DNA of 64,000 nucleotides from the NCBI GenBank assembly GCA_010093605.1, contig MU004187.1:1124018-1188017 (forward strand), read 5' to 3'. Below, piece after piece: positions 1 to 64,000 of the stretch. Both the position numbers and the translations under genes were made by a program. Each line of letters opens with the position of its first letter. Within the stretch, counting starts at the first letter, position 1. The notes under the pieces are model-generated. The model was not told where the DNA came from. It did no database searches and saw nothing but the letters and a program-made list of their open reading frames with translations. Source of the stretch: Lophium mytilinum (Eukaryota).

Positions 1-2510
1 ATTAAGAGGTATTCTATTAGTAGACCTACTACCCTATCTAATAGACCTAAATTCTTCCTCTAATTCTAAAGTAGCATATATTATTCTTTACCTTTAGGCT
101 CTAATACTAGAAGACCGCCCTTTATAGAGCCCGGTATTGCCTGCAGCTTCTACTCTATTACCTCTAATACTTAATATAATTAATTATAATTAGAGATTAT
201 TACCCTCTTATAATAGTATAAAGTCTACCTTAACTATCTAACTTCTTAAACTACGCAGCATTATCTATTACCTAAGCTAAGGCTATAAACCTACTTTACC
301 CGGTAGGCGCGTATTATATTATAGCTAGTAAAGACCTTTACCTCCTCTACTAATAACTAAGTAGGCCGGCAAGTAAAATCTAACTCTAATCTTACTTTCG
401 CGTATAAGCCTTACTATACTCTTCCTTACTATATTACTAATAGCTTAATAGCCTAAGTTACTATAACCCCGCTACTATAATAAAGTAGATAGTAGTCTAC
501 TAGAATAGACTAGTAGACCTTACTATTACTATCTATATTAATAGCTATATAGACTACTTTAAAGCGCTATATACTATATATAGTAGAGATAACCTAGAAA
601 AAGCTACTATATTTCTTTAGTACTCTTAGAAAGATATTATAGACTTTAAGGTTAAATATAATATACTTATCTAGTCTATATATAAGTATTTACTATACCT
701 AGTTCTAAGTTAAGAATTAGGTAATATAAAGGGCGGCTAGTTTAATAAGCTAGAGATAAAGACTATACTAGAGGTAGTAAAGAAGGCCTATAGAAAGGGC
801 TCTAAAAGCTTCTTTATTAAGAATTAGGCCTATATAAGTCTATCTACTACTTCCCTATCTATATCTACTAACTATTTACTAGTATAAGGAGCTTATAGTA
901 CCCGCGGTTCTAGATAAAAGTAGCTTTAAATACTCTAGAGGTAAAGAAGGTATAGTAATATAGCTATATAAGGGCTATAGACTTTAAGTTAATATATCTA
1001 TAAATACGCTTAATATTACTAGCAGCGCAGCACTAATTATATATATAAGCTATACTTTAATACCTACTCTACTAAGTATATTCTAATCTATACTTATTAA
1101 TATAGATATTAGAAAGACCTTTTACTACTACTAAGACCTAAAATATACGCCGCTGCTATATATAAGAAGATTATATATTTACTAACCTATATTTAGTTCT
1201 CTTACTAATATATATCTACTTTATTAACCCTAAAGATAGTTCTATATTTAAAGTTAGCCTTATAAACCTAATATTATTCTACTTAAATTACGCCACCTTA
1301 AGTAAGGCTATTAGCTGCTATATAGCTATATCTAAGAAGAAAGAAGAGAAAGATAACTATAACCTCTAACTAGAAGTCTAAATTTATACTAAGCATATCC
1401 TTGCAGTTAAGCCGTAGATTTTAATATTCTAGAAGACTAGAAGTATATAAGCGGCGCTATTATTACTAGAGACCTATATCTTTATAGATAAGCTATAGAC
1501 CTTAATATACTAGAAGACTAGAGGTATATAAGAGGCGCTATTATTACTAGAGACCTTAGTAATAGCTAAGGCTAAAGAGAAGAACTTAGAAATAGTAGTA
1601 TTAGGATAAGAGACTTAAGGTACAACCTTAAAGAATAAATGTAAAGCGCTATCTAATAAACTAGAGCCTATAGACCTTATAGAAGATAAAGATAAATTAG
1701 ATATATACTACTTTAATAATAGAAAGAACTAGATAGAGAAAGTTAACTAGAATAAAGAAAATACTATAGAGAAGGTATTATCTATAGAAGACCTAGATAG
1801 CTTAAAGGTAGCGGAGGCAGCCTTATATAAGGCTAAAATAGGCCTAATTATAGCTTAGACTAGCGTTAAGAAGGCCTTAGAAATTATGCGTACTTATATA
1901 GTAAGAAATAAAGAGAAAAATACTAACTCTACTATTTTCTACTCCCCTAATATTATCTAAGAGACGCCTAAAAGTAGATATAGAAGGCGTGTGCGCTTAG
2001 TATAGTAAGTACCTTCTTAAGAAATTACTAATTTTCTAGTATATGTATAGATAGAAAGCAGCTTTAAATAGAACTATATAAGTCTATCTATATATACTTT
2101 CTATATACCTTCTATACTCTTACGCCGCTACTAAGTTAACTTTTAATAGATATATAGCATGCATATATACCTTATATCTTAAAGCCTACCTCCGCCCTAA
2201 GCTCTAACTTAGAAACTACTTATCTACCTACTTTTAATATAAACCCTCTAAACTATATGCGCTTAAAAACACTACTAGTCTTATAATACCTATTTAGAGA
2301 TATTCTATAGTTATAATACCTAGCGCGTTAAGCTATAATATAAGGGATTAAACCTAAGGCTAATTAAGAATAACTATTAGTAATAATAGCGCACTACTAT
2401 AAAGATGCATTTATATAAGATTCTAATAGTATACTTAAGAGAAAAGTATATAGTAACTATTAGTTAAAATATATACGCCTAAGCCTTAAATTTCTAGCGC
2501 CTGCCCGCAT
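1..2510 (+). pseudogene. RIP-inactivated intron-containing gene relic of unknown family
   Basis: Intron-like segments with GTAAGT-type donor, TACTAAY branch and YAG acceptor (clearest at 2005-2039; others near 835-883 and 403-451), codon-like spacing and an 81-bp (27-codon) duplication. Family not recognised. Confidence 0.4.
1415..1556 (+). repeat. 81-bp period direct duplication
   Basis: agaagactag(a/g)..tatataag(c/a)ggcgctattattactagagacct at 1431-1475 and 1512-1556. Confidence 0.85.
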
Positions 2511-2901
2511 ATATAATAGAACTATTCTCCTCTATTCTATAGATATAAAAGCCTGCCCTGCATCTCTTTCTCTATACTATAGAGTAGTAGAAGGTGGTAA
2601 GAGTTAAAAAGGTAGAAGAGTTATAGTAGAGATTAACTTAAGGCTAACTATTTAGAATATAGTAGGTATTAAAATTACATATACTAATAAATTATAGTAG
2701 GGGCTAAAGCTAGTAGAAACTTATCTAAGAAGCTAAAATATAAAGAATAAGAGGTAGTATATAGGTATAGCTTACTAATAGTATCTACTATAATAGAAAG
2801 CTAATAGTATACTAATATTTAGGTTAGTAGTTAGACTAGCATAGTTCTATAGAGCTATATTAGGTAAAGGTAATATACTCTAGTATTACTAGCTTATATT
2901 A

Positions 2902-3036
2902 TCTACTAAGCTTCTCTATCCCTTCTACTCTACTCTATAAGCTTTTTTATCTACTAGGTTTCTCTATCCCTCCCGCTCTACTCTATAGAATTTTTTTTCT
3001 ACTAAGTTTTTCTATCCCTCCTACTCTACTCTATAT
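2902..3036. repeat. 48-bp tandem repeat, about 3 copies
   Basis: Units beginning tctacta(a/g)g..tctatccct..ctctactctata at 2902, 2950 and 2998. Confidence 0.85.
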
Positions 3037-4668
3037 AATAGCGCCTTAGTTCTAGTATAATCTTTTATATATATAGCTCTTAATCTTTCTAACTACTATA
3101 TATAACTATATATCTATATTCTCTACTAGCTTTTAACTCTACTCTAACTACTACTTCTCTAGCCCTACTTTTCTTAGAAAATAAGCAGGCGGATAGAATA
3201 TATACTCTATTACTAGCGCTAGATATACTTTAATCTAGTATTATAGAAATAACCTAGCCCTTATATATACTAGTAATAGATAACTATCTACTATATAATA
3301 ATATAGTAGAGAGAGGGAAAATAAAGCTACCTCTACTCTAATATCTCTAACTCTTCTTATAGTACTGCGTAAAATTATCTAGAATTATATAAGATTATCT
3401 ATAATTATTATAGTATACCCTCTATATTCTTATATTCTAAAAGAGACTCTAGCCTATTTCTTTAAGTATATTTTAGGTTCCGTAACTGCCCCGCTAGATA
3501 GAGAGTATATATTCTTATTACCTTTTAGTATATAAGTATACTATAGGCTAGGTTATAAAATAATAGTATTCTAACTTCTAAGGTTAGAAGTATAATAGGA
3601 GAGACTATAAATAGAGAAGCGGCGACCTAAAATATAGATAGAAGAAGTAAAGCGTACTAATATAAAGGGAAATAAGAGATATAGAAGAAGTAAATAGAAA
3701 AAAGAGACTATAGAGGCGGTAGCGTTATAGCTATAATACTAGAGGCTATTCTATAATATAAATATAAGAGACTACTACTAGAGCTTATATTAGTAGTAGA
3801 ATAGTTATATACTTTTTATTATTTATAGATAGTTATACACCGCGGCCTAACTCTTAAATAATAGGTCTTAGCAGTAATATAGTAAGAGTCTACCTAAGAA
3901 TATATTAAGTATCCTAATTATAATTTATAAGCTAGACCTAGCGCTAAATTATAGAATAGATAGATTATATCTTTTCTATCTATCCTCTATATATCTATTA
4001 AATCTACTTTTTAACTACTATAGCTCTAACTTTACTGTACTAACTGTTTATAAAATAAAGATTAGACGTTCTAGCCTAAGTACTTACTATCTCTACTTAC
4101 TTCTACCCCCGCCTTACACTACTATAGAGAGGAAAGAGTAGTAAATAGAATTATTTTATAGTAGAATATAGATAGTATTATATATAGGGCATGTATATAT
4201 TAGCTCTAGTACTACTAAGGCTAATTAGGTAAAAGATACTATAGAACTAAATTATTAATAGTTTAAAATAATAGATAATAATTAAGTATTATTAGGCTGC
4301 GTAGTATATAGGTAAACTACTACTAGTCTATATAGTAATATTACCTGCGCTAGTAGTTTATATAGATATTGCGTAATTTACGCAGTTTACTAGAAGTTTA
4401 CGCCGTTTACTGCCGAGCACTAACAGCCCTAACTTTTATAGTTTTAGGTTTTTCTAATAATACTTAATAATATAGTACTTCTATTAGTAGCGCTATAGGC
4501 CTCTAATAAAGTAATCTAGCTATTATATATAAAGCTAGATAGTAGACCTTATAACTATAGTAGATGCTCCGCAATAAGCCCCTATAATAGAGGGGTAGTA
4601 GTAGCACCCTAGAAAGTTTCTACTAATTATTAATTACTTTAATAGCTCTATAACTTTTTCTTCTATCT

Positions 4669-4803
4669 ATTACTATTATTATATAGAGACTAACGCCTAG
4701 AAAGCTTAGTATAGATAATAGCGCGTATACACGCCTAGTATTACTAATTAATTACTATTACTATATAGAGACTAACGCCTAGAAAGCTTAGTATTAATAA
4801 TAG
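4669..4803 (+). repeat. 82-bp period duplication in the putative retroelement 5' leader
   Basis: atatagagactaacgcctagaaagcttagtat at 4681 and 4763. Confidence 0.85.
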
Positions 4804-5059
4804 TAAGTTTAAGTATATACCTAGTATTATAGAATAAACCTATTTTCTATATACTATTTATTTTCTATATACTATCTATTTTCTATAGACTACCTAATAT
4901 TATTATTTACTATAGCCCTCTAGGTAGTCCCGCAACTAAGTATAACTAGCACCCCTTTTAAACCTTCTAGGCGCCCGGCACACGTAGTAAATAATCTAAA
5001 TTAGATAGGCCCTTATATATAAATTTAATACCTTACCTCTTTAAGTTTTCTTTCTTCTA

Positions 5060-7750
5060 TACTAACTTTTTCTACCTTCTTATATAGCTAATTCTAACCG
5101 CTATACTTTTAATCGCGCTAAAGCTCTATAGTTTAGTAACTCTATCTCTAGTAGATACTCTACTACTAGACGCCTATTTAGTAACGCTAATAGTATTTCT
5201 ATTAACCCCCGCCGTATTAGTATTATATTATAATAAAAGGGCGCCCTAAATCTATAATACCTCCTTATAGAAGATAATAATAATAATATAATATAGATTA
5301 ATTATAGCCTATAGCCTTCTTTTATTTAACCCTTCTAAGGCGCAACTTAATTCTAGTTATAGATATTAGCTACTACCTCTTAACTAGCTCTATCTATTAG
5401 ACTAGTTTCTCTAGTTACACCTACTAAGCTATAATATTATTAGACTAAGTTTAGTACTATAGGTAAGCCTCTACTAGTTACTCTAGCTTCTTTAGTATCT
5501 ACTATAGTAGAGTAAAATATACTACTACTCTTCTATATTAGTAGCTATATACTAGGCGACTTCTATTTACCTACTAAACTTAATAATATAACTACCGGAG
5601 CTAATAATATAGCTACTAGACTTAATAATACTACTACCTATAATAAGAACTCCTTCTCTAACTTTAATTTAGCTAATAAATAGAACTATTAAGAGGAGGA
5701 ATATTAGTTTAGTAATAATATAGATAATAAAGTCTATAAACTTAAAATAGCCTATTAAGATATTACTATTAATACCTCTAAGGCTATAGCCTACTATAAT
5801 ATAGTTTATAAGCCTAACTATTAGTTCTATAACTCTAAGTATCTAAGAATACTATCTATTTATAGTATCCCCTCCCCTAATATATCTCTATTATAATACT
5901 AATCTACCCGCGTTAAATTAATTATTAGACTTAATACTTCTAACCTAGCCTAGTAAGTAGTAGGTATAGAATAGAGTAATAAGTAATATATTATAATACG
6001 CATAGAAAACTATTAATAATTATATCTTGCAATTATATAGCGCGCTAGCAGCTCTATCTTTAAAATATAGTATAGTAATAGACTATAAGAATAATATAAG
6101 CTTTAGAACCTATAGAAGCTTATTTAGAATATTTAACTTATACTATAATAATAGTAGAACTATATTATACTAGTAGATAAGAACTATAATAACTCTAGGT
6201 ATAAGATAAATATTACTATATATAAATAAAACGCCGCTAACACTACCGTCTAAGACCTAAATAAGAAATATTTACTTACTAATAATAAACTCTCTAAGCT
6301 TTAGATATAGGTCTACACCCTTAACTATAAACTTAAGTCTAAGTAGATAGAGTTAGCCCGCGTATAATAACTATATAATAAAAAGCACGCTAACTTCTAG
6401 GCCTAAACCCTTTAGCTTAATAACCTAGAAGCTAAATACTAATAGGCCTTAACGCGGATTACCTAGCTTAAAGCTTAAATCTAATAGAATATATTAGCGG
6501 GATAACCTAATAATCTATACGCGGATAAATATACTAATTATAATTCTACTAATAATACTTCCCCTCTACTACTAGTAGAACTATATACTCTTAACTCTAA
6601 TAACTTTTAATATAATTATATTTCAGGTTAATACTTTACTACTACTAGAGAAGGAGGTAGAGGTAGAGGTAGAGATAATTTAAACCTAAGCTAACTAGGC
6701 GGTTTTACTTAACTATAGGTCTACGGACCCGTCTATTCTTAATTTAGATAATAAGGTTCTTAACCTAAGTATACCTACTTATAGAACTTTAAATTAAAAG
6801 CTTTAGTATATATAGCCTAGAAGAACTATCTAATCTACTTAGTCTAAGTAGACTAGTAGACCTATTCTATAGCTATAACCTAAATCTAGCTTACTATTAG
6901 CTATTATAAGGGGCGCGTATATAAGGTTATAGAAGACTATAGTCTTCTTATATCTACTAACCTATATTAATTACTTAATAAACTTATCTAAGACCTAGAT
7001 ACTATATTCTAGAAAAGTAATACTATCTATTATAATTACCTTTTTAACTAGCTTAATAGTAAGAGCATAAAATAGTAATATAATAAAAAGACATTAGACT
7101 TTCTACAGCGCCTTAATATTATTCTTAATAGGCTTAAGTATAGTAAAATTAAAAATAGCCTTATAACTTAATACTATTACCTTAAGAAAATACTATATAT
7201 AGATCTTACTAAATATATTAACTTTAGTTTATTAACCTAGTACTAGGTAAAGAATAATATTCTATATAAGAACTGTTATTATATTTAACGCGAAAAATAA
7301 GCTAATAAAGAACTCCTTACTATATAAATTTTAGTACGCCGCTTAAATAATATATACGCGTAGAATAGCTATTATAACTCTAACTACGCCCGGCGTAAAG
7401 TATCTACTACTAAGATAGATAACTATATTATAGTTAAGAAGACTACTACTATTTTACTACTAAGTATTCTACTACACGTCCGCCTGCGCCTTAGTAAGAA
7501 AGGACGCTGCTTTAGCTACTTTAAAAAGAACTACCGCGCTAGTAACTCTAAATATCCTATAGCTAGAAAAACTATAATAGAGGCTTAGCGCAATAAGCGC
7601 CTTATAGCTATAGGTATTAATAGTATTAAACTTAACGCCTTTAAGTATAGTAGTAATAATAAGAAATATTAATATAAATATAAATATAAGAACTATAACT
7701 AGAAGAAAGATAACTATATAGTTTACTCTAATTACTCGGGAAATGCTTAA
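5060..7750 (+). pseudogene. gag: gag-like ORF relic with C-terminal CCHC zinc knuckle
   Basis: 7502-7558 reads GRCFS(Y/C)FKK(N/G)(Y/H)RASNSK(Y/C)P, a RIP-altered CX2CX4H..C knuckle; same-frame TAA at 7748-7750. Start is approximate. Confidence 0.7.
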
Positions 7751-7774
7751 TCTCTAATAAAAGTCGTTATTAGA
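7738..7774 (+). promoter_or_regulatory. -1 programmed ribosomal frameshift signal at the gag-pol junction
   Basis: Slippery G GGA AAT (7738-7744) in the gag frame, 8-nt spacer, stem tctaataa/ttattaga with 6-nt loop; pol motifs lie in the -1 frame. Confidence 0.75.
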
Positions 7775-10700
7775 AATAGTTAGAAGATACGCTAGCCTAA
7801 GCTCTTACATATATTTAAGAGCTTAAGCTACCTCCTCTAAAGCTATTTAATATTAAGCTCTCCGCATGCGCTATTAGACTTGCCCTACTATCTAGTAAAT
7901 AGATAGACTTTAACTATAGAATTAAAACTTTAACTAGAATAGTTAAATCTATAGTTCTTATAGATTCTAAATATAGAGAATTTATATTTATATCTATAAG
8001 CTTTACTAAGTAATATAAGCTTAATATCTATAAAGCTACTCTATAAAATATTAAGCTACTAAATAGCTCTACCTCTATTATTAATAAAGCAGCTAAAGTT
8101 ACTATATAAATTAAAGGCTACTATAATAAGTTCTAGGCCCTTATTTATAACCTTAAGAGCTATAATATTATTCTTAGTATAGGTTAGCTTATAATGTATA
8201 ACGCTTATATAAAATTTAGTACCTAAATAATATAGCTAGACTTAGATTACTATTACTTCTAATATTTAGTTAACTATAAACTAGTCTATATATAGTCTAA
8301 AAACCCTATTACCTATACTAGTAAGCGCCTATTCTAGTAAAAGCTTAATACCTAGCTTACTACTTTTAAAGTACTTAATATTAATATAGTAGCCGGCGAT
8401 AAGTATTTATATAACTTCTAGTAGTTACTAGAGAAAGATACTATCTATATATAGCCTAAGTATTTTAAGCTAGCGCTTATAAATAAGAAAGTAGAAGTAT
8501 AAGCGCGCGCTAATAGACGCCTATATAAACTAGGCAACACTATTCTAGGTCTAGCTAATTTTACTAATAATCTAGTAGCTATTAGTCTCTACGTAATATT
8601 AAAAGATAACTAATAAAAATTCTTTAAGAAGATAGAGCGTAAGCTAATAACCTATAAAGAACTTAAAGCGCTAGTACCTATAGAATACTATAGCTTCCTT
8701 AATATATAGAACCTAAAGAAAGCTAATAAGCTTCCACCCTATTATAAGGTAAAAGATAGCACTAATATTAACTACTATATTAATATTAAGCTAGAAACTA
8801 AGGCCCCGGCCTATAAAGTCTATAGGCTCTTATAAGATAAAACGCTAGTTATTAAAATATTTATTAATAAGATATATAGTAAAGGCTATATTAGGAAAAG
8901 TAATAGTTAGTACGCCACTTCTATTATTATTATCTATAAACTAGGGGGAGGCCTCTATATTTATATAGACTATTAAGGCCTTAATACTATTATAATTAAA
9001 GCTTATAACATTCTACTAGCTATAAAAGACACTCTTGCGCTATTAAAATACACTAGATATTATATAAAGTTTAACGTTATAGCTACTTTTAACGCTATTA
9101 GAATACAAGAAGAAGATAAGAAATATATAGCTTTTCTTATAAGATATAGCCTATTTAAATTTACTATCTTACCCTTTAGTCTCTATAACGCTCCGGCAAC
9201 CTTCTAGGCCTTTATTAATAATATTCTACTTAAATACCTTAATAACTTCTATACAGCCTATCTTAATAATATTCTTATCTTTAGTAAGATAATAGAGGAG
9301 CACGTAGGCTATATTAAGAAGGTTCTCTAGTAACTCTATAAGGCCGGCCTTTTTCTTAATATTACTAAGTATAAATTCTATAAGTAAGAAGTTAAGTACC
9401 TAGATATTATTATTAGTGTTAACAGCCTTAAGATAGATCTAGCTAAAGTTAAAATAGTAGTTAACTAGCTATAACTATAGAACCTCTATAATATATAAGC
9501 TTTTCTAGATTTCTATAATTTCTACTAGTAATTTATTATTACCTATTCTAATATTATAGGACCTCTTATAAGACTTACTAGGGCTAAGGTCTATAAGTAG
9601 TTTACCTTTCTATAGTAGAAAGGTAGCTCTAAAGACTTTTTATTTAAATAAATAAAATAAGCGTTTATTAATACTTCTTAGATAGCTTATTTTAATCTAG
9701 ACCTAGAGATATAGGTAGAATATAATATATCTAATACTATTATAGCTACTATACTATTTTAAATGCAGGCTAATAGCGTCCTCCGCCTTATTATATTTAT
9801 ATCCTACTAAATAAGCGCAGCGCAACTTAATTACTAAATCTATAATAAGAAACTTCTTATAATTATCTATGCCTTTAAAGAATAGCGTATAGAACTCGCT
9901 AGCTATAGGTATAGTAACCTAATTAAAGTTCTTTTAGATTACTAAACCCTATAATACTTTATAGAGACTAAATAGCTTAACTAATAATAGGCTAGATAGG
10001 CTAAATTTCTCTCTAAGTTTAACTTCTAGATTATATATAGACTAGGTAAGAATAATAGTAAGGCTAACTTACTAACTAGACGCCTAGGTAATATACTAGA
10101 TAAAAATAATAAGCGCTATAAGATCTAGTAATAAACTATCCTTAAAGATTATAACCTAGAACTAGAAATATAACACGCTATTAAGCTAGCTTATATTATA
10201 ACTAATAGCGTTACCTATAATATAGTTTTCCTTACAGCAATATTATATAACCTTAGTAAAGTAGAACTTAATTAAGAAGAGTCTTAAAGTAACCTTAATA
10301 AAGAACTATAAGAGTTACTAAAGTAGGGGGAGTTATAGAGTAACCCTACTAATAGTACTATAGAGTAAGATATAGTAGATTATATATAAGAAGCCCTTAT
10401 TAATAATACTATTAGTAACGCTATTAAAGATACTATTAGAGCTAAGCTACGCCGCCTACCTACTAATATAGTTAAAAATTACGGTGTTAAGCTTAAGCTC
10501 TATAACTATATAATCTATAACGGCCTTATCTTTATATAGAATAACTATTTATATATTTCTACTAAAGAAGAACTCTAATTAGCTATTATTAAAAGCCTAT
10601 ATAAACCTCCCCTAGTTAGCTATAGTAGAACTATATCTATATATAACTAAGTTTTAATATATTACTTCTAGCTATAAATAACTAATAATATTAACTATTA

Positions 10701-12030
10701 TATTAAGGCTTACTAGCTATATAATTATATTAAGTACGCACGCAATATAAAGCAGGGCTTTCTTAAACTACTTTCTATTTTTAAGAGGTACTAGACTAAG
10801 CTTATAGTTAATTTTATTAGTCCCCTACTAATATACTTATAATTTAGATAAGATTACTAATATATTATAGTTATTATTAATAGACTATCTAAGATGCGCA
10901 AGTTTATCCCTATAGTAATAATAGACGCTAAGAAGGTCGCCTAAGCATTTCTAGAATAGATCTAGCGCATAGAAGAATACCTAGAATTAATTATCTCTAA
11001 TTAGGGTTCTTAATTTATTTCTACCTTTTAGTCTCGCCTATATAAATATATTAGTATAAAACTAAAGCTATCTACTATATTTTATTCTAAAATAGATAGA
11101 TAGACTAAAATTACTAATATAGACCTAAAGCAGTTTCTCTAAGTATATATTAACTACTAATAAGATAACTAGGTTAATTACCTTACTATAGCTAAATTTA
11201 AAGCTAACTCTATAAAGAATACCTCTACTAGTGTAGCCCCTTTTATAGCTACTAAAGGCTATATTCTAAGCGCTAGTACTATACTAGCCGCACGACTACC
11301 CCCTAATATAAACGCACTAACAGTTTAACTTATAGAATAAGTAGATAGGCTAGTAGATAGACTTAATAAGTTATACGCCTTCCTCTATTAAGAACTTAAA
11401 TAGGCCTAAGCTAAATAGAAGAAATATACTAATACTAGATAATAGGTAGCTTATATATATTACCTAGATAATATAGTTATACTTAATATACGCTTTATTA
11501 AAATAACTCGCCTAAATAAGAAACTTAACTTTAAGAAACTTAGTCTCTTTAAAGTTCTAACTAGCTATAAAAACAGTAGTATATATAGGCTTAAGCTATC
11601 TAAAAGTATAGAAAACCTATACCCTATCTTCTACTCTTAGCTACTTTACCCGGCCGACGCAGTCCCTATAAAAGAATAGTATAATTCTAAACCTCTACCT
11701 ATATAAATAACGCTAATATATTAAAAAGATAATACTAAGAAGATTATTAACTACTATCTTAATAGAAGATAACTTAACCCTACTATAGGTAAAAGAGGCA
11801 TACTTTAGTATAAAATTAAGTTTATTAGCTATAATAAACTATAATAGAATAACTATAAATACGCTAATAGCTGCCCCCGCCTTATTATAGACTTTTACTA
11901 CTACTTTCTATACTCTAAGAAACTAAAACCTTATCTATTATTTAAACTACTATTAAACTAGAAGCTAACTTTAGCTACTATTCTCGCCGCTATAGACCTC
12001 TATATAACTAACACTATAGAAGCTATATAA
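7745..12030 (+). pseudogene. pol: pol relic: aspartic protease, RT, RNase H, integrase, chromodomain
   Basis: One frame throughout: VLIDS(G) near 7954; PF(G)L(C)NAPATF(Q) 9172-9207; AYL(DD)ILIFS near 9256; NY.IY(D)K(E)LL near 9830; IIS(DR)GS(Q)F near 10990; LST.F(HPET)D(GQ)T(E) near 11068; YKIKF.(G)Y(DEPQW) near 11809. Confidence 0.93.
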
Positions 12031-12220
12031 TTTAATTACTAGACTAGCAGTTAAATTAATTTATTAAGGAGGCCTAACTATAGACGTGCATAATAATTAA
12101 ATGTAATATAATAGCGTAGATTATTATAAGTACCTAGTAGTAGAATAGTAGCTATAAAGATTATACGGCTCCTTATAGCTCTATTATAGCCGGCCCTAGT
12201 TTAGATAAATAAGGCTACTT

Positions 12221-12370
12221 ATAGTAAGACTATATATAGTAAGACTATATATAGTAAAACTATATATAGTAATACTATATATAGTAAGACTATGCATAGT
12301 AAGACTATATATAGTAAGACTGCGTATAGTAATACTACGCATAGTAATACTATATATAGCGATACTATAG
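12221..12370 (+). repeat. 15-bp tandem repeat x10 in the retroelement 3' UTR
   Basis: Consensus atagtaa(g/t)actatat; less mutated copies end tgcgt, tacgc or tatgc. Confidence 0.95.
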
Positions 12371-12582
12371 TACTAAAATAGTAAAGCTATAGTAGGCTAT
12401 ATAAAAATAGAAAGAATAAGTAATCCTCTATAAATTAATTTATTTCCTTTATTTACTTACGGCTAAAATACAATTAGGCACTTTATTTAATAGATATCTA
12501 AGCAGTTATAAATACTCTAGTATAGAAAGAACTCTCTCTTATAAAAGCTTTAATTAGAGGGCTTCTTTAGAGAGGGGAGACG

Positions 12583-12782
12583 TGTTATAGCTATATAATT
12601 ATGTATAATATATAACTAGAGGTTATATAATAAAGGCTCTATAGAATAGATAAATATTACTCCGCTCTTTAGGTTATTATAATATCTATTCTAGGAACCT
12701 CTTCCTCTCTTATATTTATCTTTTATTAATATTAATACTATTTAATCTAATAATTCTAACGTTCTAACCTTAAGCCCTAATA
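12583..12782 (+). repeat. 3' LTR, about 200 bp
   Basis: Starts TGTTA right after the polypurine tract; ends ccctaata (de-RIP ccctgaca) where the Fot1 transposase sequence takes over. Confidence 0.7.
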
Positions 12783-13880
12783 TAATTTATTTAAATAGTA
12801 AAGAGCTAAAGGGAAGAAAAGAGAGACATCTAATAGCTATAGCTAGTATATTAAATAAGGTAGATATACTACTAGAATAATTCTATTCTAAATATAGAAG
12901 TTAATAAAGTTTATATTTATATAAGAGCTATATCTATTAATAATTATCATTCTCTATATCTTTTTAGCCTTCTATCTAGTCTCTCTTTTAAAGATCTTTA
13001 ACTAGGCTAGGCCTATACTATTATTAGTCTATCTAGATAGTATTAAGGTAAAGAAATAGGCCTATTTATCTAGTTAGAAATCCTCTAGCTATATATCTTA
13101 TATATTATTTATTATAGCTTAATAAATTAGTATTAGAGAAAGTACTATATTATTAGTATAAATAGCTACTACTACTATAATCTACTCTCTATTACTATTC
13201 TATATAATATAGTGTATTTTTTCTAACTTAAATATATATTTACTAAAGATCCTCTTCTTTTTTATAAGCTTTCTAATAAGAAATCCTTTCTTATTTATAT
13301 TATATATATTTTCTAGTAGTATATTATATTAGTCCCTTTTCTAGCCTAGTAGCTTAAAGTAGAGGCTATAGTAGAGAGTAGAATTAGCCTATTTCTATAC
13401 TTTATTAATTAGAAGAAGATAGGCTAATTTTAGATATTTTTTATTTAATTTAACCTATTAAGAAACCTAGTAGATTTCTAGTATCTTTTTAATTAAATTT
13501 AAGGCTAGATTTTATACTATCTAATATATAGGCAGTAGTCCTCTTTCTAAGAGGTTATTAATATATTTAATAAGAGCCTTAGTCTTACTAGAAGAGAGAA
13601 GCTTTTAAGAATTATAGCTATTAGCCTTTAAACCTGTTTTCCCTTAGTATCTTTTTAAGAGCGTGCTTCTTTTAATCCTATACTTAGCACTAACTGCTAT
13701 AAAGTTCTTCTTCTCTATTAAGTTAAGCTCCGCAAACGCAGCTTCAAATTAATCCATTTTTGAAGCCGATCGTGATAAAATTGAGGAAGTTGTGTGGTGT
13801 TGAAAATGAGGGGGAAAAAGCGGTGAGGGAGTATACGGCCGTGCACCAGCTGGTAGCGTGCACGAGCCGGTAGCCACTTC
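12783..13880 (-). mobile_element. Fot1/pogo (Tc1-mariner) DNA transposon, 5' half, RIP-inactivated
   Basis: Minus-strand ATG at 13757; HTH-like KY(G)I.RSTL.KRY.GKT; EN.YN.(DE)KGFLI; (QDG)NRE(W)I; S(GW)TN; (HSTHQLQP)LDVSLFFPL of the DDE_1 domain; truncated at the LTR. Confidence 0.88.
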
Positions 13881-13882
13881 TA
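13841..13882 (-). repeat. Candidate terminal inverted repeat of the Fot1-like element, followed by TA
   Basis: Two tandem 17-bp motifs gctaccggctcgtgcac / gctaccagctggtgcac (minus strand) ending just before TA at 13881-13882; partner TIR not seen. Confidence 0.55.
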
Positions 13883-14236
13883 TTGAGCAAGTTTCAAAGC
13901 CAGCTGGCCGCAGGCGCTGCGCCGCTCGACAATGCATTGAGATCGCGACTTCTTCCTCCACTGTCTTGCTTTGACCGTACCAAAATAATCTCAGGGTTGC
14001 AAATTTGCATAGGATGCTACCATGTGTGAAGCCATGGAGGCCGAAGAGCGTGGGCTTGACCACCACCTAGGGTCGCCGATATGCCAGCTGCGGTGCTCTG
14101 GTCAAGGTTGAAGAACCACTGTTGAGTTGACGACCCGTCTAATGACTCTTATAAAAGCAATTGCGCACCCAAAACATGATACATCTTCAAGCAATAAGTT
14201 CATTCCTCCTACATTTCCTGCGTTCGAACTGTCAAT

Positions 14237-15981
14237 ATGTCTTTCTCTTCTCTGCTTTTACTTTTCTTCTCTTACACCCTTGCAGTGGTCTGCCAGGACT
14301 CGGCACCACTCACTGTCGATACTTCTTACTATTATCGCATCATGAACGATCTGACTGGACCTTCAAAAGCCCTAGATATCCTCCCGGACGGTTCTGGTGG
14401 CCTCAACGTTGCTGACCTTGGTCCATCAAGCGGGCAGTTCTGGCGTTTGGCCCCTCTTGCGAACGGTCCGAAATACGCACTGAGCACCTTATACTTGGGA
14501 GGAGCATTCTCTCTGGACGTTATAAACGACAACGGAAGTGCGAGCGCTCATGTGCATCTCGATACCACGCGAAGAGATTCAGGACAGTACTGGACTCTTA
14601 CACCATCAGCGAATGGCTCCTTTACACTAAGCAACGACTTCACCGGCCTAGACAGACCTCTAGGCGTCTCAATCAGTGCTCCAACACCAGTGCTCGGTGG
14701 CAACAATTACTCTGGCCAACACTGGCGGCTGTCCAAGATCTCAAACGTTACCAGCAACGATGACATACCAGCACTGACACCCGTCGTTAAGTCGCACCTC
14801 ACCGAGCAGGAGAACATTGGTGACCCGATACCCAGCACATGGAAAGTCGTGATGATCTTCATCGACTTTGACGACTGCCATGCGCAGAGCAACGACAATC
14901 AGACTGCGATAGGACAACAACTAACCCTAAACGGAGCTCTCACCGAACTCTTCTCCAACCAGTCCTACTCCAACCTGAACCTCTCAGTCGACATCCGGTC
15001 CGACCTAGCCTGGCACACCATCCCCGGAGCCTGGAGGCAAGACTGGGGCAGCGACATACGAGGCTACAACGCCGCCGCCCTAAGCAACTTCACCATCAAC
15101 GAAGTCGACTTCTCCGCCTACGACGTCGTCATGATCGTCCCGCCCCAAAACTGCGGCGCGGACCGCTCCTACGAAAACGGCAACGTGACAGTCGGCGCGC
15201 AGAATGTTAGCTCCGTCATCACATTAGCAGATGACGCATACTCAGATCCGTACACATTGGCTCACGAACTCGGCCACACGCTAGGTCTTCCAGACCTGTA
15301 TCCATATGCCACCAGCGACCGCCACCTCTGGAAGGCCGGTCCCTGGGGTCTCATGTCAGACGATGTAAGTGCACAACGCGCGGCCTCAGGCTCCATACTC
15401 TTCATTCAATACTGACTCCACATTTCCCACAGTGGCAGTCACGTGGCTTCCTAGGCTGGCACCGTCACCGGCTCGGCTGGCTCGCTACCGAGCGCAAGAC
15501 GTTCGCCAAAGCACCGGCGAGGTCTGGAATCACCAAGCGCATGCTGTTGAGCCCGTTGGACGGACACTACGGAACCAGTCTGCTCGCCATGGACATCGGC
15601 AGCACCTCCAAGGTCCTCGTGGCCGAGGTTGTGCAGCCAATGAACGGAACAAACGCTACGGAGTGGGATCAGGGCGTTATGGTCTACACTGTTGACTCGA
15701 CGGTTTGGTCGGGCTCCGAGCCACTGCAGTTGGTGCATAATCCAGCGGGCGTCCCGAGCAATCGTGGAGCGGCGTGGCAGACACCGTGGCAGGTTGGGTC
15801 TGCGATGACTTATGTCGCAGAGTATATGAATGTCACGTTGAAGGTTGAGCAGCAGATCAAGGATTCGTATTTTGTTGAGGTTAGCTACGATGTTGCTGCT
15901 GGATTCAAGGGCCCGACGGTGTTTGCTGTGCCAGTGGAATTCATTGAAGATCCGAATCGGGACTCGGGAGCACATCACTGA
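14237..15981 (+). CDS. Secreted ricin-B lectin plus M6-family (immune inhibitor A-like) zinc metalloprotease
   Basis: Signal peptide; three QxW repeats (GQFWRL, GQYWTL, GQHWRL); HELGHTLGLPDLY; WGLM; intron 15365-15432 restores GFLGWHRHRLGWL; C-terminal GVMVYTVDS. Confidence 0.88.
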
Positions 15982-18546
15982 TTGTTGTGGTTTGGCGTTG
16001 TGATAGTGCATACAGATGGAGTTGGCTTTGAGATTACGCATATGGATGGCGTTTGGATTTGACAATATGTATATAGATGGCGTACGGTGTACTTCTTATT
16101 AGCTCATTAGTTTAACTGTATGTTAGATATCTTTATTGATAGGCGATTTGAACAATAGAAATAGAATCTACTAGAGACTCGCGAGGCGTTACTTGCTATA
16201 TGTATGTTTTTGCTCAAACAGAAGGTGGTCTCAGAAGAGGAGGTGAAAATTGCGGCGTCGGGAGATACCGATAGGTAAACTATGCTTTTGTTCTCCTGCG
16301 CTCTGATTGGTCCGCACGTATAGCATTCTTTTCAAAGACCACTCCGCTTTCAAAGTGTCACTAATTCGAATACCTCAGATACAAGGAACAGTTACGAAGT
16401 TGATTCGACGGGGAGAGAAGAACGAGAAATCTAGATGTTGTTGGACGACACCTGCCCAAATGAGCAGGGGCTTGGTGGGACGACATACAGGGGCACCCCA
16501 TGAAAAGACTCGCTGTATCGTGGATAACCCTAGTCCTTCTGATCCTTACCATGCAAAATGTTGGATCGTCAAGCGTTCAAGTGGGAAACTCATGCAGGTA
16601 CGGGCACGAGCACCCACCTGTACTCACCGAGCTCGTGGACCGAACCTGTCGCCTTCCTTAAAGAAAAAAATTGGAATAAGATCTTTTATAGAGAAGCGCT
16701 TAAGGTTGTTGTAGTAGGTGCTATCAAGATGCGGTGTCGAGGCGTCAAAATCAGGTGATTGTGCGCAAGGCAATGTCGTGAATTGGTTCACTTGAGTACG
16801 TACACCTACTGTCGTGGTTCGGCGACACTCGAGTAATGGCGTCGCTTGGTTAGATTGCTGCCGCGTTGCTATATGAACCGAAGTAAGGCATGCAGATAGC
16901 ATAAAACAGAACGATGGGAAGCAACAGTGCTTTGACCAGACACAATTACCGTCTCTATGAAGTTTAGACGAGTTGCTCGGACTACAGCCTATGCCGTCCC
17001 GGAGCCCACGAGGCCTCCCGTCAAACTCGCGCAATCACGGCAGTGACCGGTGTGAGTGTTGGATCGGACAGCCCCAGCCCCTAGGCTTGAGGTGGTGAGC
17101 AATATCGGACAGTGGCACAGTGCGAATCCTAGGGGGGCGGATTCGGACTATATCCGTACCTGTATTGTTGGCGCACTCGACTTGCAGGCTAACCAGTCAG
17201 CATGTTTGTTGGGCGGGTCAATAGGGGCCAAGCTTTGCATATCGATAGGGGACGCGGCCGTGGGACGATTTGACGCCAGGGAGGGAATAAGCGCCCGTTG
17301 TAAGGCCGCCACCCGCTCGATAGGCTGAGGAGGACTGCGAGCCCCGCCTGGAGCGCGGCCAGACCCTGAGTGGAGGTGCGCGGAATGAGTGGCAGGGTGG
17401 GTTTCGTCAGACGAAAAGGTGTTGAAGTGGTGGTGCTCGAGGGGCTGGTGTGGAGGAGCAGGTGCGAACCTTTGATTGCCCACGACGGGGAGTGCCTGTC
17501 AAACTCCCCGGGCGCAGGATGGGCAAACGATGACGCTGCTGGTCTTCCTGCGGTAATTCGGGAAATTAGGACTACGCGTGCGGGCGACGCTCCGGGCTCT
17601 GGCTCTCGCTGCTTGTGGTGCGACGGGGAGGCTGGGAGGGGGGATCGCCCTGCTTCGCTCAGGGGCGAGGCGAGGATTGACAGCGCCGTCGCAGAGTCTA
17701 GCGGTGAGGCAGCTAGCAGCGCGGCGAACAGAGCATCGTGACACTGCTGTGGTGTTGCGGATATGCGCTGCACGATGGCATGCGGCGCTGCAGCCAAGAC
17801 AGCTGTGAATAGCATCAATCCTTTCAGGTGGGGGCGAGCAGGCGGCCGCAAAAGTAGGCATGCGGATGGTGATAGGACGATCGCCGCGCCGGCGTGTTTC
17901 AGTGCGGCTGTGCCTTGCAAATCACTGCGCCGGGATGGCACTGGGAGCGTCGGCCAAGGATAGCGGCTAAATGGGGTTTCAGACAGCAGCTGGACCGACT
18001 CCTTCATTTCGTAGAAAACACCACGCCGCCCCCGAGCAGGTACTCTTTCTGCCCTTCTGCTGTCTCCCTTGCGCCGTCACTCTTTTCGACCCTCTTTTCA
18101 CCAGTCTCTCATTCTAGAAGCTCGTGTTGTTGTCGTTGTCGTCACCAGCGTCCCAGCCAGCCTCATTCCTTTCGTTGACCATATCAACTACGGCGCTGCT
18201 GCACCACTTTCGTTCAATAAAGTCCCGGCGGCTGCCCTCCGTCAATTCTAAGCCAAGACAGAGCTCGAGATCGAAGATCTGAAATCGCACTCCTGCCGAA
18301 TCACTGGTTCAACGTATCCGCCGTCCAATATCTAGCTCGCTAAGGTGGAGCATCAGAGCCTCGACCGAATTGACTTCCAACACTTGACCGGACCTCATTG
18401 ACGGTCTCAACTTTTTCCGGACCCGGTGACATCACAACATCAACAGTGCTTCAGCGCTTGATCTCACCTCACCTCACTCACTCACCTCCACCGCGGCGAC
18501 GACGCACCCTCCGACCACCACACTCATTTTCTCTCGTGCTCTTGCG

Positions 18547-20429
18547 ATGGCAACCTTCTCCAAGATCTCGAGCCCCATGGCCGCGGCTGCGCTGCTGCTT
18601 GCTTCGCTCTCCGGCGTCGACGCGTTCTGGCGCATGGACTGTCACTCTCCTCTCGGTATTGCGCGCATCGATCCGCTCGTCAACTACGGCGAAATTGCTG
18701 CCCACTCCCACATCATCTTCGGAGGCGATAGTAAGTCAACGCACTCTTCTCTCTCTCAAGTCGCACATGAGTTCCGCATGAGAGAGCCATCTCTTCTCAG
18801 CACCGACATTCACACTTTGGGCCTCCACCAACATGCGTCCTATATGCATCATTCTCTTTCTTGGCCTTGTTGCCCAATGCTGCGACGCGGTCTTTCACAA
18901 GTAGACCACCTCTAACGCTCTGTAGACTTCAGCCCAACCGCTGGATATGACGACCTCATCGCTTCCGAAAGCACATCTTGCCGCGCAAAGGAAGACAAGT
19001 CCGCCTACTGGTAAGCATTTTTTGCTGAGCTCTTTCGGAAACACGCTAACCTCTTTGGGCGTACAGGACTCCGTCTTTTCACTTCAAGCACAGCGATGGA
19101 ACCATTGAGGTTGTTGGGAACCAAGGCGGCATGTTAGCGTAAGTAACATCACCTCTCTGTTGTACCAGCTCCTAACACTGCTGTGCAGTTACTACTTCCT
19201 TCGTGACGGAGGAACCGGTAAAGAGATCAAGGCGTTCCCCGCAGGCTTCAAGATGATCGCGGGTGATACGAACAAGCGGAACTACACTGGCCCAGTTCCT
19301 ACTCCGCCACAGTCGACTTGGGGTCCAGATCTGCTGACGCAGGCATCTTTGGCTGAGCGGGCCCTCGGCTTCAACTGCCTGGACTATGCCAACCCCATTC
19401 CGGAGGGCAGCTTGACTCGACACTTTCTCCCCGACAAGTCTTTCCTAGATGCGAACTGCAAGGACGGCATTCGTTTGGAGCTCGCCTTCCCGGCATGCTG
19501 GAACGAGGCTGCTGGCGTGGCTCCAAAAGGCTACAAGAGCCACGTTGCTTACCCGGACCTAGTACAAGATGGTGTCTGCCCAGATGGCTTTAGCACCCGC
19601 CTCCCTGGTCTGTTCTACGAGACCATCTGGCGAACCCAAGACTTCGTCGGCAAGGACGGAGAATTTGTTATCTCGAACGGCGATCCTACCGGTACGTATA
19701 TTGGCTTGTGCAAATTATTTCTTACTAACTGTATGCTTAGGCTACGGGTACCACGGAGACTTCATCTCTGGTTGGGAAGTAGAGACTCTACAGTCGGCTG
19801 TAGACACTTGCACAAACCTCAACGGAGAGCTTGAGAGCTGCCCAGTTTTCACCCTCCAGACTCAGCCCGAAATGGCAGCAGTCAAGCTCACCATGCCTGG
19901 CGACCTTAAGAACGAGAACTGCGCCGGCCCAGAGTCTGCGCTCCCTGGAAATGTCGCCATTCAATCTGGTCCTCAGCCAGCCACCGAAAACCACGCAGGT
20001 GCAGCCGCTCCTACGTATGCTGCTTCGTCCTATGCCGCGCCTTCCTATGCCGTGTCTTCCAAGCCTGTGGTGTCTACTCCAGCTGTCTCTGCCAAACTGC
20101 CCGCCTACAGCAAACCTTCCTACGCTGGTAGCTTTTCTATTCAAGACATTCATGCCGCCGGCGTCGCATCGACTTCCAGCATCGCTACCAGCGAGGCCTC
20201 TTCTACGTCCGCTGCTGTCTACGTTGCCGTAACCCCCGCACCTTCTGCGCCGGTGGAAAGCGATGGAGGATCCATCATCGGTACCACGACTTACACGAGC
20301 GACGGAGCGGTATGGGAGGTCGCCATTAAGGAAATCGACATCACCGTCACCGCCGAGCCAACAGGCGCAGCGAGACGCCGCCGACACTTAGCGCAGCACC
20401 GCCACGTGGGCGACAGACACGGCCTGTAG
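18547..20429 (+). CDS. Secreted DUF1996-domain protein with Ser/Thr/Ala-rich tail
   Basis: Exons 18547-18730, 18926-19010, 19067-19138, 19189-19691, 19741-20429; motifs RIDPLV..H.H.IFGG, DKSAYWTP, FPAGFKMIAGD, FPACWN, SHVAYP, GYGYHGDFISGW. Confidence 0.92.
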
Positions 20430-22337
20430 AGCCTGTTAGGACCAGTTACCGAAGTAATGATAGTGTCTCCGCAGTCAATTGCATTCGGTAAAGGGGCCAT
20501 GTACAGGAATCCATTTGGCGGGCCGGCTGGCACTTAGCGTCTAGCTCATGCATACAACCGGCGTTTGTTCTCTTCACAGCTCGATACCACGAGAGATTAC
20601 GGCGGTTATTTTCCTTTTTTCATTTTCCTTGTTGAACACTCTTGCATGGGAACGCCGTGTGGCTGTGCCTGCGGAAGGAACCCGAGAATAAATCCTGTCT
20701 GCACACGACGACAATTGATAGTTGTGGTAATCTGCTCACGTAGGCAGCACAAACAAATCAAAATTCGAGAACGAATGAATACTGAATATCTGATGACATT
20801 GCTGCAGCCTTGTGTTGATGTTCCCTGTTCCTTGTTTCAAGATTGTCGATCCTGGCATTGACATTCCAGCTAATTCGCCACCTAGGTAGACATGTTTCTC
20901 TACCACATATTTTGCGTGGTCAGAAAATATTTACACTAGTCGTTCCGTCCTCGTGGGCGACTCCGAATATTTAGTAGCGCATGACGTACGGAGATCGCTT
21001 CCCAATCTTCAGCTGGCCATGCAACGACTGACAACAACTCTACCTAGCTGCGCCTTCTGTCTTTCACCCTTCTTATCTGAACTTCATGCCATAGCTATGC
21101 TCTGCACAGTTACGAGTGACGACTGCAAGATGTTGCCTTGTCATAGTCTCCTTGCTACCCATGCTAGCTGCTTTCTAGTGGCGAGGTACCCCAGGGCTTT
21201 GGCTTGTGACTCCGCTCTTGAGGACGATGAGCAGGGACGAAAGCTGCTGGCTAACATATAAGAGCATAGCAGCACACCCTCAAAATCAACTCAATAGCGC
21301 TCCGAACCTAGACTGTTGTTGCCGTAGGCCACGCGCAGACCCACATGGTTCTTTTCGTCCCTACGCCACAGCAGAGTCATCCCGAGTTTGAGCATCGGAC
21401 GCCACCCTGCTGTACCCCCGACATCACGACTAGTTAGAACTATAAGACTGACCAAAGGATACGACCTTTGCAAACTCTGCAATCACACCTGATCTGCAGA
21501 TAGATCGTTCTTCGCTTACCCTCGCCAAAAGCTCACCTAGAGCCTCAATTCCCCGCAGGTTTTCTGAAAGCAGCCTCAGCCTTGTACCTAGGTACTGTAC
21601 AACCTTGCAGAAGTACGCCTTGTGGCTTACGGCTCGACTCGGCCTATCAGCGCGAACACTCGCGAACCATCGCCTACGACCTAATCCGGCGATTTAATAT
21701 CTTCAATTGTGGCCCGCAGATACGACGACGCAGAGACCCCTATATCCGGTCAAGATTGCAAGCCGAGGTGTTGAGGCTCTTTAGAGGTACAACACAATTC
21801 ACCCGTCTTACTAACCGGCAACTTTGCTGTGTATATTAAACGCTTCATTCTCCAAATCAGATCCAATACCTTACCTCTTCTCTTTCTTTTTACTTTTTGT
21901 TCTCTCTACTCTCATTTCCTTTCTCTAGGTAGCTAATTGACGTTTCTTGAAGACTAGAAAGCGGGTACACACCGGGGCTTGTTATCACGAGACGGACGGA
22001 CACAAAGAACAAACACTGTCGCTCTACCATCTTGACATCGGTAGTACGGATTCAAAGGCCAAGCATCTCGCGGTTGTTGTACTAGCAACGATTGCTAAGG
22101 CTCCAGGCTGCAGCTTTTGTGGTCGCCTGTCTATCATTCCACCAGAATCTCATCTAAAACTCTGTCTTCTGATTCACTCGTCTACGACTTCACAGATCTT
22201 CAACTGAGACAAGGTCTCACCTGCCTTGAAGCCATTGGCTTGGGGCTGTACATACTTAAGAGCGCTTCGGAACGACCAGGCGCCTGTGCAACCATAAAGA
22301 AACAACTTCCACTCCATTCCACAACACCGCCGCCACC

Positions 22338-24218
22338 ATGGACTTCTCCAAGCTCCAGCGGGCATTCAAGCCCAGCGAGAATGGCACCCAGATTCAAACG
22401 ACCAACCTCACCAACCTACCTTCCAACATATTGGAGGCCTTCATCCCAGGATACTCTCTTATTTCGAAGGTAATACTCGATACGTTCGGCTTCGATGTCG
22501 GCATTGTGGTCTCAGTCGGCCTCATCGCCTTCGCGTTGCTTACTTCTACTACGTTTCTCTGGACCAAGGCATCCCGTCTGTTCCAGGAATATCTCATGTC
22601 CTCAGTGTTCGTAGACGACGGAGATGACCTGTTCGACGGGGTTATCCAGTGGATCGCGGAGCAGCGGATGGCGAAAGTGTCGCGCTCTGTCAAAGCAGTC
22701 ACTCGTATGGGGACGATCTTTGGTGATAATGGGGACGAGAGCGATGACGAGGAGGCGGTCGATGCGAACGGTATTTTCAACTTCGGAAAGTGGGCGGCGA
22801 AGCTTCCTCCTAGGTACGAGCCGTACTTTGGCAGCCATAGATTCTGGCATGCTGGCCGACTGTACGTGTTTGCCCGGTCGAAGCGAGAGAGACAGCCGAG
22901 CATATGGTCTCCCAATCGAGGGGACGAGGAGCTCATTGAGCTGAGGTGCATTGGTCGCTCGACTAAGCCGATCAAGAATCTCCTGAATCACATCAAGACG
23001 TGGTCGTTGGAGAAAGAGAAGGCGATGACTGTCATCCGACGACCAGCTGGGAAAGACCGTGGACGTGGCGCTGGTTCTTGGGACCGAGTTTCCTCACGAC
23101 CCTCTCGCCCTATGGAAACTGTGTCTCTTGATCCCGAACAGAAGCGAAAAGTGGTTGAGGACATCAACGAGTACCTACACCCCTCCAGCCCTCGCTGGTA
23201 CGCTACACGCGGTATCCCGTACCGCCGCGGCTATCTCTTTCACGGGCCTCCAGGCACTGGCAAAACTTCTCTCTCCTTTGCCTTAGCTGGCATCTTCGGC
23301 CTCGACATCTTCTGCATCTCCCTCCTCGAGCCCACTCTCACCGAGTCAGACCTGAATCGCCTCTTCAACAACCTCCCACGCCGCTGCATCGTCCTCCTAG
23401 AAGACATTGACACAGCGGGCCTAGTGCGAGACGAGAAATCAGACAAGAAAGACGACGCAGCCGATGGCGATGACCGCAGACGCGGCGGCTCCAAGACCAG
23501 CGGCCAAGACTTCAACATGGCCGAGCTCACCAAGGCCATCAAGACCGCCAATCGCAAGGACAAGCAGGGCGACGAAGCCAAGCAGGGCGTCTCGCTTTCT
23601 GGCCTGCTCAACGCGATCGATGGTGTTGCGACGCATGAGGGCAGGGTGCTAGTCATGACGACGAATCACCCTGAGAAGCTGGATGATGCGCTCATACGCC
23701 CAGGACGGGTGGATATGCAGGTTGAGTTCACGCTTGCGACCCGCGACCAGGTGCGGGATATCTTTATTAGGATGTACAGCAATGAGAACGATAAGCTGGT
23801 TAAGAAGCGGAGTCGGTTTGGTATCACGCTTTCGCCTACCTCGAATGGCACGTCGGAACCCTCTACGAACGGCGCGGCCAAACCCCCTATAACCAACGGC
23901 ACCGCTACCAACGGCACCATCACCACCGCAAAACTCACAAACGGATTCACCAACGGCGACGCGAAGAAGCCACTGACGAATGGCTACAACCGTAGCCACC
24001 CAGCTATGGTCCAACCTCTTGATGCCGCCCGGCTGCGCAAACTAGCAGATTCATTCGCGCAGGAGATACCCGAGGGGACCTTCAGCCCTGCTGAAATCCA
24101 GGGATTCCTGCTCACGCGGAAGAAGGAGCCGCTGCGGGCGGTAGATGAGGTGCAGGAGTGGCGGGATGCGGTGATTGCGGCGAGGGAGCGGAAGGCGAAG
24201 GTCGTGAGTGTGCAGTGA
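22338..24218 (+). CDS. BCS1-like AAA ATPase
   Basis: Intronless 626 aa; N-terminal TM helix; GIPYRRGYLFHGPPGTGKTS, LLEDID, SLSGLLNAIDG, MTTNHPEKLDDALIRPGRVD, FSPAEIQGFL. Confidence 0.93.
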   Translation: MDFSKLQRAFKPSENGTQIQTTNLTNLPSNILEAFIPGYSLISKVILDTFGFDVGIVVSVGLIAFALLTSTTFLWTKASRLFQEYLMSSVFVDDGDDLFDGVIQWIAEQRMAKVSRSVKAVTRMGTIFGDNGDESDDEEAVDANGIFNFGKWAAKLPPRYEPYFGSHRFWHAGRLYVFARSKRERQPSIWSPNRGDEELIELRCIGRSTKPIKNLLNHIKTWSLEKEKAMTVIRRPAGKDRGRGAGSWDRVSSRPSRPMETVSLDPEQKRKVVEDINEYLHPSSPRWYATRGIPYRRGYLFHGPPGTGKTSLSFALAGIFGLDIFCISLLEPTLTESDLNRLFNNLPRRCIVLLEDIDTAGLVRDEKSDKKDDAADGDDRRRGGSKTSGQDFNMAELTKAIKTANRKDKQGDEAKQGVSLSGLLNAIDGVATHEGRVLVMTTNHPEKLDDALIRPGRVDMQVEFTLATRDQVRDIFIRMYSNENDKLVKKRSRFGITLSPTSNGTSEPSTNGAAKPPITNGTATNGTITTAKLTNGFTNGDAKKPLTNGYNRSHPAMVQPLDAARLRKLADSFAQEIPEGTFSPAEIQGFLLTRKKEPLRAVDEVQEWRDAVIAARERKAKVVSVQ

Positions 24219-25971
24219 GAAGCCAGACGAGGAAGCGAGAAGGAGCTCTTGGGATGCGTGGGATTGCGGCGTAGGCGGCGTGGTTGAGGGATCGTGAGGC
24301 TGTGGTATGCGGTTTGAGTGGGGGAGGCTGAGGGCATGGATTGATATCCTAGTGAAGCCTTGCTTGCGGTGAGGCGAAGTGGAGATGGTTGGTGAGTTGA
24401 CAGGAGGGATGAGAATCCCTACAGCATTCCATCGGCAGCGTGATAAACAGGGAGTTGGGCGGTAGAGTGCATTCAGCGTGGCATTGGCGTGGCCCTATCC
24501 TTTTAGACCACTTTCTGAGTTTCCGTCATGTTTTCATCTCAGTCATCAAAGCCGAAGGTAACCATACGTAAAAGACTCTTTCAATCTTTCTGTTTCTAGC
24601 CAACAAAAGCGTGCGTCGTAACTGCGGCTGGAGAGGAGTGGAGCGTCTAGTGACTCGAGGAGGCTGAGGAGGGAACTATTGCCTCAATGTTCTTTCCTAA
24701 TAGAGCTAGCACTATAACACCAGATTTCTCTTTCCTATCTAATATGGCCAGGTCTCTTTCCTAGTTCAAGTATTTACGAGGTCAAAAAGTTGATAAGAGA
24801 GTGGCTGTGTTGTTTGTCTAGGCGCGATAATAGGTATCAAGAGTGTGTTCAGAGTGGCGCCAATGCGAAAGGGGATCGTTACACAATAGAGCAGCTAATC
24901 TTAAAGCAGTGATTCTTTCGAGTTGTGATGTTTCGAATAGAGCAAACGGGAAATAATAGCAAACCTCGGTAGTGAGAAATACTTCAAGTTTCAGTCGTGC
25001 TGAGCATGATTGCTTCTGAATCTAATACTATGAGACTTATTAGGATAACAAACAATAATAACATGTGAGGATACCCTCTATACTTCAACTCAAACAATGA
25101 GAGAAAAGGACATGAGTTAGGGAGTCGACGAGGCTAAGGAAAGCGATGTATAAAGTGGCGATCCTTCAAACAACATGTGCATATTAGCTAAATTTAATTC
25201 GCTAGCGGCAGAGGCTGGGCCTGCCAAGTCTGACACGAATGAGGATGCCGTCTTGCCGTGTGGGGCGATGGCTGGCCATGAACTCCCATCGAGTTGTGAG
25301 TCTGCGTTTTGCCGTGTCCACATCGCAGCCTCCAAGCACTATCTCCAACTCCTTAGTGTTAAGCTTCATATCTGTCGTCCTGTCGCGTCGTCATGCAACC
25401 ATCCTTCTCACACTTCTACCTGTCACCACTAACCCTATGACCCCGTATAGCATCCTTACCATCCCTCCCTCAGCCTTGCGGCGCGCAATCTCCCACTCCC
25501 ACCCCAATTCGCCCACTCCGCCGTCCGCCAAGCTAGCCAGCCGATGCCCAAGACGCCCACCATGCCCCCTCCGGCAGCGCGTGCCTAGACTTGGCGGCCC
25601 GTTTTGAAACCAGCCTTCTGGCTTGAGGCTGGCTTGAGGCTGAGCTCCGCCGCCCAGCAATATGGGATGACAGGCAGCAGGCCCGCGCTGTGGCTAGCGG
25701 ATACGGGGACGGGACGCGATGGCGCGGTTTGTATATGAGGGGGGAGTGCTGCCCTATTGCTCGCACTCAACGGTGCGTTTGACTGGGTTTGTGTAACTTA
25801 TTTTGCTTTCTTCTGTGTATACTTTTGCGCTCTTCTACTGTGCATATCGTACCTACATACAAACGCTGTTTCCTGCTGGACGTCAAAGTGCGTTTTGGGC
25901 GCCGCGTGGGTGCTTACTGTGCGACTTTCTGCGTTTGCGACGCCGCGTTGAGGCGCGACTAAGATTTCACG

Positions 25972-28737
25972 ATGCGGTCCCCCATCTTTCTTCTCCCGAC
26001 GCTTCTGGGGCTTGTTGCGGCACAGACTGAACTTACCGGCATACCGGTACCCACGCAAGAACCGCAACCTTCGGCGACGGAAACTGTGAGCGGGCCTATT
26101 AGCACGGCGAAAGCGTGCGCGCAAGTAGCAGAATTGGTTTCTGATTCGTCCTTTACGAACCCGAGTGTTGAGGCTGAGGTATGTGAAATTTACTATGCGG
26201 GTGAAATAGGTGGATAGAAAAATTGGAACAGCAAGACCAACGTGTGGGTCTTTGTGGCAGTTCGACACCGTCTGGGGCGACCTGGTGCGCTATCAGAGTT
26301 TCTAAAATTGTTGTTTTGCAGATTTTGATAACCTACCATGGGACCTCACCTCAAATGGTGCTAGCCAAGTGTACGCGGCCCCTATGGAGTGTGTATCTAA
26401 AAGACATGAGTCAGAATAGAATCACAGATTCGATTCTCAAGCTTGCTATACGTTAGATACACACCCCATGTAGGGATGTGCACACTTGCCTAGCACTGTT
26501 TGAGGGCCCTGGCACGTAATTAAGAATTGGACATAACAGCTTCAACAAGCTAGAGAGCTCTCTGGGCCACTTCAAGCGGTGTTGGACTGTCGCTTTTTTC
26601 AACAAAACCTAATAGCATCGTGTTGGAATCCAAGGTTGTAGGACTAAATGCTGATAATTGCATATAGTTGGCGCATGCTTGCCTCCTCTCCGTACCATTC
26701 GTATCCGATGCCGGAAACCTCACCATCGAGATGGTCAGGCGCCTAGCGGAACTCCAGTCGACCATTTCGTACCTGAAAAGCCCTCCGGAAGGCTATTCAA
26801 ATGACCCTGTCGATATAATCAAAGGACTGCAAGACATCCAGGACAATATCGGGAAATATAAGGACGAATTCACATTTGAAACGGATATTGCGTCGTTGAT
26901 TGGGCAAGCACACGATGGACACTTCAATTTCAACGGAATGGCTTTCAATGGTGCTTTCCGGTGGCGACGAAGCAGGCAGATTGCTCTCATTTCTGGCTCG
27001 CAAGATGGAGGAATCCCCAAGCTTTATGCCATTCAAGACTTCAACAAAACAAACGCCGGCAACGCCGGCTTCACGCCCTCAGCTGTAACGAAAATAAACG
27101 GTGAAGATGCGGTTACGTTTATTGGCAAGGAAGCTCCACTTTCGACATACCATGATCCGGATACGAGGTGGAATGCTATGTTCTACATGCAAGCTGCCGA
27201 ATCCTATGGATACTTCACGAATCCAAGGTACTACCCTGGTCCAACAACGAACGTTACATTCGAAAATGGGACCGAGCACTCTTATATCAACGCTGCAGTA
27301 GTTCTAGATACTTCGGCATGGAGCTATATCGAGGATGGAAAGACTTTCTACGAGAATTACATCGCTCCTTCGGCTACTGGCAACTCCAAAATCAAGAAGA
27401 GGGACCCCTCTTTCCCGCCTACTCTCCTGGAGCATCCGAGGGATATCGATCTAGCTCTGACAAGACGCGCGGTTCCAATCAACTACCCCCCACCTGCGGT
27501 CAAACATTCCGCATCAGACGTGTACATGGGCGGCTACTTCATCAATGACTACGGAGTGTTGATGATGCAGACTTTCAGCACAGAGTCAGTCACAGATGCG
27601 CTGAAATTCCAATCAGTCATCCAGACATTCATCTCTGAGGCTGTCTCCCGAGGTACCAAGAAGATCATCGTCGACGTGCGTGATAACGGTGGCGGCAAGA
27701 TCTTCCTAGGCTACGACGCCTACAAGCAGTTCTTCCCCACAGAAGAACCCCAACTGCAATCCCGCTACCGCGCTGCCGACGCCAACGACCTCCTAGGCGA
27801 GAAGATCTCCACGCTGAGCTTCAACACCCGCACCGGCGACCTCTTCACATCCCCCTTCAACTACCACTCCTACGACGACGCCGACCTCAAGCCCTTCACA
27901 AGCTGGGACGACATGACACCGCCCGCCTCCTTCAACAACGACAGATTCACCAACCTCCTCCGCTACAACCTCTCCAACCCCCTCACCTCCACCTCGGACG
28001 AATTCTCCATCGGCGTGACCGTAACCGGCTACCTCGACCGCGCCAACTTCACCGCCCAGCCCTTCAAACCCGAGAACATCGTCATCCTCTCCAACGGCAT
28101 CTGCGCCTCCACCTGCTCCCTCTTCACCGAGCTCATGCACACCCAATCCGGCGTGCGCACCATCGCCCTCGGCGGCCGCCCCCAGCTCGGCCCCATGCAA
28201 GCCGTCGGCGGCACAAAGGGCTCCCTCGTGCTGCAGAGCACCTACCTCGCCTCCCTCTCCAACATCGTGCTGCAGGAGTTCGCGACGTCGCAGAGCGAGG
28301 CGGACCACTGGTCTGGGTTCCTGCTCGGCGACTTCGCTATCAACGCGAACGCTGCGAGCGTCAATTTCCAGGACAATATCCGTAAGGGGGATGAGAAGGC
28401 GGGCGTGCCGACGCAGTTTGTGAATGATACTGCGGATTGTAGGCTGTGGATGACGCCGCAGATGTATTTGAATGTGAGCGCTGTGTGGGATGAGGTGGCG
28501 GCGGTGGCGTGGGGTGGGAAGGGGGGTGTTTTGGATGAGGGGAAGTGTGTGGGTGGGAGTGCGACGAGTCAGCAGGCTGCGGCGAGTAGTGCGAGTGTGA
28601 GTGGGGGGAAGGCGAAGCCGACGGGGAGTAAGGGGGCGGCGCCGGGTGTGGTGCCGGAGGTGGGGAGGGTGGTGTGGGTTGTGGGTGTGTGGGTAGGCGT
28701 GAGTTTGGCAGCGGGGATGGGGCTGGTATTGTGGTAA
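25972..28737 (+). CDS. Secreted, probably GPI-anchored S41-family peptidase
   Basis: Exon 25972-26178, 489-nt intron, exon 26668-28737; AHACLLSVPF, DGHF, IIVDVRDNGGG, LSNGICASTCSLF, GGRP.GPMQAVGGTKG; Ser/Gly linker and hydrophobic C-terminus. Confidence 0.92.
26349..26505. repeat. Long imperfect inverted repeat (hairpin or MITE-like) inside the S41 intron
   Basis: Arms of about 52 bp at 26349-26400 and 26453-26505 are reverse complements with mismatches; inner stem agaatagaatc/gattcgattct. Confidence 0.85.
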
Positions 28738-29001
28738 TGCAGGGTATGGATGTTGTTTGCATTGATGGGCGTTTTTGGGAATGATGCATCTGTAGCGGAT
28801 CTATTGAGAAAGGGCCTTTATTGTGGTAGATATACCCCCAATATCTAAACAGCAGACCAGTGCTTTGTAGTTCGTAAATGCATATTACCTATACGATATC
28901 AGAAAATCATACCCCTTCGTGATACCTCGTATCTAAATTCTTCCTGCATGCCCGTCAAACCAATCTACATCCTCCCCCTTTCCCTTTGTGAGACCCAGTT
29001 T

Positions 29002-29376
29002 CTAACTCTTCCCGGCATGTCCACCATGCCAATCTACCTCCTTCCCCGTTCCCTTTCCCTCGTTTCCTCTGCCCCCTGCCGCCGGTGCCGGATTCTCCAT
29101 TACGACCTCCCCGGACTTCTCACTGAGTCGCCTCTCCCACTCCTTGCCCTTGTTGGCCTTCGCACCACAAAGGTCGCATACCTCCTTCCGCTCATATTTC
29201 TCTGGTCGGTTGAGGCAGGGTTCTTCAAAGACTGGGAAGGACTTGCTTTCATCAGTCGTCGGGAGGCGGCCCTGGTGGAGGCGAGGAATGATGCGGGCGC
29301 AGTAGGTAATAGAGGCCGTAAGCTTGCGGCAATCGCAGCCGGAGAACGTGGTATGGGTGGTGTTGTATATGCACAT
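29002..29376 (-). CDS. Small Cys-containing hypothetical protein (124 aa)
   Basis: MC..CDC..C..C..CDLC pattern seen in small fungal metal-binding proteins; TATAAA upstream on minus strand at about 29622-29627. Confidence 0.6.
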   Translation of the reverse strand: MCIYNTTHTTFSGCDCRKLTASITYCARIIPRLHQGRLPTTDESKSFPVFEEPCLNRPEKYERKEVCDLCGAKANKGKEWERRLSEKSGEVVMENPAPAAGGRGNEGKGTGKEVDWHGGHAGKS

Positions 29377-30072
29377 CGTAGGAGTGAGTCGTTCGGACAG
29401 CGGTTGGATGTTCAGAGTAGATCTTGGTTGTGAGTGCGTGCTAGGTAGGTTTAGTGATGATTTTTGGAGATTTACATTGAGTTGTAGATTTGGATTAGTT
29501 ATAGAGCTTACAAGATTTTCTAGGAGTAGAGAGTGAGTACAGGATGTGATATTCTGATGGAATTCTATGAGACAGTTGGTGTTGGTGGATCTGGAGAAAG
29601 CACTTGGAGCTGTGGAGGGGGTTTATATGTTAGGAATTGATGGGGGCAGTGGAGGCTTCGCAGTGCTGGCAGTGCCAACGGATTATTCGTTATATGCTAG
29701 AACTTGGACTTTCGTGATGCAGATATACGATAAGTGTGAATGTAAAATAGTGGTGTTGTTCGCGGATAGAGACGGGTTTGTTGTGCGTGAACCAATCATA
29801 TCCACGTACTGAAAGGATCTCGATATGAAGGAGGTTTCGGTTATCGAGCATCTTTCGTTTCATGAACAGCACTCATTGGAGTGTTCTGGTATAGACATGG
29901 CTGCTTTGTGTTGGTGTTATGTGCCGTTGGTAGCCATGCTTTGTGGTATATAAAATAATCTTCACTGCTAGCTCTTTCTTCTTGATATTTGCGACCTCCT
30001 CAAATACCCCGGAATTCATACACTATACTCCAGATCCACGAGCACCCCCAAAACCTATCCCAGCTCTTGGAG

Positions 30073-30240
30073 ATGGCGTCTAGAAAAGTGCCTAATTTGG
30101 CGGCACGAGTCAAGGTTCAAGGCTGGCAATGCTGCAGCTGTGGTGGCAAATGGGCTAACAAGGACTGGCCCTACTGCCCTAGCTGCCAACATCTCAACTG
30201 CCTTTCCTGCCAGTACGGGAATGTCTATAATGATGGGTAG
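30073..30240 (+). CDS. 55-aa zinc-ribbon-like microprotein
   Basis: MASRK...WQCCSC..CPSCQHLNCLSC; TATAAAA at about 29948. Confidence 0.65.
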   Translation: MASRKVPNLAARVKVQGWQCCSCGGKWANKDWPYCPSCQHLNCLSCQYGNVYNDG

Positions 30241-30480
30241 ATGGTGAGCTTCCGAGGAATGGCACACCGGTGAGCTTGGTCCATAGTTTGAATGTCTGCG
30301 GCGTCTCCGTTCCATGCAAGATGAATGAAGATTTTCCGTGTTGGCGATCTTCGTGACTCTCGCGGAAGACTCCATAAAATAAATGCATCGACCATCGAAA
30401 AGTGCTCTTAGATCCGTAATGAAAACGTATCTCTTTTTTTTCAGGAACCATCTCTTGGCGTCCGGCTTCTTGGCTGCGTC

Positions 30481-31266
30481 TCATTCATCCAAGACGTCAG
30501 CATCCTCAACCGGCTTCCTCCAAACCCTCACACTCCTCTCAAACCCAAACTCATCTCTCTCCCACCCATCCACCTCTTCCCAGCCTTGACTCTTCAACAC
30601 ATCATCAAATGGCGGCCTCAATCCAAGTTTCTTGAAATTTTCCCTCAAGCTCGGACACTTCTTCACAGCTCTCTTATAATTCGCCCAGTCTTGCGGCTCA
30701 ATGATTAGATAGCCTCCCGGCTTGAGAACGGTGAACAGATGGGCGAACAAGTCGATCAGCACTTGATCTGAAGTGTTCAAATGTACCCATTTGATGACGC
30801 TGAGTAGGAGCACCACATCCCAGTCAGTTCCAGCCGCAGCGCCCGTGAAGGGGATAGTAGAGGCGAAGTCAAAGAGCTCGAAAGTGACCTTCTGCGCAGT
30901 GTCCTCCTTTTCACTAGATTTAACCTTCTCAGCTTGATCGATCAAGAAGGAGTCTATGTCGATACCCACGACTTCAGAAGCTGCAAAGTGACTTGCAAGC
31001 TCGAGCGTTAGTTTGCCTGAGTTGCATCCTAAATCGAGGATACGCTTTCCACCAGTGATGAAGGTCGAGAGTTGGGTAAGCCGTGTATCGGGGGAAATGG
31101 GAGAGCGAAAGTGGGTGTAGTAGGACTTGTAGTTGCCGAAGCGATGGAGCTCGTGGTTGGCTTTGTTGAGACGTTCTTTTGAGATGGCTGGAGCAGTGCT
31201 CTCCGCTGAGGCATCTATTATGGACGTAACAGCCCCGGCCTTATCTGGCCTTTCTTCAGGTGACAT
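30481..31266 (-). CDS. Bin3/MePCE/Bmc1-like RNA methylphosphate-capping methyltransferase
   Basis: Intronless 261 aa from ATG 31266; FGNYKSYY, LDLGCNSG, GIDID, LLLSVIKWVHLN, LKPGGYLIIEPQDW..Y, GFERSV. Confidence 0.9.
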   Translation of the reverse strand: MSPEERPDKAGAVTSIIDASAESTAPAISKERLNKANHELHRFGNYKSYYTHFRSPISPDTRLTQLSTFITGGKRILDLGCNSGKLTLELASHFAASEVVGIDIDSFLIDQAEKVKSSEKEDTAQKVTFELFDFASTIPFTGAAAGTDWDVVLLLSVIKWVHLNTSDQVLIDLFAHLFTVLKPGGYLIIEPQDWANYKRAVKKCPSLRENFKKLGLRPPFDDVLKSQGWEEVDGWERDEFGFERSVRVWRKPVEDADVLDE

Positions 31267-31870
31267 TATGGATGTAGATGACGTTAGTTGGGAGATGGTG
31301 GAGTATGTGCCTTGGTCTATGAATGGTGCATGAAGAGAAGAAATTTGAGATTTTAGACGTGTGTTGCAAGGCACGTGACTGCTGTCTGTTTGGTTATTCG
31401 ATGCTGATAAACTAGACGTTCCTTTCGATACCGTATGGTCAAAGTAGATCTATGTCATGGTGTTTTGTGATGCTCCGTCTGGTGTTGTAGAGAGCAGACT
31501 CAAGGAAGAGAGTCTCGATGAGAGGAGACCCGATCGGCGGGATCTCGACCACAGTCTCGGAAAACGCACCCGAAATCGGTGCGCCACACGTATCGATTCT
31601 GCCACCACCACCGTCATCCCGTCCTGTCAGGCCACATGCGGTTTGCCGCATACCATGCCGCTGGATCCTGAGCAGGAATGTACATGTGGCTGGACTGTCG
31701 TGGCCAGCCGAGCCTCACAGTCGAGACGGTGGATGCTCCGCGCGTACAGTGCCCAACATTTCCTTACCGTCCTCAAAGACCCGAGCTATGAGTTATCAGA
31801 TTCCCTTCCCAAGCATTGCCTTTGATTTTTTTCTTCAAGTCTATCGTATCGTTGCCCACAGAGACTTTAT

Positions 31871-33988
31871 ATGGCCAATGACGGCATGTTTCTCCCGTCC
31901 ATACAGGACAACTCCACCCCAACCGCGACATCAGAGGCACAACCAGACTCTCACCATGAGTCAGATGACAGCTCCTCCGACTCATCTACTACAGCCCCCA
32001 CAAAGCGAACCCGCTTGAAAACCTTCGGTAGAAAGACTAAATCCAAAACCAAACGAATCCTCCACATCGATGACACAAAGACCGAGCTCAAAGCCGAGCA
32101 AGACGGCTATCTCAGCGACCTAGAGAACAACCCAGCCTTCAATCCCCCAAAGGTCGTAGAACCCAGCACTCTCGACAAAATCTCTGGAAATCTAAAGGTC
32201 GCTGGCAGCGCCGTGATCCACCCCTTGCACTATGTGAAAAGCAAAACAGCGTCGACGCTGGCGACGACGGACCAGCCCTACTTCTCTGCCGAAGCGGACG
32301 GTGACTTGCTCGACGCGCACGCAGCACTCGGCCGGGCACAGTCTTTCATGAGTGGGAGTAGCAGTGATGACGAAGCCAAAGAAAACGATGTTCAGAAATG
32401 GCAGAAGGTCATTGATGACATCGAAGCAAAACGTGAGATGACCAAGGTTGCATGGACGACGGGGCGGTTCTGCCATAGAGTCAGAGTAATGGCGAAGCCC
32501 GAAGTCAAGTTCCCTGAGAAGAGCACATTCCAAGAGTTCGACGAGAACGGGAAGCTGGTGAGGTTTCAGTATGAAAAGTGGATTGGACATCTATTACTAT
32601 ACATCACACAGGACATGGGGTCGCGGTGTATCGACGACTCCACTGACTTGCCGTTCAATCGGGATGTCCTTGTCCAAAACGTTGAGCGTCTCATCATGGC
32701 TTCTGGGCCGTGGCAGGAGTGGTTGCTTACGCTGAGGAGTATCTACCGATGGGAAGACCCAAAAGTTACTGGGAGGTGGTTTGCGGTTTGGGCGTTGGTT
32801 TGGTATTTGAACTGCACGATATCCTTCACGGTCAGTCCTACCCACGTCCTGAAATCGTATATGAAAAAGTCTGACACTGCTTCAGCTGTGCTACGTCGTT
32901 TTCATCGTCCTCCAAAACCGCTTCACCTCTCAACCCATCGAAAAACTGCGAGCCTCGCACGAAAGGGCCATGGACCGCGGCAAGAGTGCGCTCAAGTTTG
33001 GCGACCTCATCAACCGCCATGGCACAGGCGATTGGATAGACCCTTTAATAGACGGCGTGGGTCCCGTGGCACAAGTCCAACTTGGCGACATCGCGGATCT
33101 CCTGGAGATACTCGTAAATTTCTACAACTGGAAGTATCCACGGTTGACCGCGTATACTATTTTCTTCTTTTGCACTTGTATCACGGTCGGTCTTCTGACA
33201 CCAGCCGATTTCTCGCTCAAGATTGTAACAATGATAATCATATGTAAGTTTACCTCCCTAGTATGATAAGACAACTCAGCTGATTGTGTCACCAGGGTGG
33301 TTCTTCCTCGGACGATTTGTCGCGAGCTATCACCCAAAATACAGACATCTCGTCTCCCCTATCAAATACGTCTACTGGGACATCCCAACACACGGTACGC
33401 TCTCTCCTCCCCTCCCATGACCTAAGCTGATAACAGACAGCGGAATGGGCCTTCACCTACCTCCGCAAAACCGCCCAAGAAGCGCGCCAAAAGATGATCG
33501 AGCGAAAAATCCAACACCAACACGACATCGAAACCCGCCACCACCCCACCTACCAAGGCCACGTCGCGCCCTCGCCAAGCCCAGGTATCGCCGGACACAG
33601 CGACGACGACGACGACGACTGGCACTCCGCCGCCTCCTCCGGCGGCATCCTCGACGAAACCGACTTCCTCTGCTTCCGCTGCAGCCACCACGACGTTGCC
33701 GGCCAGCTGGCGATCTACTCGGACGGCATCCGCTTCATCCGCCGGTTTCCGAAGAAAGAGCTGTGGCGGCGGTCGTTTAGCGAGATTGCCGAGGTGAATA
33801 AACTTACGGGGTCGAGAACGGTGAAGTTGAAGAAGGAGAGGTTGCTGGAGTTTACGTTTGTGGGCGGGGTCGTGGAGAAGCTGGAGGATGTCAAGCGGAG
33901 GGATGAGGCGTTTAATGCTGTTATTGGGTTTTCGGGGCTGCATTGGCAGCAGTTGCAACCTAGGCATGATGCTAATGTCAAGACTTGA
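31871..33988 (+). CDS. Membrane protein with central TM segments and C-terminal GRAM/PH-like domain (DUF3292-like)
   Basis: Exons 31871-32830, 32886-33243, 33296-33394, 33441-33988 with canonical splice sites; IYRWEDP..T, NFYNW..PRLT, WDIPT.AEWAF, RDEAFNAVIG. Family label tentative. Confidence 0.75.
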
Positions 33989-34434
33989 GTGGCGAGGTAC
34001 TCAGGATAAAAGGTTTTTTATACTGTCAGGTAGCTACTACCCTGTCTCCACTGTTAAGTCATAACTAGACTGTCATATCTTATCGGAAGATTCCATGGAG
34101 TAGCGAGCGCGCTGGTTGCAATGAGGCAGGACGACATCAAGATACGAACCATGTATGGCCCATATACTGGCAGCGTGCTAGTTGAACATCATAGCGGATC
34201 CTTTAGGTCACAGAGTAGCCAGAAATAAACGTCCGCTCAAGCCTCAAAGTAAGTCTGTAAGGGGAAAGAGTCAGGAGCAAGAGGTGTGAGGTAAATGTAA
34301 AGATCGAATGAGTCGCAATTATAGTCATATGATGTTGGGATGGAGCCATATTATTAAGTACATACATACATATTAATCATCTAGACAAGCCTATCCCTTA
34401 TGTCCCACTCGACCGCATGACCCAATGCCCTCTT

Positions 34435-37434
34435 TCACTTCGGTTTAGGACAACCCAGATTAGCATTACCAATAGTCGGCACGCAGACGCCCGTCCGCAA
34501 TGAAGTGTCGAGCTTCGAGAGACTCGAGATTCCAGAGAATTTCGAATTTGAAAACCCAGACGCCGCCTTGCTCTCTTGGGTGCTCAGAATGTTGCAGAAC
34601 GTATTGGCGCCCCGACAGCTCCCATCGCGATTCTGGCAAGGAGGGAGGCATGCGTTCGCAAAGATTTTCTTGTTATTTGAGCACGTAACGAGGATCTGCT
34701 TGCAGAGGGAAATCTCATCGTCGCAGGTCCCTTTGCTGTTACAGGCCTGGATCTCGGAATTGCGTTTGGGGACCCCCTTCCCATCGGGCAGCCCGCCTGT
34801 CGGCTCGAAGTTGAAGTCCACGTGCTCCTCGACGTGTAGGGTAGGGGCTTGCGCTGTTGCTGGCGGCGGAGGCTTTGGTGTGCCTTGATTGGTTGAAGCA
34901 GCATAGCCAGTCGAGCCTTCGACGCAAAGTGACTCGTCATTCCAAATGGCAGCAGCGGCATCTCTCCATAACTTTTCAATGTTGTAGATGTTCGCGATGG
35001 TGTAGTAGATACGACAATTGGCCGCTTCGTACTTGAATTGTAAAGGCGTGGTGTCGTTGGCGCGGACTTGATCTCGAAGGTTTATACCAGCGAAGATTGT
35101 ATAGACGCCTGGATCTCTCACTTGCGGCAGCGAGGAGTTGGCTGTTTGGTTGATGCTGCTAGCGAATTCGATATCACCGTCGATAGTATCTGCAGAGTAG
35201 GCCCGAGCTCCCCGGTTTCCACTAGCGGCTTGCATTGGGCCTGTTGAGGGCCGTCCGCCAGCAACGACTGTGCGAACGCCAGCCTGCGTCATCATTTCCA
35301 GTAAAAGCGAACACGTCGATGAACATGCGCCATCAGTTAACTAATATATATGTTAGTAGATTTTACGCGCACCGTTTGTGAACCGAAAAGGAACTTACAA
35401 TGACTATGTCTTCGGCCTTCCATGGCTGTGGCGTCGAACTTGGATTGACCGGGTCGTATCCGGACGGAATCCATCCGTCGAACGCAGCTATGCTATATCT
35501 TGTGTCTGAGAGGTTGTATTGCTCCTGGAGAAAATCTCGCGTTAAGAATAACCCTTATACGAGTATTTGATAGACTTACGGTTAATGAAAACTCATCGTC
35601 GTGGACCCTCAAGGGGCCGAAGTACTCTGCCCAGCTAGTGAATGTCTGATTCGTCTCGGCATTAATGCGATCCGTAACGACCCACTCGTTAGCAGCAAGA
35701 GAGTCTTTGGTGAAGTCATCGTCCGATAACGAATCCCAGTATCTGGTGGTGGCACCTCCGATAATGTTGGCGAGGATATGGCTACGTCTTCTACTACCAG
35801 CGAAAGGATCGGTCGTGGGGAAGAACTGCTTGAATGTATCGAAAGCTAGATTCACGTTTCCCCCGCTATTTTGCTGAAGATCGATAATGACTCTGGATAG
35901 GTTGGCCGCTGTGGCGCCAATTATGAATTCTGAGACCGCCAGAGAGAAGTTTCCGACGTTCCAGTCAAATTGATCAAAGTCTGGGATGCTGAGGACCCCG
36001 GTAGATATGTTGTGGAGGTAATAACCGGAAACAACGCCACCTCCATCGATGGAGAGGTCCAGCTGGACAACATCTGGATTGGCAGGGTATGCGCCTAAAC
36101 TGGCATCGAACCAAGACTCCGGCGCGGGCGTGCCTGTGGGCGTTGCACTTGGAACTGCACTGGGAACTGCACTGGGGACGCTGGAGGGTGTGGCGGGCTC
36201 ATACGACGGTGGGAGAAATCCAAGTACAAAGTAGTTGTAGAAATCACCCCCGGTCGTCAAAGGTCCTGTTGGGCTGGGATTGTTGTAGATAGCAAGCCAG
36301 ATGGTTTCTAGCTGGGTGTCGTTCGCGAATGAGAAGGTCAGATTTTCACCTGGATAGAAAGTCGCGCCACCGGAAAAGGTGTTTAAAAAGCCTTGAATAT
36401 CAAGCGCGGGGTTGCTCATCAGTTGATTCCAGTCCGCGTGGGGTTCGACTGTGCCAATGGAATTGAGGGCTGCAAATCGGGTCAAGTAGTCCACAACATT
36501 CTCGCCGTTGATTTCCGTGATTGGAAACGGCTCCCAACCTTGGTCTGGGCTGTCGAGTATATCCTCTACGCTAGTATTAGCAAAAGCTCGGGGAGCTCCG
36601 TCGTGCTTATGTGTGCACAGATCTATGGCGAGAATGGTGATGGGTGGGGATGCGCAGTGCACGTACGTGTAATGTACACCTTGGGTGCTTCTTTGCCGTC
36701 TTTTGACACGGACACTATTTCGTAGGGGCTAGCAAAAGAGAAGGCCGACAGCACTCCGGCCGTGAGGTCGACATGGGCATCATGGAAAGCATACACGAGG
36801 AGCTGGAGATCGGCCTCAAAAGCATACTGGCTCTTGTAGGTACCGGCGGTGATGTTCTGCTGGATCAGCTGCAGACCCTCAAGAACATCTACCGTGGGCT
36901 GCTGATAGCCAGCAGGGGGATCTTTGAGATAGGCAATGGTGCTCTGGAACTGGAAAGTGGTGTTGAGGTAGTCGACGAAGCGAGTTGCGACTGCCGGATT
37001 GAAGGGGACCGACGACAGACATGCGTAGGCATCGCTAGCCCAAAACAGGACGGAACCTACCAACGTTAGCAGAATCCTAGCGTCTTCGAAACCATCTCCT
37101 TACCATTGTTCACGGCATCTATGATATCGCCACATATCGTATCGGCTGGGTTTGCGGCAGTAACCGTTGCTGTCGGGGTATCCTCGATTGACGAGCTCGA
37201 TATAGCACTGGATGCAATGGTGATGGCAGCGGCGTTGGCGGACACTGTGGCGCTTGATATCTGCGATGAAAGGCTCTGTGGGGGAGCGCTCGAGCTCGCT
37301 GGGCTCCCGGCTAATCCTTTTTTGATGTACGCGGCTATGTTATTCGGGTCGCGCGCAAGGGGCCGTGGGATCGACTTGCAGAGCGCGAAGCTCACGAAGC
37401 ACAGAAGCACCGTGAGGCGGCAAAAGAACGACAT
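34435..37434 (-). CDS. Secreted S41-family peptidase with C-terminal 10-Cys domain
   Basis: Exons 37434-37104, 37056-36667, 36565-35580, 35524-35399, 35340-34435; signal peptide; AYACLSSVPF, HDAH, IIDLQQNSGG, LTDGACSSTCSL, GGRPSTGPMQAASGNRG. Confidence 0.92.
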
Positions 37435-38134
37435 GTGCAAACAGGAACGATGGACGTCGGCCGCGATGCCATGGCTGCATGGCTATTATACATATTTGAG
37501 CCTCGAGGTAGGGCAGTTGCGTCTGCTGCCTGCGCCGGCTCGGCCCTTAATTTCATATTCAGCCACAAATCCGTCTCGGGTCCAAAATAAGGAAAAGGTG
37601 TAATAGCCAAGCCAAGTATAGCCTTAACAGCTGGTTAGCGTACTGGTGGTTACAACGTAATCTACGGTACTGCAAGCTAATGGCAGAGATTTCATTGGTT
37701 GAAATCGCTTTTGCAGGGTCAGAAAGCCTTTGCTACGCGGTATTTACGAGATATACTAACCGCAGTAGGTGCTAGCTAGCTGTACTTGGGCCCATCACAC
37801 TTTCGGGTGATATTGGGGCCACAAGGCTGATCCATAATCATTGTGATAGAACTTGACTGGGCCCGAGTATGTCAGTGGAGCCGAGTGCTCACCGGTTTTG
37901 GCCCCATTTCCAACACCACCGAGCGCTTCGTGCCGTGTGGAGTGGCACTACAGTCCGTGCAGAGGCTTGGGGGCCAAACCCCCCTAGGCGTGCATGGTTA
38001 GCGTTCATGCGGCCTGGCGGACCCCTCCCGTCGAAGCTTATGTTTCCTCGCAACGCCTTCATAAAACTCCGTCTGGAACGGCTGAGTTGCTACTTGCTTC
38101 ACATCTGGTTTGTCATTGTGGCGTTGTGTTTGTC

Positions 38135-39840
38135 ATGGCCAATCCCTTTGCCATTCGCGCTTTGGCACATCCAGCCATCGCAGAGACGTACCCTTTGTCG
38201 ACGGACATCTACCGAGAGCTATACTCATTCTTCTTCTCGTCTAAAGAATTCCTTCGTTGGTGTGGATCTGAGTGCCCCTGGCAGCTACATTGCTATGGGG
38301 GCCCAGGTTCTGGTAAGGTAATGACAACACAGTCGGGCAGTTCTCAGAGCTGTGGTAGCAAAACCCTGTTGTTGACGGTGACGACAGACCACGCTATGTG
38401 CGCTTGTGGTCCAACATCTCCAAGCCCACGCGGAGAACCCCGAAGTGGTGTCTGCGTTTGTCCAAGCCGATGTTCTTTCTAATGAGACAATTTTCCTTGA
38501 GGACTTCCTCGCCACGGTCTACCACCAGGTCCATGCATTTGGACGCGTTGAGTATAAGTCTGTGGACCTTTTCGACAAGTATGAGGATGCGTGTCAGGCC
38601 GGAAGAAGATCAGCTGTCCGCATAGAGCTGCTTCGCGAAGCCCTGCATGCAAGTTTCTCTCAATCCGCGCCCTGTTTTTTGGTTATGGATGGCATAGATC
38701 GATGTAGTGCCGCTCTTAGACTCCTCATTGAGCGCGAGCTTCAAGACCTGCAGTCACTCGGTGTGCGAATCATGGTCTCAGCGCGCCTCCGCGTCTTTGA
38801 GAAGCCTTTGGAAGCCACGTGTGACACTGACGAAACTGACGATGTCCTGAAGCTATTTCTTGAGTGTTCGAAATGTGAAGAAACAGTGCTTTGCTTCCCT
38901 TGCAAAGAACGAGGAGAAGTGTGCCCCATATGGTAAGTCATCTTATCTTTCGGAACAGGCTCAACCTTATTTTCACAACAGCGAAACTGCCGAATATCTT
39001 ATTGAGTCCTACGATATTGTCAACTTCGGTATTGGCCAAATACCCCCCCAAAGCATGCGGGATTTTGTCGCCTGGGATCTTGAAAAGGAACACGGTGACC
39101 TTGGCCTGAAGAGTTCATGTCACGATAAGCCTCCTCTATCTTCGCTCGGGGCTCTCATTCTTCGAAATCAGGATGGAAGTACTCCACAGAGTCTCCTAGA
39201 GCGCATTCTTGAGCAAGCAGAAAACAACATAGGTATTGCAAAGCTCAGATTGGACAACTTCCACAATGCACAATCTCTTGAAGACGTTGAGTCGATTGGA
39301 GACCGCCTACCTCCAAACATCGTATTTCAATTCGATACCGCTGTCAGAAACATCGAAACGCAACCTGCTAGTCAGGGCGATCTTGGCTTGCGAGCAATTG
39401 CCGCTGCTGCTGAGAACAATGCTGGAGTCCCTGCAGCCAATGTTGAAAGATGGCTGCGGCCGAAGTCCTCTAAATTCCCTCCTAGGAGCGTCGAGGACGT
39501 TCTTCAGTCAGCGAACGGCTTTCTCATCTCTGCAAACATGGAAGAAGAAAACATCCGTATTTACCATGCGAGTTTCTTCATGTATGTCGCCCAAAACTAC
39601 AACGCATCGCTTCTGTGGGCTAGGTCGCAGTTACATTTCGACAGAGCGTTTCGCTCACGCACCAATATTTCGACACTGATGTCCGAGACCAAGATTAAAA
39701 GTCCTCCGCTGTTCAGCCGAGTTCTCAGCTTTGACTCCAGCCCAAGGAGCGATGAATCGGATAAGGGCAGTCCATCGATATTGTCCAGAAGTTCTACCAC
39801 TTCTTACTTTGTTGGAGCCCGACGTCCCACCAACGGTTAA
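38135..39840 (+). CDS. NACHT-type P-loop NTPase with inserted ZZ-like zinc finger (528 aa)
   Basis: Exons 38135-38317, 38388-38932, 38982-39840; splicing builds Walker A LHCYGGPGSGKTT; Walker B FLVMDGIDR; IMVSAR; CDTD..CSKC..CFPC..CPIC; helical and winged-helix-like remainder. Confidence 0.85.
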
Positions 39841-40091
39841 TGCATACAAAACAACCAATCGTTTTACAAGGGGCGGCTCCTGGTACTCCCGTTTGATTTA
39901 CGGCTTGGCATTTGGCCCCAGATATTGAGGTACGGCGGGTCCTAAAATAGATTACTCTAATCGGCCCTGTGGTGTGCGCCCGTTCCGCCCCCACCCATCA
40001 ATAAAGGCACCCACCCGTCCACATGCATGTGCCGCTTACCTAGTAGGCCACCACAATTTCAGCTCCACCCGAAGGCAACGCTCCTGCTACA

Positions 40092-42390
40092 ATGTTATGC
40101 AGATTCTGCATTGACAATGTCTTGATGTCTGGGAAATCATGGGGCTACCATCGAAAAAAGGTCGAGAAACGGGAGAGAGCTGCATTGGAGAAATGCGTGT
40201 TTTGTTCCACCCTCATAAAAGATGCTGGGCTCGCTGAGCATGGCAAAGCTTGGCCATTGTACCGATGGAGCATGCGCTTTCCGGGTCGAACTCGGGAGAT
40301 CATCCACTCGATTGTGATCACCTTCCGTCTGATACCGGAAGAGGACTCGAAAGATTTTCGCCCGGGTTTTGCTGCAAGTCCTGATCGTGTGTTCTACATG
40401 TTCCCCGAGGAAGGTGTGTGTGCTATCGCATTCTGGAAGGGAGCTACTGATACTTAAATTAGAGCTCGGAATCATTCCCAGTATAGAGGACGTCGGTAGG
40501 AGCACAAACTTAGATTCAGCAGGTGCACAGGTCAAGAGCTGGGTCCAGCTGTGCGACAACAATCACGAAGGATGCTCGAAACAGCGGATACAACAAGAAC
40601 GCTACGGCTCACTCCCAACTCGGCTCCTCGACGTTGGCACAGAAAGAATTCCTTGTGTAAAGCTAATTGAGACCAAGAAAACAAAAGTCAGGGGACCATA
40701 TGTCTCCTTGAGCCATTGCTGGGGTCGCATTCTTTTCATTACGCTCACTCCCGAGAACCTAGAATCGTTCAAAGATGGAATTGGGTGGGAAAAGCTCTCG
40801 CGGAATTTCCAAGAAGCCATAACCCTTACGCGTTTCCTCGGCATTTCATACATCTGGATAGATTCCTTGTAAGTATTTCGTTGCCGTAAATTTCCTTAGA
40901 ATAGTCATGTAACCTCAAGCAGATGCATCATTCAAGGTCCCAAGGGCGATTTTCCAGCCGAAGCTCCGTTCATGCATCAGTATTATCGAAATGCCTACTG
41001 TAACATTGCCGCAGCAGATGCTTCCAATAGCGCAGGTGGGCTTTTCAGACGTCGAAACCCTACACACATACTTCCGGATAAGTATAGCGTCGACGATAAG
41101 TCAACAATATTTGGAGATAAGAAATGGAGGATCGTTAATCAAGACATATGGCATACCCAACTGCTGAAGACTGTAATCTATACCCGCGGATGGGTCTTTC
41201 AAGGCAAGTTGTACAGTCTCAAGTACATAGTGAATTGCATCTCACTGACTTACCTAGAACGGATGCTCGCCCCACGCATCATTCACTTCGCTAGAGACCA
41301 GATCTTCTGGGACTGCCCTGAAATGAGTGCATGTGAGGCTTTCCCATCTGGACTTCCGCAACCACTGGATACCGCTGCGGCCACTGATCGACACTGGCGT
41401 GGAAGACTTCAAGAGACCGGATCTATCCGCCACCACCCTTTAGCCGGAGCTTCGGACGACTCTCTGGAGCAATTCTGGATCTCTGCGGTTCGCAACTATA
41501 CAAGCTGCGATCTCACGAATGGAAACGATAAACTCATTGCCCTTTGGGGCATCGCGAAGCTTGTTCGGGACGCTTTAGAGGAAGAATACGGTGCTGGGCT
41601 GTGGGCATACAAACTTGAAGAGCAACTGGCCTGGAGAGTCTCCGAGTGCACCCTGGACGAGCGTCCTGTGGATCTTCGAGATAACCCGTCCTGGTCTTGG
41701 GCATCTATGAACGGTACAATAGAACTTGCCAATCGCGTAGCACAAGTCGCGTATTATGAGAGAACAGACCTTCACCAAACGCCCAAGCTTGTCGAAGAGA
41801 GGTATTACGTTGTCACAGATCATCATGGGGAGCCAGTGTCGTTCCAATTGATCTACGAGCTGAAGGCCGGCACACCGTCAGGTTCAACTACTGACGGCGC
41901 TACTGGATCAAAGAGACCAAAACCGGGCCGGGGCTATAGCGCTTCGCAAAATGACCCTGACCGTCAACCGCGACTTGGTTCTAAATCGATCGAAATCGAG
42001 GGCTACGTTGGCCATGCAGCTCTTTCGCACAACGGGATTGACAGATGGACTCTCTCTTCACCCGAAGAAGGGAGGGGACTAATCAACTCAAATATTGAAG
42101 TCTTTCCCGATACAAAGCCCAAGGCCCCGGACACTGACTTTATTGTACTATCGGCAAGCAAGACTCCTCTGGACATATCCATGCCCCGGCTGGATGCTTT
42201 GGGCTTTGCAACCGCCTTCCAGTATTCCGGAGTTGGGATCATTCTCCTGCGGACTGACGAGAGCGGTCATTATGAGAGGTCCGGGGCGTTTCGCTTTCGC
42301 AATGTCAGCGAAGAGATGTGGCAGATACTGAGACCTGACACGGGAAACCCTGATAGCTTCCTTGGGGACACGAAGTTTTGGCTGGACTGA
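40092..42390 (+). CDS. HET-domain (heterokaryon incompatibility) protein
   Basis: Exons 40092-40413, 40463-40868, 40923-41203, 41258-42390; LPTRLLDV, YVSLSHCWG, YIWIDSLCIIQ, MHQYYRNAYCNIAA, RGWVFQERMLAPR, DKLIALWGIA, YGAGLW, PSWSWAS. Confidence 0.95.
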
Positions 42391-43227
42391 TAGGCTCACA
42401 AAATGGACAGGCCATTTCAACAATGCTGCGGCTCCGACGGTAGTCACGTGATTCTAATATATCATCCACCACTGAAGGTCCCGCAAAACGTTAGCAATGG
42501 GATATAGACCTTTGATCATAACACGCAGTGCTCATCTCTATTGGACCTAGTCGCGAAATTTAGGCGGTGTATGAGGATACCTAATACTACGGGATGGGCC
42601 AGCTTATGTGATGTTACAACTACATCCGCTGGTCTACGGCGCCCGAAGAAGGGACTTTATCCCCCTTCTGGACTTTAGAAGCAAGTAGTACAGTTTATAA
42701 AACTCAATGCATGACAAAAATCAATACGTGTGCCCTCGCGACTGGGTGGTGCTGCGAACCTCGCCATCCCTTAGACGACGAGAGAAAATTTAGCATTATA
42801 AATTTTTACGCGAGCGCCGCTGCTTGCCTCAACACCATGCGTCAGGCTCGCCGGGGCAGAGCCAAAGTGGCAGCGTCATCGCAAATTTTCAGTTATGAAG
42901 GGGTAATGAATTGGATGAGTGGATCACTCGCCCAGTGTCTCGATGATAAGCCGTACACTAGGCTTGCCCCGGGCCGATGAGAACCAGGGACAGGAAAAGA
43001 CTGCTCTTTCACAGCACCAGATCGCCGCCAACAAAGAGAAGTACAAAGCAGCTCACTTCCCTCGCTCGCACGGTAGGTTCTAGTCATCTCCTATCTGTAG
43101 AACTTTCTATTTTATTTCAGATAAAGCATTGTGGTCGTGACACCGTGCTTCTCACTTATTCAACCTCGCTTCATTCCGATCCGATTTCTATCATCAACGT
43201 ATCAACTTCATCAACTCTAATCTCCCA

Positions 43228-45422
43228 ATGCCCAGCCGGCTGTCAGGGCAGATGGATCCATTTCCGGAGCTCCAGCTACCAGAGTCGCGAGTGCTCATCG
43301 TTATCACTGGTAGGACATTTCAACTCCATCTTCCAAAACAACCATTGACGGCGGCAACAGGCGGCACAATATGCATGCGACGGTCTGAAGACGGTCTTAT
43401 TCCCGTGAGTAGCTCGCACGAAGGACGAAGCGAGTTTCACTTTGTATGCTCCCATCCGTAGAGCCAGTGCACCGTATTAACGGGTCATAGGCGAAGGGCT
43501 TTCTGAGGGCTGCGCTCGCACCACGGCCCTCGTTCAACGACAACTCGTATCAGGACCCACTGGAAATCATCACAGACGACAAAGGAACTCGCAAGGCTGT
43601 CCAAAGCCTGCGAACGCCAATCAGCGCCTATGACCGTCGGGTGCGGTACTCAGTGCTGGAATTCGACGAGCTTCTGGATAGTAGCTCCATCGACGCGGCT
43701 GGCTGGGACCAGATCGCAAGAACTATCTACCGGAACTACCAGCTCTTTGACGGCTTTGTGGTTCTCCATGGCACTGACTCCCTAGCCTACACGTGCTCCG
43801 CACTTAGCTTCATGTTCCAGAACCTAGGTAAGCCGGTCATCCTAACGGGATCTCAGGCACCGATGATGGAGCTGCAAAATGACGCACAGGACAATCTTCT
43901 CTCTTCTCTGATTATTGCTGGCCATTTCATGATACCCGAGGTCTGCCTTTTCTTTAACTTCAAACTGTTCCGCGGCAACCGCACTACAAAAGTTTCGGCC
44001 GAAGACTTCGATGCCTTTGCGAGCCCCAACCTTCGGCCGCTGGCCCAAATATCATCACTCCGGACGAATGTGCAATGGAACCTCGTCTACCGACCGACCA
44101 CAGTTCATCCCTTCAGCATTCAGACTAAACTCGACACGTCCCACGTGGCATGTCTTCGAATCTTCCCTGGAATGAAGCCGGAGATGGTGGATGCCGTGCT
44201 CCGTCTGGAGGGGCTCAAAGGCCTCATACTGGAAACTTTCGGAGCAGGAAACACGCCAGGAGGACCCGATTCAGCCATGACTCAGATTCTCGCGGCTGCA
44301 GTGAAGAGGGGGATCGTGATAGTGAACGTCACTCAATGCCTCAGTGGCAGCGTCAGCCCACTGTACGCTCCAGGCACGGTACTGGGGCGAGCAGGAGTCG
44401 TTTTCGGGCAGGACCTGACTTCCGAAGCGGCTCTCACAAAGCTTGCGTACCTCCTTGCTTTGCCCGACTCAACGCCCGAGGAGGTCGCGAAGCGCATGTG
44501 CATCTCGCTGCGCGGCGAGCTCACCGAAACCACGCGCACGCATTTCGAACACCCCAAGAACGGCAGCCTGACGCCCGAGCTATCCAGCTTGACGGCGCTC
44601 GGATATTCGATCCAAGCGGGCGATCTGCAAGGAGCACGCGACATAATCCGAGGAGAGACCCGCTGGCTGCTGAACGATGCGGACTACAACCTTTCAACTC
44701 CAGTTGTAAGTACTGCTTCCCATTGCCTGAAGAGAAGTGTGCCCGATAGCAACGAGTCGGACTGGTCACAGTCGACGCTTGTATCACCAACGCCTGTGTC
44801 CTGCGCCGACACACCATTCGACGCACAAAGCCTGACGAGAAAAATTCACCAACTCTCCGGTATCGGGCAGGGTCACTGCAGCGGGTGAGGACGGACGCTG
44901 CGATTAATTCGAAACGGTGCAACGGCATTATCTCTGCGCAGAATGGCGCCGACGGCGAGACTGTGCAGCTCCATTCACAGGGCTGCAAGGCTCGCTAAAG
45001 CACCCTGCTGGCTCCCTCATTACTATATCAGCTGCACATCACCTGCTCGCTGCCTCCCGGAGCTGATTCCGAACGAACATTACACCTATCGGGCCAAGAG
45101 CGCGTACAAGCTTTTTTCGTTACATGACAGAAAATGCTGACTTGGCCGTGCGCAACAGCATCTCGCGGCTACCGGGCCAAATGTCGAAATACTCAAAGAC
45201 TTCCTCGAGCAAGGCGCGTCGGTCCACTTACGCAACCGCGAGGGCCACACACCGCTGTACTTGGCAGCGCACTCGGGCCTGGCTGGTCATGTGCAGATTT
45301 TGACGGATGCCGGCGCCCATCTGCACTCGGACGAGATGGCAGCGGCACGGTTGCATGCCGAATCGGACGGCGACGCGGCAGTGTGGGCCACGGCGGGCGT
45401 GAGTGGTGCTGAGACGGGCTGA
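43228..45422 (+). CDS. Type I L-asparaginase with C-terminal ankyrin repeats
   Basis: Exons 43228-43310, 43361-43404, 43491-44705, 45159-45422; ITGGTICM, HGTDSLAY, LTGSQ, LETFGAGN; ankyrin segment TPVHLAA..GASVHLRNREGHTPLYLAA. Confidence 0.93.
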
Positions 45423-47222
45423 GAGCTGTGTGGCTTGTGAGGCATGCGAGGGGGATCTATGGGCCAGCTGCGGACGTGTGAGGCGTGCATGATAGACAGC
45501 TGGGGCCAGCAAGACGGTGAGGGTCTGGCGATGCAGTTCGTGGAAGAAGTGCAGCCACGGCCCGAGTGAGAGGCATGTGTCTCTGTACATAGATAGTATA
45601 GCCTACCCCTACCTTGCCACTCCGGCCGCTTCGACGCACGCTTGCAGCCCTACTAGCTGTGCTAGCCTCTGCAGGGCGGGCCTGGGGGTGATTGCATTTG
45701 CGTTATCAGTGTCGAAAATCTCGGCATGCCGACGCATTCCGAGGGTCCGACGTGAGGATATTCAGAATGTCAGGCGCCGATTGTGCAATGGCCGTGATAG
45801 GAAGCTGGGGAGAGCTAGAATGGACGTTGTGCAGTTAGATGGCCTTAGATAGCCTTGGATGGCCTCATATGGCCTCAGCGACGGGCCTGATGGCGGCATC
45901 TGGGGCGGCTCTCCGGCCTTCTAAATGGACCCCCTTCGGCATTATCAGTCCGCAATTCAGTCTGCAGGTGTGTATCAAAAAGCTTGTTTCTCGGCTGCAG
46001 GGTGGTGTGGCGCTGCGACAGACGTCGTCGCGCCCTAGCTGCTGCCCGTCTCCCGCACTACCACGTTCTCCAGCTCCATGGCCGCACTGGGGCCGCAAGG
46101 GACTGTTCTAGCGTTCCATGAGGGGCATCGCTGTACATTTTTCACGCGCTCCTGGCGGCGACGAGGCGGATCTAACCAGGCCCTGTGCCGCAAGCCTCTT
46201 GATCTCGCAACCTGGAGTCGCGCGCAGCCCTGGCAGCTTCCCCGCCTTTTGATGCCCGGCCTATTGAGGCAGCACAGTCAATCACGAGCAGACTCGCCAT
46301 CTCGCAGCCTTCTTGCTCGATATGCGCCCGTCCTGACTCCCCGTTGCTGGCAGCCCCGCCGGCGCTGACAGCAGGATAGCTGAGCCTGCGCGCAATTCGC
46401 CGTGGCCTGTTTCCATGACTGGTTATTAGGTAATTTTGCCCAACACTTTCTGCTTAACGCACTCCCCCTAGGCCTTGACTGCCCCGTCGAGTGACACTGC
46501 CAATGCAGCCTCTCCGTCTTTCTCCTGCGTCTCCGATGCTGCTGTGCGCTTTATATCGGACAACCCAGGGCCCCGTTGCCGGGCTGCGAGCCGTCAGCGC
46601 CCTTCCAGCAAAGCTGCTCTTTGTGTGTCGTCAAACCTTCCCAGGACGAGTCTGGCTGTCTCTTGCAATCCCTCCCAAGGCTCACCTAGTAGGCGGCCCC
46701 ACCTGTCCGCGCCTACATTATCTCGCCGGCGCCGATTTGCACCTCACGTGTACCGCTGGCCTGGTTTGATGTCTGCTACGTACGCTGGAGTAGCATAATT
46801 CCCCGTCCCGCCGCCCTGCAAACACGTGCACTGTACCCCGTCAACGGTCCGCTGCAGTAGCACACCGACACCGCAAGACCCAAAAGTGTGTTCAGTCAGT
46901 CACACCACGCCGCCCGAATAATCCCATTTTTCCACTGTTATCGCGTCCCCAGCTGCCTTTCACTGCCACCTTATATCCATTCCACCACCTGCTCCTAGCC
47001 TCCTCCCCCTCTCATCCTTGCACTCTCCGGCTCAGCCCTATCTTCTCGCTCTCTCCTCTCTCCACCGTCCTGTAGGGGAGGTCAGGCCGCCAAGCCTGCT
47101 CCGACCCGGAAGTCAAATCCGGTCAAGCTCCCGACGGTTTTGAGCAAACTTTCCGGCAACTCACTTTCTTCCTTTGTCTACCATCTTTCCACAAGTTGGC
47201 CCTGCAGGACTCGATCCTCCGT

Positions 47223-48365
47223 ATGCCTACTAAGACCGTCGTCACCGTCAACAGCAATGGGCGCCAGTCGGCAAGCTTTGTGCGCGTTGCATCTGCTGTG
47301 GGATGGCAGGTCCGCGCCCAGATGCGTGACAAGAATGGAATAGTGGCTGAAGAACTGTCGAACCTGCCCAACGTCACTGTCTTTATCGGCGCTTTGGAGG
47401 ACCCCAAATTCCTGGCGGACCTTTTCAAAAATGCGCAGCTCGCCTTCATCAATACGACGCATTGGGGAGACGAGGTTGCCATTGGCCGGTCGTTAGCCGA
47501 TGCGGCGAAAAAGGCTGGAGTTCAACACTACATTTTCAGCAGCATGCCCGATCACTCTATCTACAATGAGAACTGGAAGCCTTTGCCGATGTGGGCGCAG
47601 AAGTACACGGTCGAGAACTACATTCGCCAAATCGGGCTCCCAGCCACCTTTGTCTACTGCGGAATTTACCACAACAACTTCACCAGCCTCAACTACCCAC
47701 TTTTCCGAATGGAGCTCCAGGACGACGGCAGCTTCGTGTGGCAAGCGCCGTTCCATCCCGACATCCCTTTGCCATGGCTGGATGCAGAGCACGATGTGGG
47801 CCCAGCAGTCCTGCAAATCTTCAAAGAAGGTCCGCGGAAGTGGGGCGGCAAGAGGTAAGCCTTATCTCTCTCCGTCATGCCCAGAATCCCCACCCTTCCC
47901 TTACCCCGTCTTTCCCCGACTTCCTTAGTTTTCAGCCCCATTACCCCGACTTTTCGGATGACTCGGGATCATGTGCTCACAAGTCCTCTAAATCTTAGTG
48001 TCGCCTTGGCCTTCTCAGAGCTCACTCCCAAGGAAGTTTGCAGAGCTTTCGCCAAAGGTCTTTCCCGCCGGGTCAAGTACAGGCGCGGCTCGATCGAGAT
48101 CGCTGTCCCTGTGCCGGCCGGCTACCGTCATCACCTACAAGCTCTCGAGGACACCCTAGGCCGCCAATCCGCGCCGTACTTCGGCCCCGAGCTCGAAAAG
48201 AACTGCACCGAGCAAGCGCTAGAGCTGTGGGAAGGCTACCGAGACATCGAAGAGTATGCCCGCGAAGTGTTCCCAGTGGAAGAGTCGGCGAACGGATTGA
48301 CGTGGATGGAGGAGGGCGAGACGGAGCAGCCTGAGGTGGAGTTGGATTTCCAAGGCAGTTGCTAG
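47223..48365 (+). CDS. nmrA: Nitrogen metabolite repression regulator NmrA/NMR-1
   Basis: GRQSASFVRVASAVG, AFINTT, SSMPDHS, TVENYIRQ, LPWLDAEHDVGPA, EEYAREVFPVEE.ANGL.WM; intron 47855-47998. Confidence 0.95.
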
Positions 48366-49545
48366 GAACTTTTCTTTTGCATTGCGATGGCGTTAACATA
48401 TTCTTGCAGGCCTTAGCCTGTAAAACGATGTCGGCATTTCATTCCGCCTGGTGATGGCGTTGGCGACCGGAACACTGGCTAGTGACTGGGAAGGGTTGGC
48501 TGGGGAGGCTCTCTGCTCGTCCAGGGCGGTTCGGAATATCCATTTCTCATCTCTTGGTGCTGGTTTGATGCAGCGATTTGGCTGGACATACTGGGCTATG
48601 TCGGTGCATAGCGTGAGCGATATCTTGGCCTCGTGCGCCGCTCTTGTCAAATCAATACAATTGAACTCATGGTTCAAATTTGATGATGAGAATGCCTCTG
48701 GACAGCATATGCCAATCTCTGCAGCTTGCCCTTGCGAATTATGGTACCACACCTGGAACTCATAACACCAGCTTCAGTAACCTGGCAGCTACCAACCGTA
48801 CATCTATATCTTACCGAATACACAGGTTGCGTATCGTCTACAGGTTTTCCTTTTCACTCCTATCCGAGCTTCACGTTGAGATGGCTGCATGTCATGCAGC
48901 TTATGACAGGCAGCAACACCCCCAATCGCATGCGAACACAGCAAACCTCGCTTTAATGCCTGTGTTCTTGAGGACTCACTTCTTCCCCTCTTTTCTGAGC
49001 TGATCTGGTTCAAGCGATCAATTTGATTCACCTACAGTAAAACAATTCCTGCGTCCAAACGACAGTTTCACTTGTCAATCTCGATCTCAAGATGTTTGTT
49101 AAGAGTGTAGGTGTACCCATAGCTTGTCGCTCGCCGGGTAGAAATATATGCTAAATGACTACTATCAGCCCAGTCGCGGTGACGGCCCGGTAAGGTTGAG
49201 TATCTGCTCATGTAGGCATGCGCTCACGAATGCAAGCAGAACTTCTCGTCTTCTCCGAAAGGCCCCTGGTCTGACCCTATGCCTAAAGATGGTGGTGCGC
49301 CCAATTAGGGGGAGGTCGGACTGGCTATAACTCGTGATGGGACGGCACCATGGCTATAACATGTCTGCACCGATCAGAAGTTATTATTACAATAGTCTTC
49401 TATCAAATTGATGCTCTCATACCTCTTCAAGCTTTGACACCAAATGCACGTGACGCCCACACCCCTACCCCGCTTAGTCACCCAAAATTCCGAAGCTCAC
49501 GATCCTCACGATCTCAACCCTCACAACCCTCACCCAATCCCCGCA

Positions 49546-50451
49546 ATGTCCACCCAACCCACCTCCCTACGGCCCCTCGCGCGCCTAAAACCCCTCCTCC
49601 GCCACGCGCGCGCCTGCAACCAGCGCCGCAGCTTCCTTTCCATCACGCCGGATGACATCCGGACGCACAAGCCGCTGCCGGGGTATTCATCACTGAGTAC
49701 GCTCCCCCCTCTCCTACTGTTCAATCGCCCTCTCGCTTCCTCAGAAAAGCCCTCTCAGCCCAGGAATTCCCCAATTGCACATCCCTCTCACAAAATGAAG
49801 TATCCGCTAACCCAACCCCCAGCCAAAACCCGCGCCCCCCCCAAAACCATCCCAACCTTCCCCCCTCCACCCGCCCCCAAGCAACGCTGCCCGGACCCCG
49901 TCGCCTTCATCGAAGCCACCCAGCTCGCGCAACTCGACCCCAGCGGCGCGCGCACGCGCTTATTCGCAAAATATAACTCCGAGGGCGCGAAGGTGGGCGA
50001 CGTGCTGCTGGTGCGGCTGAAGAATGGGGACCCGTTCGCGGGGGTGTGTATTAACATCCGGCGGCGCGGGGTGGACACGGCGGTGCTGCTGCGCGGGCAG
50101 CTGACGCGGGTGGGGGTGGAGATGTGGTATAAGATCTATTCGCCGAATGTGGAGGGGATTGAGGTGGTGCAGCGGATGCAGAAGAGGGCGAGGAGGGCGA
50201 AGTTGTATTTTTTGAGGTATGTTCATGTTTGTGTTGTGGTTCTCGCCCACCCCGGGGCTGGGAGATGTTGATGGCTGACGATGTGGGTGTATAGGCAACC
50301 GAGACATGATAGGGGCTCGGTGGAGAATGTGGTGCGGCAGTATATGAAGACGCGGGCGGCGTTGGGGGTGGGGACCGAGAGGAGGAAGGAGGCGGGGTTG
50401 AAGCAGAAGAAGAGTAAGGGGAAGAAGAAGCAGGTTGCGCCGGTGGCTTGA
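49546..50451 (+). CDS. IMG1: Mitochondrial large-subunit ribosomal protein bL19m
   Basis: Arg-rich presequence; introns 49697-49822 and 50217-50294; LDPSGART.LF, GVCINIRRRGVDTAVLLR, GVEMWYKIYSP, RARRAKLYFLR..HD.GSVE. Confidence 0.9.
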
Positions 50452-51131
50452 GCGGTGTGTTGTGCACTATTGTAGGTGAGTATGGGAACTGGGCGCTGGA
50501 TGTATGATATGTTCGAGGCACGAGGGGCTTAGGCATTGATTGTATATCATCTCTGTACAAAAAGTATGCTGGTCTGGGTGAAGAAAGCAGCGCCAAAGAG
50601 TGGACACATACCCGTCCTCCCCAAGCAGTGAAATGAACTTCAGCTTTGTCAGTGAGGTATGCGATGTAGTTGGCCTACTCTAGTAAACAGACCGAAGGTA
50701 TGTTTCCTTTTCCATCGAGCATCCAGTTCTCCTCTTACAGTGCTCTCCACAGGCTCAGGAGCTAACACACAAGGCACGGTAACCTATAGCAAATACAGCC
50801 TCCAATTATTTCCAACGGTACACAAGCAAGCCACCTGAACAAACACACATAAAGGCTTAGCAGTAATCTAGTAGCAGCATTTCTTTTCTATAGCTTATAA
50901 ACAGACTCCTTCTCCTCGCCCTTCCCCTTACTACCTCTTCTCTCATCCTTCATCTCTCATCCTCCCTCAACAATACCTAATAAATTCAGAAACTCTAAGT
51001 CCAATCAAGCGCCACTAATGTTTGTTCTATGCAGGTCCTCCTCACTTTTCCACGTCCCCGCCCAGTTTTCTAACACAGTCTGGTTCCAATGCAGCGCTTC
51101 GGGCAAGGTCAGAAGCGTTATACATGGTGTT

Positions 51132-51351
51132 AGAAGTGTAAGAAGTGTAAGAAGCGTAAGAAGTGTAAGAAGTGTTAAAAATAGGAGTGATGGGAGTAAT
51201 GGGAGTAATAGGAGTAATAGGAGTAATAGGAGTAATAGGAGTAATAGGAGTAATGGGAGTAATGGGAGTAATAGGAGTAATAGGAGTAATGGGAGTAATG
51301 AGAGTAATGGGAGTAATGGGAGTAATAGGAGTAATGGGAGTAATGGGAGTA
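51132..51351. repeat. Compound 9-bp minisatellite
   Basis: agaag(t/c)gta x5 at 51132-51175, then at(a/g)ggagta x19 at 51181-51351. Confidence 0.97.
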
Positions 51352-51427
51352 CAACAAGCAAAACCGCTAAAGTACCCAACACGCGTCGTTAAGTTATACA
51401 CAAATCCAACCAAATCACCCAACCCCA

Positions 51428-52476
51428 TCAACTCCCCAGCAACGGCCTCTCCTCCTCCCGCCCTCTCTCACCGCCGCCTATCCTAAAACGCGCCCACCAA
51501 CTCCTCTGCACTACACCCTCATCCTCCCCATCAATAACTAGAACCTCCTCCTCCCTCTGGCTACCCCTGACCCTCCTCCACCACCTCCCCCACCCCTCCC
51601 CCTTCCTAACCCAAATGCCCTCCCTCCCATCTCCATATACCACCCACCCCCCTTTCCCGCCATTCCAAACCCCAACACTCCATCTGCATATCTTAACAAG
51701 CAGCCAGGTCCCAATCAAAACAGCGAGGGTAACAAGGATAGTAACGACGCTAGTCAAGAACGTGATGGTCGAGACCTGACACCCCAATCCCGTGGTGCGG
51801 AGTTCGAAGCGCTCGGAGCCGAGGGCGCAGATGTGGTGGTGGGAGAGCGGGGAGAGGAGGGGGAGGGCGCGGGCGAGGGGGGTGAGGGGGAGGGGGAGGC
51901 AGGTGCCGGACTGTGGGTGGGGTGTGTCAGAAGGGGTTTAGAGGCGACGGGTGTACGTTATAAAAGATAGACAATTTAAGGAATATAAGAGGAATTGTAG
52001 ATAGTGAAGTAAATACAGAGAGAGAGGGTTGAGTTAGAGTGTAATATGAGAGTGTGTGCGCTTGGGAGCCTAGTAGTGCATTACAGGAAAGCGGAAGCAA
52101 TGGAAAATATTAAGCTTGATCGAAAAATGTAATGTTTTCAGGATGGCTATCAGTCGATTGGACATGTCTGTTTTCTTAGGGAAGACTATTCTATTCTTAT
52201 GTTGTGACTGACGTTGCGTAGAAATGAGGAACAGATAACTGTTCGAAGAAGGCCAGGTAGGATAACGCAATAAAAGAGTCAACTTCAGAACTGTGAAGGA
52301 CGTACAATCGGACACCACCCGCAATGATGCCGGCTTCGGTGACAGTCACCGCAGTCTAAGATTCCCCAGCAGTGTTCCAATCGCTCACGGTCGTCTTTGG
52401 GTCCAGAGAGAGTAAGCGCAAGGCTAGAGAGGTTCAAGTCGAGCTCCGAGCGGGGCATGAGTGCAGGGCACGGCAT
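51428..52476 (-). CDS. Small single-pass membrane protein with PSI-like Cys domain
   Basis: Exons 52476-52306 and 51910-51428; [51 protein letters not shown] helix, EERPLL end. Start codon uncertain (52476 or 52458). Confidence 0.82.
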
Positions 52477-52742
52477 TGAGACGTGCGAAAAGCAGTTATT
52501 ATGTATCTATGGTGCCAAGTAAATGAAGTCTAAAGGTTACGGATGTACAGAGGCTCGTGAGACGTGAAGGTGGTTGGAGATATGAACTGAAGCGTCGACA
52601 CTTGCAGGGGTTTACGATAGGCGGCTGGTCTGATCACGTGAATGTTCAATGTGAATTGAGTGATTACGATGAATTTCAAGAACATCAATCGCATGGTATC
52701 TAAGACTAACAGTAAAAGCGACATGCAGCAACTGTGACCCAT

Positions 52743-54331
52743 CTAAAAGAGATTCGTTTTAATCTCCGTCGTCACCACGATCTTCTGATCCAGCTTCTCT
52801 CGCCTCCCCTTCGTAGACGCCTCGCTCGCATCATCTAACGCAATCCCTTCTACTGAATGCAAGCTCTTAAAGGGATGCACAATCGCATCCCGCGACCCTG
52901 TGCGCTCCATATCCTCCAAATCAACGCCTGCCTCATGCTCCGACTTCCCAGTCCCATACCATCTCCTTCTCTCCCCGGTCCCAGACCTGATCTGCATACT
53001 CTTCTTGACAGACACAAACGCTTTCCACCCAAAGACCTTCCTTAGTAGCGGCCACCAGCACATCAAATTCGCCACCATGACACTCACACTAGCCTCCCGG
53101 ATATGCCATACCATATACACCGTCGTCCCCGGCAGCGTGAAATTATAGTACTTGTTCAAGAACGCGGCCAAGATAACAAACACACCCATGCTAAACACGC
53201 CAACCAGCGCGGCTTTCTTCGCAGGCTTGACGCTGGCCCTGAGGATCATCGGGATCGGGATAGCGAGCATGAGTGCGTCCGAGGAGATGTTGAAGACGGT
53301 TTGGATGATGCAGTAGGTGTGGTAGGTGGTGCATTGCGTGCTGTATGGGAATATGGACCAGTATTGCGAGAAGGGGCGGCAGAGGATGAAGAGGGGGATC
53401 TCGGTGGCGATGAAGCCGAGGACGACGTAGCCGATGACGAGTTTTACGAAGAAGTTTTGGAAGGTGCGGCGTCTGGGGGATCGTTAGATTTGTGTGAAGA
53501 GATTTGGTAGTCGGAAGCTTGTAGAGTGGAAATATGGCGAAATGGAAGGATTGAGGGGGTAAAGCTTGTAGAAAGCAGATGTCGAAGGTACGCAGGAACA
53601 TGAGACTATGGAGAGCCATGAGGGATGAAGATGTTAGGAGATATAGGAGATTGAATCAGCTGTGGAAGGTATGACTTTCAGAAAATCCAGAGGCGTGTGA
53701 GGTGAGAAAGTTCAAAGCTATGAAGAAAAGAAAAATTCGTAGGAAGTGCGTTTGAGATTAGGAGGTTCTTTGACGAGTTGGAAGTTGTAAAACTCACGTC
53801 ATTTGGTAGCTTTAAAGATAAGTTAGTTCTGCGTTGCTGGTGTCATTGGAGCTGAGGCAGACTTACTACAGTGTGCACAAACATGCTTTCACACCCCATA
53901 ATGTAAGAAGATAACATTGATTAGACCCAACGACAATCTTGCTTCCGCGTATCCGGCTGGCAACATCGTGAGCATTTGCGAGTATCTCTGCCCGCGTGGC
54001 GGGGTCATATTCGTTGGTGCCAAAGTGACCGGATAGCTGTATGAGGATAAGGAGTGTGGTATAGCAACCCTATATCTATGAGTATTTTTTAAGGTATGCG
54101 AAGCTGGAGAATGTACTAACGAAGGTCACTACCATCACATAGTCATCTGGCTGGAGGTTCAATATGGACTTTTTCGCAATTGCTCGAGACCATCTAGTGA
54201 TGTTAGAATCTGGCAAGACATAAATCACAAGGCTGAAATACTTACATTCTGCCGATAAAAAGAAAGAAAGCAATGCACCAGAATACCACAGACTCAACAA
54301 TTAGTTGGCGCGTAGTAGGATTGGAATGCAT
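52743..54331 (-). CDS. Rhodopsin-domain (PTH11-like, no CFEM) multi-pass membrane protein
   Basis: ATG 54331 (MHSNPTTRQLIVES); DDYVMV; CRPFSQYW..C..NISSDALMLAIPIP; KKAALVGVFSMG; WHIREASVSVMVANL; several introns not all resolved. Confidence 0.82.
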
Positions 54332-55432
54332 ATTGTCCTGTGTTTTACTTTATTTTGAGGGGGATATAATATGGTTTGCCCAGGGCGAGTAATCTACTGG
54401 CGTTCATGCCCTGAATATTCCAGAAGATTGCATAAATAGAAATACGAGTCCCAGTAGAGAAGGTCGGGGCTGGTCTGCTCGTAAACACGTGGAAAAGTGG
54501 TCTTTGGCCCTGCAGGCGTCTTGATATAAACCCAGGGCCATGGAACCGCGCAGGCCCCATGCCCTGACAATCTTCCCGGGCGGGATATTGGGGAAAGATA
54601 AGAGGAAAAACGACTGATAGACATTCCTGGGAGCTGCGCCGTGACGCGGTACCAACGGGTGAGCAGTGCCACGATACTCTAATGCAGGATCACACTCTAA
54701 GCCGCGGTGTGCCGCGGTCTCCCCTTGAGTAGATATGGGACGCCTATCCGCCTCCAGGACAAGAAAATGGAGTCATCCAGGAGGTACTCGGCGTCCTCTG
54801 TAGGGAGCCGCGCTCAAGTCCTTATCAACTTCTTCTAGGCCTGCGCCGCGGGGCCGCGTTGACCATGATACCTATACCGCTATAGGAAGTACGAAGTGTG
54901 ATTTGCAACAAGCGGGAGGATTGCCGCGTGGGATGGCTGTATGCACAAGCAGAAACTAGGAGATCATACTCCAACGGGCGAGCGGCCGAAGCGCAAGGGG
55001 AACTGTCAGGAACTCAATGTCAAGGCGTGGTGGTGGCGGGGAGAAAGTCGATTTAATCCCTGTGGCTCGCGGAAGACGCCGATCACCGGATGGCCCCATA
55101 CCTGCGGCAGTACTGTCTTGATTGAGCGTTTATATACGCCCATGCTAACGTGTTCCAGCATGTTATGTCACCCCTCCCAATGTGTGGGTCCGTCAGCACT
55201 TAACAGACCCTATCTGGGCCCATTATTACGCTGATGGGTTTAGGGTGTGTGCTAGCGTGCTAAGGTGGGCATATGTATACGCTCATTCAATACGATAAAA
55301 GGGTATCGTAGCATTGCGGCACGTGGCACGAGTGCACAGGAATGCCTTACCAGGCCAAGCGACTGTGCAGATGCCATTAGCCTCAGGGGTACTAGGTATG
55401 TATCTCGAAACAATCGAACCGGGACAGCTGCT

Positions 55433-58302
55433 TCAATCCAGGCCGATCCACTCCCCCTCATCGTCCATGTCCTCGTCGTCGACACCCAAGTCGCTTCCTT
55501 CGTCCACCTCAAACTCCAGTCTCTTTTCCTGTGCCTCCTCTTCAATGATAGGCTGCGCGAGAAGATACTCGATCCTGTATACATTCTCGTCTGCGAGTCT
55601 CGCTAACTCGGTCTGAATCCGAACAACAGCCTTTTGCAGACTTCGCAGCTCTGCGTCCAGGGTGCCCTTGTTGTCTTTCAACCATCGACCGTGCTTGCTC
55701 AAAAGCGCCTCGATCCACATCAGGTTGAACTCAAGATGTGGGCTCTCATCCGCCTGCAAGGCTAAGAATCGCAACAAACGTGCGAGATAGACAGCGGGCA
55801 TGTCCCTCACGACGAGAGTGATGTCTGATATTGGTGTAGCCTCGTAGACGCGCCGAATAAGTGCCCGTTCATTGAGTCGGAAAGCCATGACGAGTGCTTT
55901 GAGGAAGTCTCGCTGCCTCAACGTCTCGAGGGTGCTTTCGGGTGTGACAGTGATGTCGAGATCGAATGGATCAAACAGAAGGGCAGTGTCCAGGGAGTAG
56001 ATCAGCAGGCCTTCTGTTGATGCTGCACAGAATGCTCTGCCAGTAGGCGCAAATGCAACAGCAGGGACGCGCACTTCCGGTCTTGTCCTACGAGCGGCGG
56101 CATCCCCGCGCGTTGCACCGGGCAGACTCCGGTCGAGGCGATCCTCGAGGTCAGATGCCTCCCCCTGATCGTCAATCAGGCCCCTCGGCCCAGCCTCTGT
56201 GAGAAGCTTACTATTCAGGAACTCTTGTGTTCCGTCTAGAGAAAGGTTCACTGAGACGGTGTACTTCTTAGCCAGTACACCTGACTGCACATCGTACAGA
56301 CAGATGTACTTGCTATTACCTCCAGCTAAGACGCAGGTACCGTCGGCGCTGTATGTGACGGTGGTGAAGCTTTTCGTGCCTGCTACATTTGCAGCAGTGC
56401 GACGATCGGTCAGTTTGCGACCGCCAGAAACATCGCGGCGAGCGTCGATTCCATTCTGCTGGGATGCCTCGGACACAGACCAGAAGGTGAGTTGGCCATC
56501 GAGAGTTGTGACAGCGACCTGTTTTGAATCGGGACGGAAGGCGACGCATAAAACGTCAGCCATGAGTTGCAACGGCTCACTGGTTTGAGTTCGCGCGAAT
56601 ATGCTCCAAATCCGGACCGTGTGGTCCCAGCTACCGCTAACCAATGCGCTGCTATCTGGGGCGAACGCAAGTGAAGATACGGGTCCTTCATGGCCGGTAA
56701 GCTGATCCAATAGCTGGCCTGTTTGAACCGACCAAATGTGGATGTCAAACGAATCGATAGATCCAGCGCATACAACCTCTCCGCTTGGATCTACCGCTAG
56801 AGATGAAAATGATAGCCTAGTTGGGGCAGTGAACGTCCGGAAATTTCGATATCGTATAAGGTCCCATGCTCGAACTGAGCCATCGAGACTAGATGTGAAG
56901 AGAACATTCCCCCTTTTTGCGAATTCGCAAGCTGTGACACCGCTGGTATGTTCGGTGAAAGTCACAATACAGAATCCAGAGTTTACGTCCCAGACTTTGA
57001 TCTTCCCATCGTCTGCTGTCGTGATGATCTTTTGCCCGTCTGGAGAGTACACAATGGAATTCATCGAATCGTAATGGCCTTGCTGCTTTAAGATGTATGA
57101 CTCTGACTGCCACTCCCAAACTAGAAGCTGGCCTAATTTTGACGCGCCAAAAGCGAGCCACTCGCCAGTCTTATTAATGGCGACATAGTCAATGTCGTTT
57201 TGGGAGATACTAAAGAGATTAGTTTTTGGCCATGGTTCTCACTGAGGCAGCTTACCTTAGAGTTTGGATCGTGCTGAACTCAGGTAATTCATAGATACCG
57301 AATATACCATTCGAGAATCCCGTCACTAAGAGATTAGATTCTGCGTGAAAGGCTGCACACGTTACATTGGCGTTGTTTTGCATGAAGTAATGTCTGTCGG
57401 TGATTCTCCACTGCATATTATCGTCATCCATTTCTGGATCCTCCGTCGCATTTGGCCGTAAGACGTATCTCCACTGGAAAAGCGCGCCGTCTTTACTGAC
57501 GGTATATATCTATGGAGCGTAAGCAGTCAGTTCTTAAGCCGCTTGGGACATCAGCCGTACCCACCGTTTCCTGGTCTTTCGAGAACCACGCTCCAACAAC
57601 ACCTTGTTTATGACCGCCTAGCGTAGTAGGTACAAAGCCTTCTTCGGGATTTAGACTCCACATCCTAGTGGTCAGATCCTTCGAGGCAGTCAAGAAGAAG
57701 CGCGAGTCCTTCGACCATTCTATGCTTTGAATTTCGTCAAAGTGTCCGGCGTGCGAGTGATGTCGTACAAACGGCGCAAACTCGAGGTCACCGTCTGTTA
57801 CGTCAGGCGTCGATGGTGTATGCCATACCTCCACTCTCCGGCCAATGGCTACAGCGAAGTGCCGACCTGAGGGCGCGAATGAAAGGGCGGTCACTTCGCC
57901 CTTGAACGTGAAGTGGTAGAGAGCGACTCTCCGGGGGAGGTTGGTGAGAATTGCGCGACCATCTTCGTCGACAGATAGGAGGAGATTTCCACGAGGATTG
58001 AGGGCGAGACGGGCGATGTTCCGTCGGTGGGCAAACGGGAGGGTATATGATTTGTTACTGCAACATAATGAGCATGTGCGGTGTGATATCATGCGGCCAG
58101 AGGGTAGCCTCCATACTTTACAAGATCGAACACAGAGACGCGATTCCCAACGGGCGAAAGAAGGCAAGTTCCGTCGGGCGCAAAGAGTAGGTTGCCTCTG
58201 CTGTAGACAGTGCCCAGCAGATTGGAGAACTGGAGGCGCGCATTAGATTCAATGATACAACAGGATTCTCTTGGTGCTCACCTTAAATTCGGTCTTCATC
58301 AT
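55433..58302 (-). CDS. PWP2: Periodic tryptophan protein 2 (U3 snoRNP UTP-B WD40 subunit)
   Basis: N-terminus MKTEFK|FSNLLGTVY..GNL; LLVWEWQSESYILKQQGH; RAWDLIRYRNFRTF; AASTEGLLIYS; ALVMAFRLNE. Confidence 0.96.
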
Positions 58303-58641
58303 GAGTGTGTGGGAGCTACTCAGACATGGCGGGGTGTGTTGCGGGACTCGCAGCGAGCATCTCGAACTTTTTTCTGGTGTTGCAGCGAGCTCAGGCCGCG
58401 CATAGGCTTTCTCGCTCCCCTAGCGTGCCTTCCCCAGGCCGTGTGTGGTTGGTCCGTGGTGCTTGCCGAAGGGGTCCAGCGCAAGCAGAGAAAGGGGAGA
58501 CCACAATTCATCCTCATCCCCAACATCACCACGACAGCACCCTCTCCTCCCGCCACACCCATCGACTCGCCTGCGAGCCGCTCCCGAGTCCAGCTGCCGC
58601 TCTACAAACCACATCCCAGTGAATAATCCTCACTTCGCACC
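58303..58641. promoter_or_regulatory. Short divergent intergenic region between PWP2 and the septin (probable bidirectional promoter)
   Basis: About 340 bp between head-to-head start codons; contains a GAACTTTTT tract. Confidence 0.5.
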
Positions 58642-60132
58642 ATGTCGGCCCCAACTAACGGACGCAACCCCCAGGAGCCTCTTCCCCAAACCAACACGTC
58701 CGTTGCAGAGGACCCCGACTTCGCCATGGCCGAGTCCGCATCCCCAATTGGCATTGCCAATGTATGTCTCAATGCTGTCCTCCAAGCTGCTGCTGTACTG
58801 ACTATCCCTTCTAGCTGCCTAACCAGCGGTTCGTCCCGTCTTCGAGCTCCCAGAAATCTCCAATCTAATTCATGACAGCCACAAGATCGTTGCTAAGCGC
58901 GGTGCTGCCTTCACCATAATGGTATGCACAAGCATATTGAACAAGCTGCCTAGAAAGCTGTATCTAACGCGCGATAGGTGGCTGGCGAGTCCGGTCTTGG
59001 AAAGACAACCTTCATCAACACCCTCTTCTCCACGACAATTAAGAACTATGCCGACCATAAGCGCCGACACAACAAGCAGATTGACAAGACCGTCGAGATT
59101 GAGATCACCAAGGCTGAGTTGGAAGAGAAATTCTTCAAAGGTAGGCTAGCATAGAACTCCTGGCAAAGGAGAATTTATGGCTGACTTGACCAGTCCGCCT
59201 CACTGTCATCGACACTCCTGGGTTCGGCGACTATGTCAACAACCGCGACTCCTGGCAGCCAATCATCGAGTTTTTGGACGACCAGCATGAGTCGTACATG
59301 CTCCAGGAGCAGCAGCCCCGCCGTAGCGACAAGATCGACCTTCGAGTCCACGCCTGCCTCTACTTCATCAGACCTACCGGGCACACCTTGAAGCCGCTTG
59401 ATATTGAGGTCATGAAGCGTCTTTGCACCCGAGTCAATCTGATTCCAGTCGTGGCGAAGGCAGATACTTTGAGCCCAGCAGACCTAGCCAAGTTCAAGTC
59501 AAGAGTGCGTCTAGGTTTACCTAATTTAAAATGCAAATCTAACAATGTTTCAGGTCAGGGCCGTCATTGAAGCCCAGGGCATCAAGATCTACCAGCCACC
59601 GCTTGAGGAGGATGACGAGGCTGGTCTCCAGCACGCACGTAGCTTGATTGCCGCGATGCCGTTCTCTGTCATCGGGTCCGAGAAGGATGTTCAGACCAAC
59701 GACAACCGCACCGTCAAGGGCCGCCAGTATGCCTGGGGTGTGGCTGAGGTGGAGAACGAGGAGCACTGTGACTTTAAGAAGCTCCGCGCCATTCTCATCC
59801 GAACTCACATGCTCGACTTGATCCACACAACCGAAGAGAACCACTACGAGGCGTACAGGGCGCAGCAGATGGAGACGCGGAAGTTTGGCGAGGCTCGTCC
59901 CAGAAAGCTGGACAACCCCAAGTTCAAGGAGGAGGAGGAGGCCCTCCGCAAGCGATTCACGGAGCAGGTCAAGGTCGAGGAGCAGCGCTTCCGATCGTGG
60001 GAACAGAAGCTCATCTCCGAGCGCGACCGCCTCAACAAGGACCTGGAGCAAAGCCACGCCGTTATCAAGGCTCTCGAACAGGACGTCGACTCTCTCCAAG
60101 GCAGCCTCAACCGCTCTCACGGCCGCCGCTAG
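58642..60132 (+). CDS. CDC12: Septin, Cdc12/AspC/Spn4 group
   Basis: Spliced [67 protein letters not shown]; C-terminal coiled coil; 14-nt microexon 58815-58828; alternative ATG at 58726. Confidence 0.93.
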
Positions 60133-60721
60133 GTTGCTTGCATGTGCAGGCTTCTATCCATTTTCTCATTTCTGCTTCAAGATACCTCTCCTTTCGGCTT
60201 CTTAGGTTTCTAATGGCGTGGCGTATAGCGACTGGAGGCTTGACTTCCTGGAGGCTGGGAGCATGTTCCGCGCTGCTTAGCTTCAGGGAGGGGTAAAGTT
60301 AGCATATTAGTGTTTGCGGGAGCGTTGTATGGTGACAGGGGAAAATTGGGGACCATAGCACGCAGGTACCTCTTCCGGTCCTGTAGATTTAATTAGGTTC
60401 CGTAAGGCTGGTCCAATGGTGTGTTTAGTAGCAGTTGCTTGTGATGCATGATTTGTAGCAAAGAGTGGTTCTCATTCCGCTTCAACAACTCGAGTTACTG
60501 GTCTATTCCAACGCAGCGTAACCACTCATGGTGCCTGCAATCAAGTCCGGGTCCCAAACCGACCGCACTCGTGCCTTTCCTCAAGAAAGTAATCCGTAGA
60601 CGTGAGGTATACCCTCAACAACGTCATCTCGACCATATCCAAACCGCAACAACGCTTTCATAACCCTCAAATCCATTTACGCCAACAATGCCCTAGCACC
60701 AACATCTCCTCGCCAGGCGCC

Positions 60722-61344
60722 TCAGCTAAGCCCCAGCCCCCCAAACGCCCGATCCAGCTCCTCGCCCTCCCGATTCCCCCTCCCGACCTGCTCCCGCGCT
60801 GCCACCGGATCCTGCATCTCCACCTCTCCCATCCCCTCCTCATGCCCTTGTCCCCCACCCGCCCGCTCCGGCACCAGCATCCGCACCTCCTCATCCAACC
60901 ACCCCGGCGCCACCCGCCGCTTCTCCGCCAGCTCTGCCGCCCGCCGCCGCTCCTCCCACCCCGCGACCGTCGCGCGGGCTTTCTGTTCCAGCGAGTTCAG
61001 GTGCGCCTGCAGCGCGCGGCAGGAGGCGATGATGTCGTCCGGATGGGCGGCGTGGCCGGAGGCGGAGAGGACGTAGGGGGTGCGGTTGGTGGGGTCTTGC
61101 TGGGCGTCGGCGGTGGATTGGGAGGGCAGGCTGGTGTTGGTGTTGGTGGGGTCGGTGATGGAGGGGGGTAGGGTCGAGGGGAGGGATTTGTAGGTGTATG
61201 GGAGGGTGGTCGCGGCGGGGAGGGAGAGGAAGGGGGAGACGGTTAGGGGGAGTTGGGCTAAGAGGGGGTGGGGGTCTGAGAGAGTCAGCTGGGGGTTGAC
61301 GGTCTGGGGGAGGGTAGGAAGGGGGACAGACGTTCGTCATGCAT
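60722..61344 (-). CDS. Conserved-looking fungal hypothetical protein
   Basis: ATG 61344 and one short intron give MHDEHPHPLLAQLPLTVSPFLSLP..LPYTYKSLPSTLPPS..IIASCRALQAHL..AEKRRVAPGWLD..EELDRAFG. Confidence 0.8.
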
Positions 61345-61774
61345 TGGACGAGAGAGAGATATTTTCAGGTCGTGGAGGTTGAGCTTCGTTGGGTGGGAAG
61401 CTTTAGGAATGACAGATGCGTCCGGTGCAGCTTTAGGGTGGACGGTAAAGTGTGGTGGAGTTCGCGGGGAGCTTGTGGAGCGGTGTTGTTACGAAGCGCG
61501 GGCTATGGAGGTAACACACTTGTTACGGAGATAGAACATGGTCACGTGGCCTATTTAATCAAAGTAATCGACACTTAACATCGACTATTCTAGGGAGCTG
61601 ATAGTGTTTGAAATGCCATGTGTATTTATTCAGATTCAACCAGAGGACTCTTCGATTGCTAACAGCTAACGGTTAATGGACTCCCTAAGATCCACCACCA
61701 CACTGAACTTCCGACTCATAATTCCAGCCTTTTCAGACAGTAAACATTCAGAATCTCGTTTCGAGAGATCATGT

Positions 61775-62819
61775 TCAGCAGTTGAACACTGTCGGCCCTG
61801 GGATAGTATATGTAGTCGGCGTTGGGTAATAGAGATTGAACTTAATGCCCGGATCAGTCCCCTGATAAGCACCTGGGAAGCTGACTCCAGAGGGCGAAGT
61901 GCTACCACCTCCCGAGATGTTTAGTTGGGCACATTCCATGTAGAGCTGCGCACCAGGGTAAGAGCTTGCACCATGCAGCGCAATGACTTCAGCTCTCAAG
62001 AGATATCTGGTAAATATGGTCAGAGAGATGCGGTTTCAAACACACGTACGACTTACTGCCCGCTTGCAATACAAGTAGGAATCTTGAAAGACACCTTGCC
62101 TTTATTGTTGTACAGACGAGTGACCGCCCATTGCAAATTCGAGTCTAACCCGTCCTCGTAGATCTTGAACCCTGCACATTGTTATGGGGCGAGCAACTCA
62201 TCTTGGAGTGGAAACGTACAACTCAGTCCGGTCACTGTCGTGGTCGTAGCGCTGCTGACTTTCGCAAGATATACAATGACGGGCCCAAGGTGACCGGGAT
62301 CAATCGGGTCTGACGAGTAGCCGGTGTTCGCACTGTCTAAAGTGTGATGCCACTCTGCGGTGACTTGAGCTCCAGCAGGAACCTATGCAGAGTGTGAGTC
62401 TGGTTGCTATACGCTCACTACACTCAAGGTCAATCCTAACTCACATCGATGACCTTTGAAGGAAGCGGGGTATTTAGAGGATTGGGTCTAGTTCGACGTC
62501 AATAGAGGATATCTTCTCTAGGGCATTCCTGTAGACCTACCCGCCGTTGCAAATAACATCGTTAGATGTCACATCTGTAATCGGTCTACCGATCAGTCAG
62601 CAGTGCCAGCTTTTCTGAACCAAGATAGTGGCGTGCTACCCATCGTAAGTCTGATTGAAAGTCAGCAGAGCGCACAGATTGAAGAAGATGAGACGCTCTT
62701 ACCGGCACACGAATACCCTCAGTGTGTCCAGCTGACACACCATTTACCCAGAGCTCTTGAAAGATGGTATGCGTAGATACGCTAACAGCCAACGACAGTG
62801 CCACAACGAGGGTCTTCAT
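61775..62819 (-). CDS. AA9 lytic polysaccharide monooxygenase, no CBM
   Basis: Signal peptide then His1 (HTIFQEL); [49 protein letters not shown]; six introns including an 11-nt microexon at 62640-62650. Confidence 0.95.
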
Positions 62820-63901
62820 GACGGGGAAGTGCACAATATTTGCCGGAGAGCTTTTACAGCGATGATATAGCGACGGCACAAGTTAAGTCAACGGGCTACC
62901 AGAAGAGCCATGGCTACCACGCTGTATAAGAATGTGCCCAGCTTGCCTAGTGACTGTGATCACGGACGTTGTTCTCGATCAGGAACGGAAGGACAGGAGA
63001 GAGTCTACTGAATGACCGAGAAATGTTCACTTTAGTGCCGCAATCGACTGAGGGGGCGACGTAGTATGTGGGAGTCCATCACAGACAGCTCTACCATTGG
63101 CTCGCGGTATTACCATGGGCACTTGGCCAAGGTATAGAAGGCTAGAAAGGACTCCAACTTCGAGTTTCGATCGATATATGGTAATCAAATGGGAGATGCG
63201 AGGATGACAGGATTACTGAAAACGGCGGAGTTCGAAAGTAAGACACGCAGCGGGGCGCGGAGATGGAAGGGTCAGGCTCTCCATAGGAGGGTGATCTGGG
63301 CGACTCAAATTGAATAGATTACCATCTATTGGCAGGCTGGGGTGTTTCAACCGTCAAAGGCCCTCGCTAGGAGTGCAGTGCCGTTTCCTACGCGTGGCCC
63401 GCTGGCAGTGAAAAGCTTGATGGGAACAGGCCTTCGGCAGCCGGCAGACAGGCAACGGCAAGTTACAGCGCGTGCCGTGCCGGATAATATACAGCTGTGG
63501 CTTAACGATGGTGTTTATGAGAGAGAACAGGCGCTGGGAGGAGAAGTGCTGGGATCCCCTGGAGCGCCACCGGCCCATTGTGGTTAGAGAATTGTAGGGA
63601 TGTGAGGGATGGCCGGCAGCTTGACGATGTTTCCGCCGCTCTGCAATCTACCTCAATCAAAACACCATATAATTCCGCTACCAATTGACCCGGAGGCCCG
63701 TGACTCGCCTGCTCATCATGCGTCCTCATGGCTCTCGGTCCCTGGTTAGCAATCGTACCAGGCACAATGATCGAGCAGTCACGGCGTTCCTGATTCAGGA
63801 GCGCTGCGGTAAAACGTCTCTGCCACGTCCCTCGATAGTAGGCCAGAGTGGAATCTCACGGGTCATGATCCTTCATACTCCTGGCTAAATTGGAAGTCTC
63901 C

Positions 63902-64000
63902 TTATAACACCTTCTCTGTCGTCAGCGCGTTCCTTTTCTCTTGCGCGAGTTCTCCTTCCCGCTTCTCTCTCATCATTTTTGCCAGTGCACGCGATCTAGA
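63902..64000 (-). CDS. Possible 3' end of a gene extending beyond the window
   Basis: Open frame from the window edge, SRSRALAKMMREKREGELAQEKRNALTTEKVL*; too short to confirm. Confidence 0.3.
   Translation of the reverse strand, partial: SRSRALAKMMREKREGELAQEKRNALTTEKVL

Follow-up and report, generated by a model that had tools for sequence, protein, structure and literature searches.

An S41 peptidase gene adjoins a NACHT-HET gene pair in Lophium mytilinum and other filamentous ascomycetes

Do three neighbouring genes in a window of 64,000 nucleotides of Lophium mytilinum DNA (the whole stretch analysed here) belong to one functional unit, and of what kind? An earlier note on this window had described a secreted S41 protease gene, a NACHT NTPase gene and a HET gene, and had suggested a cassette for non-self recognition or defence. 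Sequence and RNA contigs showed that the positions and spacing of the three genes had been given correctly to the base.

The three genes and their products

The locus is organized as follows.

34435-37434, minus strand: S41/CPAF-like peptidase gene, 912 codons, five exons; ATG at 37434 and stop at 34435, read from the sequence
34435-35340, 35399-35523, 35579-36565, 36667-37054, 37102-37434, minus strand: S41 exons in plus-strand coordinates, junctions within 2 nt either way
37435-38134: intergenic region between S41 and NACHT, 700 bp, divergent promoter
37815-37821 (plus), 37899-37905 (minus), 37970-37976 (plus): GGGGCCA sites of this region, all within 160 bp
38135-39840, plus strand: NACHT-type (Pfam NPHP3_N) NTPase gene, 528 aa, three exons
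38135-38317, 38388-38932, 38982-39840, plus strand: NACHT exons, introns confirmed by RNA
38820-38985, plus strand: Cys-rich insert of the NTPase, a putative zinc module, at residues about 206-243, across intron 2
39841-40091: spacer from NACHT stop to HET start, 251 bp
39913-39919, minus strand: GGGGCCA site in the spacer, found by motif search
40092-42390, plus strand: HET gene, 713 aa, four exons
40092-40413, 40463-40868, 40923-41203, 41258-42390, plus strand: HET exons, introns confirmed by RNA

The S41 and NACHT genes thus diverge head-to-head, and HET follows NACHT on the same strand. Each of the three is expressed and properly spliced: the nine modelled introns (four in S41, two in NACHT, three in HET) are skipped exactly by spliced RNA contigs (run X1), the four of S41 by a single contig, and the HET intron 41204-41257 is of the GC-AG type, as confirmed by RNA. 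Between the divergent genes, RNA cover is absent in the 37612-37912 bin and the NACHT RNA contig begins near 38060.

The NACHT protein, P0001, is identical over 285 aa (100%) to a 528-aa database protein and matches NPHP3_N with 64 bits (Pfam, cut-off 24.8). It carries a Walker A motif, GGPGSGKTT (residues 55-63), a Walker B motif, LVMDGID (D162, D165), a helical and winged-helix part at 300-460 and a disordered tail at 465-528. Its AlphaFold2 model (mean pLDDT 80.2, pTM 0.79) matched best CED-4 (Foldseek, E 4e-6) and wheat Sr35, that is, the NODs of CED-4 and plant resistosomes. We therefore describe it as a NOD-only STAND protein, having neither an N-terminal effector domain nor repeats. Across 17 relatives, both Walker motifs are invariant, as are the Cys residues of the putative zinc module with one near-exception. 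The insert reads C206 ... C221-x2-C224-x5-C230-x2-C233-x6-C240-x2-C243, six of these Cys being invariant and the seventh nearly so, and is followed by a family motif, W-D-L-E-x-E-H-G-D-L-G-L ... K-P-P-L-S (residues 274-299). The earlier note had given this protein a ZZ label. The Cys-rich insert is real, but Pfam does not bear out the label, returning no ZZ domain at E <= 1 in the NTPase or in the five fused relatives scanned; one fused relative gave a weak match to Zn_ribbon_6 (E 0.0011).

The HET protein, P0005, is a 100% match to a 713-aa database protein. A zinc-like motif (C3/C6/H20/C35/C38) at its N-terminus precedes the HET domain (residues 187-337; 93 bits, Pfam cut-off 22.5), after which come a conserved extension to about residue 490, a variable region and a beta-rich C-terminal domain ending in F-W-L-D. 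Among 20 relatives, the blocks YxxLSHxWG and WxDxLCIxQ, E256 and RGW are invariant and Q336 and E337 at least 90% conserved, the C-terminal region being the least conserved part. Published work, as far as the portions consulted go, describes HET as TIR-related, sufficient for cell death and endowed with a conserved glutamate. The TIR likeness rests on this literature and not on fold comparison of our model (mean pLDDT 64.7), for which Foldseek gave no clear match (best E 0.14) and VIA a best Z of 4.3, with SARM1 TIR at Z 3.2 (rmsd 3.7, 99 residues aligned).

At its N-terminus the S41 protein has a hydrophobic, signal-like peptide; its other parts are a Ser/Thr-rich stretch, PDZ_CPAF_rel (Pfam, E 1e-23), the S41 domain (Peptidase_S41 at 23 bits, slightly below the 24-bit cut-off, with the largest exon scanned alone) and a conserved Cys-rich C-terminal tail. 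The Mytilinidion orthologue P0254 can be aligned over residues 1-931. Neither the motif L-T-D-G-x-C-x-S-x-C nor the C-terminal Cys residues vary among 16 orthologues, and S41 is the best conserved gene of the trio (mean column identity 54%). Hydrophobic, signal-like N-termini were present in all 13 orthologues inspected, judged by eye rather than by a signal-peptide predictor, and no such peptide was seen on the NACHT or HET proteins. As only S41 carries one, its direct contact with NACHT or HET faces a compartment barrier.

Linkage of the trio across fungi

We asked whether the three genes stay together in other genomes. Consecutive protein accession numbers were read as adjacency, a reading that was validated on one control (Lophium KAF2496956/957) and that leaves orientation aside. 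On this basis NACHT and HET adjoin in 5/5 species with both numbers fetched, and S41 adjoins NACHT in 10/10 species tested (9/9 by consecutive accessions, and Bogoriella by neighbouring locus tags).

NACHT-HET, consecutive accessions: Mytilinidion, Lindgomyces, Biscogniauxia mediterranea (two strains), Lentithecium, Dendryphion
S41-NACHT, consecutive accessions: Mytilinidion, Lindgomyces, B. mediterranea (two strains), Delitschia, Clathrospora, Pseudovirgaria, Plenodomus tracheiphilus, Pleomassaria, Lophiotrema (fused form)

In Bogoriella the only HET match among those listed sits on another contig and is weak and partial. In Boeremia (two clusters), Coniothyrium and Neocucurbitaria, the locus tags put HET and S41 side by side or with a single gene between them, and at least 31 of the 73 named non-Lophium HET matches pair with a listed S41 by organism and contig, contigs being equated by size and 120 of the 315 S41 matches being listed. 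Metagenome DNA of 27 related loci gave the same picture. S41 stands head-to-head with NACHT in 12 of the 13 loci whose upstream sequence exceeds 900 nt, and in 12/12 loci where both genes are present; in L024, the 2086 nt preceding NACHT contain no S41. The next gene is HET, of one particular HET subfamily, in all 14 loci with room for it, convergent in 12 and in tandem in two. The flanks behave differently: when the 229 other ORFs of the window were compared with the related loci, the sole match was a distant S41 paralogue, and among 144 flank ORFs of those loci one family only is common to different lineages.

Could these neighbours nonetheless be meaningless, considering that HET and NACHT families are large, expand fast and often sit in variable regions? 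About 117 HET genes per Sordariales genome are reported in the portion of PMC10890737 consulted, where HET counts among the most abundant fungal domains, and the window itself opens with a 14-kb AT-rich, repeat-degraded block. This reading we hold to be practically excluded. It is contradicted by linkage kept in every species tested by accession and in nearly all DNA loci while the flanks are not kept, and by the fusion of NACHT and HET in 35 of 236 fetched relatives; moreover, the trio is surrounded by housekeeping genes (BCS1, Bin3 methyltransferase, asparaginase, ribosomal L19). The adjacency of the trio is far beyond chance. The cassette of the earlier note is accordingly borne out as a unit of linkage, both adjacencies being kept across Dothideomycetes and Xylariales. 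Since the S41/NACHT arrangement is kept head-to-head, a shared promoter is also suggested.

Sequence comparison is again in line with the earlier note: the pairwise-identity matrices of S41, NACHT and HET correlate in eight species (r 0.60-0.84, permutation p <= 0.0025). NACHT identity to Mytilinidion is 42% in Biscogniauxia and 36-49% in Pleosporales, a pattern that does not follow taxonomy, and several genomes, such as Dothidotthia and Boeremia, hold two trios. These identities, similar in two classes, and the duplicated trios would fit a mobile cassette, transferred horizontally between Dothideomycetes and Sordariomycetes rather than held together by function. We consider this improbable as an explanation, because neither terminal direct or inverted repeats around the trio were found in the window, nor a transposase or recombinase ORF beside it among the window ORFs and the flank ORFs of related loci, and because selection on the linkage itself is suggested by the fusions and by inversions of HET inside the cluster. 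Joint transfer and functional coupling are in any case compatible with each other.

NACHT and HET as two genes and as one protein

In the 35 fused relatives both parts lie on one polypeptide, the NOD first and HET after a disordered linker, and without repeats. For example, residues 1-521 of P0001 correspond to residues 24-539 of the Lophiotrema protein P0058 (32% identity, E 8e-89) and residues 2-713 of P0005 to its residues 589-1324 (41% identity, E 5e-168). The HET part of the fused proteins begins at HET residue 1-2, with one exception, the partial row P0056. Fused and two-gene forms separate into two clades in the NACHT tree (SH-aLRT 100), and the label changes at minimum 3 times versus about 18 in shuffles. 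As the genes are fused in the sister clade, the NACHT and HET genes of the window look like halves of one functional unit; fusions and kept adjacency thus uphold the pairing proposed by the earlier note. Its further idea, that a canonical effector-NACHT-repeat NLR was split here, has to be abandoned, because the fused relatives run NACHT then HET and are repeat-less. The two-gene form being an old separate clade, the event between the forms may have been fission or fusion.

Considering these fusions, the short spacer and the single RNA contig that spans both genes gaplessly, we asked whether the two-gene model might be an annotation artefact, due to a missed intron or a sequencing frameshift, and NACHT and HET one gene here as well. 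Results make this very improbable. The spacer is transcribed and unspliced (RNA contig piece 38981-40411, continuous, no differing letters), and therefore the NACHT stop TAA at 39838-39840 is kept in the RNA, further stops in the NACHT frame precede 40092, and the HET reading frame is shifted relative to that of NACHT. In addition, Mytilinidion has an equal pair (528 aa and 709 aa), the NACHT protein of the window falls in a clade that is wholly two-gene, and HET is on the opposite strand in 12 related loci. The one-gene reading is consequently contradicted by RNA, frames, the Mytilinidion pair and the NACHT tree. No relic of the linkers of fused relatives was found in the spacer.

We also modelled the pair as a complex. 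NACHT 1-470 with HET 1-530 gave a median score of 0.39, compared with 0.00 for the best of three controls, with agreement between runs of at least 34% of contacts and partner pLDDT of at least 71. The mark used is reached by 51/78 solved complexes and 2/108 mismatched pairs, but the range up to 0.60, where our score falls, holds only 5/78 solved complexes and all 4 passing mismatches of 180. The NACHT-HET complex envisaged by the earlier note is thus predicted above its controls, in a range where solved complexes are rare, and gives weak support to the pairing. A search for a short templating motif common to NACHT and HET found none (best E 0.53), and no S41-like piece that could be an integrated decoy was present in NACHT or HET relatives at E <= 1.

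Possible function and relation to known systems

Taken together, the trio is a conserved gene cluster of filamentous ascomycetes and probably one functional unit, of the fungal immune or cell-death kind, and we lean towards a NOD-HET death switch with a linked protease. The NOD module would act as a nucleotide-dependent oligomerization switch, like other STAND/NLR proteins, and would recruit or cluster the HET protein; clustering would turn HET activity on and lead to regulated cell death. As there is no repeat sensor, the likeliest recognition surfaces would be the variable HET C-terminal region, the zinc modules, or both. The S41 peptidase would be coupled to the pair genetically and regulated jointly with it from the shared promoter. 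It may be what is monitored or recognized, on the model of sec-9/plp-1, het-c/pin-c and Bp/Bh; alternatively, it may serve the same response outside the cell. The non-self or defence function, the role of the protease and its substrate, NACHT-HET binding, cell death and NAD+ cleavage are what we infer for the trio.

A real cluster might also serve neither death nor immunity, with NOD-HET as a signalling or quality-control device tied to S41 production, secretion, regulation or a processed peptide. The strong conservation of S41, its head-to-head position, ordinary intraspecific divergence, and S41-like matches in Leotiomycetes and Lecanoromycetes, classes absent among the HET matches listed, would all agree with it; the reviews, as far as consulted, stress that the role of most HET and NLR genes is not known. 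We judge this unlikely, although with a real share of probability, as every HET domain tested so far acts in cell death according to the literature portions seen, and Pfam found no transcription, transport or secretion domain in the cluster. To our knowledge, other fusions of a STAND NOD to HET come solely from death-inducing NLRs.

Strong allelic divergence is typical of het loci. Two strains labelled B. mediterranea have trio proteins that are 97.1, 97.5 and 97.3% alike, thus differing by only about 3% in all three, and Cenococcum-like NACHT copies are 90-100% identical. As similarity between the strains is about the same for each protein of the trio and S41 is well conserved, there is no sign of such divergence. 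A heterokaryon (vegetative) incompatibility locus, where a polymorphic S41 would be recognized by the NACHT/HET of the other haplotype after hyphal fusion, is therefore rather unlikely, S41 being slow-evolving and het genes being, in the portions of the literature consulted, only a few of roughly 100 HET genes per genome. The layout does resemble the two-gene het loci het-B Bh/Bp, het-Z and sec-9/plp-1, and het-B specificity is reported there to be set by the C-terminal domain of the HET protein, here the least conserved region.

The comparisons that follow draw on the portions of the published accounts consulted. Like het-B of P. anserina (PMC10890737), the death switch that we favour has an adjoining partner gene and a HET protein that is not an NLR and whose C-terminal recognition domain is variable. 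There, Bh is HET plus a lectin-fold domain and Bp a small, cytosolic PII-like protein, without a NOD, whereas the trio has a NOD partner and a secreted S41 peptidase, and no lectin fold was recognized in the HET model. NWD2/HET-S and other amyloid-signalling pairs also place NLR switch and executioner in adjacent genes; they use HeLo-type pore formers and a short amyloid motif that recurs at the N-terminus of the NLR and at the C-terminus of the effector, while in the trio no common motif was found, the effector is HET and the NLR is repeat-less. Treble-clef fingers, including 17 ZZ, occur in Sordariales NLRs, in some C-terminal of the NB domain, and are rare, non-canonical and possibly integrated decoys (PMC12258605); the Cys module of the trio lies inside the NOD, is family-wide and is not recognized as ZZ by Pfam.

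In fungal gasdermin/protease clusters (het-Q1/het-Q2; hetB CHAT protease of A. fumigatus) a protease is likewise clustered with a death effector. Their S8 and CHAT proteases are intracellular and cleave gasdermin, whereas the S41/CPAF-like enzyme has a signal-like peptide and HET as effector, and there is no indication that HET is cleaved. Linkage of a HET or NLR gene to a partner gene has precedents: sec-9/plp-1 (Neurospora), het-Z (Podospora), vic2 (Cryphonectria) and Bcvic1/Bcvic2 (Botrytis) join an NLR-like switch to a conserved partner, a linkage kept across genera (PMC11138114). Those partners are cytosolic SNARE/syntaxin proteins, joined to NLRs with patatin or other effectors and TPR/ANK repeats; in the trio, a secreted serine peptidase takes their place.

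The literature searched held no description of an S41-NACHT-HET trio, which would be an undescribed combination among fungal NLR/HET systems. Like HET-NACHT-WD40 NLRs, it couples a HET death domain, described in the literature as the TIR-related executor, to a NACHT-type NOD. Those NLRs run HET, NACHT and ligand-sensing WD40 repeats in one protein; in the trio the NOD comes first and HET second, separate or fused downstream, without repeats, with a zinc module inside the NOD and a protease gene attached.

Gene models and RNA evidence at the trio

Stop-to-stop reading frames, combined with Pfam searches on the pieces, resolved the locus into three multi-exon genes, whose models were then drawn by reading the junctions.

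Genes of the trio (window positions)
34435-37434, minus strand: S41 peptidase gene, from ATG 37434 to stop 34435, five exons, 912 codons
38135-38317, 38388-38932, 38982-39840, plus strand: exons of the NACHT-type NTPase gene, 528 aa
40092-40413, 40463-40868, 40923-41203, 41258-42390, plus strand: exons of the HET gene, 713 aa

Both plus-strand models are 100% identical to database entries from Lophium mytilinum (Dothideomycete), which are 528 and 713 aa long. The S41 and NACHT genes stand head-to-head across 700 bp and the HET gene follows the NACHT gene in tandem after 251 bp; the positions and spacer sizes read in the earlier note were exact. The window is fungal, with a GC content of 27-30% at 1-14,000 and about 50-58% beyond. 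The AT-rich block (1-14000) resembles repeat-degraded (RIP-like) DNA, abuts gene-bearing DNA and lies 20 kb from the trio. No terminal repeats of note, as of a mobile element, flank the trio in the window.

RNA evidence came from run X1, labelled 'RNA?', whose contigs over 34000-43000 splice out exactly the four S41, two NACHT and three HET introns, so that all nine intron junctions were confirmed with zero differing letters. Because the contigs skip the modelled introns exactly, we consider X1 to be spliced RNA. In the divergent spacer, the bin 37612-37912 had zero RNA cover, and the NACHT contig begins near 38060, which favours ATG 38135 as the NTPase start over the upstream in-frame ATG 37994. 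An unspliced contig piece (38981-40411) runs past the NACHT stop, over the 251-bp spacer and across the HET start; therefore, no intron connects the two frames, and an intron joining NACHT to HET, being absent from the RNA, was ruled out. Searching the same spacer for a relic of a fused linker returned noise, the one good match being HET's own LCxFC start.

We also observed that the X1 contigs over S41 and over NACHT-HET extend into the neighbours (31750-34000 and 43000-44400), reaching an ORF at 31826-33244 and an asparaginase gene at 43491-44885. Either transcripts of adjacent genes overlap or the assembler merges them, and such contigs are therefore no proof of a bicistronic NACHT-HET RNA; the read depth of X1 is likewise unsuited to ranking expression among the three genes. 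One HET intron (41204-41257) is of the GC-AG type, 54 nt long, in frame and confirmed by RNA, and its retention would add 18 residues within the R-G-W-V-F-Q-E block. At this block the database model of the Mytilinidion HET protein (P0006) has R-G-W-R-M-L, a difference that probably stems from the intron being drawn differently there.

The NTPase and HET proteins and their fused relatives

Searched at full length against Pfam, the NTPase matched NPHP3_N (PF24883) with 64.2 bits against a cut-off of 24.8 (E 2.2e-17), and the NACHT model PF05729 with 18.2 bits, below its cut-off of 26.7; therefore, the protein belongs to the NPHP3_N branch and is not a direct PF05729 match. Across 17 relatives the Walker A residues G55, G58, G60, K61, T62 and T63 are invariant, as is D162 of Walker B, with D165 at least 90% conserved. 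The AlphaFold2 model (mean pLDDT 80.2, pTM 0.79; residues 465-528 disordered) gave 124 Foldseek matches at E <= 0.001, among them CED-4 (4m9s_A, E 4.2e-6, TMq 0.40) and wheat Sr35 (7xc2_A, E 1.5e-5, TMq 0.42). In this predicted structure, helical and winged-helix domains follow the P-loop core, as in the nucleotide-binding switch (NOD) fold. An atlas search with the NTPase brought up the 85-member cluster to which it belongs, along with generic NPHP3_N/ANK NLRs, and no more.

Pfam found no N-terminal effector domain in the NTPase, in which Walker A is already reached at residue 55 and the 54 residues ahead of it fall inside the NPHP3_N match (33-194). In addition, ANK, WD40, TPR and LRR repeats had no match at E <= 1 in the window NTPase (P0001) and five fused relatives. 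Judged from its sequence, with effector domain and repeats both absent, the protein is not a canonical tripartite fungal NLR.

The NTPase also carries a cysteine module (C206 ... C221-x2-C224-x5-C230-x2-C233-x6-C240-x2-C243), in which six cysteines are invariant and one nearly so among the 17 relatives. Set against the ZZ consensus, the pairs 221/224, 230/233 and 240/243 together with C206 would be compatible with a ZZ-like cross-brace, whose first pair is incomplete in the window protein (C-D-T-D). The ZZ domain itself (PF00569) had no Pfam match at E <= 1 in the six proteins, and Pfam thus lends the ZZ label of the earlier note no confirmation. Following the zinc module and ahead of the helical domain, at residues 274-299 (window region 38954-39031, pLDDT about 90), the 17 relatives share a nearly invariant motif, W-D-L-E-x-E-H-G-D-L-G-L ... 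K-P-P-L-S-x-L-G.

The entire PF06985 profile (1-146) aligned to residues 187-337 of the HET protein, with a score of 93.2 bits (cut-off 22.5). In 20 relatives the HET blocks are invariant at Y187, L190, S191, H192, W194, G195, W239, D241, L243, C244, I245, Q247, E256, R331 and W333, while Q336 is nearly invariant and E337 at least 90% conserved. The N-terminus carries an invariant C3/C6/H20/C35/C38 motif, and the C-terminal end, terminating in F-W-L-D, is conserved; region 490-660 is poorly conserved. The AlphaFold2 model was moderate (mean pLDDT 64.7) and found nothing in the PDB at E <= 0.001 by Foldseek. A wide structure search reached a best Z of 4.3, with Rossmann-like rows only, and its rows for 2'-deoxyribosyltransferase (Z 3.7, rmsd 4.4, 106 aligned) and the SARM1 TIR (Z 3.2, rmsd 3.7, 99 aligned) are too weak for use. 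A TIR-like NAD+ hydrolase activity of HET is kept here as a proposal.

We then looked at relatives of the pair. The last HET exon as query retrieved 88 proteins, several of which, 1,150-1,441 aa long, carry both NPHP3_N and HET. Their N-terminal half is akin to the window NTPase, with the same cysteine module and motifs, and their C-terminal half to the window HET protein, beginning at the same L-C-x-F-C motif. For example, residues 1-521 of the NTPase align with 24-539 of a fused protein from Lophiotrema (P0058; E 8e-89), and residues 2-713 of the window HET protein (P0005) with 589-1324 of the same polypeptide (E 5e-168). An exhaustive profile-free search with the NTPase gave 673 representatives at E <= 0.001, of which 92 reached E <= 1e-30. 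Both parts, NACHT then HET, were present in 35 of 236 proteins; 131 had NACHT without HET, 35 of these reaching 440 aa or more, and 70 had HET alone.

A tree of the NACHT part was built from 58 of the 166 NACHT-bearing proteins, keeping those whose alignment covered the query from residue 100 or earlier to 440 or later. It separated two clades, one of 24 rows, all but 2 of them fused, and one of 34, all two-gene, with an SH-aLRT of 100 and a minimum of 3 label changes vs about 18 in shuffles; the window NTPase lies within the all-two-gene clade. This marks the two-gene form as long-standing and stable and not a recent break, the tree being unrooted and thus neutral between fusion and fission. 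These results show that a NOD and a HET protein, on the one hand, and one NOD-HET polypeptide, on the other, can stand in for each other, and that the two genes are halves of one unit. That NACHT and HET belong together, as the earlier note had proposed, is thus strongly supported by the fusions and by the conserved adjacency described below. The companion idea of a tripartite NLR split into two genes was not borne out, considering that the NTPase is without effector or repeats and that the fused forms run NOD then HET.

Linkage of the S41 peptidase gene with the pair

The third gene scored 84 bits for PDZ_CPAF_rel against a cut-off of 27, and 23 bits for Peptidase_S41 against a cut-off of 24, the latter on one exon. 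PF03572 and PF23658 are precomputed for the 84%-identical Mytilinidion orthologue (P0254) and for most other S41 matches. From these profile matches we assign the protein to peptidase family S41, CPAF-like branch. Sixteen orthologues share an invariant L-T-D-G-x-C-x-S-x-C motif (L628, T629, D630, G631, C633, S635 and C637 in P0254 numbering), which contains a serine that may be the catalytic one, as judged by conservation, and the cysteine-rich C-terminal tail is invariant as well. The peptidase appears to be secreted, as a hydrophobic N-terminus, judged by eye, was present in 13 of 13 orthologues. It is the best conserved partner of the trio. A second S41/CPAF-like gene of the window (26668-28734, plus strand; PDZ_CPAF_rel E 9.5e-32, Peptidase_S41 E 5e-8) is about 30% identical to it and has no adjoining NACHT or HET relative.

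Gene adjacency was read from GenBank protein accessions, which are numbered along the contigs of one assembly, with the window pair (KAF2496956/957) as control. NACHT and HET accessions were consecutive in five of the five species for which both numbers were fetched, namely Mytilinidion, Lindgomyces, Biscogniauxia mediterranea (both strains), Lentithecium and Dendryphion. Using the largest S41 exon as query, 120 of 315 matches were listed, and the best of those listed share contigs with NACHT and HET genes. The S41 accession was consecutive with that of the NACHT (or fused) gene in all nine species tested: Mytilinidion, Lindgomyces, B. mediterranea (two strains), Delitschia, Clathrospora, Pseudovirgaria, Plenodomus tracheiphilus, Pleomassaria and Lophiotrema. 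Locus tags also place S41 (_003934) beside NACHT (_003935) in Bogoriella, and HET beside S41 or one gene off in Boeremia (two clusters), Coniothyrium and Neocucurbitaria. Among the 120 of 315 S41 matches listed, one came from the same organism and a contig of equal length for 31 of 73 named non-Lophium HET matches. The sole HET match listed for Bogoriella, weak and partial, is on a different contig, and HET and S41 contigs differ in length in several Colletotrichum species, some of these being plainly different assemblies. In Dothidotthia, Boeremia, Melanomma and Zopfia the trio, in whole or in part, apparently occurs twice, on separate contigs, which suggests that the whole trio was duplicated as a unit in several genomes.

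Among metagenome contigs, the NACHT alignment picked out 28 loci, one of which (L028, a 23-residue match) was dropped, and the remaining 27 were searched by tblastn with all three proteins. From their differing identities these 27 are estimated to correspond to about seven lineages, including the Cenococcum-like L001 and L002. S41 lay upstream of NACHT on the opposite strand in 12 of 13 loci with more than 900 nt upstream, the only exception being L024 (1-2086), where the 2,086 nt upstream of NACHT hold no S41 and nothing recognisable. In all 14 loci with enough sequence downstream, HET immediately followed NACHT, convergent to it in 12 and tandem, as in the window, in two (L016, L017). A scaffold of the TARA ocean survey (L020, 162-7517) has the trio in full, NACHT on the plus strand and both S41 and HET on the minus strand; therefore, the module is present in a marine-sampled fungus too.

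The surroundings of the trio behave differently from the trio itself: with 229 further window ORFs (80 aa or longer, 14-64 kb) as queries, only the distant S41 paralogue at 26668-28734 matches any of the loci, and among the 144 flank ORFs of the loci a single family was common to different lineages. As flanks are unshared, the linkage is limited to the three genes, and it survives the inversion of HET. Moreover, pairwise identity matrices of the three proteins for eight species were correlated (r = 0.61 for NACHT/HET, 0.84 for NACHT/S41 and 0.60 for HET/S41; permutation p <= 0.0025), at values to which shared species history alone would contribute some correlation, and those of all three proteins deviate from taxonomy alike. 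This is compatible with inheritance and duplication of trios as whole units. The conserved S41/NACHT/HET linkage amid unshared flanks strongly supports the cassette recognised at the outset, whose defence function is putative.

Strain comparisons bear on whether the trio could be read as a het locus. The two B. mediterranea strains are 97.1% (NACHT), 97.5% (HET) and 97.3% (S41) identical, thus differing by about 3% in all three proteins, and neither they nor the Cenococcum-like NACHT copies (90-100% identical) show idiomorph-like divergence, which as thin evidence speaks against that reading.

Proposed working of the trio and comparison with known systems

The nucleotide-binding residues of the NTPase and the signature residues of HET are intact, and all three genes are expressed (X1). 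By established knowledge of STAND/NLR proteins, the NOD would oligomerise upon nucleotide exchange, and the oligomer may cluster the HET protein and thereby activate it; HET is described in the literature as a TIR-related, death-inducing domain. As the NTPase has no repeat sensor, the recognition surface must be elsewhere, and candidates would be HET region 490-660, the beta-rich end of HET and the two zinc modules. In het-B, the counterpart of the HET C-terminal region determines specificity.

We also modelled a NACHT-HET complex, as had been suggested. NACHT 1-470 with HET 1-530 reached a median score of 0.39 vs 0.00 for the best of three controls, with runs agreeing in at least 34% of contacts and a partner pLDDT of at least 71. 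Of 78 solved complexes 51 attain the mark used, as do 2 of 108 mismatches; scores up to 0.60 hold only 5 of those 78 solved complexes and all four mismatches that passed of 180. The prediction thus stands above its controls but, at 0.39, lies where passing mismatches fall, and it gives weak support to a NACHT-HET complex. Neither the NACHT nor the HET protein contains an S41-like decoy at E <= 1, and BLASTP of P0001 against P0005 revealed no common templating motif (best E 0.53). With no short motif in common, their sequences do not qualify the two as an amyloid-signalling NLR/effector pair.

Two roles may be considered for the S41 peptidase. It could be the monitored or recognised partner of the NACHT/HET switch, or it could, being co-regulated, serve the same response outside the cell. 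In het-c/pin-c the partner likewise has a signal peptide. The first option is raised because death switches are known to be linked to a conserved partner gene, precedents being sec-9/plp-1, het-Z, Bcvic1/2 and Bh/Bp. As regards co-regulation, the heptamer GGGGCCA occurs nine times in the 64-kb window, and four of these sites are in the trio's two spacers.

GGGGCCA sites in the spacers (window positions)
37815-37821: S41/NACHT spacer
37899-37905: S41/NACHT spacer
37970-37976: S41/NACHT spacer
39913-39919: NACHT/HET spacer

In related loci, 8 of 25 sites fall within the corresponding promoter regions vs 2.3 expected, a post hoc and not independent test, the motif having been discovered in the same sequences as were scored; it recurs in the S41-NACHT spacers of five of six related loci examined. 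GGGGCCA as a shared cis-element of the trio is a weak lead.

Taken together, it is conceivable, if rather doubtful, that the trio is an ancient, class-spanning, three-gene immune-like module with a new architecture, in which a repeat-less NOD stands ahead of a HET/TIR-like executioner, in one fused protein or as two genes, and the constantly associated secreted S41 peptidase is the trigger or guarded component. If true, secretory-pathway or extracellular events would be linked to an intracellular death switch.

According to PMC10890737, how HET domains kill is unexplained, and of the approximately 100 HET genes in a genome most have no role assigned to them. As a HET system the trio is conserved, simple and amenable to experiment: one switch-plus-executor unit exists in a natural fused and a natural two-gene form, with no repeat sensor as a complication, and its obligate third partner is a secreted S41 peptidase, a kind of protein without earlier ties to fungal NLR/HET biology. 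The conservation pattern is unusually clean. As the trio is kept across two classes amid reshuffled neighbours, selection holds the three genes together, and therefore HET activation and the part of the protease become directly testable.

In the main text of open-access papers and preprints we found no literature linking an S41 peptidase to fungal NACHT, NLR or HET genes, nor a NOD-then-HET architecture. These sources describe NLRs built as HET-NACHT-WD40, HET proteins that have a C-terminal recognition domain and a linked partner, NLR/effector pairs connected by amyloid signalling, clusters of protease and gasdermin genes and, rarely, zinc fingers on the C-terminal side of fungal NB domains. 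Compared with these systems, we rate the repeat-less, inverted NOD-HET module, fused or two-gene and with an obligate secreted-protease partner, as a new variant.
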